Assembly (NCBI GenBank): GCA_016204995.1
Contig: JACQJR010000001.1
Location: 241,132 to 305,131 of the forward strand
Source: Candidatus Microgenomates bacterium
Lineage (GTDB): Bacteria > Patescibacteriota > Microgenomatia > UBA8517 > JACQJR01
Direction of reading: 5' to 3'
Length of the DNA stretch: 64,000 bases
Notes under the pieces: generated by a model
What the model was told of the DNA's origin: nothing
What the model saw: only the letters and a program-made list of their open reading frames with translations
The model's database searches: none
Program-made: the position numbers and the translations under genes
Shown here: positions 1 to 64,000 of the stretch, piece by piece
Numbering within the stretch: the first letter of the stretch is position 1
Layout: every line of letters starts with the position of its first letter

Positions 1-23
1 GTATTTTTTAAAAAATCTACTCA

Positions 24-1733
24 TTAAATTTTTTCTAAAATATCAAACGCTGGTTTACCATCCAGAAAATTTATTGTTTTAATTAAATGAAAGTCAGGAG
101 GATAATTAGACGGACTAGTTATTAAAATAGTTCTGCCACTTGTTGGTACTTCCCCTCCACTTTCCATCTTCCACTTTCCATCTTCTCCGCTAGGTATTTG
201 CCAATCATTTACAAAATAAAACTTATCAAAGCGATCTATCCAAAACCAATTAGACTGACCAAAACGAATTAAGTTGGGATCATTTATATAGTTGGCTGGA
301 TCCCAAGGCCAGTAAAATAAAATAAATTCATGTGGCTCGCCATATTTTTTAGTCATAATAATTTGATCATAACTATTATAATTATCTTTGATAAATCTAA
401 CGGCTTCCTTATATCCATATTGCCAAGACCAAGAATATTCTACCCGATATTTACCAGCATAGGTAGTAATGTAATTCTCAAAAAAAGCGGCTAATAAAAC
501 AATATAAAACACTATAGCAATTAATTGAAAATTCTTCTTGGTGATCCACTTCCACATGATTACCAAACCAATAGCTGCAAGAAGTTGCGGCATCGGCTGC
601 ATCACAATACTACGCAAAGCGTGCGGAGCTTCACGAGTAACGCTAGCGGCAATCGGACTGAAGAAAAGCCAAGATAAAATTAGCAAACTTTCTTTATTTT
701 TATTTTTAACTAACCAGATTAAGCCAATAATTATAAAAGCCAACTCTGTAGGATAAATTAAACCCTTACCTGGTATATTAAATTGATATTGGCTGCCACC
801 GTTAAAAAATAAAAATGAAGGTGAGAAATAGGAGAAATAATTTTGTATAAATTTTTCTCCCACAAAAGTAACCTTATTATGCAATAGCAAAGGCAAGGGT
901 GATGGTAATTTAGAGGTATTTCTTTCTTTATTAATTTGAGAGATCGCCCCCTCATCTAAAATTCCCACCCAGCCATAGCGGGCCAAGCCCACCGGATTTA
1001 GAAGCTGCCAAAACATAGGAAGGAAGAGGAGGGCAATAGGCAATAGGCAATAGGCAATAGTTTTCCTTTGCTTTTCCCACATCTCTTGAAAATAGTTTCT
1101 ATAAATAATTAATAAACTAATCATTAAAAGGGGTACGAAAATTCTGACAGAATTATAAGTCCAAACTGATAAACCAAAAAAGGTTATACCTATGAATAGA
1201 CGCCACCTATTACTCAATCCACTAACAAAAAAATAACTACCAGCTATAGTCAGAAATAGAGCTAAATTTGCTTCCACCGCAACACGGGATAAAAATAAAT
1301 CCCAAGGCTCAATCGCGACAAAAAAGGCAGATAAAATACTAATTTCTTGTTTCTTTAATAAGGTTTGTACAAGTAAATAAGTAAAGATTATTGTACCCAA
1401 ACCAGCCAAAACCGAAACTACTCTGACTGAAAATTCATTTAAACCAAAGATGGCAATAAAAGGAACAAGGCTATAAATATAAACCGGCAATTTATAGTCT
1501 CCATAGGCGCGAAAAATAGTAGGTAAAGTTACTCCCCACTCATCTTGACCTGTTTTTAAAATGGAATAAGCATTAACCCCGTGAGAAATTTCATCCCAAT
1601 TAAGAGCAGGAGGCAACTGTGTGACATTATAAAAACGCAGCAAAGCGGCTAAAATAATAATTAAAACTAAAAATTTATTTTTAATGAAGAAATCAATAAT
1701 CCTCTGCATATTTTTCCTTGCTGGGATCAACAA
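24..1733 (-). CDS. GT-C fold membrane glycosyltransferase, GT39/PMT_2 (ArnT/PMT-like) family
   Basis: 569-aa polytopic ORF; N-terminal loop 'NWDEISHGVNAYSILKTGQDEWGV' (DE-loop typical of COG1807/PMT_2); paralogous to 1693..3369, 6188..7996, 58817..60472; carries in-frame (GGCAATA)x4 at 1032-1060; internal Met at 1709 may be true start. Confidence 0.65.
   Translation of the reverse strand: MLIPARKNMQRIIDFFIKNKFLVLIIILAALLRFYNVTQLPPALNWDEISHGVNAYSILKTGQDEWGVTLPTIFRAYGDYKLPVYIYSLVPFIAIFGLNEFSVRVVSVLAGLGTIIFTYLLVQTLLKKQEISILSAFFVAIEPWDLFLSRVAVEANLALFLTIAGSYFFVSGLSNRWRLFIGITFFGLSVWTYNSVRIFVPLLMISLLIIYRNYFQEMWEKQRKTIAYCLLPIALLFLPMFWQLLNPVGLARYGWVGILDEGAISQINKERNTSKLPSPLPLLLHNKVTFVGEKFIQNYFSYFSPSFLFFNGGSQYQFNIPGKGLIYPTELAFIIIGLIWLVKNKNKESLLILSWLFFSPIAASVTREAPHALRSIVMQPMPQLLAAIGLVIMWKWITKKNFQLIAIVFYIVLLAAFFENYITTYAGKYRVEYSWSWQYGYKEAVRFIKDNYNSYDQIIMTKKYGEPHEFILFYWPWDPANYINDPNLIRFGQSNWFWIDRFDKFYFVNDWQIPSGEDGKWKMESGGEVPTSGRTILITSPSNYPPDFHLIKTINFLDGKPAFDILEKI
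1032..1060. repeat. (GGCAATA)x4 heptanucleotide tandem repeat, in-frame in CDS
   Basis: four perfect 7-bp units within 24..1733. Confidence 0.7.
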
Positions 1734-3369
1734 TTAAAACAGCAGGCTTACCATCAGGATAAATAACAGTATGCAGGGTAGCTATTTTTTCAGGAAATTC
1801 GCCTTTTTGCCCCACTAATAAAACTCCTGATAAATTCTGATCTTCTTGGTAATTAATACTACGAAATATATATTTACCAAGATGATATTCGCCTAATTGG
1901 TCTAAAAATGAACGGCCTTCTTTCTCATAACGCAGCCAGTCTGGGGATTGCTTTTGATAATCTCCCGCGTCCCACTGGTTGTAAAACGCCACATAAATAT
2001 GTGGTTCTGATAAAGACCTACTGATAATTACTTGCTTATAATCTCCCTCTATTTTTTTTACTAAATCCATCGCTTCTTTTCTGCCATACAGCATTGAGGA
2101 CGCTCCATGGATTGGCGCGTGATAAAAATAAGATTCCAAGAAAAATAAAATCCCTACCAGCCCAATAGCCCAATAGCCCAATAGCCAAAAGCGCCAGAAA
2201 GTCAACTTATTGTTTTGTCTCCACCAATTAAATAACGTAACAGCGCCAAACGCTGAAAAAATTTGTATGGCCGGCATCATAGTAGCTGCTCGGTTGGCAG
2301 CAAATCCCGGACCTTTGGTCAAGGCCGCTGGGATAGGAGCAAGCAAAACCCAAATTACGATTAATAGTATAGTTAAATCACGTTTTTTAATTACAGCCCA
2401 AATAGCAACTAAGATGAAGGGCAATTCAAATAAATAAAGTGCCCCCATTCCCGGAATCATTCCATAAGTCCACTCACCAGCCCCTTGTGTGAATAAAAAG
2501 ATGGGGGATAAGTAGGAAAAATAATTTTTAATAAATTCACTAGTAATGTAAACTAATTTATTAGAAAAAATTCGTGCTGTTATATCTGGTAAGCCTTGTT
2601 GTACTGCTTCATATCTGCGATCTGCCACCGCCCCCCATCCACCCGTAGGATTAAAAATAGCAATATCACCAGCCCGACTAGTACTACCTCCAAAAATAGA
2701 TAAAAATGATATGCTTAAAAAGAGTAAAAAGATCCCTACCGCTATTTTTACTGATAATGTCTTCTTAATTTCTTGCCGTTTCCACCACAATAACATTAAT
2801 ACAATTAATGGCGTTAACAATTTAGCTGAATGGTAGGAAAAAAGATTAAGGCCGAAAATTACCGCCGCCACCATCAGAAATTGTGGCTTTTTGATACCTT
2901 TTAAGGAGAGCCAAATACCCAAAGGTAATAAAAGTGTCGTTAAATTTGCCTCAAAAGCACCTCTGGATAAAGACATATGCCAAGGAGAAACGGCTAGCAA
3001 TAGTGCCGACAGAAGTGCCATTTTTTGCTCTTTAAATAATTCTTTTACTAATAAAAAGACTATTAATACCCCTAAAATACCTAAGATCGCATTAGGCAAC
3101 CTGACGGCAAATTCGTTTAAGCCAAAAATAGCAACAGTCGGTATGGCTAAATAGGTATAAAGCGGAGCTTTAAAATCCCCGAAAGAACGAAAAGTTAGAG
3201 GTAAGGTTTGACCCCACTGATCTTTGCCGGTTTTTAAAATAGAGTAAGCGTCGTAACCAAAAGAGGCTTCGTCAGGCGTAAAACCATTTGGATAGCTGTC
3301 AATTCGCCACAACCTCAAAAGGCTTGCTAGAACTATAATGGCCAACAAAATCCAACGTGTCTTACCCAC
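1693..3369 (-). CDS. GT-C fold membrane glycosyltransferase, GT39/PMT_2 family
   Basis: 558-aa ORF; 'FTPDEASFGYDAYSILKTGKDQWG' loop, many TM helices; carries in-frame (CCCAATAG)x3 at 2161-2186. Confidence 0.7.
   Translation of the reverse strand: MGKTRWILLAIIVLASLLRLWRIDSYPNGFTPDEASFGYDAYSILKTGKDQWGQTLPLTFRSFGDFKAPLYTYLAIPTVAIFGLNEFAVRLPNAILGILGVLIVFLLVKELFKEQKMALLSALLLAVSPWHMSLSRGAFEANLTTLLLPLGIWLSLKGIKKPQFLMVAAVIFGLNLFSYHSAKLLTPLIVLMLLWWKRQEIKKTLSVKIAVGIFLLFLSISFLSIFGGSTSRAGDIAIFNPTGGWGAVADRRYEAVQQGLPDITARIFSNKLVYITSEFIKNYFSYLSPIFLFTQGAGEWTYGMIPGMGALYLFELPFILVAIWAVIKKRDLTILLIVIWVLLAPIPAALTKGPGFAANRAATMMPAIQIFSAFGAVTLFNWWRQNNKLTFWRFWLLGYWAIGLVGILFFLESYFYHAPIHGASSMLYGRKEAMDLVKKIEGDYKQVIISRSLSEPHIYVAFYNQWDAGDYQKQSPDWLRYEKEGRSFLDQLGEYHLGKYIFRSINYQEDQNLSGVLLVGQKGEFPEKIATLHTVIYPDGKPAVLIVDPSKEKYAEDY
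2161..2186. repeat. (CCCAATAG)x3 octanucleotide tandem repeat, in-frame in CDS
   Basis: three perfect 8-bp units within 1693..3369 encoding 'WLLGYWAIGL'. Confidence 0.7.
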
Positions 3370-3386
3370 TATTAAATTGTAGCATG

Positions 3387-4934
3387 TTAATTGCGGTATA
3401 AGTAGAATCTAGAGGTGCCGTCAGGCTCAATAATATCAGCTACTTTTGTAAAAGGGCCAATTTGAGTTTTTTGGCCATCCACATCGTTAAAATGGTAAAG
3501 AATTAAGGTATTTGCTGGCAAACTTTCTAAATTAATATCGGCCGGTTCAAAATAGTAAGTTTGAACCATTAATTGAGTTTGATTATTTTTGATTGTATAG
3601 AAACGCCAATACCGATCAATAAATTCTATCCTGTTATCTAGATAAATAGCTGTAGCTCGTTTTTTTTGATTTTCGACTATCACCCGCTCCAAAGCACCCG
3701 GGATATTATATTTAAACCATTCATAGGATCTAATCCTATAATCCTTCATATAGTCATACCAAAAATAAGCAAATTGTATGAGTATGAGTATAAGTAATAG
3801 ATGGCAGCCAGCACGCAATAAGTAAGATTTATGGGAAATAAGAAATTTAATACCATAGGTGGCTAGAATTATGGCAAAAGGCAGCATTACTAAGGCCCGC
3901 GAAATACGGTAATGGTCTCCTACTAAAGCCGCCGCAATCGGAGAAGTAAAAACCCCTACAATTAATAATAAATTTATCCTTGTTCTCTCTTTAAATGCCT
4001 GATAAATACCTAAGGGTAAAAATATAACCACTGGCCAAAGAAAAACTCCACTTTTAGCAGTTGAATGAATTAAACTGACATCGCCCCTGGTAAAAAGAAA
4101 ATAGGGATCAAAATAAGCTATGAAAATAGCTATTTTATGGATAATATTTTCAGGGGACAGCAGTGAAATTACACCACTAAGGGGATTTAAGTTAGTATCA
4201 TAAAGGCGAGTATAGCGAACTTGATCTATTAAAGTATCGGGGTATTGAACAAGCCAGGGGATGATGGGTAATATAGGCAAAATAAATCCTACTATTAAAA
4301 TAAGAACTAGTTTTTTCTGTTTTTTAATTTGGGGTAAAAGAAAAATAAATGTCATTAATAAATATATAGGCATCATCACTTTTGCAGCATGGTAACTATG
4401 AATACCAATTCCTAAAACCAGACCAGCTAAAAATAACAACCATATTTTTTTCTTATCTAAATAATAAGCCATTAAAAATAGCCAGCCCAACACAAAAGGC
4501 ACAATATATAAATTATCTAGCAAAAGCCGACTTTGGATAAAATGAACCGGCGTTAAGGCCAGTAAAATAGCCGCTATCATCCCCCATTTCTCGCTGCTAA
4601 ATAGCTTTTTGGTTAAAAAATAAATCAATATCACATCTATTATTCCTACCATTACACTGGGTAAACGAATAGTTATTTCTGAAATCGGCATAAACAGCAA
4701 AAATAAAGATGCTAGATAAACTATTATTGGAGTGGCCCACATTACTCCCAAATGCCAAAAATAAAAAGGTAAAAGTCTGCCGTTTTCATCAAAGCCAGTT
4801 TTGGCAACAGAATAAGCGTTTAAGGAGAATCCTAACTCATCTTGGTTTAAATGGACTGGAGTTCTGGCAAGCAAACTACCATACAACAAAGATGACGCTA
4901 GAACCAGAAAAACCAGTATGATGATTTTCTTCAT
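3387..4934 (-). CDS. GT-C fold membrane glycosyltransferase (PMT_2/ArnT-like)
   Basis: 515-aa polytopic ORF; 'NQDELGFSLNAYSVAKTGFDENG' loop analogous to neighbours. Confidence 0.6.
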   Translation of the reverse strand: MKKIIILVFLVLASSLLYGSLLARTPVHLNQDELGFSLNAYSVAKTGFDENGRLLPFYFWHLGVMWATPIIVYLASLFLLFMPISEITIRLPSVMVGIIDVILIYFLTKKLFSSEKWGMIAAILLALTPVHFIQSRLLLDNLYIVPFVLGWLFLMAYYLDKKKIWLLFLAGLVLGIGIHSYHAAKVMMPIYLLMTFIFLLPQIKKQKKLVLILIVGFILPILPIIPWLVQYPDTLIDQVRYTRLYDTNLNPLSGVISLLSPENIIHKIAIFIAYFDPYFLFTRGDVSLIHSTAKSGVFLWPVVIFLPLGIYQAFKERTRINLLLIVGVFTSPIAAALVGDHYRISRALVMLPFAIILATYGIKFLISHKSYLLRAGCHLLLILILIQFAYFWYDYMKDYRIRSYEWFKYNIPGALERVIVENQKKRATAIYLDNRIEFIDRYWRFYTIKNNQTQLMVQTYYFEPADINLESLPANTLILYHFNDVDGQKTQIGPFTKVADIIEPDGTSRFYLYRN

Positions 4935-6184
4935 TTCTTAACAGTTTTTGAGGTTTTAAAGAAGTACCAATAAAGCCATAGAAAGATGGCTGTGGTAATT
5001 AAACCCAATATTCTTGGCAGTAAACGATCTCCAGCCGACATTAAATTAACTAACCACTCAACGCGCGGATACCACCAGAAATTATAAAGATTAAGTAAAT
5101 GAATAATAGAAATTCCAACAAGTAACGGTAATAATTTTCTGTTCCAGGCTACTAAAATTGTAAATAGAGGAAATAAGGGATAAAGATAGCGCTCATGCAT
5201 GCCAGTTAGGAAAGTAAAGGCGGCAAAAGCTATTAAAGTTGCTACCCAAAAAATATTTTTACTATCATGGTTTTTATAAACTTTATAAAGTAGAGGAACA
5301 GCTGCCAGGCCGAACAAAATCAAACCCCAATTATGATATGTTAGTGGTCCTAAAAATAATGTATCGGGCCGCTCATGAATTCCCGCAAGCGTCGCCCATA
5401 AATTAAAAGCGTTAGCGGTAATAATATGTAATTGCCATTCAAAAACCTTTGTTTGATAAAGATTAACTAACCAGGAAAATGGTTCTCCCTTGGAGAAAGG
5501 TAGAGTTAGACCGCCAACAATTAATGCTGCCAGCAGAATTGATTTTAACCAATCCTTTATTTGATATTTCTGCTTAATTGCCACCATGGCCAGAATTGGT
5601 ACCATAATAACTAGTGAAACTTTGATAAATAAAGAAGTAAAGATGGCAATCATGCTCCATTTTAACTTTCTCTCAAGTAGTAGCATTATTGATAATAAAG
5701 AAAAAAAGTTGACGGTAGCATCTGTCTGTCCCCAAATCGCCGAGTTATACCAAGTCACTGGATTAAACAGAAATAATGAGGCTCCCCATAAACCTAACTT
5801 TCCTTTTAAGAATTTAAATATTAAATAAGCCATGCCTAAATCAGCCAAAATAGCCGGCAATTTAAGAAGGGCTTGGTAAAGCCGCTCTTCAAAAAACAAC
5901 ATAATGGCAGAGGGAAAAACAGGCAGATTAACATTAACCCACCAGAAGAAATTAAAAATTAGCTCAAACAACTTTCTAACAAGAGCAAAAATAATAATTG
6001 TCCCGGGGGGTTGATTAGGCCAGGAAAAACTCCAGACATTTTGGGAGTAAAACTTCTCCGGCCCGTATTGCCAAAATCTAATCCCCCAATCTACATGGTT
6101 ATTTAAATCCGGATGCCAGACAATAAAAGCAAAAACTACTCTTAATAGAAAAGCTATTAATAATACCTTCCAAAGATGTTGCAT
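4931..6184 (-). CDS. polytopic membrane protein, DUF2029/GT87-like putative mannosyltransferase
   Basis: 417-aa ORF, N-terminal 'HPDLNNHVDWGIRFW', hydrophobic throughout; paralogue of 31048..32298 ('HPDLLGHSF'). Confidence 0.45.
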   Translation of the reverse strand: MQHLWKVLLIAFLLRVVFAFIVWHPDLNNHVDWGIRFWQYGPEKFYSQNVWSFSWPNQPPGTIIIFALVRKLFELIFNFFWWVNVNLPVFPSAIMLFFEERLYQALLKLPAILADLGMAYLIFKFLKGKLGLWGASLFLFNPVTWYNSAIWGQTDATVNFFSLLSIMLLLERKLKWSMIAIFTSLFIKVSLVIMVPILAMVAIKQKYQIKDWLKSILLAALIVGGLTLPFSKGEPFSWLVNLYQTKVFEWQLHIITANAFNLWATLAGIHERPDTLFLGPLTYHNWGLILFGLAAVPLLYKVYKNHDSKNIFWVATLIAFAAFTFLTGMHERYLYPLFPLFTILVAWNRKLLPLLVGISIIHLLNLYNFWWYPRVEWLVNLMSAGDRLLPRILGLITTAIFLWLYWYFFKTSKTVKK

Positions 6185-6187
6185 AAT

Positions 6188-7996
6188 TTATTTTTGAGAA
6201 TTAAGGGTCAACAGGTAAAATGCTGGCTCGCCGGAAGGATAAGCAATGGCCCGGATAAGTTTAAGATTTTTCGGCAGTGTCCCCGGCTCTTGAATAATAT
6301 TGACATTAAATTCCTTAGCATTGGCTAGATAAAGGGTTTTCTCATCTAAAAATTCGGATAAGGAGTAAATTCCGCTTTTAAGAGGGGGGGAGGCAAAATA
6401 GAATTTATCCAGATGAGAAACTAATCCATAACCCGGTAAATCGGTTTTGGGGAAAGGAAAATTTTCCTGCCATTTTTGTGGAGGGTACTGGTAGGCACCA
6501 GCAAAGAAAATCCACGGAGGCTCACCTGCAGTTGAAATAATAATTTTGTCAAAATTATTTTCCTCCGCTTTAATTGTTTTAACAGCCTCTTGCCAGCCAA
6601 AATGCCACCATCTCTCACTTTCCCACGGATAGTGCACCCAAAAACTGTGTTGGTAAAGTATAAATGTTAAAACATATACTCCACCTATAGCCAAGGCTAC
6701 AGTTTTTTTCCACCTAGCAGATACATTAAGCCAAATCCCATAAACACCAAAGGCAATTAAAAATATTAAAGTAGGTAGCAGGAAAAATAGGCGGGTGGCA
6801 TGCATTCCACCATCACGAGTTAGAACAGCTGGAATAGGGGCTGCTAATATCCAAAATACAATTAAGGTTTTCATCTTGCCATTAACAGGAGAAACTATAA
6901 AGAAGGCGAGACCTGCCAGCAGGAAAATTAAATCAATCCTATAAAGCTGACCCATTTCGTTTAAGGAATGCCTTAAATTTAAATCTCCCTGAATAAAAAG
7001 AAATTGAGTGGAAAAAACTTGCAAATAGTTACGGACAAACATATTCCACCAGTAAAGCAATTTATTATGAAATACCCTATCAACTAAACTAGGTTGAGCG
7101 CCAAACTTAACATCGGGGTCAGCCACTTTAGCATCACGTAACCTATCCCAGCCAATTTGAGGCACTACAGTCGGATCAGTAAAAATAGACAAATAAGAGA
7201 AGCGGGCAGTACCACCGCCAAAGACCGTGCTATAAGCAATAGGACTACCCACTAAGAATAAAGCAACCACTGACCACAGTAGCCATTTTTTCCCTGCTTT
7301 AAATATTTCCTTCCGGTAAATCAATACCAACGCCGTCAGAAACAAAGGCATAAAGAGCTTAGCCGTACTATAAACCCACGGAGTTAGAGCAAAACATGCA
7401 GCAGACCACGGCAGCCATTTTCCATTTTTCAGTCCACGTAAGAAAAACCAAAGGCCGGCTAGAAAAAATGTCAACATTTGTGTCACTTCAAACCCCGCCC
7501 GGGAGTATTGAATATGCCAAGGAGAAATGGCTAGGAAAAGGGCGGCAAGGATTGGCAAAGACGGGTGGCGGGGGCGGAGGGAGTCCCGACGAGTGCCCGC
7601 AGCGTTCAGCGAGGACATCGGGCGGGACGAGCCCCCGGCAGGACCCGTCGTCCCCTTTAATAATTCCGATATTAATGAATAAAAAATCCAAACTCCTAAA
7701 ATTCCAAAAATGGCGGCTGGAAGTCTTACCCCCAAAGGAGAAATGCCAAAAAGAGCCACCGTTGGTACGGCACTATATAAATAAAGGGGAGTTCTCCATT
7801 CGGCAAGGGACTGAAAATGGAGTGGCATAAAGTTACCAGAATAATCACGACCTGTTTTCAAAATTGAATATGCTTGATAGCCGAGATCCAACTCATCTCC
7901 AAACAAGGAAACCGGTACCTGATCCAGCCGCCATAATCTTAAAAATGAAGCAATTAACAAAATTCCAACGAGCAATAATGGTATCTTCTTTAGCAT
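6188..7996 (-). CDS. GT-C fold membrane glycosyltransferase, GT39/PMT_2 family, carrying in-frame GC-rich element
   Basis: 602-aa ORF; 'FGDELDLGYQAYSILKTGRDYSG' loop; cytoplasmic loop interrupted by ~34-aa 'GTTGPAGGSSRPMSSLNAAGTRRDSLRPRHPSLP' absent from paralogue 1693..3369. Confidence 0.7.
   Translation of the reverse strand: MLKKIPLLLVGILLIASFLRLWRLDQVPVSLFGDELDLGYQAYSILKTGRDYSGNFMPLHFQSLAEWRTPLYLYSAVPTVALFGISPLGVRLPAAIFGILGVWIFYSLISELLKGTTGPAGGSSRPMSSLNAAGTRRDSLRPRHPSLPILAALFLAISPWHIQYSRAGFEVTQMLTFFLAGLWFFLRGLKNGKWLPWSAACFALTPWVYSTAKLFMPLFLTALVLIYRKEIFKAGKKWLLWSVVALFLVGSPIAYSTVFGGGTARFSYLSIFTDPTVVPQIGWDRLRDAKVADPDVKFGAQPSLVDRVFHNKLLYWWNMFVRNYLQVFSTQFLFIQGDLNLRHSLNEMGQLYRIDLIFLLAGLAFFIVSPVNGKMKTLIVFWILAAPIPAVLTRDGGMHATRLFFLLPTLIFLIAFGVYGIWLNVSARWKKTVALAIGGVYVLTFILYQHSFWVHYPWESERWWHFGWQEAVKTIKAEENNFDKIIISTAGEPPWIFFAGAYQYPPQKWQENFPFPKTDLPGYGLVSHLDKFYFASPPLKSGIYSLSEFLDEKTLYLANAKEFNVNIIQEPGTLPKNLKLIRAIAYPSGEPAFYLLTLNSQK
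7558..7652. repeat. GC-rich palindromic element, copy A (in-frame within GT39 gene)
   Basis: GACGGGT at 7560-7566 and ACCCGTC at 7643-7649 (reverse complements); internal hairpins (GGGACGA..TCGTCCC); GC-rich in AT-rich CDS; shares GACGGGTG...GCGG.GGGAG.CCC.ACG...GGCAGGACCCGTCG with copy B. Confidence 0.6.
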
Positions 7997-8026
7997 TCTT
8001 TTAATTCTAGCATTATTATTATTTAT

Positions 8027-9430
8027 TTAATCCGGCAAAATTAAACCAATATTACCAGAACTGACATCAATACTATCTGGAGACAAATATTTTGGTATCA
8101 CAATGGTATAAACAGGCGGCTTAACCTCTCTGGTCTGTGGCATTTTCTCATAATACTTAAAAAGATAATTAAATCCGAAAGTCCAACCAGGTAAGGGAAT
8201 ATAAGAAACGTAAAATTCCTGTTCGTTGTCTTGCCTTTTGATTATTTCTTTGACGATATCATCTTTGTGGACCAACGTTACTAGCGAAGGATTAAGCCAT
8301 CTTTCTCTTAATTGGCCGAAGTTAAAAATAGTTATATTAACTAAAATTAAGATTAATACGAGTTTTGATAATTTTGTCTTCTTAGCTAATAAACTTAAGG
8401 TTCCAGCCAAATAAAGAAGAGTCAAAGTAGTTAAACCCAAGAAATAATATTCCGACACGTGGGTTGGTAGTATAGTGTAATAAACTATAAAAATTACCCA
8501 AGTAGCCGCCAGCATAATTTTATGAAAACTATCTTTCCAAAATCCAACCTTATTACGAATTAATAAAAAGATTATTATCAAGAATAAAATAATAAATATT
8601 TGTGATGATAGAAATTGAATATTTAAAATCCTATTAGCTTCTAATAAATTAAATTCTGCATAATGCATCAAACGATTTACATCCAGCGATCCTCCACTAG
8701 ATCCAGAAAAGAAGGAAAACAATTTTTTAACCTCCCAGAAACTATGTAAATATTCAAAAATTATTAGTGGCAAAACAGGGATAAGGAAACAAGCTAAACT
8801 CAATATTATAGTTTTAAGCTTGGGCACAAGTTTCTTAAAAATTAATAAAAATATAAATACCAGATAGAAGGGAAATAAAATGGGATGGATGCTTGTATAC
8901 AAGCCAAAAGATAATCCCAGAAGAGGTAAAAATTTTGTCTGGCCTTGCCAATATTTATAAAAGCAATACCAAGTAATTAATACTAAAAGTTCACTGCTGT
9001 AAGAAGGTACCATGGTCCAATCATGATCTATTTCTATAAATAAAATCGCTCTTAAAAAAGCTGCTATCAAACCAGCAGTTTTGCCAAAAAGGCTGCTTGC
9101 CACCCAGAAAAAAGCGACAATTATGATTAGACCTAAAATAACTGAAGCGACAAATCCACCAATGGGATGAAGATTTGTGATGGCAAAAAATGGAACTAAA
9201 TAATAGAAATATAAGGGACCCATAAATAAACCTTCCACCGATAATCCTTGACCAATAAGTTGGATGGGGAATTCGCGCAACACGGCATAGGCGAAATTAG
9301 AGGTATACTCTTGATCAAAATCAAAATTTGCCATTTCGGGAAGTCTATAAAATCTGAAGAAGGCGGCCAGGAGTAAAATACCTATTAAGGTTAAAGTTGT
9401 AGTGTTTTTCAGCTGAAAGATTTTTGCCAT
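8027..9430 (-). CDS. GT-C fold membrane glycosyltransferase ('FDQ...GP.YYY' family)
   Basis: 467-aa polytopic ORF; 'FDFDQEYTS...LIGQGLSVEGLFMGPLYFYYLVPF' matches the motif shared with 11713..13242, 35991..37511, 39783..41978 C-term, 62821.. Confidence 0.5.
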   Translation of the reverse strand: MAKIFQLKNTTTLTLIGILLLAAFFRFYRLPEMANFDFDQEYTSNFAYAVLREFPIQLIGQGLSVEGLFMGPLYFYYLVPFFAITNLHPIGGFVASVILGLIIIVAFFWVASSLFGKTAGLIAAFLRAILFIEIDHDWTMVPSYSSELLVLITWYCFYKYWQGQTKFLPLLGLSFGLYTSIHPILFPFYLVFIFLLIFKKLVPKLKTIILSLACFLIPVLPLIIFEYLHSFWEVKKLFSFFSGSSGGSLDVNRLMHYAEFNLLEANRILNIQFLSSQIFIILFLIIIFLLIRNKVGFWKDSFHKIMLAATWVIFIVYYTILPTHVSEYYFLGLTTLTLLYLAGTLSLLAKKTKLSKLVLILILVNITIFNFGQLRERWLNPSLVTLVHKDDIVKEIIKRQDNEQEFYVSYIPLPGWTFGFNYLFKYYEKMPQTREVKPPVYTIVIPKYLSPDSIDVSSGNIGLILPD

Positions 9431-10194
9431 TTTTGTCCTAACTTCAAAATTAAACTAAGCAAGGTATAACTTATTAATCCATGATACAACTTAGAAGACT
9501 CAATCAGCCATCTATTTGCCATCTCCTTTACCGTACTAGTAACACCCCCATGAACGTGATAAATTTGTGCTTCCGGTAAATAATAAATTGCCAATTTTTC
9601 CTTTCTTACTCTACGGCAATAATCTAGATCTTCAAAATACATAAAAAATTTCTCACCTAATAATCCTACTCTTTCAACCGTTCCGCGGGAAATTAACATG
9701 GCAGCGCCAACCACTGCGTCAACTTTAACTGGTTTATTCCCACTAGGCGCATATTTGTTAAAGGCTTCCATAATATTAAAAAAATATTCTTTAATGGCGG
9801 CCCATATTGTTGGTTCGTGATAACAAGAAGGCTGAATAGATCCATCTAGATTTAACAATCTTGGCGCCGCTATCCCTACGTTATTTCCATCTTTTATAAA
9901 TTCCACCATCTTTTGTATGGCATCTTTAGTAACCTTAGTATCAGGATTTAAAATAAATAAATACTCACCCCTTGCTTCTCTAATACCAATATTAACTGCT
10001 TTCGCAAATCCCAAATTTTCTTTGTTTTCAATTAATTGAATATCTTGTTTTTGCAACTTTTCAACACTACCGTCTGTAGAATTATTATCAATTACTATGA
10101 CTTCCTTATCTTTCGGAGCAAATTTTTTAATTGAAGCAAGACAGGGAAGAAGAAATTTTTTAGTATTGTAACTGACAATAATAATGGAAATCAT
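9409..10194 (-). CDS. GT2 family glycosyltransferase
   Basis: 261 aa; 'IIIVSYNTKKFLLPCLASI...VIVIDNNSTDGS...ENKENLGFAKAVNIGI' classic GT2 (DxD, NLGF) motifs. Confidence 0.8.
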   Translation of the reverse strand: MISIIIVSYNTKKFLLPCLASIKKFAPKDKEVIVIDNNSTDGSVEKLQKQDIQLIENKENLGFAKAVNIGIREARGEYLFILNPDTKVTKDAIQKMVEFIKDGNNVGIAAPRLLNLDGSIQPSCYHEPTIWAAIKEYFFNIMEAFNKYAPSGNKPVKVDAVVGAAMLISRGTVERVGLLGEKFFMYFEDLDYCRRVRKEKLAIYYLPEAQIYHVHGGVTSTVKEMANRWLIESSKLYHGLISYTLLSLILKLGQKWQKSFS

Positions 10195-11066
10195 AGCTGT
10201 TTAAATTGCGCAAAAACTTCTTCATCTGTAACTTTTGCTTCTCTTATTTCCTGTAGTCTTGACTTTTTAATTTGAGATAGTTTAGTAAGAGCCGCTAAAA
10301 CCACCTTGATATAACCAGGGGAACGGAGAAGACGACCCATTAGACCATTGATGTGTTCGCGAAACATTTTTTTACTGGTAATGTTTTTCCAAATCAGCAG
10401 TAGCTGATTTCTCTCTTGGATAAAATTAACATAGCTTTTGCTAAAATACTTACCAATTGTTCCCTCGTGTTTATGTAAAACTTTGGCCCTTGGTTCCCAT
10501 AAAAGTTTATATCCTCTTTTTAATGCTCTATAACATAAATCCACATCTTCCCAATAAAATGGCGCATATATCTCATCTAATCCACCTAACTCATCCCAAA
10601 TAGATTTTCTAAAAGCTCCGCTGCCTCCAGATATCCAGAAGGTTTCATGAAGATTATTTATCCTTTCGCCTGGTTCATGCTGGATGAAACCATCTTTCCA
10701 CAATCCACGACTCCAGGAAAATTTCTCTTCTGCAAAAGAGACACCAAAAACTTTCTCATCATTAAAATGGGGTAGAATTGCCTTAATTAAATTTTTATCA
10801 GGTTTTACATCAGTGTTAAGAAGAATAATAATATCGCCTTGAGCCGCCTTTACCCCTTTATTCACACTCCTGGCAAATCCTAAATTCTTATTGTTTTCAA
10901 TAACTTTGCACTTTTCACTTTGTACTTTTAACTTTTCTATTGATTTATCAGTAGAATAATCATCCACTACTATGATTTCATCCGCCCCCAAATCAACCCA
11001 ACTAGAAAAATTTTTCTCAATTAGATCTTCTCCATTCCAATTAGGAATAATTACTGATGTCATCAT
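10191..11066 (-). CDS. GT2 family glycosyltransferase
   Basis: 291 aa; 'VIIPNWNGEDLIEKNFSS...IIVVDDYSTDKS...ENNKNLGFARSVNKG'; 4-bp overlap with upstream and downstream genes. Confidence 0.8.
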   Translation of the reverse strand: MMTSVIIPNWNGEDLIEKNFSSWVDLGADEIIVVDDYSTDKSIEKLKVQSEKCKVIENNKNLGFARSVNKGVKAAQGDIIILLNTDVKPDKNLIKAILPHFNDEKVFGVSFAEEKFSWSRGLWKDGFIQHEPGERINNLHETFWISGGSGAFRKSIWDELGGLDEIYAPFYWEDVDLCYRALKRGYKLLWEPRAKVLHKHEGTIGKYFSKSYVNFIQERNQLLLIWKNITSKKMFREHINGLMGRLLRSPGYIKVVLAALTKLSQIKKSRLQEIREAKVTDEEVFAQFKQL

Positions 11067-11716
11067 ATTTTTTTTACTTTCACTAAAAATAGCATGCCCA
11101 GCAAAAATTTTTTTACCACCTTTAGATGAAAACCTGATTCTGCAACTAATTCTTCTAAAAAACCATTAGAAAAATTATGCAAATGTGTATGTTGCCAAAT
11201 ATTTTTTCCAGGCCATTTTTGCCACAGAGGCCATACTACACTATGGAAAAGCCAATTTTCGCTAGGTACCAGTACGATAGCATAACCACCGTTTTTTAAA
11301 ACCCGGTGAATTTCTTGCAAAACTCTTAAAGGATCTATTACATGTTCAAGCGCCTCAAGGCAAAATACGGCATCAAACTCACCAGTTTTAAAAGGTAAGT
11401 TGTGTGCATCTGCCACATGAAATTCCATTCCATTATTATTTTTAAACCTCTTCTTTGCATACTCAATTGAACTTTTCAGCACATCTATACCAATTAGTTT
11501 TTTGGCTTTTGTTTTTTCCCACACCACTTTAGTAAAAGTGCCATCAGCGCAACCAATATCTAAAATTACCTCTGCTGGTTCAATTAATTTACTAACTTGC
11601 CTAAAACGCCTGGTGTGCCAAAACCTTTGTAAAAGATTATGCTTAATTGACCGTTCATACCAATCAGGCGGCACATTTTCGTGAAGATGAACCGCGATAT
11701 CGTGTGTGTCTCTCAT
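11063..11716 (-). CDS. class I SAM-dependent methyltransferase
   Basis: 217 aa; motif I 'ILDIGCADGTF', 'FDAVFCLEALEHVIDP' (Methyltransf_11-like). Confidence 0.75.
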   Translation of the reverse strand: MRDTHDIAVHLHENVPPDWYERSIKHNLLQRFWHTRRFRQVSKLIEPAEVILDIGCADGTFTKVVWEKTKAKKLIGIDVLKSSIEYAKKRFKNNNGMEFHVADAHNLPFKTGEFDAVFCLEALEHVIDPLRVLQEIHRVLKNGGYAIVLVPSENWLFHSVVWPLWQKWPGKNIWQHTHLHNFSNGFLEELVAESGFHLKVVKKFLLGMLFLVKVKKI

Positions 11717-13242
11717 TTACGTAATTGTACTATTAATTGCGATGTCCATTTATCTCCTAAAATTTTTTCTTCAAATACTTTGCCGTATTGTTCCTGCTCT
11801 TTCAAATATTGTTCTATAAAAGCATAACGCACTCCCCTCGTGGGTTCAATAATGCTAAACATTATATAATCCTTTTCCTGCGACTTCCAAGTAGGCAAAA
11901 AACCAGGATAGCCCAAAGCTGCTTCGCCAGCCCAAAAAGGTAGATAGTGATATTTATTTCCCCCATACCAGTTAAAAAGATAAGCCCAAGTAGTATTAAT
12001 TTTTAAAGGCATTGTTAACGCTGAGACTACAATTGGCTTATGTTCTGCTTTAGTATAGATAAAATCTAAAGCTTGTTTTTCTCTACCTAAAAGCATTCCT
12101 TCTTGAACATAAATATCGTTAATAATTCCTTCTTTATTTCTTTCCAAAACTTGAGTTAGATTGCTTGTTAATATCACTATCAATAAAACTATTGCTAGTA
12201 TTTTTTTCCTAGTATAAACTTTAGAGATCAAAAAGGCTGATATAAGTAGTAATGCAGGAGAAATACCAATATTAGAATAATAAAGTCTAGGCGTACCGAA
12301 CGCGAACAAAAAGATACCTGACAAAAACCAGATAGTTAAAAATGAAAATTCTCGGCGATAATCTTTTTTCTTAAAAATTAAATAAAACACATAAATAATT
12401 AAACCTATTAACAATAGTTGTAGAATTGTATAGTTATTATGGATTAAGTTAGCGCTTAAAATATTATCGTTTATATGCCTTATTAACTTATCAAAATAAT
12501 CTGTTAAGGAAAAATTACTTACCCTTGAATTACCAGTCATATTTAATAAGGTTTTTATTGTTCTAAAATTAAATTTTAAATCTGCTATTACAAAGGTGGA
12601 AATTGCTACTAAAAAAGCTCCTAGAGAAATAATTATTTGAGGAAAGGTTAGCTGCCTAATCACTCTTCTGCCAAATATTATTATTAATATTCCCATCACC
12701 CCTAATAAATAGATAATAAAAAACTCAAATTGTATTGATAGACCTAAGAAAAAAAGGGCCGTCGGCAAACCCACCCACTTTTTTTCAAAAAAAAGTAGCA
12801 TTAATCCTGCATAAAAGAGCATCATTGTCAAAACTGCTGGTGCGGGGTTACCGAAATAAAGAGCGTATTGAGTTTGTTCAAAAGAGATTGCGTATAAAAA
12901 AGCAGCCATTATTCCCACCATAGGATTAAATATCCTTCTCCCTATCCAGAAAATAATAAAAACACCTAAGGCATTAAGAATTGATAAAAAGGCTGCCGGA
13001 ATTTGGGGATTACCTCCACCTAATAAATAAAATGAGCCAATTAAATACCAGTAAAGTGGGCCATGGAAAAGATTTTCCGCTGCCGTAGAAGGACCAATAA
13101 TTTTTAAATTAAAATTTTTATAAATATCTAACGACTCAAAGGCATCTCTAGCTTGATCAAATCCAAAATAAATATTATCTGGAAAATATAAAAAACGCAC
13201 TGCTAGAGCAATAACAAAAATGAATATTAACAGTTTGCCCAT
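11713..13242 (-). CDS. GT-C fold membrane glycosyltransferase ('FDQARDA' family)
   Basis: 509 aa polytopic; 'FGFDQARDAFESL...IIGPSTAAENLFHGPLYWYLIGSFYLL'. Confidence 0.5.
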   Translation of the reverse strand: MGKLLIFIFVIALAVRFLYFPDNIYFGFDQARDAFESLDIYKNFNLKIIGPSTAAENLFHGPLYWYLIGSFYLLGGGNPQIPAAFLSILNALGVFIIFWIGRRIFNPMVGIMAAFLYAISFEQTQYALYFGNPAPAVLTMMLFYAGLMLLFFEKKWVGLPTALFFLGLSIQFEFFIIYLLGVMGILIIIFGRRVIRQLTFPQIIISLGAFLVAISTFVIADLKFNFRTIKTLLNMTGNSRVSNFSLTDYFDKLIRHINDNILSANLIHNNYTILQLLLIGLIIYVFYLIFKKKDYRREFSFLTIWFLSGIFLFAFGTPRLYYSNIGISPALLLISAFLISKVYTRKKILAIVLLIVILTSNLTQVLERNKEGIINDIYVQEGMLLGREKQALDFIYTKAEHKPIVVSALTMPLKINTTWAYLFNWYGGNKYHYLPFWAGEAALGYPGFLPTWKSQEKDYIMFSIIEPTRGVRYAFIEQYLKEQEQYGKVFEEKILGDKWTSQLIVQLRK

Positions 13243-13249
13243 CTTTAAT

Positions 13250-15583
13250 TTATCTTAATCTTATTCTACTTATTATAATAATTAAAACCAATATTAATAA
13301 GGAAAATTCGCTAATTTTTAAACCATTAAAAAAGGAGTTTGGTTCATAGACTAATTTCACCTCATGATTACCCGCAATTATTGGCACAGCTTGGAAATTA
13401 AAATCAGCTTTTTGTACTTCTTCTTTCTTACCATCGACATACTTTTTCCAGTCTGGATACCAGCTATCAGACAAAAACAAATAACCATCTTTAGTTGTTT
13501 TAACGCTTAATATTCTTTCTGTTTCAGAATATTTTTGCCAATTAACTTCTGACTTACCTTTCCCCGAAACCACCGGTGAATTTTCTTCTAAAACAATTTT
13601 TTCTGAATAAGGGAAATTTTTATCCAGCATTTTTGCCAAAGTCTTGTTTTGGTCTTTTTCCATTTCCCAGTTATAGACCATAAAAGCCCGTGGTAAAACG
13701 TTTTTATTTTCCAATACCCCTACACTTTTATCTTGAAAAACCAAACTAAACCTATTTTTATCAAAAACAAAGGGGTCATCCAACTTTGTCCGTTTGATTA
13801 AGAAATATTTAACATTTATTAAATTCAATAGCGGTGAATCTAATTTAGAAAAAATGCCATAGCGGTCTTGAGGAGTAGCAGTACTGTCATTCGTGTTAAC
13901 AGCGGCTATAAATTGAGCCATAGTAAGAGGATAAACAGCATCATAACCGCCAGCTGTCTCCAGTTTATAAGGTATCAATAAATTTGCCGGTACGACATTC
14001 CCCCCTTCCACTCTAAAAGGTTTATCTTGTTGGTTTAGGAAATCTAATACCGGAGTCGGCGGATAGATAATATTCCGGGAGGAGAATGGAGTAAATTTCC
14101 ATCCAAAATAAAAAAGCTCAAAAATTAAAATACCAGATAGAATTATTGCGCCCAATAATTTAATTTTTCCTCGTGCCACCAAAATAATAATGGCGCTGAA
14201 CAATAACGCCATACTAGGAATAAACAAATTTCTTAGAGCCACTTTACTAAATTCATTATTCAAACCAAAGACTGCGTATAGACCAAATCCTCCTAATAAA
14301 ATAATAGGAATCAGAAAAACAAATTTTATATTAGATTTACCTTTTTTCGACCACCAGTAATCAAAACCAAAACCAGCCAAGCAGGAAATTGATGAATTAA
14401 ATATCACTAAAGATTTAAAGGAGATACCCGCTTGCAAACCAAATACCCCACTTTTCCAAAAAGCCACTGATAAAAAGGTGGGGAAAGCCAGTATTGATGA
14501 AAAAGCTAATATGAGTAATAAAAATTTAATTTCTTTGGATTTATGCCACATCAACAAACCAATTTGAGCTAAAATAAAACCAGTCACACTGACAAAACCT
14601 AAATTGGAAGTATAATTTTTTGGCCCCCAATAATTAGCAGTGGCGTGATTACCAAAATAATCCGGAGCTAAAAATGTAATTATTTGTCTCCAGGACAGAA
14701 ATGCCCATTCTTGTGGAATTTGCTCACCTTTTCTTTGCGATAAATTTAAAAGTTCTTGTGCTGGTAAAAGCTGTAAAGCTGCAAGTCCAACACCTAACAC
14801 TAGAAAAATAACTAAAAATACCAAATTATTAAACCGATTTTTGATATCCTTTATTCTAAATAAAACTAATAATCCCACTGCTTCCAGACTGTAGATGAGA
14901 AGCTGGGGATAGCCAGATAGTATTTGTAAGGTAAGTGATAAAGAAATACCTATTCCATTAACCCATTTACCAAGCATTAGCCATCTGTCAGTGAATAAAA
15001 ATAGAAGTGGGATAAAAGCAGCGGCCAGTGTATGAGCATTCCATTCTGACCAAATTAAATTAAAACCGGAGAAGGCAAAAATTACTCCACCAATTATTGA
15101 TCCAAATTTACCAACTCGCCAATGACGCAATAATAGATAGGTAAAAACAGCGGCTAAAATATGTTGCAAGATAATCTGCCAACTCCAGGCAGTTAATTTA
15201 TCAAACAAAAAGTAAAAAATATTAGTGGGTGAAAAGGGAGCTGATTGAAAATTAGCCAGTAGGGGAGTCCCAAATAAAATATAGGGGTTCCAAAGAGGCC
15301 ATTGACCGCTTTTCATTAAATCAATAGCCAACATTCGCATCGGGTAGCTGAAAGAAATGGCGTCGGAAGTAATGGGATTTTTGACTGGCACTCCAGCAGG
15401 ATAACCCCACTTATAATCCAACCACGGCAGATAAGTTCCTACTACTAAGTCGCCACTGACTGGTACTTGTTTAAATAAAAAAACTTTCCAGAAGAATGTA
15501 CAAACAATTAACACCAGCAGGAAAAATGGCCAGCAGTTTTTAAATAATTTGTAAGAAATCCTCTTTAAAACGCTCATAACCAT
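13250..15583 (-). CDS. YfhO-family polytopic membrane protein (GT-C-like glycosyltransferase)
   Basis: 777 aa; N-terminal 'VSGDLVVGTYLPWLDYKWGYP...QWPLWNPYILFGTPLLANFQSAPFSPTN' resembles bacterial YfhO; many TM helices then large C-terminal extracytoplasmic domain and terminal TM. Confidence 0.55.
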   Translation of the reverse strand: MVMSVLKRISYKLFKNCWPFFLLVLIVCTFFWKVFLFKQVPVSGDLVVGTYLPWLDYKWGYPAGVPVKNPITSDAISFSYPMRMLAIDLMKSGQWPLWNPYILFGTPLLANFQSAPFSPTNIFYFLFDKLTAWSWQIILQHILAAVFTYLLLRHWRVGKFGSIIGGVIFAFSGFNLIWSEWNAHTLAAAFIPLLFLFTDRWLMLGKWVNGIGISLSLTLQILSGYPQLLIYSLEAVGLLVLFRIKDIKNRFNNLVFLVIFLVLGVGLAALQLLPAQELLNLSQRKGEQIPQEWAFLSWRQIITFLAPDYFGNHATANYWGPKNYTSNLGFVSVTGFILAQIGLLMWHKSKEIKFLLLILAFSSILAFPTFLSVAFWKSGVFGLQAGISFKSLVIFNSSISCLAGFGFDYWWSKKGKSNIKFVFLIPIILLGGFGLYAVFGLNNEFSKVALRNLFIPSMALLFSAIIILVARGKIKLLGAIILSGILIFELFYFGWKFTPFSSRNIIYPPTPVLDFLNQQDKPFRVEGGNVVPANLLIPYKLETAGGYDAVYPLTMAQFIAAVNTNDSTATPQDRYGIFSKLDSPLLNLINVKYFLIKRTKLDDPFVFDKNRFSLVFQDKSVGVLENKNVLPRAFMVYNWEMEKDQNKTLAKMLDKNFPYSEKIVLEENSPVVSGKGKSEVNWQKYSETERILSVKTTKDGYLFLSDSWYPDWKKYVDGKKEEVQKADFNFQAVPIIAGNHEVKLVYEPNSFFNGLKISEFSLLILVLIIIISRIRLR

Positions 15584-16562
15584 ATTTGTTACTATCTTCT
15601 AAAGCCTTTTCGGATAATATGACTCTATTTTTATCATTCCTAATAACTTTATTAGTATCATCTATAAGTTGATCAATATCTTCCCATAAATAACCATTGG
15701 TGCCATTAACTATTTCTCTGTGGCCACCAGCCGCAAAAACTATTGGTACGCATCCAGCGCTCATTGCTTCTACCACTGTAATACCAAAATGTTCCACCTT
15801 CTGTGGATTTTTTTCTTCATTAATCTCAAAGCCGGATGCTGACCAAAATATTTTTGCCTTGCCATATATATTTTTCAATTGATTAAAATCAGGATTTTCT
15901 TTAATTTCAATATTGTAGCCAGCGCTTTCCTCTCGTAAATTCTCCACAATTTCCTTACCCCCCACATCACTGCCGCCCGCTAAAATTAATTTCCATCCCT
16001 TTAATCCACCATCAATCATTTTTTTAAATGTATCTACCAAAACATCCTGCCTTTTAGCTTGCAGTAATTGGGAAAATCGACCGACTGATAAAATAATATT
16101 TTCTTTTTTAAGAGGTTTAAAACTTGCCACATCAACCGGAGGATAAATCACCACACTATTTACTCCATATTCGCGATCTATAAATTGCTTTGTGAAATTT
16201 GAATTGCAGACTACGCTATTTATTTTTCTAAGTTTTAATCGATTGAAAAGTGATTTGCCGTTAACATAATGGAATGGCACCTGGAAATGAAGAATGTTCT
16301 TTTTGGCAGATAAGTTTGGAACGCTTCCATCTGACAGCCAAAAAACTAAATCATAACCCTGACCTTTATTAATATTTTTAACAATTTTTACTTTTGATAA
16401 ATCTATTCCTAATCTATTTTCTAATTTATTTTTAATTTCGTCTTCTCCCCACTCTACGTCTACATTCCAACCGTTTTCTATAAGTACTTGAGCCACTGTC
16501 ATCACATACCGCTCTCCCCCTCCCAACGTATCTAAATATGGATCGTAAATAGCTGCGCGCAT
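15540..16562 (-). CDS. GT4 family glycosyltransferase (glycosyl transferase group 1)
   Basis: 340 aa; 'YDPYLDTLGGGERYV', 'VGRFSQLLQAKRQDVLVDTF', 'FGITVVEAMSAGCVPIV' (GT-B EX7E-like region). Confidence 0.75.
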   Translation of the reverse strand: MRAAIYDPYLDTLGGGERYVMTVAQVLIENGWNVDVEWGEDEIKNKLENRLGIDLSKVKIVKNINKGQGYDLVFWLSDGSVPNLSAKKNILHFQVPFHYVNGKSLFNRLKLRKINSVVCNSNFTKQFIDREYGVNSVVIYPPVDVASFKPLKKENIILSVGRFSQLLQAKRQDVLVDTFKKMIDGGLKGWKLILAGGSDVGGKEIVENLREESAGYNIEIKENPDFNQLKNIYGKAKIFWSASGFEINEEKNPQKVEHFGITVVEAMSAGCVPIVFAAGGHREIVNGTNGYLWEDIDQLIDDTNKVIRNDKNRVILSEKALEDSNKYGYERFKEDFLQII

Positions 16563-16573
16563 AAATTTAAAAT

Positions 16574-16608
16574 TTCTAATTCTTAATTCTTAATTTCTAA
16601 TTTCTAAA
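16574..16608. repeat. (AATTCTT)2(AATTTCT)2 heptamer tandem repeat, intergenic upstream of GT4 gene
   Basis: followed by direct repeat TTAGGTCAATT (16636-16646 and 16664-16674). Confidence 0.6.
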
Positions 16609-16668
16609 TAAATCCCAATGATTTAATGTCTAAATTTTAGGTCAATTAGATTAATTAGAATAATTAGG

Positions 16669-17493
16669 TCAATTTTTCTGCTGTTGCATTTCCCATAACT
16701 TGGCATATCTGGCAAAAACACTATAACCTTGGTAAAAAGAGAAAATAATACCGGCGGTTCCATCTAAAAATCCTAGTTTTAAAATTAACCGGCCCCATAC
16801 TTCACTTACTACTGGTCTAACAAATCTCCACCATGTCATTTTTGGATGACCGCTATCGTACAATAATTTTGCTTCTATTTCTGACCATTTATTAGTTTTT
16901 TTAATCATATCTTCTAAATTATCCTCTTTTAAATGAATGAAAGCATTTTTTAAATAACCAATTTCTCCCTCAATTTTTGGCTGCTCATGTAATTCTCCTT
17001 CCCAACGGATTAATTTATCTTTTTTAATCAAACGAATGACATAATCAGGGTACCAGCCGCCGTGGCGTAATTCTTTCCCAAAAACAAAATTACGTCTCGG
17101 AATAGCAAAAGCCGCCGGTGACGGGTGACTCGCGGCGGGGAGCCCCACGGAAGGGGCCCCAGAGTTGTTACCTGGTGGAATGGCCGTGGGGCTGCCGCGA
17201 GGCAGGACCCGTCGGCTGATTTCCTCACGTAATTCCAGAGTTACTCTCTCATCTGGATCAATATAAAATAGCCACTCACTTTTTGCCACCTCTTTTCCCT
17301 GATTTCTCCAAGTATCATAACTACCAGCTTTTTGTTTAAAAATTCTGGTGCCATATTTTTTGGCAATCTCTAAAGTTTTATCAGTTGACCCAGCGTCCAA
17401 GATAATAATTTCTCCTAAATCTTTTGCTGATTCCAAACAATCAGTTAATTTTTCAGCCGCATTTTTGGTTAAAATAATTACTGAAATATTCAT
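16669..17493 (-). CDS. GT2 family glycosyltransferase carrying in-frame GC-rich element
   Basis: 274 aa; 'ISVIILTKNAAEKLTDCLESA...IIILDAGSTDKT'; ~32-aa insert 'LPRGSPTAIPPGNNSGAPSVGLPAASHPSPAA' absent from paralogue 18398..19294. Confidence 0.75.
   Translation of the reverse strand: MNISVIILTKNAAEKLTDCLESAKDLGEIIILDAGSTDKTLEIAKKYGTRIFKQKAGSYDTWRNQGKEVAKSEWLFYIDPDERVTLELREEISRRVLPRGSPTAIPPGNNSGAPSVGLPAASHPSPAAFAIPRRNFVFGKELRHGGWYPDYVIRLIKKDKLIRWEGELHEQPKIEGEIGYLKNAFIHLKEDNLEDMIKKTNKWSEIEAKLLYDSGHPKMTWWRFVRPVVSEVWGRLILKLGFLDGTAGIIFSFYQGYSVFARYAKLWEMQQQKN
17118..17215. repeat. GC-rich palindromic element, copy B (in-frame within GT2 gene)
   Basis: GACGGGT 17120-17126, ACCCGTC 17207-17213; internal inverted repeat CCCCACGG..CCGTGGGG; same orientation and reading frame ('HPS' tripeptide) as copies A and C'. 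Confidence 0.6.
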
Positions 17494-18401
17494 GAGTTAA
17501 AACTCCCCTTCCCTAAATTTCCCAAATAATAATCTATCACTCCCCGTTTCTGCCATTTTCTGCCATTAAAAAGTAAGCGGATTGATTCACGCAGCAGGGC
17601 AAATTTAGCTCTCATATTGGCGTATCTAGCAGCAAACAACAGACGATTTCTGGTAATATAATAATCGTTTAAGCTGCTGCCGATGCCTGAACTTTGGGCC
17701 ACTTTATGCCAAAGAATTGCTTTAGGGTTATAAATAATTTTAAAACCGGCTTGTTTTGCCCTTTGGCAAAAATCAGCATCTTCCAAATATAAAAAATAAT
17801 TTTTGTCAAAAAAACCAATTTTGTTAAACACTTCTTTGTTAACAAATAAGCAGGCTCCTGTCGCATAATCTATTTCGCTAGTTTCGTTATATTGCCCTTT
17901 ATCTACCTCATCCACTCCCTGATGTGACAGTAAAACATTCTTCCAATCAATTAAACCACCAGCATACCAAATCACTTTCCCCAGCTCATCTTTTTTATAC
18001 CTACTTTTATGAAATTCAAACCCATTGGCGAAATATATTTTAGGTGATACTATTCCTGCAACAGGATATTTTTCTATTGTTTTAATTAATTGAATGGCTA
18101 AGTTTTTATCTACCACCGTATCATTATTAAGAATCATTACATAATCTGCCTCGTCCTCTAAAGCGGCTCTAATTCCCACATTATTCCCTTCCGCATAGCC
18201 CAAATTCTCCTTGTTTTCTATAATTTTGCACTTTGCACTTTGCACTTTTAACTCTTCCACCAATCCATCTTTACTTCCATTATCCACTACATAAATTGAT
18301 AATTGATAATTGATAATTGATAATTTTTCAATGCTCTCTAAACATTGCATGGTATCTCTTTTGCCATTCCAATTAAGGATTACAATCGCTACTTTTTTCA
18401 T
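17490..18401 (-). CDS. GT2 family glycosyltransferase
   Basis: 303 aa; 'VAIVILNWNGKRDTMQCLESI...VVDNGSKDG...ENKENLGYAEGNNVGI'; contains two perfect heptamer tandem repeats (18225-18248, 18294-18325). Confidence 0.8.
   Translation of the reverse strand: MKKVAIVILNWNGKRDTMQCLESIEKLSIINYQLSIYVVDNGSKDGLVEELKVQSAKCKIIENKENLGYAEGNNVGIRAALEDEADYVMILNNDTVVDKNLAIQLIKTIEKYPVAGIVSPKIYFANGFEFHKSRYKKDELGKVIWYAGGLIDWKNVLLSHQGVDEVDKGQYNETSEIDYATGACLFVNKEVFNKIGFFDKNYFLYLEDADFCQRAKQAGFKIIYNPKAILWHKVAQSSGIGSSLNDYYITRNRLLFAARYANMRAKFALLRESIRLLFNGRKWQKRGVIDYYLGNLGKGSFNS
18225..18248. repeat. (TTTGCAC)x3 heptanucleotide tandem repeat in GT2 CDS
   Basis: perfect; degenerate homologue at ~10900 in paralogue. Confidence 0.7.
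18294..18325. repeat. (AATTGAT)x4.5 heptanucleotide tandem repeat in GT2 CDS
   Basis: perfect; encodes 'LSIINYQLSI'. Confidence 0.7.
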
Positions 18402-19294
18402 TTTGTCAGCCTGCGGAGAACTTTGGTAAGAATAGTGGGTCTTCTCATTCTTTTAGCAACTAACCAATGATCAATTTCTCCTTCGGCAGCGGCTATTTCA
18501 TTATTAACTTCATGCGGATTAAGATTTATGACTTCAAATTTAGCCAGTTCCCAAATTTTTAAATATAATACCAACTCTGAAAACGATTGCAGCAAACAAA
18601 CAGCCAATCCATGCACCCCATCTTTATAGCCTTCTCCCGCTAAAAATCTGCTAACAAATTCTCCGCTGGGTTTGGCAATTAAATCACGCCAGTTAAATTT
18701 ATAACCATCTTCTATTTTAAGTTTCGCTTGAACCGTAGTGTAACGATCAAGTCTCGCTAAATATTGCGATATTGATTGATAGTTGTGATGAACAATGGCT
18801 AAAGGTTCTTCATCTGGCAGATCTTGACCTATACCATGAGTTTCTGGCACTGAATGAATAAGCTCACTCCATAAAACCTGATCTTTTTTAAAAAAACGGA
18901 TATTATAATCCGGCCACCAGCGGGCATGCCTAATCCACTGCCCAAAAATTATATTCTTGCGGGGTAGGCGATAAAAATCAGCCTCACTATCCTGGCTTAT
19001 GCTCTGCAATTTTTTAGCTAATCTATCGGGAATTTCCTCATCAGCATCCAAAATTAAAATCCAGTCGCCCGTGGCTTTACTAAGAGCAAAATTGCGGGCC
19101 GGCTCCACATAACCAATATACTTATGATTAAAGACTTTCGCTCCCAGTTTTTTAGCTATCTCTTTAGTATCGTCGTTAGATTCCATATCTACTACTATAA
19201 TTTCACTAGCTAAATTTTTTATTGAGGCAATGGCCCGAGGTAAGTTTTTCTCTTCATTCCAGGTATTAATGACAACTGATATATTAGACATCAT
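18398..19294 (-). CDS. GT2 family glycosyltransferase
   Basis: 298 aa; 'ISVVINTWNEEKNLPRAIASI...IIVVDMESNDDT...ILILDADEEIP'; paralogue of 16669..17493. Confidence 0.75.
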   Translation of the reverse strand: MMSNISVVINTWNEEKNLPRAIASIKNLASEIIVVDMESNDDTKEIAKKLGAKVFNHKYIGYVEPARNFALSKATGDWILILDADEEIPDRLAKKLQSISQDSEADFYRLPRKNIIFGQWIRHARWWPDYNIRFFKKDQVLWSELIHSVPETHGIGQDLPDEEPLAIVHHNYQSISQYLARLDRYTTVQAKLKIEDGYKFNWRDLIAKPSGEFVSRFLAGEGYKDGVHGLAVCLLQSFSELVLYLKIWELAKFEVINLNPHEVNNEIAAAEGEIDHWLVAKRMRRPTILTKVLRRLTK

Positions 19295-19311
19295 GATAAT
19301 TGTAACAGAAT

Positions 19312-21045
19312 TTAGTTCACGCGATATATAACCACTTCTTGATTTTCAAATATGTTAGTTAGCCCTAATTGGCCCTCGCCTAGACGAAAACGTTGGCCAA
19401 AAACCGGTGTTTGATTTAATACCAGATAGAGATAATGAATTTTGTTATCAGCCAAGAATTTTTGCACCTCTTCCTGATTAAGACTATCAAAAGGCAGCAT
19501 TGATTTCTCCCGTCTGTTTCTCCAATCAAAACCGGTAATATTTAAATTAATTTCATCTTCCAGATAAGTGGGATGTTGGGAGAAGGCTGACACATAGGCA
19601 CTAGAGGCATATAGATAAAGCGGCCTAGGAGGATTATTGACCGCCAGTTCTGCTTTATATTCATCAAAAGGATAAGTTAAAACCACGCCTTGCGGTTGCT
19701 TTTCCAAAAATTTGAGAGCCGCTAGCTCCTGGTGGGAAATTTTAGCCGGCGGCCGCATTGGCAAATAACTAAGGCTCAAAGTACCAATCGTGGTCGACAA
19801 AGTTAATAAAACTACTAAAATAATAAGCCAGGTTTTTTGTTGAGCCAACCAAATTCCGGATAATATGGACATCACAAAAAGTGAATAGTAAAAAAATTGA
19901 ATTGTATTCCAAGGGGTGCCGGATTGCAAAAAAAACATGGGCAAAATTATTCCCAATGAGGCCATCACTAATAAAAATAAATCTATCTGGCTAAATTTTC
20001 TCCATAATTTATTCTTGATGATTCCATATACTCCCACCACCCTAGTTCCCATATTACCCACTAAAAATATTAAAAATGCTATAAAATAAGCCGGAATAAG
20101 CTTAAGAAAAATATGGCCAGTTTTATAATTCATTAATGCCTCATAAAATCTGGGCCAGCCAAATCTATCCGATACCGCCATCATGGTTTCCAAAAACCAG
20201 AAAGGCTGGAAAACGATCATTTTTTGTGAACCGCTATTTAAGGGCAAAAAAAGTAGCATGGATAAAACTGCTGATCCGCCAAATATAGATAAAAATGTAA
20301 ATTTACCACTTTTAATTAATTGATAGATACCAATTACCAGAAGACCTGCTAAAGCCAAAATACCAGCATAAATTTTAATTTCTGCCAGCAAACCAAAAAA
20401 AATAATTGCCAATGCTAAATGCCAAATGCTAAATTTGTTTTTGAGTTTTAAAATTAAAATTGCGCCCGAGAGAAGCAGAACTAACGACATGGCAAACGGT
20501 GGATTAATCAATGTGGAAATAGATTGCTGCGACCAAAAAAGTGATTCTCCGCCAATTTGTTTATTACGAATTAAAGTCACAATCCAACCAAAATCTCCCG
20601 CAAAATAGACAAAAAAAGTGGCCCATAAGGCCTCACGGGAAGAATTTCGCCATAACATTACAAATCTATAAGTCAGCCAACCAACCAAAACCGCCAAAAG
20701 CGTTGGTAAGATTTGAAAATAAAGTGTAATGGCAGGGATTTGTGTTAATTTATGAATCCAAGCTAGTATTAAATCAAAGCCAATGTGATAGTTGCGAATA
20801 TTTTCCCCGGAAAAAATCGGCATTTCCCAAGAACCGCGAGATAAACTATTAATCAAGGCAAGATGCCAGACTCCATCATGACCATTCGGCCCCCAAAAAC
20901 CCATCCCAAAAGGATAAATCAAACCGCTTTTGACCATGGTTAAACTCCAACTTAAAGAGCCCAAGAAAATAACTAACAGAATAGATAAATTATTTTTTCT
21001 TAAAAGTGGCATAAATAGTTGTAAAATCTCGCCAAATTTGGCCAC
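19312..21045 (-). CDS. polytopic membrane protein, function unknown (possibly Wzy-like polymerase/ligase)
   Basis: 577 aa, >10 hydrophobic segments plus C-terminal soluble domain; located immediately downstream of wzx-like gene; no diagnostic motif recognised. Confidence 0.35.
   Translation of the reverse strand: MAKFGEILQLFMPLLRKNNLSILLVIFLGSLSWSLTMVKSGLIYPFGMGFWGPNGHDGVWHLALINSLSRGSWEMPIFSGENIRNYHIGFDLILAWIHKLTQIPAITLYFQILPTLLAVLVGWLTYRFVMLWRNSSREALWATFFVYFAGDFGWIVTLIRNKQIGGESLFWSQQSISTLINPPFAMSLVLLLSGAILILKLKNKFSIWHLALAIIFFGLLAEIKIYAGILALAGLLVIGIYQLIKSGKFTFLSIFGGSAVLSMLLFLPLNSGSQKMIVFQPFWFLETMMAVSDRFGWPRFYEALMNYKTGHIFLKLIPAYFIAFLIFLVGNMGTRVVGVYGIIKNKLWRKFSQIDLFLLVMASLGIILPMFFLQSGTPWNTIQFFYYSLFVMSILSGIWLAQQKTWLIILVVLLTLSTTIGTLSLSYLPMRPPAKISHQELAALKFLEKQPQGVVLTYPFDEYKAELAVNNPPRPLYLYASSAYVSAFSQHPTYLEDEINLNITGFDWRNRREKSMLPFDSLNQEEVQKFLADNKIHYLYLVLNQTPVFGQRFRLGEGQLGLTNIFENQEVVIYRVN
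20409..20434. repeat. 13-bp direct repeat CAATGCTAAATGC/CAAATGCTAAATT in CDS
   Basis: followed by TTTTTGAGTTTTAAAATTAAAATT; within 19312..21045. Confidence 0.5.
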
Positions 21046-22564
21046 CCAATAAAATATGAAGCATGGCTATATAAGATAACAAACCTACTATTACTAAAAT
21101 AATTACTCCCAGCCAATTTAAGGTAATAAGATTACCAGTTATAAACATCACCAAAGCCATGCCAATACTAGCTGTCAAAGGATAGCCTACGCTTTCCAAT
21201 AAAACTACATTGACAAAACGTTTACTCCACACAATTGCCACAATTGAACTTATTCCCACTAACATAAAACCTAATGCCGCCCCATTAATAGAATAGCGGC
21301 TAGCCAGCAAAGGAACAAAAATCCATGTTAAAACAGTCCACATCACCATCAAGCGAAATGTAACGGCAATTTTACCGATACTGTTAAGCATATTAGTTAA
21401 AGGCGTGGAGACCGCTGCAAAAGCCGAGTTAACACTGATGAAAGCCAAAGCCAAAAGAGCCGGCTGCCATTGGGCGTATTTGGGAATTAAATGGGTTAAA
21501 GGTTCAGAAACAAACACCAAACCGACCAAAGCCGGAAAGACCAGCAAACAGATAAAGAAAAGTGAACGCGAGACCGCATTGGCTAGCTCTCTTTTCTCAT
21601 GCTGCATCCGGGAAAAAGCCGGAAAAGTCACTTTAATCACCTGGTCCATAAAAAATCGTAGCGGTGCTTGCGCCCATTTTTGGGCCCAACCCAAAAGACC
21701 GATACCGGCCGGGCCGATAATACCGCCTAAGACTAAGGTCATACCATCATCCTTGACCATCGCCAGCATAGTATTAGCCTGATAAGGCAAACCAAATTTT
21801 AATAATCCCCCTAAATATTGCCTATTCCATAAAAATCCCGGCTGCCAGGGCCGCAAAATATAAATTATCACTACTCCCACTATGCCCCGAGCTACCACCG
21901 CCACTGTAAAACTAGTAATACCAAAGCCCTGCCAGGCTAAAATTACGGCTATACTGTAAAAAACAATCGTCTCGGCAATTTGGGGAATAATTAATTTGTT
22001 AAATAACAATTCCCGTTCCAGTAAGACCGAGGGAATAGTTTTTAAAGAGGATAAAAAGAGAGAAAATGTTAAAGCCCACAGCAAGTATACCGAAGGCTGG
22101 GAAAGTTTATACCAGTTCTGAAAAAGGGGAGTTAAAGAAAAAATTAGAATAATTACTCCTAATACCAATATCTGTTGTACTGTAAAAACAGATTTTAATT
22201 CGCGCTTATCCAGCCGGTCTTTTTTTTGAATTAAAGCTGCGGCCAAGCCGATATCAGAAAAATAGGCAAAAAAGTTAATGACTGCTGAAACCAAAAAGAA
22301 AACTCCAAATTGAGTTGGAGTTAAAAAAATTGTTAGTAAAAATGTAGCCAGTAACGCTATTACCTGAAGAATAAAAGTCCGGCCGGTTAAAGCCACTACT
22401 CCCTTAACTGCCCGTCTCTTAACAGTCTCCAGAGATATTTCCTCGGTAGGACCCGTGCTGAGCCCAGCCGAAGCATCCAGATGTTCGGCAGCAGTAATCC
22501 CCACCCCTAAATTGTAGCAGAAATCCGCATTACACCATACCTTTAATTTGTTAAAATTATTCAT
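20990..22564 (-). CDS. wzx: Wzx-like oligosaccharide flippase (MOP superfamily polysaccharide biosynthesis protein)
   Basis: 524 aa, 12-14 TM; 'TIFLTPTQFGVFFLVSAVINFFAYFSDIGLAAALIQKKD' typical Wzx/RfbX N-terminal region; first ~45 aa (GC-richer) may be 5' UTR rather than coding. Confidence 0.7.
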   Translation of the reverse strand: MNNFNKLKVWCNADFCYNLGVGITAAEHLDASAGLSTGPTEEISLETVKRRAVKGVVALTGRTFILQVIALLATFLLTIFLTPTQFGVFFLVSAVINFFAYFSDIGLAAALIQKKDRLDKRELKSVFTVQQILVLGVIILIFSLTPLFQNWYKLSQPSVYLLWALTFSLFLSSLKTIPSVLLERELLFNKLIIPQIAETIVFYSIAVILAWQGFGITSFTVAVVARGIVGVVIIYILRPWQPGFLWNRQYLGGLLKFGLPYQANTMLAMVKDDGMTLVLGGIIGPAGIGLLGWAQKWAQAPLRFFMDQVIKVTFPAFSRMQHEKRELANAVSRSLFFICLLVFPALVGLVFVSEPLTHLIPKYAQWQPALLALAFISVNSAFAAVSTPLTNMLNSIGKIAVTFRLMVMWTVLTWIFVPLLASRYSINGAALGFMLVGISSIVAIVWSKRFVNVVLLESVGYPLTASIGMALVMFITGNLITLNWLGVIILVIVGLLSYIAMLHILLGGQIWRDFTTIYATFKKK

Positions 22565-22980
22565 TGAGAAGAAAAATAAAGAAACATTCTAGAAAAATAT
22601 TATTTCCAGGAAAACCTATAATCAAGGAATGGTTGCATAGTCACAAAAGGACATTTTACCTTAACACAGAACAGCTTGATAGAATTTCTTTTTCAATTCT
22701 AAAAGATGAAAATGAGAAAATAAAAGAAATTCAAAATGTTTCTTATGAAATCAATATAAATGGAAAATGGGTTAGGATAGTAAGATATGATGATCATAGT
22801 GGAACTGGATCACTTCACAGACATACAAAATTTTCATTTAGTAGCCTTAAAGAAATAATAGAATCACTTCCCTGGATCAAAGGAGACAAAAATCAACAAT
22901 TAACACAGGCTTGTAATGATATTAAGGAAAATTATGAGGAGTTCAAAAATGAATTTACAAAAAATTCCGGGCTTGACTAG
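22564..22980 (+). CDS. hypothetical protein (defence-island ORF, no ATG start)
   Basis: 138-aa ORF begins with TTG and contains no internal Met; possible TTG start at ~22633 after AAGGA; no recognisable domain ('RIVRYDDHSGTGSLHRH'). Confidence 0.3.
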   Translation: MRRKIKKHSRKILFPGKPIIKEWLHSHKRTFYLNTEQLDRISFSILKDENEKIKEIQNVSYEININGKWVRIVRYDDHSGTGSLHRHTKFSFSSLKEIIESLPWIKGDKNQQLTQACNDIKENYEEFKNEFTKNSGLD

Positions 22981-23030
22981 TATTAATCAAAAATTTACAG
23001 TATATTTGTATTAAGGGTGTAAAATAAGAC

Positions 23031-23285
23031 ATGGGTACAAAAACACAAACCGCTAAAAATATTGAATTGACACATAAACTGATCGAGTATCTATTGCGTG
23101 GAAAAAACGTACCAGACCTACCGGAGGATGTATCTTTTGTTCCATTCTCAAAGACAGATAAGAAACTTAATAAAGAAAATGACAAATTACTTAAATCTAT
23201 CTATCAAGAAGGAAAACGCGTTGCAAAAGCAGAGGAATCAAAAACAAGCAAGGGTTCTTGGGAAATAACTCCAGTTAATTTCTAA
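23031..23285 (+). CDS. hypothetical small charged protein
   Basis: 84-aa ORF, Lys/Glu-rich, no motif recognised; co-directional with 22564..22980. Confidence 0.3.
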   Translation: MGTKTQTAKNIELTHKLIEYLLRGKNVPDLPEDVSFVPFSKTDKKLNKENDKLLKSIYQEGKRVAKAEESKTSKGSWEITPVNF

Positions 23286-23543
23286 TAACCGTTAAGCTGG
23301 ATGAAAAAACAGCCAATTTTACATCCATTAATTTACATTACCCCGAATACTACCCGAAGTCAAGAGAACTAAAATGAGGTTCTGCAGACATTTAATTTCT
23401 TCTCAAAATATTCCAACTAAGACAAGTGATATATCAGAAGACCAAATAAAACAAGGACTCTTAAAATCCGCCGCCAACACTCTCTCGGCCGCACAATTTG
23501 TTGTAAGTTTCTAAACATAAAAATAGGTAATATTTAGATATAT

Positions 23544-24638
23544 TTACTTAAAAATCTTTATTAAAGTTTCTGCTAAATTAGTTTTTCTACCATCTCTTGG
23601 AAAAATTTCCCTAATCGTATTTGGGAAGAACCCTTCAACTGCGTTCCAAATTTTAACACCGTTATTATCAATTTCACTCAAAGCTCCTGGTAAATATGGA
23701 TATTTATGTGTGATCCTAGCCTGAAAGAGTTCAGGAGATTCAGGAGAAATAATATACAATTTTAATTTTTTACTATCTATTGCATTAACAAGACATTCAT
23801 TTATATGCTCATCACGAAATCCATAACCAACCAACAATAACCTTACCTCTTCTTGATTTAAAGATTTCTTAAATTCTTGGAAATAAAAATTTAGTAAGGG
23901 CTCTTTTTCAATATCGGACTTTTTATTCTTGCCTATTATCATTCTGCTAGTACCATCACTTGATACCCAACCTAAAGAACCATGTAACTTCATGTACAAA
24001 ATATTGTGCTGCTTCTTAACACTCTCTAATTCTGTGACAAGTTCAACTTCTGAAAATCTATTAAGCTCATCGTGGTTAGGTAATATATGTGGATCTCTGT
24101 TTGAGTATGATATTTTGTACCCGCCACATTGCTTTAATCTCTCTTGAGAAAACCATTTAGTTTTTGAAATAAATGGTTGCCAGCCAAATTTTTGTTCAAA
24201 AAATAAATCTTGGTTGAGAGTGAAACAAACTCCTACCCGCTCTTCATTGAAGAAAAACAAACTCAAAAAATCCTTAAGTTCTTCCTGGTTAACCCCCCAG
24301 GAATCAATGATTTGATTTTCTCCTTGTCCTATTATTAGTTGCATCGAAATGTATGTTTCGATAATTATCTTTTCAAATTTAGTTTTATCATCAGATGAAT
24401 ATCCGTCACCTAATATTATTTCGCTAAATATATTCTCAAAATCAAACTTTTTCTCCGAATTTTTGAATAATTCTTTAGCTTTGGTTAACTGATTAAGATC
24501 AGGATTATTAAAAATTTTTACCCACATCTCCCTAGCAAGGAATCCACCAAAATTAGCTGTAAAACCGGCACCGAAAAGTAGCATATTTTTTCTATAGTTT
24601 AAATCCATGCAAGTTTTATTTACGCTGCAACCTTCCAT
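23544..24638 (-). CDS. SIR2-like (SIR2_2 family) protein, putative NAD+-consuming defence effector
   Basis: 'MLLFGAGFTANFGG' (GAGxS-like N-terminus), 'FTLNQDLFFE' (TTNYD-like, Asn), 'KLHGSLGW' (HGS His), 'LLLVGYGFRDEHI' – the four hallmark blocks of PF13289; likely start at internal Met 24608. Confidence 0.6.
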   Translation of the reverse strand: MEGCSVNKTCMDLNYRKNMLLFGAGFTANFGGFLAREMWVKIFNNPDLNQLTKAKELFKNSEKKFDFENIFSEIILGDGYSSDDKTKFEKIIIETYISMQLIIGQGENQIIDSWGVNQEELKDFLSLFFFNEERVGVCFTLNQDLFFEQKFGWQPFISKTKWFSQERLKQCGGYKISYSNRDPHILPNHDELNRFSEVELVTELESVKKQHNILYMKLHGSLGWVSSDGTSRMIIGKNKKSDIEKEPLLNFYFQEFKKSLNQEEVRLLLVGYGFRDEHINECLVNAIDSKKLKLYIISPESPELFQARITHKYPYLPGALSEIDNNGVKIWNAVEGFFPNTIREIFPRDGRKTNLAETLIKIFK

Positions 24639-24967
24639 GCTACAGAATACTATTAAATAGTATCAGAAATCTATCTCTGAGATATGATAGTTCTAAAGAG
24701 ATTTATGCTGCTTGAAATAACACTTTTGGCTTGGATTACCTTAGTTTTGAAATATTCAACCAAGAAGTTGGAATTAAATTGAAAGAAACTACCAACTCTT
24801 TTTGCTTTCCCTCCAAACATATCTATAACCAGGAGGTGCTGGTGGCTTTGATGGTTTAGGCACACTAGGTGACCGAGGAGGCCTGGGTGGTCTAGGAGCT
24901 GTCGGAGCTTTTGGCGGTCGAGGACCCTATATGGGATTGGAATAATCTTTAGCCAGCTTCCATACCA

Positions 24968-25213
24968 TTAGTAGCTACCTCCTCCATCAAGTTCTTGACT
25001 AGGTGAAACTGAACCAGAAACATTTGAAGCAGTCCCAGCTGAAACAGAGATAATTCCGCCTACAAATCCTTGCTGTTTTTCAGTAGGGAGGTCTGTATGT
25101 TTCTCACAAACATTGTTTAAACACGACCAGATACCTAAAGTTTGAATAATTAGACTACCACACAAGGTACAAACTAAAACCCCAGATTTTGTTCTGTTAG
25201 TCCAATTAAGCAT
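24968..25213 (-). CDS. hypothetical small membrane protein
   Basis: 81 aa, one TM helix 'GVLVCTLCGSLIIQTLGIWSCL', Gly/Ser-rich tail. Confidence 0.25.
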   Translation of the reverse strand: MLNWTNRTKSGVLVCTLCGSLIIQTLGIWSCLNNVCEKHTDLPTEKQQGFVGGIISVSAGTASNVSGSVSPSQELDGGGSY

Positions 25214-25386
25214 AAAATTATTAAAAAGATGCCAAGTAAAAACTTAGGCTAGTATTACATTAGCATTATAATACAATCGGCACTAAAAAACTAGATAGGT
25301 AAATACTAATGACTTCAATTATTTTGATTCTTACCTTCAGCTACGTTCAGAAGAAATCTGACGTAGGCAGTAGAGTTTATAAACTA

Positions 25387-25411
25387 ACTGTTCTCCTCTA
25401 AGAGAAGAACA
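25387..25411 (-). terminator. putative hairpin terminator downstream of R-M operon
   Basis: CTGTTCTCCTC-taa-GAGAAGAACAG (11-bp stem, 1 mismatch) ~20 nt after REase stop; flanking U-tract weak. Confidence 0.3.
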
Positions 25412-25429
25412 GTAAAACAAAAAATATTT

Positions 25430-25948
25430 TTATGGAATCGGGAGTCCTAATTTCTGTAGGGGTAAATAATTAAAATAATATTGACAACCTACATCGATTA
25501 TATAATTAAGGGTATCTTTATATTGTGGTTTTCTGAACCAATCACTAAGAATATAAATATACTCAACCTCTATATTAAGTGAGGCCATTAACTTTTTATA
25601 TTGTTTCTTTTTGAAATCACAAGTTTGTAACTTCTCATCCACCGAGCCACCCACATTTTGAATCTTTAGTTCAATAACAAACAATGTATTATTAACGATC
25701 ACATATATTGCTTCATCGGGTAAAAGTTTTTTAGAAATTATCTTTGTATAATTAACCCCTTTAGCAGCTAAAAAATTATAAAGAGAATGTTTTTTATAAC
25801 TTCTTGCCACCTCCTCATCTTGATAGTAGATAACCTTATCTTTCACTGAATATCCTTCAGTCTTGCTAAGTAAGGAAATGATATCTTTTTCTTTCTCAAA
25901 ATTAAGACCAGTTAAGGTATTTCCTCCTCCTTTTCCACCTTTAATCAT
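25430..25948 (-). CDS. Type II restriction endonuclease (PD-(D/E)xK fold)
   Basis: 172 aa; 'LPDEAIYVIVNNTLFVIELK' = PD...ExK catalytic motif; start ATG overlaps stop of upstream methyltransferase (ATGA). Confidence 0.5.
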   Translation of the reverse strand: MIKGGKGGGNTLTGLNFEKEKDIISLLSKTEGYSVKDKVIYYQDEEVARSYKKHSLYNFLAAKGVNYTKIISKKLLPDEAIYVIVNNTLFVIELKIQNVGGSVDEKLQTCDFKKKQYKKLMASLNIEVEYIYILSDWFRKPQYKDTLNYIIDVGCQYYFNYLPLQKLGLPIP

Positions 25949-26811
25949 ATAGATAATCCCTGATTTATTATAAATTCTTTTCCTTGTTTTACCGGATCAT
26001 ACATTGAAAGCTGTTTATTTTTCAAGTTTTTCTCCAATTCTTCAAATCTTTTTATTGATAAATCTAGATATTTTCTTTCGGTATCAATTCCAATAAAGTT
26101 CCGATCCAAAAGATAAGCTGCAATTCCAGTTGTTGAACTTCCAGTAAATGGATCAACTATTAAATCACTTTTATTTGTACTCGCAAGAATAATTCTTTTA
26201 AGTAAATCTTCTGGCTTTTGCGTTGGATGTTTGCCAAATTTTTTTTCTATGGGTTTAGGAGTTCCTATCGCCCAAACTGAACGCATTTGTAGGCCTGGTT
26301 TTTTTAATTGATCCCCTAACCAATTGCCATTTTTCATTAAATTATAATTAAAGACGTGCTTTGTTTCTTTGTCTTTACGTGCCCATATCAATGTCTCATG
26401 GCTAGCAGTAAAATAACGACAACTTAAATTAGGGGAGGCATTTGGCTTGAACCAAGCAATATCATTGAGTATATGGTATCCTAGCGACTGCAAAGCATGT
26501 CCACACTGATAAATCGAATGATAAGTGCCACTAACCCAAAGAGTACCATGGGGTTTCAAAACTCTCCGGCACGCCTCCATCCATTTATAATGGAAATCAT
26601 AATCATCTTTGAATCCCTTACTCTTATCCCAATCTCCTTTATTAACACTAACCATCCGTCCTGCATGAACAGTTATGCCTCCGTTTGAAAGATTATAAGG
26701 GGGATCGGCAAAAATCATATCCACTGAACTCTCGGGAAACTCAGCCAACAAATCTAGACAATTAGCCTGATAAAGTTTAAATTTAGGCTTTTCGTAGTAT
26801 GATTTTATCAT
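25945..26811 (-). CDS. DNA methyltransferase, beta-class N6-adenine/N4-cytosine (PF01555-like)
   Basis: 288 aa; motif IV 'IFADPPYNL' precedes motif I 'VDPFTGSSTTGIAA' (beta permutation); DPPY suggests m6A. Confidence 0.85.
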   Translation of the reverse strand: MIKSYYEKPKFKLYQANCLDLLAEFPESSVDMIFADPPYNLSNGGITVHAGRMVSVNKGDWDKSKGFKDDYDFHYKWMEACRRVLKPHGTLWVSGTYHSIYQCGHALQSLGYHILNDIAWFKPNASPNLSCRYFTASHETLIWARKDKETKHVFNYNLMKNGNWLGDQLKKPGLQMRSVWAIGTPKPIEKKFGKHPTQKPEDLLKRIILASTNKSDLIVDPFTGSSTTGIAAYLLDRNFIGIDTERKYLDLSIKRFEELEKNLKNKQLSMYDPVKQGKEFIINQGLSI

Positions 26812-26944
26812 ATTTTATGAAAAAGTGTTATGAACTAGCATAAGTATTTTACCACAAATCTTGTAATATTTTTATGCAAATTTTTAAAAAAATTTTAGCC
26901 ACGAATTAAGTATAAATTAGCATCCCTTTGATATACATTTTTAT

Positions 26945-27016
26945 AGTTGACAGTTATTCCAGTCAACCTCAAAATAGCAGACGCGCGATTAAACTGATAA
27001 AAGGAGGTGAGAATAT
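26945..27016 (+). promoter_or_regulatory. putative sigma70-like promoter (TTGACA-N17-CAAAAT) within inverted repeat AGTTGAC/GTCAAC, followed by strong SD AAGGAGGTG
   Basis: TTGACA at 26947-26952, inverted repeat arm GTCAAC at 26962-26967, SD at 27002-27010. Confidence 0.35.
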
Positions 27017-27124
27017 ATGCCATACAGAAGTTCTAAAACGGGTAAATATGTTAAAAAATCATACGCACAAAAGCATCCAACAGTTACTGAAAGAGAGAGA
27101 AATAAAAAGAATAATAGGCATTGA
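27017..27124 (+). CDS. small basic peptide (35 aa) with canonical SD
   Basis: ATG 8 nt after AAGGAGGTG; 'MPYRSSKTGKYVKKSYAQKHPTVTERERNKKNNRH'; below the 60-aa cut-off of the ORF track. Confidence 0.3.
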   Translation: MPYRSSKTGKYVKKSYAQKHPTVTERERNKKNNRH

Positions 27125-27183
27125 ATCGTCTAGTGGACAAGCAGGCAATGGGTGGACTAAAGTGGAATTAGACTGCATCTTAT

Positions 27184-27855
27184 ATGCCTCAATTTAAATT
27201 ATCTCCCTCAGACTTCGCCTACCTTTATGAGGATTGTAAATTTTGCTATGTTTTAAAAGTTAAAAGCGGCGTTGCTTTACCCAGTATGCCGATGCCGAGA
27301 GTTTTCTCCGCCATAAATACCAGACTTCAAGGTAATCTTATCGGGAAAAGCCTTAAAAGCTTATCTAAAAATCTACCGGAGGGAGAAGTTATATCACAGG
27401 AAGGCTTTGTGGAATCAGTTGTTATTCCCGGCACATCAGTTTACATCAAAGGGAAATATGATTTGCTGGTTAAAAATCCTGACGGCACGCATATGGTGGT
27501 GGATTTAAAAATCAGCCAGCCGGGAGAAGATAAAATAGAAAAATATAAAACGCAGTTGGCTGCTTATAAATATGCCTTTGAAAATCCAAAAAACGGCCAG
27601 CCGATTAAAATTACCAAACTTGGGCTTTTGATTTTTTATCCAGATCAAGTCTCATTCCAAAATGATACTGCCATACTTCATTTTCCTCCTGTTTGGCTGG
27701 AAATTCCCATTGATGATGAATACTTTTTAACATTTATTAAAGCTATTGATGAACTTCTGGCTGGTCCTGAACCAGGAGTCAGCGTAACTTGCAGATGGTG
27801 TGTTTATAGAAAATATTTTGAGCCCCAAGCTCTTGTGGAAGATATTCCTTTTTAG
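27184..27855 (+). CDS. Cas4/RecB-like PD-(D/E)XK nuclease domain protein with 2+2 Cys
   Basis: 223 aa; 'GKYDLLV' (motif II), 'VVDLKIS' (motif III), 'TQLAAYKYA' (QhxxY), N-terminal 'CKFC' and C-terminal 'CRWC' possible Fe-S ligands. Confidence 0.5.
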   Translation: MPQFKLSPSDFAYLYEDCKFCYVLKVKSGVALPSMPMPRVFSAINTRLQGNLIGKSLKSLSKNLPEGEVISQEGFVESVVIPGTSVYIKGKYDLLVKNPDGTHMVVDLKISQPGEDKIEKYKTQLAAYKYAFENPKNGQPIKITKLGLLIFYPDQVSFQNDTAILHFPPVWLEIPIDDEYFLTFIKAIDELLAGPEPGVSVTCRWCVYRKYFEPQALVEDIPF

Positions 27856-27859
27856 GAAT

Positions 27860-29317
27860 TTATTGAATCTTCGCCACTATGGATTTGATTTCAGTGGAAA
27901 GAATATCTTTCGGAATACCGCCTAAATCTTCATAGAAAACTTTGAGGTTGAAATCGTGATATAACAATTGCAGGGCGTCGGAATTATTTAAAATATAAGC
28001 AGCTTGGCGGGAACTACCTCCCCAATCGCCAGAAATTTTCGGGTAACTGGGATCATTTACGAAATAAACTATGGCACCCTTGGGTAAAGTTGGATAAGTA
28101 GTTAAAACGTTATTAATTAATTTCTCGGCAATCCTACCACGAACTGCCGCCGGATAAGTTCGATCACCCAATTTAATTGACGTCACTGACAACACCACCA
28201 AAGAAGTAATTAAAATCACTTTCAATAAATTCATTTTATTAGAGAAAATTAGATAACCTATCACTCCCCAAAAAGCCGGCAGGGCTGGTGCTAAATAGTA
28301 AGTTGATTTATGAAGTGGAAGTAAAATTACCGGCGAGATAGCTATGGGAAACCAAAATAGTAGAAAGATAAATTTTTTGTCTAGTAAAGCTGATTTATTT
28401 TTTCGCCACAAGTTAATTATAAAAATAATTATTAATCCGATTGATAAGAAAAATGCCGGGAAAATAATTTTAAAATAATCTCCCCAAAATTTCATTAAGT
28501 TTGGATTAAGCGATAACTTGGGGCCAATAAAATCAATCAGCATTTCCGGCATACCCGCCGCCCACACAGTGTACCAGGCAAAGGAATTAATTATTTTTGG
28601 CAGAGAAAATACTGCCTGGTATTGAGCATCTTTTTGTAAAAGACCAATTTTGACAAAATCCAGATAGATAAAAATTAACAGTATCAGGAAAAAAGGCCAG
28701 ACCATTTTGATATTTTTTCCTTTAATCCAAACCATTCCCAGCATCAAGAAAGGCGTGGTAATTGCCAACTCATGCGAGGCTAGTGATAGTAGAAAAACAA
28801 CTAGCGATAAAATCCACCATTTTATTTTTCCCTCTTGGAGATATTGCCACCAGCAAATTAGAGTTAAGAGCATGAACATGGTGACTCCCAAAGCTTGAAT
28901 TCCACCGGCCAAATAATAAAGCAGTGCTACATTCGCAGCAGTTATCCTAAAGAAAAAAGCTGTGAATAGCGATAAAAACTTTTTGGCAAAAATTTTCTGC
29001 ATTAATGTATAAACCAGTACTGTATTAATTAAATGAATGGATATTGACAGTAGGCGAAATGGTAAATGATTAAGACCGAATAATTGATAATAAATATTAA
29101 ATAATCCTTCCCGGAAAACAGGCCGGTAAAAGGCATAGCCTCGCTCGGAAAAACTGGGAAAGCCAAATAAATTGATAAAACTTTCTAGCTTGCCATCAGT
29201 TAAACTGGCTTTAAAATGAAAAAAATCATCCTGGGAAAAATAAACTCCCAAAACGGGAGAATAAATCCACAAAACAAAAAGGCAGACTAAAATAAGAGGC
29301 CACCACCTACTTAACAT
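27860..29317 (-). CDS. polytopic membrane protein, putative GT-C fold glycosyltransferase
   Basis: 485 aa; 'FSQDDFFHF...GYAFYRPV' acidic first loop; many TM helices. Confidence 0.45.
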   Translation of the reverse strand: MLSRWWPLILVCLFVLWIYSPVLGVYFSQDDFFHFKASLTDGKLESFINLFGFPSFSERGYAFYRPVFREGLFNIYYQLFGLNHLPFRLLSISIHLINTVLVYTLMQKIFAKKFLSLFTAFFFRITAANVALLYYLAGGIQALGVTMFMLLTLICWWQYLQEGKIKWWILSLVVFLLSLASHELAITTPFLMLGMVWIKGKNIKMVWPFFLILLIFIYLDFVKIGLLQKDAQYQAVFSLPKIINSFAWYTVWAAGMPEMLIDFIGPKLSLNPNLMKFWGDYFKIIFPAFFLSIGLIIIFIINLWRKNKSALLDKKFIFLLFWFPIAISPVILLPLHKSTYYLAPALPAFWGVIGYLIFSNKMNLLKVILITSLVVLSVTSIKLGDRTYPAAVRGRIAEKLINNVLTTYPTLPKGAIVYFVNDPSYPKISGDWGGSSRQAAYILNNSDALQLLYHDFNLKVFYEDLGGIPKDILSTEIKSIVAKIQ

Positions 29318-31058
29318 GAGAAAGTTTAAAACTGTGTTTTCTTTTCCACAAGATACGAAGCAAGATAAACCAAGAAATTAAGGAAATCATATTACCCACA
29401 GTGCGAATAGGAGTATTAGTCAGTCTCACTTCCAGTTTATGATCTCCCTGGGGAACCAATAAACTAATTCTAGCTAAATCATCCTTAGGCAGAACTTTAA
29501 TTTCTGTCTTTTTGCCATCTATCCAGGCTTTCCAATTAGGAAAGTTGAAAATATTAACAACCACTGTCGCATTATCAGAATTAACCTTTATGTTAGTTTT
29601 TAACCAGTTCGTACCTTCTTTTGTTTGACTAAATTCAGCCTTACCACTGTCTATCTCCAATGGTTCTTTACGAGCTGACTGTGGGGCAATTCTAGCACCC
29701 TTTGGCAAGTAATCATAAATACCGGCTGTTTGCTGCAGTCTCCAAGCCTCTCCGGAAAATTTTTCCTGATCTGTGACCGGCCCGGTTCTTTCTACTCTAA
29801 AAAAGTTGAAATTAAAAATAATTAAAAATATTAGTAACGCAGAAATAATTGCTTTGCCTATCACACGTAAAGGAGCTAGTAATACGACAAGGGCTCCGGC
29901 TAAAAAGCTTAAGGAAAAAATAGTCAAAGTTAAAAAGCGCCAGGGGAATTGGACTATAGACAAAAATGGAAAGGTTAACCAAATCGGCGTAGATCGACTA
30001 TGAGCCATAAAGGCTGCTCCAATACCCACCACCAGCAGAAAACCAACCAAAGCTACCAAATTAAGGTTAAATTTCTTTTTCTTTTTAAAAATGATGCTCG
30101 CTATAGTGAGCACTACAATTACCAAAGCCAGTATCCAATGAACATGGCCGACGGGAAAAGCCATTCCGTCTCCATCCATCCAGACCGAAGCCCCATAGCC
30201 CCAAAAACGAGAGAAGAATAATTGCTTAAAAGTGGCAAAATGGGCAATATACTCATAATATCCTTGAGTCAAAGTCTCCACATGTACTAAATTTTTCTCA
30301 AAAAAGACCGGCAAGGTAAAAAAGGCTGCCAGTCCTATTCCCCAAATTCCCCCTATAGCCAGCATGGGTACTTTATTAAATTTACCTGTGCGCCATAACC
30401 ACCATAGAGACCAGACCGCCAGGACCGGCGTAAATATCAGAACCATGATGTTATGTGACAACAATAATGCTGCCCAAGCAAGAGCTAAAATCATCACCCA
30501 TTTCAAAATTGAAGACGGGTGATCCCGCTTAGCGGGAGCAGGACTCGTCGAAACAATTAATTTATAAGTGCTCCATAAAAGTAAAGGAAACCAAACTAAA
30601 GCCCAACTCTCATTCATAGCTCCCCTAACAAAAACATCTAGGGCATGATATGGCGCCCAAATATAAAAAGTCGCCGAGACTACCCCACCAAAACGTCCCC
30701 AAAATTCTTTGGCCAGTAAATACATCGTAAAACCAGAAAGCATTATGCTTAGTAAAAAGATAATTTTGGCAACCTCGGTAAAATGAAAACCGACTAGTCT
30801 AAATACTTGTCCAACAAGATATGGCAATGGAGGATAATAGTTAAATAGGGGGAAACCGTAGCCATATCCCATATCCGGCACCCAACGGCAAGGGATTTGT
30901 AAGTCTTTAAAACATTTCTCAAGTTGTAGTTGTCTCATCATCTGCAAATCATCATGCATGGGAAAATATCCCGGCAATAATAAATCGCGTGAGGCCAAAA
31001 GACTAATAAAAATTAGCAGTATAGGTACCCAAAATTTCGTCAACCACTTAACTATCAT
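29307..31058 (-). CDS. PTPS-related (PF10131-like) polytopic membrane protein, putative GT-C
   Basis: 583 aa; 'PMHDDLQMMRQLQLEKC' HDxxxH/R N-terminal loop; paralogue of 60472..62103; carries 12-aa in-frame mini GC element. Confidence 0.5.
   Translation of the reverse strand: MIVKWLTKFWVPILLIFISLLASRDLLLPGYFPMHDDLQMMRQLQLEKCFKDLQIPCRWVPDMGYGYGFPLFNYYPPLPYLVGQVFRLVGFHFTEVAKIIFLLSIMLSGFTMYLLAKEFWGRFGGVVSATFYIWAPYHALDVFVRGAMNESWALVWFPLLLWSTYKLIVSTSPAPAKRDHPSSILKWVMILALAWAALLLSHNIMVLIFTPVLAVWSLWWLWRTGKFNKVPMLAIGGIWGIGLAAFFTLPVFFEKNLVHVETLTQGYYEYIAHFATFKQLFFSRFWGYGASVWMDGDGMAFPVGHVHWILALVIVVLTIASIIFKKKKKFNLNLVALVGFLLVVGIGAAFMAHSRSTPIWLTFPFLSIVQFPWRFLTLTIFSLSFLAGALVVLLAPLRVIGKAIISALLIFLIIFNFNFFRVERTGPVTDQEKFSGEAWRLQQTAGIYDYLPKGARIAPQSARKEPLEIDSGKAEFSQTKEGTNWLKTNIKVNSDNATVVVNIFNFPNWKAWIDGKKTEIKVLPKDDLARISLLVPQGDHKLEVRLTNTPIRTVGNMISLISWFILLRILWKRKHSFKLSHVK
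30514..30549. repeat. GC-rich palindromic element, short form C' (in-frame within PTPS-related gene)
   Basis: GACGGGTG-atCCCGCTtAGCGGGag-caGGACtCGTCG; termini as in A/B around a perfect 6+6 palindrome; encodes 'STSPAPAKRDHPSS' absent from paralogue 60472..62103. Confidence 0.5.
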
Positions 31059-32298
31059 ATGAATTCTTTCTTAAAAGTTTGATAACTAAATATAAAGAGG
31101 CAGCGGCAAATATACTTCTGGCTATACTTTTAAGCAGGAAAATATCTGTATACTTACCCAGAAATTCCGACAGAGATGGCGCTTTGGCTAGATCAGGCCA
31201 AACAGGAGAAAAAAGACCATAAGATAGAGATGATTCAAACATTAAGGTAATAAAAAGCCAGCATAACGATAGTACTACAACCAATTCTATAACTTTGAAT
31301 TTACTTTTTACCATTATGTAAATGAGCAAAGGTGTCACCCAGATAAACCATTGTGGATGATAATGAGTCACAGAAAATATTAAAAGCAGTATGGCTAAAA
31401 AATAGGCAGGAATCAACTCCTTGTTTTGTTGGTAATAGGAGTAGAAGTAGATAACAAAAAGGATCAATATAAAAGGCAGTATTCCCTCTGCGCCGGAGAC
31501 AGGCCAATTCATAAATAGCATTTTTTGACTCTTAGGCGCAAAAAGAACCATCTCTCTGAAAGCAGGAGAACCTATAAAGGGCAAGGCAAATAGCACAAAG
31601 GGCAAAACCCCAATGGCTATTTTTTTTAATTTATCTGCTAGAGTTGTTCCTAGAGAAAAAGCTACTGGTAGAACCAATAGTAGAGGAAAAGTTTTATAAG
31701 CCGCTCCTATGCCCAATGCCAAAAGACTTAGGTTTCCCTTCCCTTTCTTGATCAAATATAAAGCTAAAACCACAAAAAAAGTTGGTAAAATATCCAATTG
31801 ACCAATCATAAAGCTAGTATAAAGCGTAATAGGGTTAAACATCCATAAAGTAAAAGCGATTTTTTTATTTCTCTCTTGGGTAAATAATCCTGCCAGTAAA
31901 AATGCTAAAGCTATGTCAAAAAAGAGGTAAGGAAATTTAAAAATAAAAAGATGCCAGTAAAGACCATTAAAATCATACATTTTGTCCACCCCTTGCCAGA
32001 GCATGGGAATAAAGTTAGAGTCAGTAATTGGGACCACCAGCCATCTAAAAATCCCTAGGGTAAAGTAGGTTAATGGGGGATAAATAAAAATGTCACCAAT
32101 GCCAAAATTTTTTACTAAGGGATGATCCGAAGGTAAATTAGCAAGATGTTCATAAATATTTGACCTGCCCTCATAGGCAAAAAAATAAGCTGTGAAAGAA
32201 TGTCCCAGTAAATCGGGATGGAAAGTAATCGGCATTAAAACTAAACGCAGTACTACGCCAATTACTAGAATGGTTTTTGTAAAACTATTAATCTTCAT
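31048..32298 (-). CDS. polytopic membrane protein, DUF2029/GT87-like
   Basis: 416 aa; 'HPDLLGHSFTAYFFAYEG'; paralogue of 4931..6184. Confidence 0.45.
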   Translation of the reverse strand: MKINSFTKTILVIGVVLRLVLMPITFHPDLLGHSFTAYFFAYEGRSNIYEHLANLPSDHPLVKNFGIGDIFIYPPLTYFTLGIFRWLVVPITDSNFIPMLWQGVDKMYDFNGLYWHLFIFKFPYLFFDIALAFLLAGLFTQERNKKIAFTLWMFNPITLYTSFMIGQLDILPTFFVVLALYLIKKGKGNLSLLALGIGAAYKTFPLLLVLPVAFSLGTTLADKLKKIAIGVLPFVLFALPFIGSPAFREMVLFAPKSQKMLFMNWPVSGAEGILPFILILFVIYFYSYYQQNKELIPAYFLAILLLIFSVTHYHPQWFIWVTPLLIYIMVKSKFKVIELVVVLSLCWLFITLMFESSLSYGLFSPVWPDLAKAPSLSEFLGKYTDIFLLKSIARSIFAAASLYLVIKLLRKNSYDS

Positions 32299-33898
32299 TT
32301 TGGGAATTTAATGCTCTTTCAGTCACTTCAAAAAGATATAAATAATCTCTTTCCCCATAAAATAAGTACTGATGTGTATCTGTTCTGGCCCGTTTAGCCT
32401 TAGGATAAGATGATACAACCGCAAGACCTAGTTTCTCTGCTTTTTTGGCAGCTTGAGTCGCGTCTATTTCAAATTTCTCTAACATCCTTGAGCTATTTGC
32501 TACTAAATAAACCTTATCCCCTGCTTTTTTGGCATTTTTTAGCTGTTCCGGTACTTCGGTAATACTTATTCCCACTCCGATAACGACAATCTGGGGAAAT
32601 TTTTCCAGGTAAATCTGCAAACCATCCGGCAAAGTACCGAAGTAACCCTCTGTGCCAATAATTATTTTTTTACCTGGTTCAATCGGCTTACTTTTAATGA
32701 AATCGGCAATTTCGCGAATTCCTGTCCCCGCCGTCCATTCCTCTAAATATCCAGATCTTTCGCTTTGAGGCAGGGGAGCTGTTTCTGGATTCGTTACCAG
32801 CCTATAATTAATCCACAAAGCTTGACCTATAAATATCAACAGGGCAGCCAGCGATAAAAACTTAGCTATTTTATTTTTAACTAAAAATGGGATTGCGGTC
32901 AAGATAGCCAGAAACGGTAAAGAAAAAAACATATAGCGAGCGGTAAATACCTTGGCAAATTCTGCTTGAACTACAATTGGCACAGCCGCCCATAAAACCA
33001 CCAAGAGAGTTTTCCTTAAATTGTTTTTTAAACCAATCAGAATGCCAAACAAAACCCCGATTAAGAAAATGTTAGGACCTAGTATCCATAACCACTCTTT
33101 AGCTCGATCAATATGGGGCATAAACGGATCAAGGGAATTAGTCCATAAATGGCTTAATGGTAAAACATAATCCTGATTACGAGTCGCTATCAAATTAAAA
33201 TTAGGCCCGAGTCTCAAGATGTTGTAAATACCATAGGCTAGTCCATAAATAACTATAAATAGCAATATTATTTTAATTAATTGATATAATCTTTGGCTAT
33301 TTTTTTTAGGCCACTTGGCTAAAAGTAAACTAACAGGAAGTAATAAACTAAAAAATAAAGCCGGTGATTTGGTAATTAAAGCTCCACCAAGAGCAAAACC
33401 AGCAAGCATTGCAAAATCTAGCCTTAAAGTCCTAACCGTTAAAATACCGAAAAACAGCGTCCAAACACCAAACATAGCCAGCATGGAGTCAACGAGCGCC
33501 ATTCGATCAAAAAGTACCGTAAAGGGGGAAATAGCATAAATTAAAGAGGCAACTAACGCAGTTTTGCGTGAACGGAAAAGATACAAAGTTAGAGCAAAAA
33601 TTCCTATTAAAGTAGCAAATCCTGCGGCGACTGAAACCATTCTTCCTGCTACTAAAGGATCTGAAAACAACTTAAAAAGGGGAATAATTGACCACATAAA
33701 AAGCGGTTGTTTTCCATCCGAGAGTGGCAGGAAACGCAAAGTCGGCTCGTTCCTCATCACTTGCGCCCATCTGATATAAATTGCCTCATCAACAAAAACC
33801 GGTAAAATTGTTAGATTAACAATGCGCAGGAAAAAATAAAGAAGGATGATAGCGCTCCCGGCTAAAATTACAAATTTGTATTTGAAAAATATACTCAC
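32288..33898 (-). CDS. GT-C fold membrane glycosyltransferase (ArnT/GT83-like)
   Basis: 536 aa; 'LPVFVDEAIYIRWAQVM' DE-loop, N-terminal TM bundle plus C-terminal soluble domain. Confidence 0.55.
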   Translation of the reverse strand: MSIFFKYKFVILAGSAIILLYFFLRIVNLTILPVFVDEAIYIRWAQVMRNEPTLRFLPLSDGKQPLFMWSIIPLFKLFSDPLVAGRMVSVAAGFATLIGIFALTLYLFRSRKTALVASLIYAISPFTVLFDRMALVDSMLAMFGVWTLFFGILTVRTLRLDFAMLAGFALGGALITKSPALFFSLLLPVSLLLAKWPKKNSQRLYQLIKIILLFIVIYGLAYGIYNILRLGPNFNLIATRNQDYVLPLSHLWTNSLDPFMPHIDRAKEWLWILGPNIFLIGVLFGILIGLKNNLRKTLLVVLWAAVPIVVQAEFAKVFTARYMFFSLPFLAILTAIPFLVKNKIAKFLSLAALLIFIGQALWINYRLVTNPETAPLPQSERSGYLEEWTAGTGIREIADFIKSKPIEPGKKIIIGTEGYFGTLPDGLQIYLEKFPQIVVIGVGISITEVPEQLKNAKKAGDKVYLVANSSRMLEKFEIDATQAAKKAEKLGLAVVSSYPKAKRARTDTHQYLFYGERDYLYLFEVTERALNSQNED

Positions 33899-35238
33899 TC
33901 TTTTAATATTAATATTTTGTCACGGTCTGCTGCAAGAACCTGATATCTATTTTTGGCGATTTTAGCTCCATCTAACCTTTCCTGTTTAGTAATTAATAAA
34001 GATTGCTCCTTCTGGTTAAAAATTTCTGGTATGGCTGTGCTCCAAATCTGCTGCACATTTTTCTGACTGTAGAAAACCGCCACTGGATAAAAATCTCCAT
34101 CAATATAAAACCTGTATGGATAATTATGCGCCTTACTAGAAAGAATTGCTTCATCGGAAACAAAAGCCGGTATATCTACAAATTGATACCAGGCTTGTCT
34201 AATTTGCATAAAGGAAAAATAAATTCCCACCGATAAAACCATGAGTGACACCAGCCATTTATTTTTAATCACCTTTTCTATTAAAACATAAGCAAGACCG
34301 AAAAATACCAAAGTTAAAATTGGATAAAGGGGTATTAAGTGCCAAATCTGGCCTCTCTCTGAAAAAAGAAAAGGCATAAAAAATATCATGGCAAAAACCG
34401 TTAAGATTAAAAATCTTTTTTGTAAAGTCAGAATTCCTAAAATTAATCCTAAAATTCCCGGCCAGAACCATTTCCCGACCCCGCTATGCAGATATTCCTT
34501 AATTAGCAAAAAATTCTGTAGGATCGGCTCCCCTACTTTCACTCCCGGCAAACCGATTTTAAAGTAGTAATTTAACATATCAGGACTTGCTCCCAGCTGT
34601 AAGACAAACCACAGAATAAACAATGATAAAGGAAGAATAAAAGGCCAAATAAAATCCCATATTTTAAATCTTTTAGCTCGCCAAAAAATAATTAATAAAA
34701 TTGGTGGGATGGTAAATGGCACGACTGTTTTAGTCAGTAATAACAAGGCCAAACTGATAGAAAATGGCCATAGGTATAATTTTTGCTTGGCGGCTTTAAT
34801 GGCTAATAATATGGTTAATAAAAAGAAAAAGGTTAAGAGAATATCTAGATTACCCGATCGGGCCCGATATAAAAACCAAAAGGTTGAGGGTAAAGCTAAG
34901 GCCGAGGCAAAACCTACTGTCCGGTTAAAAAGCTCCTTACTAAGAAAATATAAAACATAAACGCTGGCCAAGCCTAATAAAGCAGAAGGAAACCTAGCCC
35001 AAAACTCGCTAACTCCAAAAATCTTAAAAATAATGGCCATTAGCCAAAAACCAGCCGGTGGATGATCTACGTAAGAGCCACCGTTCCAGGTTAAATGAAA
35101 AATATCACCACTATTTAAAATATTTCGGGCAATATCCGCATACCAAGCCTCGTCCCAACTAACCAAAGAAGACTCTCCTAATTTATAGAAAAAAAGCGGA
35201 GCCAGAAATGTAAGTAAAATTAGGGGAATAAATTTCAC
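33895..35238 (-). CDS. GT-C fold membrane glycosyltransferase, GT39/PMT_2 (ArnT-like)
   Basis: 447 aa; 'SLVSWDEAWYADIARNILNSGD...DHPPAGFW' textbook ArnT/PMT_2 N-terminus. Confidence 0.7.
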   Translation of the reverse strand: MKFIPLILLTFLAPLFFYKLGESSLVSWDEAWYADIARNILNSGDIFHLTWNGGSYVDHPPAGFWLMAIIFKIFGVSEFWARFPSALLGLASVYVLYFLSKELFNRTVGFASALALPSTFWFLYRARSGNLDILLTFFFLLTILLAIKAAKQKLYLWPFSISLALLLLTKTVVPFTIPPILLIIFWRAKRFKIWDFIWPFILPLSLFILWFVLQLGASPDMLNYYFKIGLPGVKVGEPILQNFLLIKEYLHSGVGKWFWPGILGLILGILTLQKRFLILTVFAMIFFMPFLFSERGQIWHLIPLYPILTLVFFGLAYVLIEKVIKNKWLVSLMVLSVGIYFSFMQIRQAWYQFVDIPAFVSDEAILSSKAHNYPYRFYIDGDFYPVAVFYSQKNVQQIWSTAIPEIFNQKEQSLLITKQERLDGAKIAKNRYQVLAADRDKILILKE

Positions 35239-35250
35239 TTTCTAATTGTA

Positions 35251-35994
35251 TCAATATTTGCCCGTTAAATCATTCCATCTAATTCTTACCATATCACGGA
35301 TGGCATCAAGCGAATCTTTGATTAACTGCACCCGCTCTGTTCCCACATAATGCCATATAACCTGCACTTCGGCAATTTTAAAACCCGCCTTTTTGGCCAA
35401 AAAAAGTGTTTCTATGTCAAAACCGGCATGAACCGCCGCTCCTGTTGCTCGCATCTTCTGCCATGACTGCTGCAGTTTAGGAAAAATTGCCTGGCGCGAT
35501 TTAATATTAAAAGCCTTAAAGCCACATTGTGTATCTAAAAATGGTAAGCCTAAAATAATGTTACGAAGTTGGGCAAAACCCCAGGCAGCCAGTCTTCGCA
35601 AGATGGGAGCACCCTGTCGGCCATGCCTTGAACCGATTACAATATCATAACCTTCCTGAAATTTAGCTAACAATTTTTCCAGTTGATGCAAAGGGGTAGC
35701 CTGATCCATATCAGTGAACAATGCTATTTCCCCTTTGGCAGCCAATAATCCAGATATCACTGTAAGAGCTTTACCGCCGTGAGGGTTTTCAATTAATTGA
35801 TAACCCCTTTTCCCGCGCATCCAACCTTTGATTAACTCTTTAGTTTTATCCGTTGAGCCATCATCAACTATTAACACTTCAAATAGGTAATTTACTCCTT
35901 TCAAATAATCATTCACTTCATCTAATACTCCCTTTTTGAGATTTTTTTCTTCGTTGTAAGCGGGAATAATAATAGATAGGTATAAATTTTTCAT
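35251..35994 (-). CDS. GT2 polyprenol-phosphate sugar synthase (DPM1/ArnC-like), soluble
   Basis: 247 aa; 'LSIIIPAYNEEKNL...VLIVDDGSTDKT...FTDMDQATP'. Confidence 0.75.
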   Translation of the reverse strand: MKNLYLSIIIPAYNEEKNLKKGVLDEVNDYLKGVNYLFEVLIVDDGSTDKTKELIKGWMRGKRGYQLIENPHGGKALTVISGLLAAKGEIALFTDMDQATPLHQLEKLLAKFQEGYDIVIGSRHGRQGAPILRRLAAWGFAQLRNIILGLPFLDTQCGFKAFNIKSRQAIFPKLQQSWQKMRATGAAVHAGFDIETLFLAKKAGFKIAEVQVIWHYVGTERVQLIKDSLDAIRDMVRIRWNDLTGKY

Positions 35995-37511
35995 TTTATT
36001 CTTTCTCTTCTCTGAATAGTAATACCACCGAATTTAACTTCGGTGAGCACTTTACCTATCCCTTTTTGTCGAAAGAGCCATGCCGCGAGCCTCTCCGGAT
36101 GCGGCGGATCTTCTTCATATAAAGTATAAAGTAGAGGTATCTTTTCTGCTACTGGAGTTTGGTGATATCTGGTAGTTCCCCGCCATAAAAATAAATAATC
36201 ATAGGCGTGGGGTATAACTGGAGGTACATAAACATCCAGACCAAAATTACGACCGGCGGTATCTTGATAAACCCAATCCACAGCTAATTTTTGATTCCCC
36301 AAAACTATACTGTCTGGATTGTTAATGTTGCTATTTAAGTGTCTCCCTAAAATAGAACCATTATCTTGTAAAAATAGCCATAGAAATAACCCTAAAATTA
36401 GTTTACCGATCTGCGTAGAATTAATTGAAGTAATAATCACCGAAAAAATCAAAACAAATATTAAATAGTAACCTGTAAAATAATAACTGTATATAATACC
36501 ATTATTTCCCCGGAAGAAAAGCAAACCAATAAGAGGCAAAATTAAAAGTGTTAAAAGAAGAACAAATTTATCATTACTTAAAAAACGCTTAATATTGGCA
36601 AGCAAAATTACCAATATTAAAAAACTGAAAATCTGAATTAATTTGGAATTGGTGGGAAAAATAAGTGGACCAAAAGTATCAAAGTAAAGAGGGAAACGTC
36701 TTTCTAGTAACCAAGCGGTCGTTTGATTAAAACTTTTTTGCTCAAATAAAAACTGACTAATATTATGATAAAGTAATCCTCCATGACGGAAATCAAAAAC
36801 AATCTGAGGTAAGAGAGTTATTAAAAAAAGTGAAACTGAAATTAAAAGTATTTTTTTATTGGGTAACTTTCGCCGTTGTCTGCTTCGCAAGGCGAGCCAG
36901 AGGGAAAAAATTAACACTGCCGGCAGGTAAAAGACTTCGGCAGCGCTGCCAAATTGCAAAGCCAAACCCAACATTAAGGCAATCAAAATCCAAACTACCG
37001 TTTGGCCCTTTAATACCAAAAACATTCCTAAAACCAAAAGCATGCTGATTAAAAGCATCGGAGTGGGATTTGACAGCCAACGCGAAGCATATACTAATTG
37101 AAAAGAAAAAGCAGAAATCACCGCCGCTACTATTCCTGTCACGCGGCCCCCCACCATTACTCCTATTACATAAATCAGTAGGGTAGCAGCAACTGTAGTC
37201 AAAGACAAAAATACTGATGGCCAAACCGGATTGCCGTTACCCAAGAGATAAAACGGGGCAATTAACCAGTAATACCAGGGTCCGCGAAAAATACCCTCTA
37301 TTCCAGTAGTTGGACCAATCAAAGAAATTTTACCTTGATGCCAAAGCTCCCAAATAATCTTAGCATCCCTTCCTTGATCATAGTAAAAACCAAGTAATTC
37401 ATCAATTCTCCATACTCTCAGTAAAAAAGCTGCGATTAAAATCACGACCAAAAACAAACTAATTATCTTTTTATTAAACATCTTATTTTCTCCCTTCAAT
37501 CCACTCTTCAA
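35991..37511 (-). CDS. GT-C fold membrane glycosyltransferase ('DQGRDA' family)
   Basis: 506 aa; 'FYYDQGRDAKIIWELWHQGKISLIGPTTGIEGIFRGPWYYWLIAPFYLL'. Confidence 0.5.
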   Translation of the reverse strand: MKSGLKGENKMFNKKIISLFLVVILIAAFLLRVWRIDELLGFYYDQGRDAKIIWELWHQGKISLIGPTTGIEGIFRGPWYYWLIAPFYLLGNGNPVWPSVFLSLTTVAATLLIYVIGVMVGGRVTGIVAAVISAFSFQLVYASRWLSNPTPMLLISMLLVLGMFLVLKGQTVVWILIALMLGLALQFGSAAEVFYLPAVLIFSLWLALRSRQRRKLPNKKILLISVSLFLITLLPQIVFDFRHGGLLYHNISQFLFEQKSFNQTTAWLLERRFPLYFDTFGPLIFPTNSKLIQIFSFLILVILLANIKRFLSNDKFVLLLTLLILPLIGLLFFRGNNGIIYSYYFTGYYLIFVLIFSVIITSINSTQIGKLILGLFLWLFLQDNGSILGRHLNSNINNPDSIVLGNQKLAVDWVYQDTAGRNFGLDVYVPPVIPHAYDYLFLWRGTTRYHQTPVAEKIPLLYTLYEEDPPHPERLAAWLFRQKGIGKVLTEVKFGGITIQRRERIK

Positions 37512-39786
37512 TATCTGCTCTTTCTTGAAAATTTCTTTTTTGCCTGATCAAAAAATATTCGGTTCTAGGCCGATCATCGGTCACGGGCAAGACGTCTTTC
37601 ACCAAATTTTTAACAAACGACTCATCACCCAAAACGCCTTTATCCATCTCTTTAAATGACACCGGACCCCATCGGCTCTTATAAAGAGGATTAATGCGCG
37701 TTTCGTTAATATCATCGTAGAAAGGATACTGATGATACTTTTCCTCCATCATCTTCTTATCCCAAGTGATATCCCTGTCCGAACCAAAAACATAGTATCC
37801 CCAGCCTTGCGGAGAAGTCATAATTAAGATATGGGGGAAGACCTCATAGAAACTCCTAAGAAGTATTTGAAAATCATCCATTCTCGTGCCAGAGTAAAAC
37901 CAGGCCACGAAGATTCCATCATCCTTTAATTTTTTTTTGCTGTCCTCGTAAAATTCCTTTGAATATAATACTGTAGTTCCCGCCGCATTAACAGGTGGAG
38001 GTGGATCAACCACAATAATATCGTATTTTTTATCCGTCATTCTTACATAATTTCTACCATCATTAATGATAATTTTCCCGCGAGGATTACTAAGCGCTAA
38101 ACTTGCATCATCATGAAATAAATTAAACATCTTGGGAACTGAAGGCACTAAATCCACCGCATCAACACGGACATTGTCATGCAAAAGCGCCGAGCGATAG
38201 GTGGAACCCATGCCAAAAGCGATCACCAACATATCTTCTGCCTGCGGGCGCATAAATAAGGGCAGATGTGCCAAAAGCGCCGTTTCAGGACCTAAAGAAG
38301 TCGTTTGCACCCCATCAATAATTAAAGCCCTATCTCCGCCCTCTTTCTGTCTGTAGCCCAAAACAGATGCCACCTCATCCTCTAAGAATAGAACTTCATA
38401 ATCTCCTCTAAGCGAAGTTATTCTCTCCTTAAGTTTTCCTTCTTGAAATAACAATGAGGGTTGGAAAAGGAAACTTCCAGTTACCAAAATTATTATAATG
38501 CTAAATGCTATAATTGACCTTCTAAATAACAAAGCCAATTTCTTCTCCAATAAAACCAGTAGTATACCGAGCGAAAAATTAATTAAAGTCAAAACAAAAA
38601 TACTTCTAACTGTGCCAAAAATAGGAATTAGAATAAAAGCTGCAGCAAGGGAACCCATAATGGTTCCTAAAGTATTAGCCGAATAGACCACTCCCACCCC
38701 TTTACCAACTTCAGTATGTCCTTGTAGGATTCTCATCACCACCGGAAAACTCATTCCCATTAGCAATGTACCGGGAATAATTGTAGTTAAAACTTTAACC
38801 GCTGCAGGGAAAGATGTTAGTGAACTATTGGCTATTACTGACAAAAGGGCACTTAAACCTATACCTATCTCAATAAAACCAAATAAAAAAAATGGTGATC
38901 CTAATTTATGCAGCACAAATCTATACAATAAACTTCCAAGAGCTAAACCTAATAAATAAACTCCTAAGATTCCCGAGAAAGCGTAAATATAAGTCCCCAC
39001 AGAAGGAGTTAAAAGTCGTGTCCATAGAACTTCATAAGCCAATGAGACAAAACCAGAAAGGGCAAAGGCGATTATAACTATAGAAAATGCCGATCGCGAT
39101 AGTTTTATTTTGGGGATTTTCAACAGCTTACTTGCTTTTTTTTCAATAGCAGAAGCGGCGTGATAGCTTCTTTTTGATAAATACACGCTTGCTAAACCTA
39201 TACCGAGATTAAGTAAAGCAGCTAAAATCAAACTAAATCTTAATCCTAAAAGTTCAATAAAAACGAAACCTGTCAAAAGCACTCCCGCTACCGCCCCAAA
39301 GGTATTAACAGCATATAAATAACTGACCGCTTTGGAAACATGCGGAGAAAAATTTATTAAAAAGCGAACAAGTAGCGGCAGGGTTCCTCCCATGGCAATA
39401 GTCGGAGGCAATAAAACTAAACCTATTAATAAAAATTTAGCCAGGAGCAGTAAATAAGCATTAAAACCAAAGAAAGAAAAAAGCCATTGATAAACTATTT
39501 GAATTGCTGGGAAAAGAATAATAGTAGCCAAGGTTGAAACACCCACCATAATTTCTAATAATCCGTACAATTTTAAGTGTTGGCGCGTTTTATCGGAAAT
39601 TTGACCAATTAAAAAACTGCCAATAGCAAGACCCGCCATAAAAGCCGCCAGCACCGCCACCACAGAATGCGTGGTACTGCCAAAAATTAAAAGCAGCTGT
39701 CTGGTCCAAACAACTTCATAGACTAACCCGGCAAATCCAGATAAAAAGAAAAATAGAGGTAGTAATCTCAAAGTGGATTTCTTCAT
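37483..39786 (-). CDS. fused MFS-like membrane domain / spermidine synthase-like (PABS) protein
   Basis: 767 aa; N-terminal ~12 TM, C-terminal 'DMLVIAFGMGSTYRS...VDLVP...IIINDGRNYV...YDIIVVDPPPPVNAAGTTVLYSKEFY' aminopropyltransferase fold. Confidence 0.65.
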   Translation of the reverse strand: MKKSTLRLLPLFFFLSGFAGLVYEVVWTRQLLLIFGSTTHSVVAVLAAFMAGLAIGSFLIGQISDKTRQHLKLYGLLEIMVGVSTLATIILFPAIQIVYQWLFSFFGFNAYLLLLAKFLLIGLVLLPPTIAMGGTLPLLVRFLINFSPHVSKAVSYLYAVNTFGAVAGVLLTGFVFIELLGLRFSLILAALLNLGIGLASVYLSKRSYHAASAIEKKASKLLKIPKIKLSRSAFSIVIIAFALSGFVSLAYEVLWTRLLTPSVGTYIYAFSGILGVYLLGLALGSLLYRFVLHKLGSPFFLFGFIEIGIGLSALLSVIANSSLTSFPAAVKVLTTIIPGTLLMGMSFPVVMRILQGHTEVGKGVGVVYSANTLGTIMGSLAAAFILIPIFGTVRSIFVLTLINFSLGILLVLLEKKLALLFRRSIIAFSIIIILVTGSFLFQPSLLFQEGKLKERITSLRGDYEVLFLEDEVASVLGYRQKEGGDRALIIDGVQTTSLGPETALLAHLPLFMRPQAEDMLVIAFGMGSTYRSALLHDNVRVDAVDLVPSVPKMFNLFHDDASLALSNPRGKIIINDGRNYVRMTDKKYDIIVVDPPPPVNAAGTTVLYSKEFYEDSKKKLKDDGIFVAWFYSGTRMDDFQILLRSFYEVFPHILIMTSPQGWGYYVFGSDRDITWDKKMMEEKYHQYPFYDDINETRINPLYKSRWGPVSFKEMDKGVLGDESFVKNLVKDVLPVTDDRPRTEYFLIRQKRNFQERADIEEWIEGRK

Positions 39787-41978
39787 TGAGGGGTGCCTGC
39801 TGGATTATGAATTAGTTTATAAAGCACAATACCTTTTATTTCCCACTCCTTCTCAATTTTCGACCACCCAAAAACGGTTACTTCAGCTTTAGAGCTATGG
39901 GTAGGATCACACCTCTGGGCCGGCAATTCACAAACCACAAATAGTTGATCTGCTACGGTTTCCTGGTATCGTAAAGGGTCAATCTCGCGAACTGGTTCTT
40001 GCCACCATTCTAAAAAATACTGATAGGCATCTTCATAATTACGCTCTGCCAAAACTGCCAGATTAAAAGGTTGGCCGTGACTCTCCTGGGCAATTTTCCG
40101 GGCAATTTCTGCTGTTCTTTGTAACTGCCTCTGGGGAGGATTTTTAATTGGTGCTTCCCGCAAATTAACTATTAACAAAACTATTATTAAGCTAGTTGCT
40201 AAAATATTTAATTTTCTTTTGCTAACTAAATTTTGGGTGATGGCACCCAAAAGGATAAAAGGAGCTGCAAACATAAAGCCAAAATAATGATCGTAAATAT
40301 TTTGTTTGTATAAAGCCATTCCCACCAACCCTACCACTAACCAAACAGCCAGCAGAATTGTGGACCGGAGATGTGATCTGCTCCAAACCAAAAGCCATAT
40401 CAAGCCTGCCGTCAGTAAAGCGGCCATAAACTTAGTTAAAATAACATCCATCCCCGCCACAAAACGACCGACAAATTTATCCTGCCAGATGGGCCATATA
40501 TCACCCATCGCGTTCCATGGCTTCAGTGAGACAGTCGTTTGCCGGTTGGTAAAGAATTCCTTCATGGCGGAAAAATTATGCCAGCCATGGCGGGCATCAA
40601 AAATTACCAAGGGGGACATCAATACTGCGAATATTACCAAAGAAATTAAGGTATATCGCAGTAAGTTTTTGAGTTCGTGGTTATGAGTTCGGAGTTGATA
40701 AAGAGTAAGCAGCCAAAAAATTCCCAATGTAGGCAGAAGTAAAAGACCTAAATAATGAGATTGTAAAACAAAAGCGTAAGAAATACCCAATACGATCAGC
40801 CACTTAAACTCCTGATTTTTCCAGACCCGCCAGATTGCATAGATAGAAATCAAAGCGAAAAACGGTATGATATTGGGATTCCAGGAAGAGCGGGAGTAAG
40901 TAATCACGATGGGAGAAACGGCGTATAAAAGGGCCGCGACCTGGGCCGCCATATTACCAAACCATTCACGCGTTATCCGCCACACCAACCAAACTGTGAC
41001 TACTCCCAAAAAGGCAATAAGTACTGCCGGTCCTACCGGCGATAAACCCGATAAAAACATCGCCGGAGCCATTAAATAGTAATAAAGTGGGCCTAAGTAC
41101 ATGTTGCCGATGGAGGTGCCAGGCCCGATTAAAATAGGATCAAAATCAACTAATAATCTTCTGACTACAATGGCGTCTCTGCCTTCGTCGCCCAAAAACA
41201 TCATGTATTCTGGCAGTTTCCAAAATCGCAAAAAGATAGCCACCGCTAATATTGCGATCAGTATGAAAAATTCTCTCTTAGAAATAATCTTCCACCAGAA
41301 TTTAACCAAATCCAAGTAGCTTTTAACCACTACTTTTAAATCTGCTCCAGTTTGCGTGCCAAATTTACGCCTGTAATGATGAACTCCCACTTCGGCAAAT
41401 CTAAAACCTACACGCTTCGCTTTAACCAGCATTTCGATTTGAGTTACCTTTTCCCCAGCTTCCAATGGCAAAACTTTTTCAAAGGCCTCCTTCTTAATTA
41501 ACTTAAAACCACAGGAGTAATCTCGGGCAGAAAGACCAACTAAAAATCTGGCCATGATCGTCCAGATCAAATTACCGATCCTACGAACAAGCGGATCAGC
41601 CCTTTTAATTCTATATCCCAGTATAAAGTCAGCCTCGTCCGACCTCTCTAAAAATTTAGCAATTTCGGAAAAGTTAAATTGTCCATCGCTATCTGCAAAA
41701 GCCACCCATTCATATTTGGCATTTTTAAATCCGGTTTTTAAAGCTTCTCCATAACCCTTATTTACCTGATGATTAACCAAGCGGATATGCTTATCAGCAT
41801 TCTCCAACTTCTTGACGATTTTGGCGGTATCATCCTTGGAACCGTCATTAACCACAATCACTTCAAACTCTTCTAAATTCAAACCTTGGAGGACTTTTAA
41901 AGCATCACTGACTGTTTTTTCAATATTTGCTTCCTCGTTGTAAGCTGGGAAAAATACCGACAAGGTTTTAACTTGCAT
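39783..41978 (-). CDS. bifunctional fusion: GT2 polyprenol-phosphate sugar synthase (N-term) + GT-C membrane glycosyltransferase (C-term)
   Basis: 731 aa; N-term 'LSVFFPAYNEEANI...VIVVNDGSKDDT...FADSDGQF', C-term 'FLGDEGRDAIVVRRL...LIGPGTSIGNMYLGPLYYYLMAP' plus ~11 TM. Confidence 0.7.
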   Translation of the reverse strand: MQVKTLSVFFPAYNEEANIEKTVSDALKVLQGLNLEEFEVIVVNDGSKDDTAKIVKKLENADKHIRLVNHQVNKGYGEALKTGFKNAKYEWVAFADSDGQFNFSEIAKFLERSDEADFILGYRIKRADPLVRRIGNLIWTIMARFLVGLSARDYSCGFKLIKKEAFEKVLPLEAGEKVTQIEMLVKAKRVGFRFAEVGVHHYRRKFGTQTGADLKVVVKSYLDLVKFWWKIISKREFFILIAILAVAIFLRFWKLPEYMMFLGDEGRDAIVVRRLLVDFDPILIGPGTSIGNMYLGPLYYYLMAPAMFLSGLSPVGPAVLIAFLGVVTVWLVWRITREWFGNMAAQVAALLYAVSPIVITYSRSSWNPNIIPFFALISIYAIWRVWKNQEFKWLIVLGISYAFVLQSHYLGLLLLPTLGIFWLLTLYQLRTHNHELKNLLRYTLISLVIFAVLMSPLVIFDARHGWHNFSAMKEFFTNRQTTVSLKPWNAMGDIWPIWQDKFVGRFVAGMDVILTKFMAALLTAGLIWLLVWSRSHLRSTILLAVWLVVGLVGMALYKQNIYDHYFGFMFAAPFILLGAITQNLVSKRKLNILATSLIIVLLIVNLREAPIKNPPQRQLQRTAEIARKIAQESHGQPFNLAVLAERNYEDAYQYFLEWWQEPVREIDPLRYQETVADQLFVVCELPAQRCDPTHSSKAEVTVFGWSKIEKEWEIKGIVLYKLIHNPAGTPQ
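40668..40695. repeat. 14-bp imperfect tandem repeat (TTTGAGTTCGTGGT/TATGAGTTCGGAGT) in CDS
   Basis: within 39783..41978. Confidence 0.5.
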
Positions 41979-42003
41979 ATTGATATGCTACCATGAAAGG
42001 TGT

Positions 42004-43161
42004 ATGCGACTCAACGAACAGACTAAACACCTATTATTAATCAGCGGGGCTGTCCTTCTTTCTGTCATCGCAGTTTGGCTACCTTTTATTCTGCGTCTCC
42101 CCTCCTTCTGGGGGATAGAATTACCTCGTAATGGCATGGCTACTATTATAGCTAATTTTGATGGGCCCTATTATATTGTGGCGGCCAAAAGTTTGTATAA
42201 TCCGCAAGTTATTGAGCAGTTTCAATTTCCTCTTCATACCGAATATTATTCGGCCCATTTCCCCGGTTTTCCTTTGTTAATCCGCGCTCTGTCACCTTTT
42301 TTTGGTTATCCTTGGGCTATGATGATCGCGACAGTTTTAACCACTATCTTAGCGGCGTGGTTTTTTTATCTATTACTTAGACAGCTAGGTCTTGCTAAAC
42401 AAGCTTTATGGATTACTATAGTATTTGCCATTTTCCCAGCTCGTTGGTTAATTGTTCATTCAGTTGGCTCTCCCGAACCCCTATTTATCGCCGCGATTTT
42501 AGCCACTTTTTATTTTTTCTTAAAAGGCAATTATTGGCTGGCAGGGATAACCGGCGCAATTAGCATGCTAACTAAATCCCCGGGAATATTACTTTTTGCC
42601 GCTTTGACTCTGGCTATCTGGGGGTCCAAGTTTGATCAATTAATGCTCCATCCCTTATCTACCTTAAAAAAACTAATACCGCCCACCCTGCCTTTGCTTC
42701 TCATGCCACTGACTCTATTAGGAATATTCTTTTGGTATCAATATACTTATGGTGACTTTTTTACTTATTTCCATTCGGGAGATAATATTCATCTTCTTTT
42801 CCCGCCCTTTCAAGTTTTTAATGCCAATCAGACTTGGGTAGGCACTTTTTGGCTGGAGGAAATAATTTGGATTTATCTGTTAGGCTTTTTAGGACTATTT
42901 CAATTAATCAAACGCCGGTCGTGGGAAATGGCTTGGTTTGTAGGAATATTCTTTGCTTCCACCCTTTTTGTTTCACATCGCGATATTGCTCGCTACACTT
43001 TGCCGATTGTGCCCTTTCTGCTAATTGCCTTCAATCATGTCCTGGCTACTAAAGAATTTAAATGGGGTATGGCACTACTATTAATTCCTATTTACCTTTT
43101 TGCTCTGTCCTTTATCTCTCACAATATCACGCCGATTGCAGATTGGGAACCCTTACTTTAG
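42004..43161 (+). CDS. polytopic membrane protein, putative GT-C-like mannosyltransferase
   Basis: ORF track starts at TTG 41980, abutting the divergent gene; ATG 42004 ('MRLNEQ') more plausible; ~10 TM, 'FDGPYYIVAAKSLYNP'. Confidence 0.4.
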   Translation: MRLNEQTKHLLLISGAVLLSVIAVWLPFILRLPSFWGIELPRNGMATIIANFDGPYYIVAAKSLYNPQVIEQFQFPLHTEYYSAHFPGFPLLIRALSPFFGYPWAMMIATVLTTILAAWFFYLLLRQLGLAKQALWITIVFAIFPARWLIVHSVGSPEPLFIAAILATFYFFLKGNYWLAGITGAISMLTKSPGILLFAALTLAIWGSKFDQLMLHPLSTLKKLIPPTLPLLLMPLTLLGIFFWYQYTYGDFFTYFHSGDNIHLLFPPFQVFNANQTWVGTFWLEEIIWIYLLGFLGLFQLIKRRSWEMAWFVGIFFASTLFVSHRDIARYTLPIVPFLLIAFNHVLATKEFKWGMALLLIPIYLFALSFISHNITPIADWEPLL

Positions 43162-44361
43162 GGGTGAAATTTTAGCCAACACATTTCTTAAACTCCACCT
43201 CTTCCAGATGAAAACATTATACATGGTGTAATTATACGGAATGACAAATATCCCTACCGCAATTACTAAAGATAGCTGACGCACGATCAAGGTATCTCCA
43301 AACATAATTACTCCCACTGCGATCACGACGGATTGAATCACAATTGCCCCAAAGGAAGCTAAATTAAATTTAATAAATCTTCTAATATATTTTAAGGGGC
43401 TGGCAATTTGGACGTCTTCAAAAGTCCATAAATTATCTAAATTAAAATTAGAGAAAATAGCAATCTCTGCTGCCACCGCTGCTGCCCAAAAAGAGGGTTG
43501 GGCTAAAATTTTCAGATGCATTGAGTCTGTTTGAGGAAAAAGATGGGCAAGGTTAACCGTTAAGGAGGTATTACGGAATAATTCCAAACCCACTGCATTA
43601 ATAATAAATCCTATTCCTCCTACCAGGGCGAATTTAATAAATCGCGATCGTAATCTTAAAACGATGAGGAAGGTATCTATTGTCTCGCGCAATTTAAATT
43701 TAGATTTTTCCCGCAGCCTGGGTAAAAAAGCAATTGGCACTTCACGAACTTTGGCACCTTCTTTTAACAATAAATTCAAAAGGTGCATTTTATAGGCATA
43801 GCTGGCTTTGCCGTAGAGGATGTCTAAATTAATTTTGGATAAATAGCCTACTTTGGTTAAACGAAAACCGGTAGTCAAATCATGAATTTTAGGAAGAAAT
43901 AAAACTGTTCTGGCAAATACGTTTCCAAACCAGGATAAAAATTTACGATAAAACTGCCATTCTTTTGGTACTGACCCTCCCTTAATATATCTTGCCCCAA
44001 TTACTACATCGGCATTCTTAGCAGCTTTTACCAATCTTTTAACATCGGCCGGGTTATGTTGAAAATCAGCATCCATCTCAATCACAGCATCTGATTTCAT
44101 TTCATTCATGGCGTATTTCATACCGCGAATATAAGCATAGCCCAAGCCCTTTTTCGGACCGGTTAAAAGATGAAGATTTTTATATTTTTTTAAATTCTGT
44201 TTAACAATCTCGCCAGTGCCATCGGGAGAATTATCATCCACTATTAATAAATGCATCTCTGCCTGTGTAATCTTGGGAAATTCCTTTTTTAAAAGTACCT
44301 CCATCATCTGGCCAATATTTTCCTTCTCGTTATAAGTAGGCATGATCACGACAATCTTCAT
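43153..44361 (-). CDS. GT2 polyprenol-phosphate mannose/glucose synthase with C-terminal GtrA-like 4-TM domain
   Basis: 402 aa; 'VVIMPTYNEKENI...LIVDDNSPDGT...EMDADFQHNP', C-terminal 'FIKFALVGGIGFIINAVGLELF...' GtrA-like. Confidence 0.75.
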   Translation of the reverse strand: MKIVVIMPTYNEKENIGQMMEVLLKKEFPKITQAEMHLLIVDDNSPDGTGEIVKQNLKKYKNLHLLTGPKKGLGYAYIRGMKYAMNEMKSDAVIEMDADFQHNPADVKRLVKAAKNADVVIGARYIKGGSVPKEWQFYRKFLSWFGNVFARTVLFLPKIHDLTTGFRLTKVGYLSKINLDILYGKASYAYKMHLLNLLLKEGAKVREVPIAFLPRLREKSKFKLRETIDTFLIVLRLRSRFIKFALVGGIGFIINAVGLELFRNTSLTVNLAHLFPQTDSMHLKILAQPSFWAAAVAAEIAIFSNFNLDNLWTFEDVQIASPLKYIRRFIKFNLASFGAIVIQSVVIAVGVIMFGDTLIVRQLSLVIAVGIFVIPYNYTMYNVFIWKRWSLRNVLAKISPLK

Positions 44362-44376
44362 ATAAATATAATTTGA

Positions 44377-44394
44377 GGGATCCTATTGGATCCC
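44377..44394. promoter_or_regulatory. perfect palindrome GGGATCC-TATT-GGATCCC in divergent promoter region
   Basis: sits between start of 43153..44361 (-) and trmD (+). Confidence 0.3.
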
Positions 44395-44448
44395 TTCTGC
44401 CTTCAATTTACCAGATAAAACTGCTAAAATACAAGAGTGTAAATTATT

Positions 44449-45159
44449 ATGGTCATAAATATTCTAACTTTATTCCCAGAGATGTTCCGCGGCCCTTTTG
44501 ACCAGTCTATCATCAAAAGGGCACAGGATAGGAAATTGGTTCAAATCAAAACACATGATTTGCGCAAATGGACGATTGATAAACATGGTACAGTAGATGA
44601 CAAACCTTATGGCGGCGGAGCGGGAATGCTCATGATGGTAGAACCAATCTATCGCGCCATCACCGATCTGAAATCTAAAGTCCAAAATCTAACCTCTAAA
44701 GTCATCCTCCTAGATCCTGGCGGTCAACCTTTTAATCAATTAAAAGCCCAGGAATTGTCAAAAATGGAACATTTAATTTTAATTGCCGGGCATTACGAAG
44801 GCGTTGATGCCAGAGTTAAAGAACATTTAATTGACGAAGAAATTTCTATTGGGGATTATGTCTTAACGGGCGGAGAGTTACCAGCTATGGTTATAGTAGA
44901 TACAGTAGTTAGATTAATACCAGGAGTTTTAGAAAAATCTACCGCCACACAGATAGAGTCATTCTCCCCACTGGAAATTGGAAATTGGAAATTGGAAAAT
45001 TCTTTGGAGTATCCTCAATATACGAGACCGGAAAATTTTAAAGGTTGGAAGGTGCCGAAAGTATTATTAGGCGGTAACCACAAAGAAATTGAGAAATGGC
45101 GAAAAGAACAATCTTTGGAACACACCCAAAAACATCGCCCTGATCTCTTAAAAAAATAG
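44449..45159 (+). CDS. trmD: tRNA (guanine37-N1)-methyltransferase
   Basis: 236 aa; '[11 protein letters not shown]', '[17 protein letters not shown]', '[14 protein letters not shown]', '[14 protein letters not shown]', '[10 protein letters not shown]' SPOUT/TrmD blocks. Confidence 0.9.
44973..45000. repeat. (GGAAATT)x3 +GGAAAAT heptanucleotide tandem repeat in trmD
   Basis: encodes 'EIGNWKLEN', an insertion relative to canonical TrmD between ESF and LEYP(H/Q)YTRP. Confidence 0.7.
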
Positions 45160-45169
45160 TCATCCTGAA

Positions 45170-45205
45170 GTTTTGACTTTTGAGATTTGAGATTTGAGAT
45201 TTTTA
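45170..45205. repeat. AT-rich element GTTTTGAC-(WTTTGMG)n, intergenic copy
   Basis: GTTTTGAC then TTTTGAG ATTTGAG ATTTGAG ATTTTTA between trmD stop and convergent 45203..45703. Confidence 0.5.
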
Positions 45206-45703
45206 AGTGTATTTGTCTGCCACTACAAACGCTCCATATGATTCTGGTTTGGTCTTGGCGGTAAAACCAGAACCTGTCACCATTCCTACCACTTCCCGAA
45301 TCATGTCGCGAGTAGGGCCAACTGACCCCACATCAATATGAATTTCTAAATCGTATTTACTGGGAGTAATAATTTTTCGCAAAATCGGCACCAGCTCGTG
45401 AGCCAATTCTAAAGAAAGCAATGTTTCCCGATAAATTTTCTCTCTTAAAACAAATTTCTTTTTTTGCTTTTCTTTATGCCAAAAATAACGGCCGCCATGA
45501 CCAATCCGGTGAATGACAATGGCGCTGACAAAGTCGGTTTCTGTATCACCATTACTTCTCCGAGTCTGGGAATCTGTACCAATGACTAATCTATAGAAAC
45601 TAGTAGCATCTTCATCAATAAATTGGGAAACTTCTGCTGCCACTGCTTCTAAATTCAACTCACCCTTGGTGGGACTCACAAAAAGTCCATTTTCGCTACT
45701 CAT
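45203..45703 (-). CDS. DUF458/YkuK-like RNase H-fold protein
   Basis: 166 aa; 'YRLVIGTDSQ' GTDS block; assignment by resemblance only. Confidence 0.45.
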   Translation of the reverse strand: MSSENGLFVSPTKGELNLEAVAAEVSQFIDEDATSFYRLVIGTDSQTRRSNGDTETDFVSAIVIHRIGHGGRYFWHKEKQKKKFVLREKIYRETLLSLELAHELVPILRKIITPSKYDLEIHIDVGSVGPTRDMIREVVGMVTGSGFTAKTKPESYGAFVVADKYT

Positions 45704-45723
45704 AGCCTAAATTATAGCATTTT

Positions 45724-46155
45724 TCACCCTTCAAAGACCACTTGGGCGCGCCATGCTTTATTGACTTTGGCTAAATTAAGCAAGTTAATATTAAATGATT
45801 CAATTTCCATCTTCAGTTTATGGTGAAGCGGATCAAATTTCTCCCCATAAACATATCCTTGAGCTGACCAACTGCTATCTTCGTGAGTCACTCCCACTTT
45901 AACTTCTTTGGCAATAAAATTTCTGCCTTTTCTAAGAAATATTAAGTGGGTAAGTAATCCCAAAAATAATTCTTCAAAGCTAATTTTTCGCAAATTAACT
46001 AATTCTTTGGCCCGATTGCGTACAGCTTTAGGATCAATTATTACGCCTATCAAAACCTGCGCCGCATTTTCCAACAAGACCCTTTCATTTCTACCGAATA
46101 TTTCAAAAGCTACTCCAGTCGCCGAGATGCCTGGTAAAAAGTTAAATTTGCTCAT
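45724..46155 (-). CDS. archease-like protein (atypical N-terminus)
   Basis: 143 aa; 'GRNERVLLENAAQVL' and C-terminal 'VKVGVTHED...AWRAQVVFEG' resemble archease blocks, but canonical N-terminal 'EHTAD' replaced by 'GISATG'. Confidence 0.4.
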   Translation of the reverse strand: MSKFNFLPGISATGVAFEIFGRNERVLLENAAQVLIGVIIDPKAVRNRAKELVNLRKISFEELFLGLLTHLIFLRKGRNFIAKEVKVGVTHEDSSWSAQGYVYGEKFDPLHHKLKMEIESFNINLLNLAKVNKAWRAQVVFEG

Positions 46156-47104
46156 ATAAGGCTATATTGGCTGCCCAATCTGCTAACATCTCCGGCAATG
46201 GTCGCAGAATACCTTGGCCAAAATGCCTCTCAAATTTAGAAACATCAAAAGCTGTATCCTTCGGTCTAGGAGCGCCGGCATGACTCATAAATTCGTCAAA
46301 AGTCGTTGCCTTAATTAAATTCCAGTCAATTATCTGGTGGTGATTCTGCTCTAAATATTTCAACCCTAAGCAAACTGCATCATAGATGGTAGTCACAGTG
46401 GGCGTGGCTACATGCCAAATACCATAATGCTGCGATCCTGCTATAGCCAGTATGGCCTTGGCGTAATCTTTGACATAGCCGGGAGTTAGTTTTTGGTCGG
46501 CAATTGCGAAAAATTTCTTTCCTAGCCGATTGGCCTCATAGACATTGCGCAAAAAGTCACGTCTTTTAATATTAAAATCATCGCCGAATGGTCTTTGAAC
46601 TCTCACTATGTGTGCCTTTACCCGAGAAGATAGAAGAATTTTTTCTGCCTCTGCTTTGCTTTTAGCATACCAACTAGTTATGGGATCTATTTTTTCTGTT
46701 TCCTTGTGAGGACAAAGTTGCTCACTACCGGACAAAACATAGTCGCTGGAAATATGTACCAAAGTGGCATCGCCAGCTAAACAAGCTTTAGCCAGTTTTT
46801 CTACTCCCACCACATTGGTTTTCCAGACCATGCCGCCGAAATCGCCTTTTTCCTTCTCACAGACATCCACTTCTGTTTGGGCCGCTAAATTAATGACTAC
46901 ATCTGTCCCGTTAATTTTCTTAGCTATCTCGCCAATGGACAATTCTGCTATATCAAATTCTTGGTGGGTTGGTGCTAACACCAATTGACCATTTTCGCTA
47001 ATCCGTGATACTAAAGCACCACCTACTAAACCACTCCCTCCGATAACTAATAATTTAGGCGAAGATTCAAACTCTTTATTTTCTTTTATCGTTCGCTCCT
47101 GCAT
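46142..47104 (-). CDS. rmlD: dTDP-4-dehydrorhamnose reductase
   Basis: 320 aa; Rossmann 'LLVIGGSGLVGGAL', 'HISSDYVLSG', 'YAKSKAEAE' (YxxxK). Confidence 0.65.
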   Translation of the reverse strand: MQERTIKENKEFESSPKLLVIGGSGLVGGALVSRISENGQLVLAPTHQEFDIAELSIGEIAKKINGTDVVINLAAQTEVDVCEKEKGDFGGMVWKTNVVGVEKLAKACLAGDATLVHISSDYVLSGSEQLCPHKETEKIDPITSWYAKSKAEAEKILLSSRVKAHIVRVQRPFGDDFNIKRRDFLRNVYEANRLGKKFFAIADQKLTPGYVKDYAKAILAIAGSQHYGIWHVATPTVTTIYDAVCLGLKYLEQNHHQIIDWNLIKATTFDEFMSHAGAPRPKDTAFDVSKFERHFGQGILRPLPEMLADWAANIALYEQI

Positions 47105-47110
47105 AAATTT

Positions 47111-48103
47111 TTATTTCACTCCTGCAATAGCAGGTAAGAAAAAAGCCCTCTTTATTCCTTCTCTCCAACTGGTAGGAGTATAACCACAGCTGATTATTTT
47201 ATCAACTTTTAACCCACCTTTAACCGGTCGTTTGGCAAGTTCTGGATGATTTTTTTGAAACTCCACCATACTTCCTTTTGGTACTAATGCCTCTGGATTT
47301 GCCACATTTCTAGCCACTTTTAATAACTGGCAACAAAAATTATAGGGAGTAGTTGTCATAGGAGAAGCAAGGTGATAAATACCACTTGCTCTTTTATCTA
47401 TTAAAGTAGTTACCGCCGGGGTTAAATCATCAATGAATGTGGGAGTTAAAATTTGATCGTCAAAGATGGGATAAAAACTCTCTCTTTTATTTGCCATAAT
47501 TTCGTCGTACAATTTTAAAAAATTTCTGGCAAAATCAATTTTTGGTAAATATTCTTTTATATATGGATAAGAAATTCTCATCATTAAATAAGGAATCCCA
47601 CCAAAAATCGCCTCGCGTTCTGCTAAAATTTTTGTCCAAGCGTACCAACCAACTGCTGCCGGCGATGAAGCTATTGGATCCTCTTCTGAATAAGGTCCGT
47701 TTTTACCGTCAAAAACAAAATCTGTGGATATTAAAATAGGAAATTTACCAGTTTTCTTACAAGCATCAATTAAATTTCTTGTGCCCAAGACATTAACTTT
47801 ATAGGTTAGGTTTTGGGCTAATTCTTGTTGGTTAGTAGGATCTTTTGGTTTGTTTTTTTCTATCTCATCTACCGCAGTCAACCCTGCAAAATTTATGATA
47901 TATTTCCCAGGAAAAGAATTAGTGATAGATTCAACTTGTTCTTTACTTGTAATATCAAGTTCATTAAAAGCATTTAAACCGGTAAGTCCTGCATCAAACG
48001 GACTGCCTGCCTCTTGAATTTCTATTCCTTGTTTATTCATTAACTCCACCAATCTGGAGCCAACCAAAGAGCCAGAACCGATTACTAAAATGTTGTCCGT
48101 CAT
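47111..48103 (-). CDS. RmlD-like NAD(P)-dependent sugar nucleotide reductase (second paralogue)
   Basis: 330 aa; 'ILVIGSGSLVGSRL', 'LISTDFVFDG', 'YAWTKILAE'. Confidence 0.55.
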   Translation of the reverse strand: MTDNILVIGSGSLVGSRLVELMNKQGIEIQEAGSPFDAGLTGLNAFNELDITSKEQVESITNSFPGKYIINFAGLTAVDEIEKNKPKDPTNQQELAQNLTYKVNVLGTRNLIDACKKTGKFPILISTDFVFDGKNGPYSEEDPIASSPAAVGWYAWTKILAEREAIFGGIPYLMMRISYPYIKEYLPKIDFARNFLKLYDEIMANKRESFYPIFDDQILTPTFIDDLTPAVTTLIDKRASGIYHLASPMTTTPYNFCCQLLKVARNVANPEALVPKGSMVEFQKNHPELAKRPVKGGLKVDKIISCGYTPTSWREGIKRAFFLPAIAGVK

Positions 48104-48696
48104 GTAAATTTTTCGGGGAAAAGTTCTCTTAAAGAAGGATTATTCTGATCTGCTTCTGACAGAACCGGATTTTTAATTGGCCAATTAATCTTTAAATCCG
48201 GATCATTCCATCTGATAGATCTTTTAGTAATATTACTTTTGTAGGTATCAGAAACTGCGTAGTGATAAAAGACGCCTTCCTTCCCAAGAGCCAGTATTGA
48301 GTTAGCCAGTCCTGGCGAAATGACTAAAGTCCTTCTGGGAGAATTAATATCCGTGTAGTCAAAAGTAAAAGTCTGCACCTTGCCAAAAGTAGCAGAATTA
48401 ATTCTGATATCAACTATGGCTATAAAGGTTTTTCCCGTTAAGGGAGTAACAATTTTATATTGAGGCTCGGCATGCAAACCCCTTAAGGTACCGGGCAGAT
48501 TATAGGTAAAACTACCTTGTCTGATAACCAAATCATTTACATCTAAGGCTTTGGCAATATCTTCTACGCGGTAGGCTTCTTGAAACCAACCTCGCCCGTC
48601 AAGATAGATCTTTTTTTCAAATATCAACAAGCCGGCAATTTCTGTAGCTAAAATTCTAATATCGGGACTTGTAGGAATAAAATTGGCTAGGTTCAT
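48100..48696 (-). CDS. rmlC: dTDP-4-dehydrorhamnose 3,5-epimerase
   Basis: 198 aa cupin; 'LDGRGWFQEAY', 'RGLHAEPQYKIVT'. Confidence 0.75.
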   Translation of the reverse strand: MNLANFIPTSPDIRILATEIAGLLIFEKKIYLDGRGWFQEAYRVEDIAKALDVNDLVIRQGSFTYNLPGTLRGLHAEPQYKIVTPLTGKTFIAIVDIRINSATFGKVQTFTFDYTDINSPRRTLVISPGLANSILALGKEGVFYHYAVSDTYKSNITKRSIRWNDPDLKINWPIKNPVLSEADQNNPSLRELFPEKFT

Positions 48697-48711
48697 TAAA
48701 AAGAATATAAA

Positions 48712-48957
48712 TTACAAAAGCAGACTTAGGATCAGGGCTGATCCTAAAAGGGCAATGGCAGTATACTCTATCACAACTTCCCAGTAAAGATCGCTATGTA
48801 TCCAATGATGAACTATGCCCCAACTGATGTAAGCCAAAGAACTAGCTACGACCAGGGCAATTTGAAAGGGGCGATCAAAAGAAAATAATTTGAATCCCGC
48901 TATCACAATAATCAAAATTCCTAATAAAACTAGGTAATGAGAAAAATGCCGTCTCAT
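48712..48957 (-). CDS. hypothetical small membrane protein (2 TM)
   Basis: 81 aa, two hydrophobic helices. Confidence 0.3.
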   Translation of the reverse strand: MRRHFSHYLVLLGILIIVIAGFKLFSFDRPFQIALVVASSLAYISWGIVHHWIHSDLYWEVVIEYTAIALLGSALILSLLL

Positions 48958-49784
48958 AATATTGCTCCCTGTTTAAGATTCAAAATTAATAAACCCAAAG
49001 CTGATAGAAAACTTAAATGGGCCAAAGTCCGACCGGAAATACGTACCAGACGCAAATGGGCCAGTACCACCAGATCTACCAGTAACACTAATATTAACAA
49101 CCCCATTATTCCCAAAGATAAATTCCGTCTTAAATCAAAAGAGGTGCTTGCGAGGGTTGCAGGATGGCTTTGGCCACTGGCCAGTTGAGACGTCACCATG
49201 GGTTCGCCTCCATTAAGAACCGCAAACTCGGGAGTGGATCCTAAAAACTGAACCACGATCGTTGTTTGTTTACCGCCTAAATCACCTTGAACAATAGCTA
49301 CCCCAATATCATGATAACGAGACGATAGCAGGTTTTCCCGATGACTGGGAGATGCCATCCAGGCGGCTACCGCATCATGCGCTGAATTAAAATCCCGAGC
49401 CAGGTTTTCTCCGGCATAGCGATATTGATAACCGTTACTTAAAAAAAATGACCAAGGCGTGGTGCCGGTAGGCGAAAAATGAGCCCAATAATCATAGCTT
49501 AACATGTCTTCACCCTTCTTCCGCGCTCCCGCCATTAATTTCTCATTTATTTCCAGTGTAGGTAGACCATTTTGCAGACGCTCGCGGTTAGTTTCTTCAA
49601 TTACTTTTCCCGGCGATAAATCAGAACTGACACCCAGTACTAAACTGGTTTTGGCCAAAGAATTAATAACCAGTTGAGCTAAGATGAAGAGCAGCAAGAT
49701 AACTAAACAGCCGCTGGGAGTAATTATTTTTGCTTTATAATTATTGGCGCGATGAGGAATAAACAAATGGGCAAGCAGTTTCAT
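48954..49784 (-). CDS. CAP/SCP (PR-1-like, YkwD-type) domain protein, membrane-anchored
   Basis: 276 aa; 'YDYWAHFSPTGTTPWSFF...YRYAGENLARDFNSAHDAVAAWMASPSHRENLL' CAP signature; N- and C-terminal hydrophobic segments. Confidence 0.6.
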   Translation of the reverse strand: MKLLAHLFIPHRANNYKAKIITPSGCLVILLLFILAQLVINSLAKTSLVLGVSSDLSPGKVIEETNRERLQNGLPTLEINEKLMAGARKKGEDMLSYDYWAHFSPTGTTPWSFFLSNGYQYRYAGENLARDFNSAHDAVAAWMASPSHRENLLSSRYHDIGVAIVQGDLGGKQTTIVVQFLGSTPEFAVLNGGEPMVTSQLASGQSHPATLASTSFDLRRNLSLGIMGLLILVLLVDLVVLAHLRLVRISGRTLAHLSFLSALGLLILNLKQGAIL

Positions 49785-49796
49785 CTTAAACTAATA

Positions 49797-50714
49797 CTAA
49801 ACCTTTTGGCGGAAAAATTCGATGGTTCTTTTTAGGCCTTCTTCTAAACTTACCTTTGGTTCCCAGCTAACTTCTTTTTTAATTTTGGCAAACGAAGCAT
49901 AATTGGCCATTACATCTCCTGCTCTTTCGCCTAAATCATTAACTTCCACCTTATATCCTAAAATATCAGAAATTTTATTGATGATATCCATCACTTTAAT
50001 ACCTTTTTCTGTGCCGACATTAAAAATATGAAGCCCAGTTAGATTAATCACTGCTACATGTGCCAGGGCTAAATCTTCAATGTAAATAAAATCGCGGATG
50101 CCTTCGCCTTTCCAATACAGAGGAATTGGTTCTTTTGCCAAAGCCGACTTAATAAAATTAGGAATGGCATGAGTTTCCGGTTGATGCAGTTCGCCCGGGC
50201 CATAAGGATTAAAGTAGCGCAAAATTGTACAATCAAAGCTGTATAAATTATGATAAAGCGTACAAAACTGCTCCATAGTCAATTTAGTAATGCCGTAGGG
50301 ATTACTTTGGGCGCCTAAAGGATCATCTTCCATTATTGGTAACTTACTTGGCACGCCATAAACACAAGCGCTGGAAGAAAAGATAATCTTGCGAACTTCG
50401 GTTTTACGCATCGCCTCCAAAAGTTTGACTGAATTGACAATATTATTTTCGGCAAAACTGACTGGATCTTTGACTGATTCCCCCACCTCAATTAAGGCCG
50501 CCATATGAATGACGGTATCATGGCCGGCTAATATTCCTTCCATTCTATATTGATCAGATAAATCTATTTGATAGAAGATGGCTCGACTATCAATTGACTC
50601 TTGATGACCGCGTGATAAATTATCAACCACAGTCACTTCATGTCCGGCATCCAGTAATAATTTAGTAGTCCAGGAACCAATAAAACCAGCGCCGCCAGTA
50701 ACTAGAATTTTCAT
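49797..50714 (-). CDS. galE: UDP-glucose 4-epimerase
   Basis: start taken at internal Met ('MKILVTGGAGFIGS') whose ATG overlaps tsaB stop (ATGA); 'YGITKLTMEQF' YxxxK; C-terminal GalE-like region. Confidence 0.8.
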   Translation of the reverse strand: MKILVTGGAGFIGSWTTKLLLDAGHEVTVVDNLSRGHQESIDSRAIFYQIDLSDQYRMEGILAGHDTVIHMAALIEVGESVKDPVSFAENNIVNSVKLLEAMRKTEVRKIIFSSSACVYGVPSKLPIMEDDPLGAQSNPYGITKLTMEQFCTLYHNLYSFDCTILRYFNPYGPGELHQPETHAIPNFIKSALAKEPIPLYWKGEGIRDFIYIEDLALAHVAVINLTGLHIFNVGTEKGIKVMDIINKISDILGYKVEVNDLGERAGDVMANYASFAKIKKEVSWEPKVSLEEGLKRTIEFFRQKV

Positions 50715-51013
50715 TGATATTTGGCCGCCACCGGCTGCTCTCGCACATTTTGACCATTGACCGGAATATTTAATGCCCATCCTAAAGCATTAGCCACTGC
50801 TATGCCTACCCTCAAACCGGTAAAAGAACCAGGGCCGCTCACTACTTCTACTTCTTTTAAATCGCCAAAAGTGAAGCCATGACTTTTTAACAAATCTTCA
50901 ATTACTGATAATAATTTTTGAGCCTTTTCTTGTCGGGAGTCAGTCCTAACACGATCATTGTCTAAACCAACTACGATTTCTTCGGTATGACTGGTATCAA
51001 TAAAAAGTTTCAA
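50711..51013 (-). CDS. tsaB: TsaB (YeaZ)-like protein, N-terminal domain only (truncated)
   Basis: 100 aa; 'KLFIDTSHTEEIVVGL...VVSGPGSFTGLRVGIAVANALGWALNIPVNG' = TsaB N-domain; C-terminal half absent. Confidence 0.55.
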   Translation of the reverse strand: MKLFIDTSHTEEIVVGLDNDRVRTDSRQEKAQKLLSVIEDLLKSHGFTFGDLKEVEVVSGPGSFTGLRVGIAVANALGWALNIPVNGQNVREQPVAAKYQ

Positions 51014-51489
51014 GTAAGCTCCTCCGGTAATTCAATAAGATGTTTCTCATCATCTGTAACATTAAATTTAATCCACTGCGTATTGTCTGGCAAAAACCGG
51101 CTAATTTTATCCGCCCACTCAATAGCCATAATATTTTCTCTTTTTCCCCAAATCTCATCTAATCCTAAATTTTTAATCTCTTGCTCTAAGTTTTGTTCCA
51201 ACCTGTATAGATCCACGTGATAAAAGTTCATAAGTTTTAAGTTTTTAGTTGTGGTTTTGACATTTGAGTTTTGCGATTTGAGTTTAATTTTATACTTTCT
51301 CATAATGATAAATGTCGGACTGGTAATTCTATTTTTAATTCCCAAACCCTCGGCTAACCCTTGCACAAAAGTTGTCTTACCAGCACCTAAAGGGCCCACT
51401 AAGGCTAAAATCTCCCTGCCAGTTAGTTTTTCCCCAACACGCTTACCTAAATTTTTGGTTTGCTCATCATTATTTGTAGTAATCTGCAT
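51010..51489 (-). CDS. tsaE: tRNA threonylcarbamoyladenosine biosynthesis ATPase TsaE
   Basis: 159 aa; 'LALVGPLGAGKTTFVQGL', 'SPTF', 'YHVDLYRL'; contains in-frame AT-rich repeat insertion between SPTF and HVDLYRL. Confidence 0.75.
   Translation of the reverse strand: MQITTNNDEQTKNLGKRVGEKLTGREILALVGPLGAGKTTFVQGLAEGLGIKNRITSPTFIIMRKYKIKLKSQNSNVKTTTKNLKLMNFYHVDLYRLEQNLEQEIKNLGLDEIWGKRENIMAIEWADKISRFLPDNTQWIKFNVTDDEKHLIELPEELT
51254..51289. repeat. AT-rich element GTTTTGAC-(WTTTGMG)n, in-frame copy inside tsaE
   Basis: GTTTTGAC ATTTGAG TTTTGCG ATTTGAG TTTAATT; encodes extra 'KIKLKSQNSNVKTTT' loop relative to canonical TsaE. Confidence 0.5.
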
Positions 51490-52408
51490 TCAAATTTCTT
51501 CTCCTTCATGCATTTTTTCATTATACCCAACTTCTCTTTTTTTCACAAAGGTAAAAGCAGCTGCCGCCAGTAAACATACACCTCCACCAATTAAAAGAAT
51601 AGGTACCAGAGGAATTCGTCCGCCGAAGACAAACCAGCCGGCTACCTGGGCGGATTCAGGAGTGGCGGAGGGCGAAGAGGTTTGGGCTGCTAAAATTTCC
51701 GGCGAGTTAGTAGGAGTGGCAGATGCTTTGGAACTTAGGCCGGGCGACGGCGTGGGAGATGATGTCTTAGTTGGACTTGGAGTTGGTGATTTGGTGGGAG
51801 TAGGACTGGGAGTTTTGGTGGAGGAAGGAGAAGGGGTAGGTGTGGAAGTTGGAGTAGCAGTGGGTGTCGGAGTTGGAGTGGGTGTAGGAGAATCGGTGGG
51901 GGGTCGGGGTGGGGGTTGCAGAAACGGTAATATTAAGAGTAGTAGAATTATCAGCCCAGGTGGGGCCACTGCCGGCTTGAGTGTATCTGCCTACTTTTAA
52001 GGTGTAGCTTGCTTCTCCTTTGTAATATGAACTTTCCGCATCCGGCTTCACCTCTATGGTGCCGCTCCAGGAATTATCGGAATTCATGGTAATTTGATAA
52101 AACTGGGTGTAATCAAGGGGAGAAGGTTTACCGTTATACCAGGAGCCGGCATTATTTTTGGTATAGCCAAAGTAAGAAGATGGCGCATCTGGGTGGGCTA
52201 AAGCCGCTCTTAAATAATAATTATTGCCAGCAGAATTACTAATAGTTAAACTGATAGTAACCGAGAATGATTCATTATCCGCCACACTGGCCGGAACATT
52301 GCTAATGCTAAAGGCGGCTTGCGCTTTATGATGAAAAGTAAATAAAAACAGTAACGAAGAAATCATTAAGACGAAAATGAAATTAATCGTCTTTAGAAAA
52401 TAACTCAT
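51490..52408 (-). CDS. secreted cell-surface protein (signal peptide, beta-rich domain, Pro/Thr linker, C-terminal TM anchor); apparent frameshift in linker
   Basis: ORFs 51767..52408 and 51490..51969 overlap in different frames within GC-rich (PT)n-coding DNA; N-terminal signal '[22 protein letters not shown]'; C-terminal '[19 protein letters not shown]'. Confidence 0.4.
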
Positions 52409-52412
52409 TACA

Positions 52413-53588
52413 TTAATAAACTCTTACAATATCCACTGTTTTAATATCCGACAAATTATATTTATCCGTCAGCTTTATATTTCCTCCATTCTCCACGAAA
52501 GGATCATTCATAATATAATTATCCCCCTCTTTACCTTTGATAACAATAAAATGATCCGGGCCGGAATAGAGCCCTACTACCACCGGATTACCATTATTCA
52601 GTTCATTATCAATCTTTTGTTTGACGGCATCAAGACCGCAACTTGCACAAACTCTGGTTCTGGTGGCAGTAACGCCTTGTGCAGTCCAACTACCTTGATT
52701 CATATAGCCGGTATTACCAAAAAAAACATTGGGGGAAGCGGCAATATCGGCAGGTTTTAAGCTTTTACCATAGTGAGAAGCAATCATGGCCATAGAGGTT
52801 ACCAGGCAGCCATACTCCGCCAAAGTATCGCTGGAATTTCCCATAGCCATAGTACCCCACTGGCTATCTCGTTGGTTATAATAACAACCCCAACCATCGC
52901 ATTTAGTCTGATTAGACAGAAGACTAGCTCCGCCTTGTCTGGCCACGAAGCGCTTAAAGGCAGCCAGTTGGGCTTTGGCTTGAACCAGCAGTTGTTGATA
53001 CTTACTCTCATCATTTTTGGTCACTTCCAAGAGTTTATTTTTGGCTTCTATCTGCCGGCTCAAATAAATTTTCTGGCTTTCCAGTTTTTTCTGTAAATTC
53101 TCCAGGGCGATTTTTTCTGTCTCCAGGGCGGTTTGCGAAGTTTGCAAGTTAAATAATAAATCCCGATCCCTCTCCTGTAAGAGCTTAAGATAATAAGCGC
53201 GGGAAATCAGACTGGGCAGATCTTTGGCAGTTAAAAGTGATAAAAAGGGGTCACCCAAACGATTAAGCTGATAGGAAGAAATTACCCGCTTTTGATAGAT
53301 AACTGAAAGATTAGTGATGGAATTTTCAATTTTTACGATGGTGGCCGAAAGAGAAGCTACTTCTATTTCTGTCTGATCAATTTTTAGTTGGGCCAGCTTT
53401 ATTTGGGTATCAAAATTGGCAATTTGAGAAGCAAGGGTTTTCTTCTGCTGGCCGATTTCCACCAGTTTTTGTTCCAGCTCCTTAATTTGATTTCTAACAT
53501 CCTGCTCACTTTGAGCGTGAGTCTGGCGGACCACCAAGAGAAAAATTACTATTAATAAACAGCCAAATATTGATAAAATTTTCCACAT
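52413..53588 (-). CDS. PcsB-like protein: signal peptide, coiled-coil, C-terminal peptidase C39-like (PF13529-like) domain
   Basis: 391 aa; long heptad-rich region; C-terminal 'CDGWGCYYNQRDSQWG...EYGCLVTSMAMIASHYG'; immediately downstream of ftsEX. Confidence 0.5.
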   Translation of the reverse strand: MWKILSIFGCLLIVIFLLVVRQTHAQSEQDVRNQIKELEQKLVEIGQQKKTLASQIANFDTQIKLAQLKIDQTEIEVASLSATIVKIENSITNLSVIYQKRVISSYQLNRLGDPFLSLLTAKDLPSLISRAYYLKLLQERDRDLLFNLQTSQTALETEKIALENLQKKLESQKIYLSRQIEAKNKLLEVTKNDESKYQQLLVQAKAQLAAFKRFVARQGGASLLSNQTKCDGWGCYYNQRDSQWGTMAMGNSSDTLAEYGCLVTSMAMIASHYGKSLKPADIAASPNVFFGNTGYMNQGSWTAQGVTATRTRVCASCGLDAVKQKIDNELNNGNPVVVGLYSGPDHFIVIKGKEGDNYIMNDPFVENGGNIKLTDKYNLSDIKTVDIVRVY

Positions 53589-53601
53589 CTGTCTTGGAAC
53601 A

Positions 53602-54519
53602 TCAAAGTTTCAAATAGCGAGCAATGGCAAACCACGCCCCCATGATGCCGATTAACATGGCCGCCGCGAGTTCTGCACCAATCAAAACAGCCGATTTTGT
53701 AATCAGGGTGGCCGTATCTTGAGGCAGAACCGGTATCTCACCAAAATAAATTGATAAATTAGGCGCCAAATATAACAGAAGCACCAAAGCCAGTAAAAAT
53801 CCAATTAAAGCGCCGATTACGGCGTATAATATTCCTTCCAGTAAAAAGGGAGTGCGAATAAAGCCGGGCGTGGCCCCAATGAGGGTCAATACTTCTATTT
53901 CCTCCCGCCGGCTGGCCACCCGCATACCAATAATTAACAGTAAAATAAAAATTGAAACTAGACCCAAAAAGGTCAGTAAAGTAATTCCAGCCACACGAAT
54001 ATACTTGGTAACTTGCTGCAACTTTTCAATAATTTGTGATAGTTGCTCCTTGCCGCCCACGCTGGCCGTAAATTCCACGCTTTTAACGATATTATCTTTT
54101 TTAACTTCGTCAATCACTTCTTGGGCGAAAGATAAATCGGTAACGGAAAATTCCAGGGACGTTGGCAGGACATCCGGACTAACCAGTTCTGTAGCCAAAG
54201 GATTATCCTCCATTATTCCCTTAAAAATTTTAAAGGCTTCCTCGTGAGAAACAAATTTAATATTCGATCTAATACGACTATCGCTGGCTAATTTCCTGGA
54301 CAGCGCGGAAATTTGTTCGGGCTTGGCCGTATCTTTCAAAAAAGCAATTATTTGAGGTTTGGTTTCAAAATAATGAAGGGTAATGGTAGAAACATAAGTT
54401 AAAGCCGCAAAAATGGTGGCCACAAAAAAGGTTAATACTAAAATTAAAATAGCGGCCACAGCCTGATAAGGGGAACGACGAATATGCACTAGAGCAGTGG
54501 TCAGATGTTGGTTTAGCAT
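53602..54519 (-). CDS. ftsX: cell-division ABC transporter permease FtsX
   Basis: 305 aa; N-terminal TM, large periplasmic loop, three C-terminal TM ('IYFGEIPVL...'); adjacent to ftsE. Confidence 0.8.
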   Translation of the reverse strand: MLNQHLTTALVHIRRSPYQAVAAILILVLTFFVATIFAALTYVSTITLHYFETKPQIIAFLKDTAKPEQISALSRKLASDSRIRSNIKFVSHEEAFKIFKGIMEDNPLATELVSPDVLPTSLEFSVTDLSFAQEVIDEVKKDNIVKSVEFTASVGGKEQLSQIIEKLQQVTKYIRVAGITLLTFLGLVSIFILLLIIGMRVASRREEIEVLTLIGATPGFIRTPFLLEGILYAVIGALIGFLLALVLLLYLAPNLSIYFGEIPVLPQDTATLITKSAVLIGAELAAAMLIGIMGAWFAIARYLKL

Positions 54520-55200
54520 TTAATCTTCTTTGTATTTTCCGGCAGGTTGATCTCTAACAATTTTACCGCTTTTGAGAGAAATAACCCGCTTCTTCATTTT
54601 ATCTACAATATCATGATTATGAGTAGCCATCATAATGGTGGTACCATCCTGATTAATTTTCTCAAAAATCTGCATAATATTCCAGGCAGTTTCCGGATCA
54701 AGATTACCGGTGGGTTCATCAGCCAGTAATAATTTCGGCCTGGTGGCTATGGCCCGGGCAATGACAGCCCTTTGTAATTCACCGCCGGCCAGTTGAGCTG
54801 GAAAAAAATTCGCCCGATCACCCAAACCGACATAAGATAAGACTTCAGTTGCAGTGTGTTCTTGTTTCGCGAGCGGTAAACCTAGAACAGCCAGAGCCAG
54901 CATGACATTTTCTCCCACGGTCCGGTCGGGCAGTAATTTAAAGTCCTGGAAAACCACTCCCAAATGACGGCGATAAAGAGGTATTAAATCACTTTTTAAA
55001 TCGCTTAATTTTTTATTGTCAAATAAAATTTCTCCTTGATCCGGTTGAAGATCACGCAGAATCAGTCTTAAAACTGTGGTTTTACCTGAACCTGATGGTC
55101 CGGTAATAAAAACAAACTCGCCGCCGGCGACTTCAAAAGAAACATTGTCTAAGGCGAGAATCTTGCCAAACTTCTTGGTAGCCCCTGCGAATTTCACCAT
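54520..55200 (-). CDS. ftsE: cell-division ABC transporter ATPase FtsE
   Basis: 226 aa; Walker A 'GPSGSGKTT', signature 'LAGGELQRAVIARA', Walker B 'LLLADEPTGNLD', H-loop. Confidence 0.9.
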   Translation of the reverse strand: MVKFAGATKKFGKILALDNVSFEVAGGEFVFITGPSGSGKTTVLRLILRDLQPDQGEILFDNKKLSDLKSDLIPLYRRHLGVVFQDFKLLPDRTVGENVMLALAVLGLPLAKQEHTATEVLSYVGLGDRANFFPAQLAGGELQRAVIARAIATRPKLLLADEPTGNLDPETAWNIMQIFEKINQDGTTIMMATHNHDIVDKMKKRVISLKSGKIVRDQPAGKYKED

Positions 55201-55226
55201 TATTCATTTTGAAGAAATATACTTCT

Positions 55227-55688
55227 TTAATCAAGCACTTTAATTTTACCTACATCCATGAACCAGCCGGCTTTTTGAGCTGTATAAGTTTCGCCCCAAA
55301 CTTGCACTTTTTGATCTATAAATTCGTCCAAGTCAATCACGGAAGAAGTTAAATAAACAGTCTGCGAGGGCCCGCCCTCTCTTTCTAAATGATGTGTCCC
55401 TTCCCCATCTAAGCCGCCTTCGCGCAATATGCCTGTGGCGTTATCGCGAAAAGTTTTTTCGTCAGACAAACCGGCTTCCTTGGCCAAGTTATTAACCTTT
55501 GCTCCGGGAGCAACTGCCACAGTTTTTCCGGATAAGACGCTACCTTGAGTTTGCGAAAATAGATAGCCGGCACCGACTCCACCCACTACTACCACCACGA
55601 TAGCTATGACTAAACCAAGAGGTAATTTCTTGACAGCAGGCACAGGTAGAGGCGAACTTTGATTGGGTGGTGTTGGATTATCATTCAT
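55227..55688 (-). CDS. hypothetical membrane-anchored protein
   Basis: 153 aa; Pro-rich N-terminus, single TM, soluble domain. Confidence 0.35.
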   Translation of the reverse strand: MNDNPTPPNQSSPLPVPAVKKLPLGLVIAIVVVVVGGVGAGYLFSQTQGSVLSGKTVAVAPGAKVNNLAKEAGLSDEKTFRDNATGILREGGLDGEGTHHLEREGGPSQTVYLTSSVIDLDEFIDQKVQVWGETYTAQKAGWFMDVGKIKVLD

Positions 55689-55689
55689 A

Positions 55690-56706
55690 CTATAGTTTTA
55701 CCTCTTCTGATATGAATTCGTCAAGTCCCCCGTCTAAAACAACCTCGGTGTTGCCTGTTTCTACTACGGTTCTTAGGTCTTTAACCATTTTATAAGGATG
55801 CAAAACATAAGAACGAATCTGATTTCCCCAGGAAGCCGGCCGATATTCGCCTCTTAATTCCCTTTGTTCATTGGCTCGTTCTTCTTGAGCTCTAGCCCAT
55901 AACTTAGCCGATAAAAGAGACAGGGCAATTTTTCTATTTTGCTCTTGAAAACGCTCTGTTTGGGCCGAAACTACTAATCCGGTAGGTTTATGGGTTAGTC
56001 GCACTGCTGTCGCCACCTTTTGCACATTTTGCCCGCCATGACCAGAAGCATGGAAAAATTGCCATTCAATATCCTCTTCCCGCAGTTCTACTGCTTCGGT
56101 ATCAGGTAGTTGAGGCAAAACTTCAACTAGGGCAAAAGAGGTTTGGCGTAGTTTTTGGGCATTAAAGGGAGATTGGCGGACCAACCGATGGGCTCCGGCT
56201 TCATTTTTCAAATAGCCATAAGCATATTGACCATTAACTAAAAAAGTGACAGATTTAATACCGGCTTCTTCCCCGGAAGCCATTTCCACTATTTCCACTT
56301 TCCAGCCGCGTTTTTCGGCGTACCTCATATACATCCTTTGAAGCATCTGGGCCCAATCCATCGCTTCTGTCCCGCCTTGACCGGCATGAATTGAGATAAT
56401 GGCTGATTCTTTGTCATATTTACCGGCTAAAAAGGTGATTAATTCCAGTTTTTTTAGTTCCCGTTCAACTTCATCGGTTTTACTTTCATCGCTCAAAGAG
56501 GTTTTTAACTGTTCAATTTTATCTACAGTTTCTTGTAACTCTGACAACTGGCTCATTTTTTTAGCCGCCGTTTCATGATCCTGCCAAAAAGCCGGATTTT
56601 CCGATTCTTTCTGCAGGTTTAAAATTTCCGCCTTTTTACCTGCCAAATCAATCGCCGCGCTTAACTTATCAATTTTTTCCGATAGTTCTTCAATCTTCGT
56701 CGCCAT
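55690..56706 (-). CDS. prfB: peptide chain release factor 2 (no programmed frameshift)
   Basis: 338 aa; 'RLVRQSPF' (SPF tripeptide = RF2), 'SGHGGQNVQK' (GGQ), strong identity blocks with bacterial RF2 throughout; single uninterrupted frame from Met. Confidence 0.85.
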   Translation of the reverse strand: MATKIEELSEKIDKLSAAIDLAGKKAEILNLQKESENPAFWQDHETAAKKMSQLSELQETVDKIEQLKTSLSDESKTDEVERELKKLELITFLAGKYDKESAIISIHAGQGGTEAMDWAQMLQRMYMRYAEKRGWKVEIVEMASGEEAGIKSVTFLVNGQYAYGYLKNEAGAHRLVRQSPFNAQKLRQTSFALVEVLPQLPDTEAVELREEDIEWQFFHASGHGGQNVQKVATAVRLTHKPTGLVVSAQTERFQEQNRKIALSLLSAKLWARAQEERANEQRELRGEYRPASWGNQIRSYVLHPYKMVKDLRTVVETGNTEVVLDGGLDEFISEEVKL

Positions 56707-56727
56707 ATGGGCTAATTTTAGCGGAAA

Positions 56728-57006
56728 TTAGTGGAGGTTACAAATTTGGGAACGGATGGCATCTAACTCGCTATTAGGTAAATTCTTAATTTGCGAAATA
56801 GTATCGGAAATTGTGGAAGATGCTTGTTCTACAGGATTAAATACTGCCGGTAAATTTACCAAAGGCACTGACTTAACAAAATTCTCCGTTGTTACACCTA
56901 AAACTTTTTGCATATTAGCTGCTACCAGCTCTCTGCCTGGCCCTAATAGTAAAAAGGCCATTACTCCTAAAACTATACCAATTAATAAAAATCTACCTAA
57001 AATCAT
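56728..57006 (-). CDS. hypothetical small membrane protein
   Basis: 92 aa, one TM. Confidence 0.25.
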   Translation of the reverse strand: MILGRFLLIGIVLGVMAFLLLGPGRELVAANMQKVLGVTTENFVKSVPLVNLPAVFNPVEQASSTISDTISQIKNLPNSELDAIRSQICNLH

Positions 57007-57007
57007 A

Positions 57008-57469
57008 TTAAGGCGCGCAAATTTGCGTTCTGGCTTTACTTTGCTCTTTAACTGATAAATTATTAAAGTTTTCTACCACTTCACCGCTAGTTGCCGAAGT
57101 AGCGGCATTCAGAACTTGCGGCGGACTGCCAATGGCTTGCGCGAGTTGCATCATATTATCCTGAATGAAAGAGCGAATCGCCACAGGAGTATTTTTATTT
57201 CTTAGAACTTCTGCCACCGCTGTCCGACCGCCCACTAATAAAAATCCCTCCACCACTAAAGTTAAAACAACCCCCAACAATATCCCAAACCCGGCTCCTT
57301 TGATACTCCATTCCAGCATGTGGTGACGGGTAACACCCAAAAGCAAAGCCACTAAAAAGATCCCGCCAATAATTAACACTGCCTGTTTGAGTTGAGGCGC
57401 AATAAAAGGATCCAGAAAAGAAGTCAGCTGATTAATAGAGCTAACAGCGATGAGCAGAATTTGTTCCAT
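57008..57469 (-). CDS. hypothetical membrane protein
   Basis: 153 aa, 3 hydrophobic segments. Confidence 0.35.
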   Translation of the reverse strand: MEQILLIAVSSINQLTSFLDPFIAPQLKQAVLIIGGIFLVALLLGVTRHHMLEWSIKGAGFGILLGVVLTLVVEGFLLVGGRTAVAEVLRNKNTPVAIRSFIQDNMMQLAQAIGSPPQVLNAATSATSGEVVENFNNLSVKEQSKARTQICAP

Positions 57470-57499
57470 CTCTACACTTTTATCATATCACACCGCAAG

Positions 57500-58117
57500 T
57501 TATGGTGTGGCGGTAGGAGTGGGCGTGGGGGAAGGAGTGGGCGAAGCAGTCGGACTAACGCTTGGCTTAGGTGTGGAGCTGGCTGTCGGCTTGGACGTAG
57601 CGCCCTTCCTTAAACCAGTAACAATGACTACCTCAAAACTGCCGGTGGCAGTAGTCACTCTATTCACAGTCGCGTAATTATCTTCTAAAATAGTAATGAT
57701 CTCATCCTGAAAATCCGCCGGCACAGTTTCGCTAAAAGAAACTGTAGTTTCTTTGTTATCTTTGGTATCCGCATTACCTGTTTCCACATTGGTATAACCC
57801 GCTGCAGTTAATTTATCTTTAGCTTTGCCTGCTTCGCCGGCGACACCAGTTCCATTTAATACCTGGATTTTAACATCTTCTTTGGCCATAGCCGGAGTGG
57901 GACTCGGAGTTACTTCGGAGATCGGCGTGGGGCTGGGAGTAGCTTCTATGGTACCACCAGTCTTACCCAGTAAAAAATAACCTCCAGCGACTAAACCTAT
58001 TAATATTAAAATCACTATAATAGGTAAAATGGGGAATTTCTTTTTTGATTCCCAGCTAGAAAAGGTTTGGGCTTGGACAGGAGTTTGACTAGAAGATTCT
58101 TTTGTCTCTTCTTCCAT
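57500..58117 (-). CDS. LytR_C (LytR cell-envelope-associated C-terminal) domain protein with PT-rich tails
   Basis: 205 aa; TM anchor, 'DVKIQVLNGTGVAGEAGKAKDKLTAAGYTNVETGNA...TTVSF' LytR_C signature; flanking Pro/Thr/Ser linkers. Confidence 0.55.
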   Translation of the reverse strand: MEEETKESSSQTPVQAQTFSSWESKKKFPILPIIVILILIGLVAGGYFLLGKTGGTIEATPSPTPISEVTPSPTPAMAKEDVKIQVLNGTGVAGEAGKAKDKLTAAGYTNVETGNADTKDNKETTVSFSETVPADFQDEIITILEDNYATVNRVTTATGSFEVVIVTGLRKGATSKPTASSTPKPSVSPTASPTPSPTPTPTATP

Positions 58118-58137
58118 CTTATTATAGGTTTAGGCGG

Positions 58138-58167
58138 AGTATAAACCCCGCCCCAACTTTTTGTCAA
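58138..58167 (-). promoter_or_regulatory. putative sigma70-like promoter TTGACA-N18-TATACT for 57500..58117
   Basis: minus-strand TTGACA (58162-58167) and TATACT (58138-58143); ~20 nt upstream of ATG. Confidence 0.4.
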
Positions 58168-58191
58168 GGGGGCAAAATTGTGGCTAAGTAG

Positions 58192-58752
58192 TTACTTTAA
58201 TGGAGCTTTTAAAATATCTTTAGCCCCTTTAATAGCTCCGACTAAGGCATTTTTCACCGCCTCGGCTGTTTCAGTGCTAACTTCTTCAGCTGCTTCTACT
58301 GCCGCCACGACCGCTTTTTCAGTTACTCGGGAAACATCACCGCCGATTTCGCCTGCTGCCTCAATCGTACCTTCTACAGTATTGACTGCTACTCCCACTA
58401 CATCTCCTCCTACCTCGGACGTCGCTTTCACCGTACTCTTAACTGCATGCTCTGCAGCCACTCCGGCATCTCCTCCTACCTCGCTGACGCCGGCAACAAC
58501 TTCTTTGCCTACATCGCGAGCGGCAGATACTAATGATGCTCCTGTTTGGCTAACACCTAAAATTGCACCTTGGGCTACATCAGTTGCCACCTGAATAGTG
58601 GTACCGGCAATATCTTCACTGGCGCGAAGTGTATTGACTACTGTGTCGCGCACCAATTTAGTAGCTTCACTGGTAATTTCATTAGTACCACTGATCGCCG
58701 CCACAATTCCATCTTTAACTTCGTTCACAATTCCTGCTAAAATTCCTGCCAT
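58192..58752 (-). CDS. protein composed of fourteen 11-residue amphipathic repeats (apolipoprotein/alpha-synuclein/LEA-like 3-11 helix)
   Basis: strong SD GGAGGTGA 6 nt before ATG 58752 (ORF track starts at TTG 58755); Ala/Val/Gly/Glu-rich; regular 11-mer periodicity ending in acidic/polar residue. Confidence 0.5.
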   Translation of the reverse strand: MAGILAGIVNEVKDGIVAAISGTNEITSEATKLVRDTVVNTLRASEDIAGTTIQVATDVAQGAILGVSQTGASLVSAARDVGKEVVAGVSEVGGDAGVAAEHAVKSTVKATSEVGGDVVGVAVNTVEGTIEAAGEIGGDVSRVTEKAVVAAVEAAEEVSTETAEAVKNALVGAIKGAKDILKAPLK

Positions 58753-58816
58753 CAATCTTCACCTCCCCACCTTCCTTAAACTTACTCATTTGTCCCCACC
58801 TTTGTCAAGTAGACGC

Positions 58817-60472
58817 CTAAATCGTTGACCACAAGGTGTAAACTATCCCGCTGTCTGGTCGCTTGATTTGATTAAGAATTTTTACCATCCTCCTCAAATT
58901 CAGTTCGTAATCACAACCTTCTCCATCCACTACCAACATCTTAGGTGACTCCGGAGCAGCCAAAACATCCTTGCTGGGACAACGTTGACCGGTAAATTCA
59001 AAATTCTCTGTTGTCCAAACCCCTTTTTCCCGCTTAATGGCATCTCTGTTAAAAGTTGCCGGATCGCGACCGGTGAAGAAAGCAATCCAGGGGTAGGGAT
59101 CATCAGGAATATCAGTCAGAACAATCTTGTCGTAATTATTTTGCACTTTATTTAATTCTTGAGCCAGTTCCTTGGCGCCGATATTTCTATATAATGACAC
59201 ATTGAATTTAGCATGCGTGTAATATTGATGAAGATAGAAGATAAAATTGGCCACCAGTAAAAAAGAGGTTAGATAGAGAGTCGGTTTTTTAAACCTTTTT
59301 AAATTAAAAATAAATTCCAACCCATAAGCCCCAATAATCGCGATGAAGGGAATCATAAATAAGGCCCGATGTAAATTTGGAGCATCCTCTGTAGTTAAAG
59401 CCGCCGGAATGGGGGCAACCAATAATAAAAGTAGCGGCAGAAAATTTTGTTTGCCGCGCACAATAGCCGCCAGACCTATAAGTAACAGCAATGCCTCAAT
59501 ATAAGTTAATTGGCCTACGCCCACTGTCAAGTAGCGCAGAGGTTTACCTGTTGATCCAATTAAGAAATCAGCACTGAAATATCTGGTATACTCGTTAATA
59601 AATCTTCTGGCATAAACTGACAATTTATTATGAAAAAGACGAGCGATAAAAACTTTATTTGGCCCTTCCTCAAAAGGCATCTTTGATAACTCATAATGCA
59701 CATCAAGATCATTAAAAATTGACACTTGGGAAAATCTGCTTCGGGCTTGGGAATCTAAAGAAAAAAACAGAGTAGTCAAAGACACTGCTATCAATACTCC
59801 TACTGCCACCTTTTTTATCTTAATCCCCAAACTTCTCCAATAGTAAAAAACGACCATGCCGATAAATAGCGGCGCTAATAATCTAATTGAGTGATAGAAG
59901 AAATAACTTAATATAAGAAAGAACACTCCCCAGATTAAAAATTTTCGCGTGATCGTATTTAAAAACCTAATCAATAAATAAATTCCCAAAAGGGCCAAAA
60001 ACATGGATATCACCACTTCACTGGTAGCGCGACTAACGCTGATATGCCAGGGATTAATAGCTAGTAGCAACGACGCTATGATGGCCACCCTTTTTTTATT
60101 CGTTAACTCGCGTGTTAAAAAATATAAAACTAAGATCGTCAATGCTCCAAACAAGGCGCTTGGCAATCTGACAGCAAATTCACTCTTTCCGAAAAGGGCC
60201 AGCGAGGGAATAATGGTGTAGAAAATTCCGGTGGGGCGATAATCACCAAAACTGTTGTAATAAAGGGCCAACTTATTACCCCTATCGTCTAGCCCTGTCT
60301 TTAAGATGGAATAAGCATTCCAGCCGGCTTTTACCTCATCGTTATGGAAACCAACCGGAAAATTATTCAATTGAAAAAGACGTAAAAATAATGCTAGAAG
60401 GAAAATTAAAACTAGGGGCCTAGTAAAAAATGACAATTTAATCACCACTGTTCCATTGTACAATATGAACAA
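58817..60472 (-). CDS. GT-C fold membrane glycosyltransferase, GT39/PMT_2 family
   Basis: 551 aa; 'FHNDEVKAGWNAYSILKTGLDDRGN'; ORF-track start is TTG sharing a base with the divergent gene; internal TTG ~60436 preceded by GGTGA is an alternative. Confidence 0.7.
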   Translation of the reverse strand: MFILYNGTVVIKLSFFTRPLVLIFLLALFLRLFQLNNFPVGFHNDEVKAGWNAYSILKTGLDDRGNKLALYYNSFGDYRPTGIFYTIIPSLALFGKSEFAVRLPSALFGALTILVLYFLTRELTNKKRVAIIASLLLAINPWHISVSRATSEVVISMFLALLGIYLLIRFLNTITRKFLIWGVFFLILSYFFYHSIRLLAPLFIGMVVFYYWRSLGIKIKKVAVGVLIAVSLTTLFFSLDSQARSRFSQVSIFNDLDVHYELSKMPFEEGPNKVFIARLFHNKLSVYARRFINEYTRYFSADFLIGSTGKPLRYLTVGVGQLTYIEALLLLIGLAAIVRGKQNFLPLLLLLVAPIPAALTTEDAPNLHRALFMIPFIAIIGAYGLEFIFNLKRFKKPTLYLTSFLLVANFIFYLHQYYTHAKFNVSLYRNIGAKELAQELNKVQNNYDKIVLTDIPDDPYPWIAFFTGRDPATFNRDAIKREKGVWTTENFEFTGQRCPSKDVLAAPESPKMLVVDGEGCDYELNLRRMVKILNQIKRPDSGIVYTLWSTI

Positions 60473-62103
60473 TGAAAAAACATATCCCTGCCTTAATTAT
60501 TATTCTGCTATTTGCCTTGGTCGGCATGAAAGCTCTTTTTCATCCCGGTCTTTTTACCGCCCATGATATCTGGCATCAAGTAGCCAGACTCTATCATTAT
60601 CACCAAGCTGTCCAAGACGGGCAATTTCCACCATATTGGATTGCTAACCTTGCTAATGGTTTTGGTTATCCGCTATTTTTCTTCTCCTATCATTTACCTT
60701 GGATCCTAGCTCTACCTTTGCTGGGTATAGGACTGTCTATACCCCTAACCATTAAAACTCTTTTTATAATTTCTTATTTCTTTTCAGGAATTGTGATGTA
60801 CTTTTTTTCTTTTGACCTATTTAAAAACAAATGGGCTGCTTTAACCTCTACCATTCTTTATCTGTGGGCCCCTTTCCACTTTGTCACTATTCTGGTAAGT
60901 GCTGCCATGGGCACTGCTTTTGTTTTTACTCTCTTCCCTCTACTTTTATGGGGATTATACAAAATTACCCACTATAAATCTCCCTTAGGCACTATTTTTA
61001 CCAGTCTAGGTTTAGCAGGCATTATCTTATCGCATCTTATGACAACTATTTTCCTTATACCACTACTTAGCTTATGGATCTTCTGGTTATTAAAAGATCA
61101 AAAGAATAAGAAAAATTTTCTGAAAAAAATTATTTACGCTGGCTTACTGGGCATAGGCCTTGCTGCATTCTATTTCTTACCAGCTATTTTTTATAGCCGT
61201 TTAACTCAAGTATCAAGTGGAGCTTTTGCCTCACTTTACGAAAAACAATTCGTTAATCTAACTCAATTGATTTACTCAAAATGGGGCTATGGCATCGCCG
61301 ACACAGCCAAAGAAATGAACATTTCTTTTCAAATTGGTATTGCTCAATGGATTGGCGTAATTTTGACCTTTGTATTAATTATTATGAAGAAACAGCGGAA
61401 AAATAATTTTTTGGGTATCACACTTATGACAACTTTTCTTATTAGCATCTTTGCTATGACTGATATTTCTAGATCAGTTTGGGTAATAATCTCTAAGATC
61501 ATCACCCTTGATTACCCCACCACTTTTTTGTTACCAGCTACTATTACTGGTTCTCTTTTGGCTGGATTTGTTGTCAGTCAGGTAAAAACTATTTCTCCTT
61601 TCGCATCAGTTCTTTTTATAATCATAGCCATTTATACTAATAGAAATCATCTGCGAGTTAATATGTATACCAATATTCCTGTTTCACTTTATGTGGCATC
61701 TGAAACTACTACCAATTCCTATCATGAATATCTACCGAAAACTGCAGATTTAGGACTTTTCAGCGAGAAAATAATTAGAGTATTGCCTCAGAATTCAGCG
61801 ATAGAGAATTTTAAACAAAACAGTAAAGAACTTTCCCTAAAAATTAGTCTTACAAGAGAAGACAATATCACCTTGGGGCATTTTTCTTTTCCAGGTCTAA
61901 ATCTCTATGTAGATGAAATTAAAACTATTTATGATAGTGAAGAACGTGGTCGGATAAAATTTCCTTTAACAGCAGGTAACTATTTCATTCAATTAAAATT
62001 TGAAGATACACCTTTGATAAAAATCTCCAAATTAGTTACTATTGGATCACTATTATATTTATTATTCCTGGCTTTTAAAAATATTTATGGCAAAAAAAGT
62101 TAA
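60472..62103 (+). CDS. PTPS-related (PF10131-like) polytopic membrane protein, putative GT-C
   Basis: 543 aa; 'FTAHDIWHQVARLYHYHQAVQDGQFPPYW' HDxxxHxxR loop; paralogue of 29307..31058. Confidence 0.5.
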   Translation: MKKHIPALIIILLFALVGMKALFHPGLFTAHDIWHQVARLYHYHQAVQDGQFPPYWIANLANGFGYPLFFFSYHLPWILALPLLGIGLSIPLTIKTLFIISYFFSGIVMYFFSFDLFKNKWAALTSTILYLWAPFHFVTILVSAAMGTAFVFTLFPLLLWGLYKITHYKSPLGTIFTSLGLAGIILSHLMTTIFLIPLLSLWIFWLLKDQKNKKNFLKKIIYAGLLGIGLAAFYFLPAIFYSRLTQVSSGAFASLYEKQFVNLTQLIYSKWGYGIADTAKEMNISFQIGIAQWIGVILTFVLIIMKKQRKNNFLGITLMTTFLISIFAMTDISRSVWVIISKIITLDYPTTFLLPATITGSLLAGFVVSQVKTISPFASVLFIIIAIYTNRNHLRVNMYTNIPVSLYVASETTTNSYHEYLPKTADLGLFSEKIIRVLPQNSAIENFKQNSKELSLKISLTREDNITLGHFSFPGLNLYVDEIKTIYDSEERGRIKFPLTAGNYFIQLKFEDTPLIKISKLVTIGSLLYLLFLAFKNIYGKKS

Positions 62104-62821
62104 AGCAAGAGTGATCGCTGTGATGCCTGCCTATAATGCTGCTAAAACCATCAAAAAAACTTTAGATGATATACCCAAAGGCGTAGTTGATAAAGTTGTA
62201 GTGGTAGATGATGGATCTGCCGATAAAACTGTTCTGGTTGCTAAAAAGTTAGGGTTAGAAGTATTCACCCATCCACAAAATAGAGGATATGGTGGCAACC
62301 AAAAAACTTGCTATACCATAGCACTTTCAGAAGGGGCTGATATTGTAGTGATGATTCACCCCGATTATCAATATGATAGCAGTTTAACCGGAGAATTAAT
62401 CAGGCCGATTTTACAAAATAGATTTGATGTTATGTTGGGATCAAGAATTCGCACCCGAGAAGAAGTATTAAAAGGCGGCATGCCTTTCTATAAATATCTC
62501 AGTAACAGATTTTTGACATTTTTGGAAAATTTATTTTTAGGACAAAATTTATCAGAGTATCATACTGGATTTCGCGCCTATACCAAAGAAATTTTAAAAA
62601 AGGTGCCCTTTCATAAATATTCTGATGATTTTGTTTTTGATCAGCAAATTTTGTTTGGGGCCATTGCTGCGGACGCTAGAATCGGCGAAATACCGGTGCC
62701 GGTTCGCTACTTTCCTGAAGCTTCTTCTATCAATCTGCAAAGATCTGCTATTTACGGTTTATCTATCTTAAAAGACTTATTACTTTACAGTATTATAGGT
62801 AAGGAAAAATTCTTAAAATAA
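62087..62821 (+). CDS. GT2 family glycosyltransferase (DPM1/ArnC-like), soluble
   Basis: start at ATG 62087 ('MAKKVKARVIAVMPAYNAAKTI'); 'VVVVDDGSADKT', 'IHPDYQYD'; upstream TTG extension overlaps previous gene. Confidence 0.75.
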   Translation: MAKKVKARVIAVMPAYNAAKTIKKTLDDIPKGVVDKVVVVDDGSADKTVLVAKKLGLEVFTHPQNRGYGGNQKTCYTIALSEGADIVVMIHPDYQYDSSLTGELIRPILQNRFDVMLGSRIRTREEVLKGGMPFYKYLSNRFLTFLENLFLGQNLSEYHTGFRAYTKEILKKVPFHKYSDDFVFDQQILFGAIAADARIGEIPVPVRYFPEASSINLQRSAIYGLSILKDLLLYSIIGKEKFLK

Positions 62822-64000
62822 TGTTTCTTTGGAAAAAATTTCCCTTAATCGTATGGCTGATTTTTATTATAGGTTTACTGGTACGCCTACTCTATTTTCC
62901 CCAAAATGTTTATTTTAGTTTTGATCAAGCCCGTGATGCTTTTACCGCGCAACAAATTTTAAAAGGCGATTTTAAAATCATCGGCCCGCCTTCAGCGGCC
63001 AGTGATAAATTATTTCCCGGACCATTAATTTATTATATTTACGCGCCCATCTATGGAATATTTGGTAAAAGTCCGGAAAACATTTCTCTGTTCTTACGTT
63101 TATTTAACGCCTTAGGCATTCTCTTAGTTTTTAAAATCGGTCAAATAATTTTCAATCGTAAGGTAGGAATCTTATCAGCCCTGCTTTTTGCTTTTTCTTA
63201 CGAACAAAGCCAATATGCTTTGTTTATTAGCCATCAACCCTTAGCAGTTATACCAGTCTTGCTTTTTTATTTAGGGTTAAGTCTATTAATTTTTGCTAAA
63301 AAATCTCAGGGTCTAATACTTACTATGTTAGGATGGGGAGTCGCTATTCAATTTCATTATGTCTATATTCTACTGCTACCAATTCTATTAATGATTTTAT
63401 TAATTTTTCGCCGGTCAATTTTTCCCATCCTTAAATTGAAAACTATCTTAATTTGCTTAGGCATCTTCTTGTTAACTACTTCTACCTATTTTATAACTGA
63501 ATTTAAATTCCATTTTAGACTTTTATCAGGAATTTGGGAAAAATTAGCTGCTACTTCAAGTTTGTCTGATAAAACTCATCTTTTTTACTCCCAAGAAACA
63601 CTATTCATAATTAACCGGTTTTTACATGATACTTTTTTAGCAAATTATAATTACACTCCAATTCTATGGTTTATCCTTGCAGGAATTTTAATTATCCTGC
63701 TAAAAAATCAAAAAATAAGACTAACAATAGTTTTTTTATTACTGTGGTTTATGGGTGGTTTAATACCATACTTTCTTTCTGGAACTCCCAGTTATTATTA
63801 TGCCGCCGCTGGCTCCGTTAGTTTATTAATTTTTGCGACTTTTATACTGGAAAAATTTTTAGCAAAACGAATTATTTTTCAAATTTTGCTTATCTTATTA
63901 ATAATTTTTAATAACATTTCTTTAATTAGACAATTCAACCCCCATGGTCTTAATCCGGATATGGTTATTCAACCAGAAATGACCACAAATTATGAAAAAG
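62821..64000 (+). CDS. GT-C fold membrane glycosyltransferase ('FDQARDA' family), 3'-partial at window end
   Basis: ATG overlaps upstream stop (TAATG); 'FSFDQARDAFTAQQILKGDFKIIGPPSAASDKLFPGPLIYYIYAP'; open to end of window. Confidence 0.5.
   Translation, partial: MFLWKKFPLIVWLIFIIGLLVRLLYFPQNVYFSFDQARDAFTAQQILKGDFKIIGPPSAASDKLFPGPLIYYIYAPIYGIFGKSPENISLFLRLFNALGILLVFKIGQIIFNRKVGILSALLFAFSYEQSQYALFISHQPLAVIPVLLFYLGLSLLIFAKKSQGLILTMLGWGVAIQFHYVYILLLPILLMILLIFRRSIFPILKLKTILICLGIFLLTTSTYFITEFKFHFRLLSGIWEKLAATSSLSDKTHLFYSQETLFIINRFLHDTFLANYNYTPILWFILAGILIILLKNQKIRLTIVFLLLWFMGGLIPYFLSGTPSYYYAAAGSVSLLIFATFILEKFLAKRIIFQILLILLIIFNNISLIRQFNPHGLNPDMVIQPEMTTNYEK

Follow-up and report, generated by a model that had tools for sequence, protein, structure and literature searches.

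Within the 64,000-nucleotide stretch of DNA analysed here (the window), the essential housekeeping gene tsaE contains a run of residues that has no counterpart in well-characterized versions of the protein. The locus raises the question of how these residues arose and whether they matter to the function of TsaE. The original prediction attributed them to a selfish, AT-rich element inserted in frame. The analysis leads to a different answer, which is that the insert is probably a decayed, in-frame array of heptanucleotide simple-sequence repeats, tolerated by a permissive loop of the protein.

The coding sequence of tsaE (51010..51489, minus strand, 159 aa) is intact and retains every family-invariant residue. 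The peptide that had been assigned to TsaE, SPTFIIMRKYKIKLKSQNSNVKTTTKNLKLMNFYHVDLYRL, is indeed part of the translation of this minus-strand reading frame, and the product matches the Pfam family PF02367 over its whole length (E=1.4e-33; 116 bits against a cut-off of 26.6). Its residues 6-146 span positions 2-122 of the 128 in the profile, leaving about 20 residues in surplus. Residues G32, G35, G37, K38, T39, S57, P58, H91, D93, Y95, R96, E124, and W125 are invariant in 50 homologues and are all present here, and T59 and F60, within the S57-P58-T59-F60 peptide, are shared by 90% or more of the same homologues. The characteristic motifs of the family are all found, namely the Walker A motif GxxGxGKT, the SPTF peptide, the Walker-B strand H.D.YR, and the EW motif. 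An AlphaFold2 model of the protein has a mean pLDDT of 89 and a pTM of 0.86, and Foldseek matches it (probability 1.0, TM 0.72-0.78) to 5np9, 6s84, 6n9a, and 1htw, which are structures solved for the TsaE proteins of B. subtilis, T. maritima, and H. influenzae. Together, the motifs and the model predict that the product is a full-length TsaE (YjeE) P-loop ATPase. The gene lies in an operon context, with the start of a TsaB-like gene of 100 aa (50711..51013, minus strand; Pfam PF00814, E=7e-15) overlapping the tsaE stop codon. Apart from an identical NCBI record, the closest TsaE homologue in a protein search is 61% identical, and the nearest relatives of the genome, among the matches listed, are Microgenomates-group CPR bacteria (Blackburnbacteria, Woesebacteria, and Levybacteria).

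The surplus residues lie between two of the conserved motifs. The spacer that leads from SPTF to HVDLYRL is 30 aa long in this protein, compared with mostly 13-15 aa in the TsaE genes sampled from non-CPR bacteria, which bears out the earlier expectation that the canonical spacer is short. Residues K67-M87 (KIKLKSQNSNVKTTTKNLKLM; 51229..51291, minus strand) form an in-frame insert that is unmatched in alignments with the B. subtilis and T. maritima proteins: the alignment with B. subtilis YdiB splits into two pieces and leaves residues 68-86 without a partner (net +16), and that with T. maritima TsaE has a 17-residue gap at the position of the insert. Across the 120 closest TsaE homologues the spacer ranges from 10 to 46 aa; it reaches 30 aa or more in only seven of them, and 14 have an unextended spacer of 10 aa. 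In composition, the insert is rich in Lys, Ser, Asn, and Thr, with a net positive charge. In the AlphaFold2 model it joins strands 63-67 and 88-93 and takes the form of coil, with an average pLDDT of 53 in the block 71-80 and values below 50 at residues 72-74. A surface loop had been suggested as something that a structure model might reveal, and the model does give a low-confidence coil loop between two confident strands. From the geometry of the hairpin, SPTF, the ATP site, and the Walker-B aspartate would all be at one end of the strands and this loop at the other.

The DNA that encodes the insert contains a degenerate tandem array of a heptanucleotide (51233..51285), reported by TRF with period 7, 7.7 copies, 70% matches, and a score of 50. 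The unit is AGTTTTG on the plus strand, or (TCAAAWC)n on the coding strand, where the register reads TCAAATC, GCAAAAC, TCAAATG, TCAAAAC, CACAACT, AAAAACT, TAAAACT, with substitutions in most of the units. Self-identity at lag 7 is 30/50 across 51233-51289, a value attained by only seven regions of the window; in shuffles of the whole window, the maximum averaged 26.5 and never exceeded 31. The TRF result, the lag-7 identity, and the register agree with the earlier claim that the extra residues stem from repetitive DNA read in frame. The insert had also been said to be encoded exactly by 51254..51289, and this applies to the best-preserved core of the array, which contains codons I68-K78, but the insert as a whole extends further, from about K67 to M87.

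Other possible features of this DNA were also considered. A weak match to a plus-strand promoter (TTGAGT-17-CATAAT, 9/12) overlaps the array, and an internal promoter was rejected at this site, there being no credible plus-strand gene downstream. A plus-strand open reading frame of 249 aa was judged to be spurious because it runs antisense across tsaE and a Pro/Thr-rich gene. A search of positions 43000-53000 against Rfam 15 gave no covariance model match at E<=1.

Heptamer arrays also occur elsewhere in the window. A sister array, consisting of (CTCAAAT)x3 followed by CTCAAAA, GTCAAAA, and C (45170..45206, minus strand), begins in the stop codon of an RNaseH_like gene (45203..45703; Pfam PF04308) and sits between this gene and trmD. 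Positions 45170-45198 share 26 of 29 bases with 51254-51282, with a local alignment score of 44-46, compared with at most 24 for the tsaE array core against the rest of the window; the two arrays have nothing in common outside the heptamers. Within trmD itself, a perfect (TGGAAAT)x3.86 is in frame (44972..44998, plus strand) and encodes the 9-aa insert PLEIGNWKL. The gap relative to S. aureus TrmD (3ky7) consists of exactly these nine array-encoded residues, and the insert is 27 nt long, a length that 21 does not divide. A GT2 gene (Pfam PF00535) contains two perfect arrays in frame (18225..18325, minus strand), TTTGCAC x3.4 at 18225-18248 and AATTGAT x4.6 at 18294-18325. A paralogous GT2 gene has a decayed heptamer array at the equivalent site (10903..10937, minus strand), as identified by repeat search, TRF, and Pfam. 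Finally, a perfect (GGCAATA)x4.1 is in frame in a gene that Pfam assigns to the PMT-family glycosyltransferases (1032..1060, minus strand).

Perfect arrays of three or more heptamers number five in the window, each with its own unit. None was produced in 100 dinucleotide-preserving shuffles, and the window has no perfect arrays at periods 5, 6, and 9-15. Period 7 accounts for 14 of the 54 rows reported by TRF. Nine of the ten period-7 arrays listed, together with the single period-8 array, are inside long open frames, and all but one of the array-bearing frames match Pfam families (TsaE, TrmD, two GT2, and two PMT-family).

Comparison with relatives shows that the loop in TsaE contains heptamer arrays in many of them. 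For example, a TsaE 45% identical to the one in the window (P0111/L082) has a perfect (TCAAATC)x5.3 in the loop, and in a Levybacteria genome (L007) the array is a perfect (ATCAAAA)x4.4. The 30-aa spacer is shared with a TsaE that is 59% identical (P0003/L081), in which TCAAATC TCAAAAC occurs twice, and with one that is 61% identical (P0002), which has a decayed version of the array. The refuting case proposed earlier, an equally long spacer without repeat-like DNA, did not hold for these two: P0002 and P0003 carry repeat-like DNA, and other relatives have short spacers. The insert is old, since relatives that are only 57-61% identical share it. Units of TCAAAGA and TCAAAAA are found in the loop in one Blackburnbacteria genome, and further lineages have the unrelated units TACCAGA, CAGCCAG, ATCCGAA, GCAGGAA, and TCACNAA. 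In some of the loops of other lineages, the array is paired with its own inverted copy.

The period of seven is apparent across these loops. In 15 of 24 extended loops, defined as TsaE genes with a loop of at least 19 aa and with available DNA, lag 7 outranked every other lag from 4 to 12 (binomial p=2e-9); with the window and six loci chosen by their peptide set aside, it did so in 9 of 17. Perfect arrays in the loci of relatives number eight at period 7, compared with 0, 2, 0, and 0 at periods 5, 6, 8, and 9. A quantum of +7 aa in loop lengths was not significant among the 120 homologues (43 of 69 extended loops, against 57% by chance). What appears to be the clearest evidence for frame-preserving, local tandem amplification comes from comparing the sequences of two TsaE genes that are 77% identical (P0032 and P0016). 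Their lengths differ by exactly 21 nt, and the extra DNA comprises three heptamers, GGAAAGG, GGAAAGC, and GGAAAGG, beside a native GGCAAAG; a tandem difference of this kind points to local amplification and not to transposition. Judging from these comparisons, the SPTF/H.D.YR loop of TsaE is hypervariable in CPR bacteria and most of its extended versions appear to be heptamer arrays. The insertion that had been singled out as notable is therefore real, but it is less exceptional than it seemed, given the variability of the loop in CPR TsaE and the age of the insert. In locus L081, the CTCAAAW-type unit is found at three sites, and the RNaseH_like orthologue there (64% identical) is followed by a matching array immediately after the stop codon.

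A metagenome scan for four CTCAAAW units returned at least 120 contigs. A sample that is keyed on this unit is biased towards it, and so gives no proof that the unit is special. Among the matches listed, 35 of the 48 classifiable CTCAAAW arrays on low-GC contigs are well within open reading frames of at least 150 aa. Genes with in-frame CTCAAAW arrays include those for LeuRS, ValRS, TsaD, topoisomerase I (TopA), LepA, and GT2. The arrays in LeuRS are at a shared site in two contigs that are 56% identical, and the site of the array in GT2 is that of the GT2 arrays in the window. The 120 contigs listed contain 72 more perfect heptamer arrays with other units, and only 4, 13, 8, and 1 perfect arrays at periods 5, 6, 8, and 9. 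Among the CTCAAAW arrays listed, length is narrowly peaked at 32-34 nt, in coding and non-coding DNA alike.

In the explanation that we favour, a unit of seven nucleotides would be amplified in tandem through slipped-strand mispairing or a related replication error. We infer slippage as the mechanism, acting on a genome in which the excess of heptamers is genome-wide. Within coding DNA, the products that survive would be those that are free of stop codons and maintain the reading frame, as in the one clean case, where three added units give 21 nt and seven aa. Survivors would be confined to loops that are able to take extra residues, which in TsaE would be the hairpin loop, away from the ATP site and not listed among the published contacts with TsaB and TsaD. 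Since seven is not a multiple of three, successive units of an array are translated in different frames, all three in rotation, which leads to peptides with a period of seven amino acids (SQISNLK and KTQNSKL). The array in tsaE would be older than the split from relatives that are about 60% identical, and point mutations since then would have broken it up in the present genome, so that slippage there has probably ended. Most probably, the encoded residues form a passenger loop that is disordered and tolerated, with its neutrality presumed. Taken by itself, the insert in tsaE is probably a neutral passenger, and no consequence for t6A synthesis is evident.

The conservation of the insert has to be set against this neutrality. 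Where two relatives agree in the amino acid, they also agree in the codon at 10 of 13 positions in the insert, compared with 28 of 69 elsewhere (p=0.017); in a second pair of relatives, the values are 10 of 10 and 27 of 64 (p=0.0005). Nucleotide identity between relatives is 0.76-0.78 in the insert and 0.61-0.62 elsewhere in tsaE. A neutral passenger loop should diverge faster, and the conservation of codons in the insert thus counts against neutrality; an AT-rich codon bias covers part of this conservation, but probably not all of it. Furthermore, CTCAAAW-type arrays occupy orthologous sites in genomes that are 45-64% identical, as found in TsaE, after RNaseH_like, in LeuRS (L119/L123), and in GT2 (L106/L189). 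This orthologous persistence and the preference for lengths of 32-34 nt are not predicted by simple slippage. The loop lengths of the 120 homologues, with their non-significant 7-aa periodicity, and the 27-nt length of the trmD insert also speak against the favoured explanation. Repeated contraction and re-expansion could explain the conservation of codons and the persistence at orthologous sites.

These observations allow a bolder proposal, which we put forward tentatively and consider possible without expecting it to be correct. Heptamer arrays, in CPR and in some other bacteria, would be a long-lived 'accordion' system, rather than random debris of slippage. A few favoured units, including (CTCAAAW)n, would persist at gene ends and at permissive loops of essential proteins (TsaE, TsaD, LeuRS, LepA, and GT2). 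They would remain near-perfect and about 33 nt long, either because they repeatedly contract and re-expand or because selection acts on the nucleic acid, and they would keep writing disordered segments with a period of seven amino acids into core proteins. If true, such a system would provide a specific and undescribed source of many protein insertions in CPR bacteria.

It is unlikely that the arrays represent a dispersed selfish or mobile element, made up of GTTTTGAC plus heptamers, that copies itself to new sites including loops in coding DNA, much like the palindromic elements in Rickettsia genes. Such an element could account for the near-identity of the two copies in the window, for the three sites of the CTCAAAW-type unit in L081, for the presence of the unit in frame in many unrelated metagenome genes, and for the stereotyped array length in coding and non-coding DNA, but the expected structural features are missing. 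The flanks of the 113 CTCAAAW arrays listed contain at most 0.21 bit per position and no target motif, and the phases at which these arrays start and end vary. No hairpin or inverted ends were found in a 91-nt mRNA segment containing the insert, whose folding (MFE -1.0 kcal/mol, z=+1.6) is weaker than that of 196 of 200 shuffles. The octamer GTTTTGAC, a variant of the unit, is not enriched in the window (5 found compared with 2.4 expected), and three of the five occurrences are without adjacent repeats. The 36-mer at 51254-51289 has no second copy in the window at up to three mismatches. The earlier claim that the same element is found elsewhere applies to one site, the sister array at 45170-45198, which came to light only through local alignment, and does not extend to GTTTTGAC alone or to the 36-mer. 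The diversity of units, with a different one in each of the five perfect arrays in the window and other units in the 72 further perfect arrays of the metagenome contigs listed, also argues against a single element, and the apparent commonness of the CTCAAAW unit is biased by a sample that was selected with it. In the pair of genes that differ by 21 nt, it is the adjacent sequence that has been amplified locally. The notion of an inserted selfish element thus gives way to that of a head-to-tail array of 7-nt units. More specifically, a MITE- or RPE-like element was rejected, as there are no inverted ends, no palindromic body, and no shared flanks, and there are many different units.

A further explanation, which we regard as quite improbable, is that the insert is a selected feature of the protein. 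The Lys-rich extension would form a lineage-specific arm, contacting, for example, tRNA or the short TsaB, and the repeat DNA would have served as raw material. The net positive charge of the insert and its constant length in relatives that are 57-61% identical are consistent with this idea. Amino-acid identity within the insert (0.57-0.62) at least equals that of the remaining TsaE sequence, and pN is lower (0.19-0.21 compared with 0.27-0.30). In addition, TsaB is only 89-112 aa long in this clade, so the complex must differ from those that have been solved. However, among close homologues the loop can be anywhere between 10 and 46 aa long, with unrelated sequences, and is at its shortest in 14 of the 120; in the model it is low-confidence coil. 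It is also outside the known contact regions of TsaE: within TsaBDE of T. maritima, the contacts involve helix alpha3, the beta5-beta6 loop, the SPTFT peptide, and Tyr82, and the hairpin loop is absent from the published list of contacts with TsaB and TsaD (PMC6009658). Furthermore, the excess conservation is at the level of codons, which points to the DNA rather than the protein.

The conservation of codons could instead reflect a signal in the nucleic acid, although we consider this very unlikely. The (CTCAAAW)n arrays would be putative binding sites, in DNA or in unstructured mRNA, for a protein that reads heptamers, and selection would have kept them wherever they are tolerated. Conserved synonymous sites in the insert fit with this suggestion, as do the intergenic array conserved right after the stop codon of orthologous genes, the near-perfect arrays at orthologous sites across deep divergence, the narrow preference in length, and the unusually unstructured mRNA segment. 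It has been reported that one heptamer is bound per cold-shock protein (PMC4679880), which also counts in its favour. On the other hand, a protein that binds these arrays is not known, and the units differ so widely among arrays of one genome that a single, sequence-specific reader is difficult to envisage. The copy in tsaE has decayed to 70% matches, and contraction and re-expansion could give equal conservation without any function. Finally, a phase-variable contingency locus was rejected, because the tract is only 70% matched with most of its units substituted, and the gene is an intact housekeeping gene.

The favoured explanation, a tolerated array that has arisen by local amplification, has implications beyond tsaE. 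Literature searches on heptamer repeats in CPR/Patescibacteria, and with the strings of the peptide and the DNA, turned up no specific report. As a class, heptamer arrays that lie in frame within the core genes of CPR bacteria appear to be undescribed in the literature searched. The accepted rule is that tandem repeats within genes survive when their unit is a multiple of three (PMC9879509, PMC4679880). The arrays described here depart from this rule. Their unit has 7 nt, yet they are embedded in essential genes with the frame intact, they turn up again in the same structural loops throughout a phylum, and their DNA is conserved above the surrounding gene. If this proves to be general, it would give a concrete mutational origin for lineage-specific insertions in CPR proteins. 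It would also provide a marker, a peptide that repeats every 7 aa encoded by DNA that repeats every 7 nt, by which such insertions could be spotted in annotation and structure prediction, and a tractable case for studying why seven nucleotides is a favoured unit of slippage in bacteria.

Several known systems share some of these properties. The STRR sequences of cyanobacteria are tandem heptamers of several unit families, tolerated at a permissive position in an essential gene. In the example reportedly described by Vioque in 1997, heptanucleotide repeats of this type lie inside the RNase P RNA gene. They differ from the array in tsaE in belonging to another phylum, in their units, and in being located in an RNA gene rather than a reading frame. 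An STRR, as in heterocyst-forming cyanobacteria, was considered as an identity for the tsaE array itself; the heptamer structure fits, but it was rejected on the host, a Microgenomates-group CPR bacterium, and on the units. The palindromic elements of Rickettsia are found in frame in protein genes and are dispersed sequences of about 100-150 bp with defined ends. As with tsaE, repetitive DNA has led to extra surface residues in conserved proteins whose function is kept; unlike them, the insert in tsaE is a non-palindromic, tandem array of 7-nt units.

Phase-variable contingency loci, such as the hmw promoters of H. influenzae with their 7-bp repeats (PMC8262952), also have short tandem repeats whose copy number shifts by slippage. 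Repeats of this kind toggle the expression of surface genes, a role that a decayed array in an essential housekeeping gene cannot play. Borg elements are similar in having perfect tandem repeats within open reading frames, which add low-complexity and probably disordered segments while the frame is kept (PMC9879509). The units within the reading frames of Borgs are all divisible by three, whereas the unit in tsaE has 7 nt and the frame is kept only by the total length that is inserted.

The TAACTGA repeats of Beggiatoaceae, cyanobacteria, and Bacteroidetes (MacGregor 2015, PMC4679880) resemble the arrays described here in having two to six copies of a heptamer, mostly of one unit, in distant lineages. 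A few of them are read in frame, in the orientation that is free of stop codons, to give peptides with a period of seven amino acids, as seen here. However, TAACTGA arrays are overwhelmingly intergenic and upstream of start codons, and their unit is a different one, with stop codons in the forward direction. More generally, in the work of Mrazek and co-workers, as far as it is relayed in PMC4679880, those with a heptanucleotide unit outnumber all other long simple-sequence repeats in the majority of prokaryotic genomes, and polymerase slippage is the proposed cause. The arrays in the window are like the repeats in that summary: they are heptamers arranged head-to-tail in a few copies, period 7 stands above its neighbours, and there are many units per genome. 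In the same summary, repeats within genes mostly have units divisible by three, whereas here 7-nt units are in frame in core genes. Compared with the repeats as relayed there, the arrays in this group of bacteria are distinguished by the genes that they enter, which are tsaE, trmD, and GT2 in the window and those for LeuRS, TsaD, and LepA in relatives, and by their occurrence in the same protein loop across the phylum.

Within trmD (44449..45159, plus strand), a perfect (TGGAAAT)x3.86 array at 44972-44998 on the same strand is read in frame. When TrmD from S. aureus is taken for comparison, this array precisely matches an insert of 9 aa, PLEIGNWKL, which is located immediately N-terminal to the conserved LEYPQYTRP motif.

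Arrays of heptamers are also found in genes for GT2 glycosyltransferases. One of these, a stop-to-stop frame at 17493..18452 (minus strand), contains two perfect arrays, at 18225-18248 and 18294-18325, and a paralogue at 10194..11165 (minus strand) has a decayed array at 10903-10937, in a position matching the array site of the first gene. In GT2 genes on three metagenome contigs (L106, L178, and L189), (CTCAAAW)n arrays occupy the same position. This site is C-terminal to the DxGSxDxT motif in each case, and looks like a second hot-spot loop. A membrane glycosyltransferase of the PMT family (27..1733, minus strand) has two in-frame arrays, a perfect (GGCAATA)x4.1 at 1032-1060 and one of period 14/7 at 156-185. 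Its paralogue (1696..3408, minus strand) contains a 28-nt array of period 8, (AGCCCAAT)x3.5, at 2159-2186, again in frame.

On low-GC metagenome contigs, several essential genes contain perfect in-frame (CTCAAAT)4.x arrays that encode peptides of the ISNLKSQ type. The genes are those for LeuRS (L119 and L123), TsaD (L154), LepA (L186), topoisomerase I (L112), and ValRS (L147). The two LeuRS genes are 56% identical, and their arrays are at one common site, after APEH.

At an intergenic location following the RF-1 gene of a relative (L081, 5330-5450), a run of TCAAAAC-type heptamers is succeeded by its inverted counterpart, with the units ATTTGAG, ATTTGCC, ATTTGCG, and CTTTGAG, and in the TsaE loops of two further loci (L045 and L074) the array is joined with its own reverse complement. 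Some heptamer arrays therefore occur as inverted pairs. Among TsaE homologues, the loop of P0075 (DSDPGSTSLDSGLRRNDRNGK) and the C-terminal tail of P0046 (PPPSFPRKRESKNQ) resemble translated GC-rich palindromic repeats, which are common in genomes like theirs; if they are such repeats, further repeat types also land in or beside tsaE. The metagenome-assembled genome GCA_030647365.1 has two TsaE genes, 77% identical, on separate contigs (L086 and L087), and they differ by the 21-nt array. This bin is probably a mix of related strains.

Beyond tsaE, two ORFs on the minus strand (51490..51969 and 51767..52408) share ~200 nt that they read in different frames; this overlap spans a Pro/Thr-rich repeat region, with tandem repeats at 51827-51890. 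The N-terminus of the upstream ORF is hydrophobic and resembles a signal sequence, while the downstream ORF has an anchor-like hydrophobic segment at its end. The pair may represent a single surface protein broken by a frameshift, which may be genuine or an assembly error within the repeats.

A short TsaB-like gene (Pfam PF00814) is found at 50711..51013 (minus strand), with equivalents in relatives at L081 12669-12974, L082 7488-7808, L084 10750-11070, L085 15715-15984, L086 587-910, and L087 1934-2272. Canonical TsaB has ~230 aa; the TsaB-like proteins in this clade are only 89-112 aa long, and the TsaB-TsaD-TsaE complex may therefore have a different build in these bacteria.
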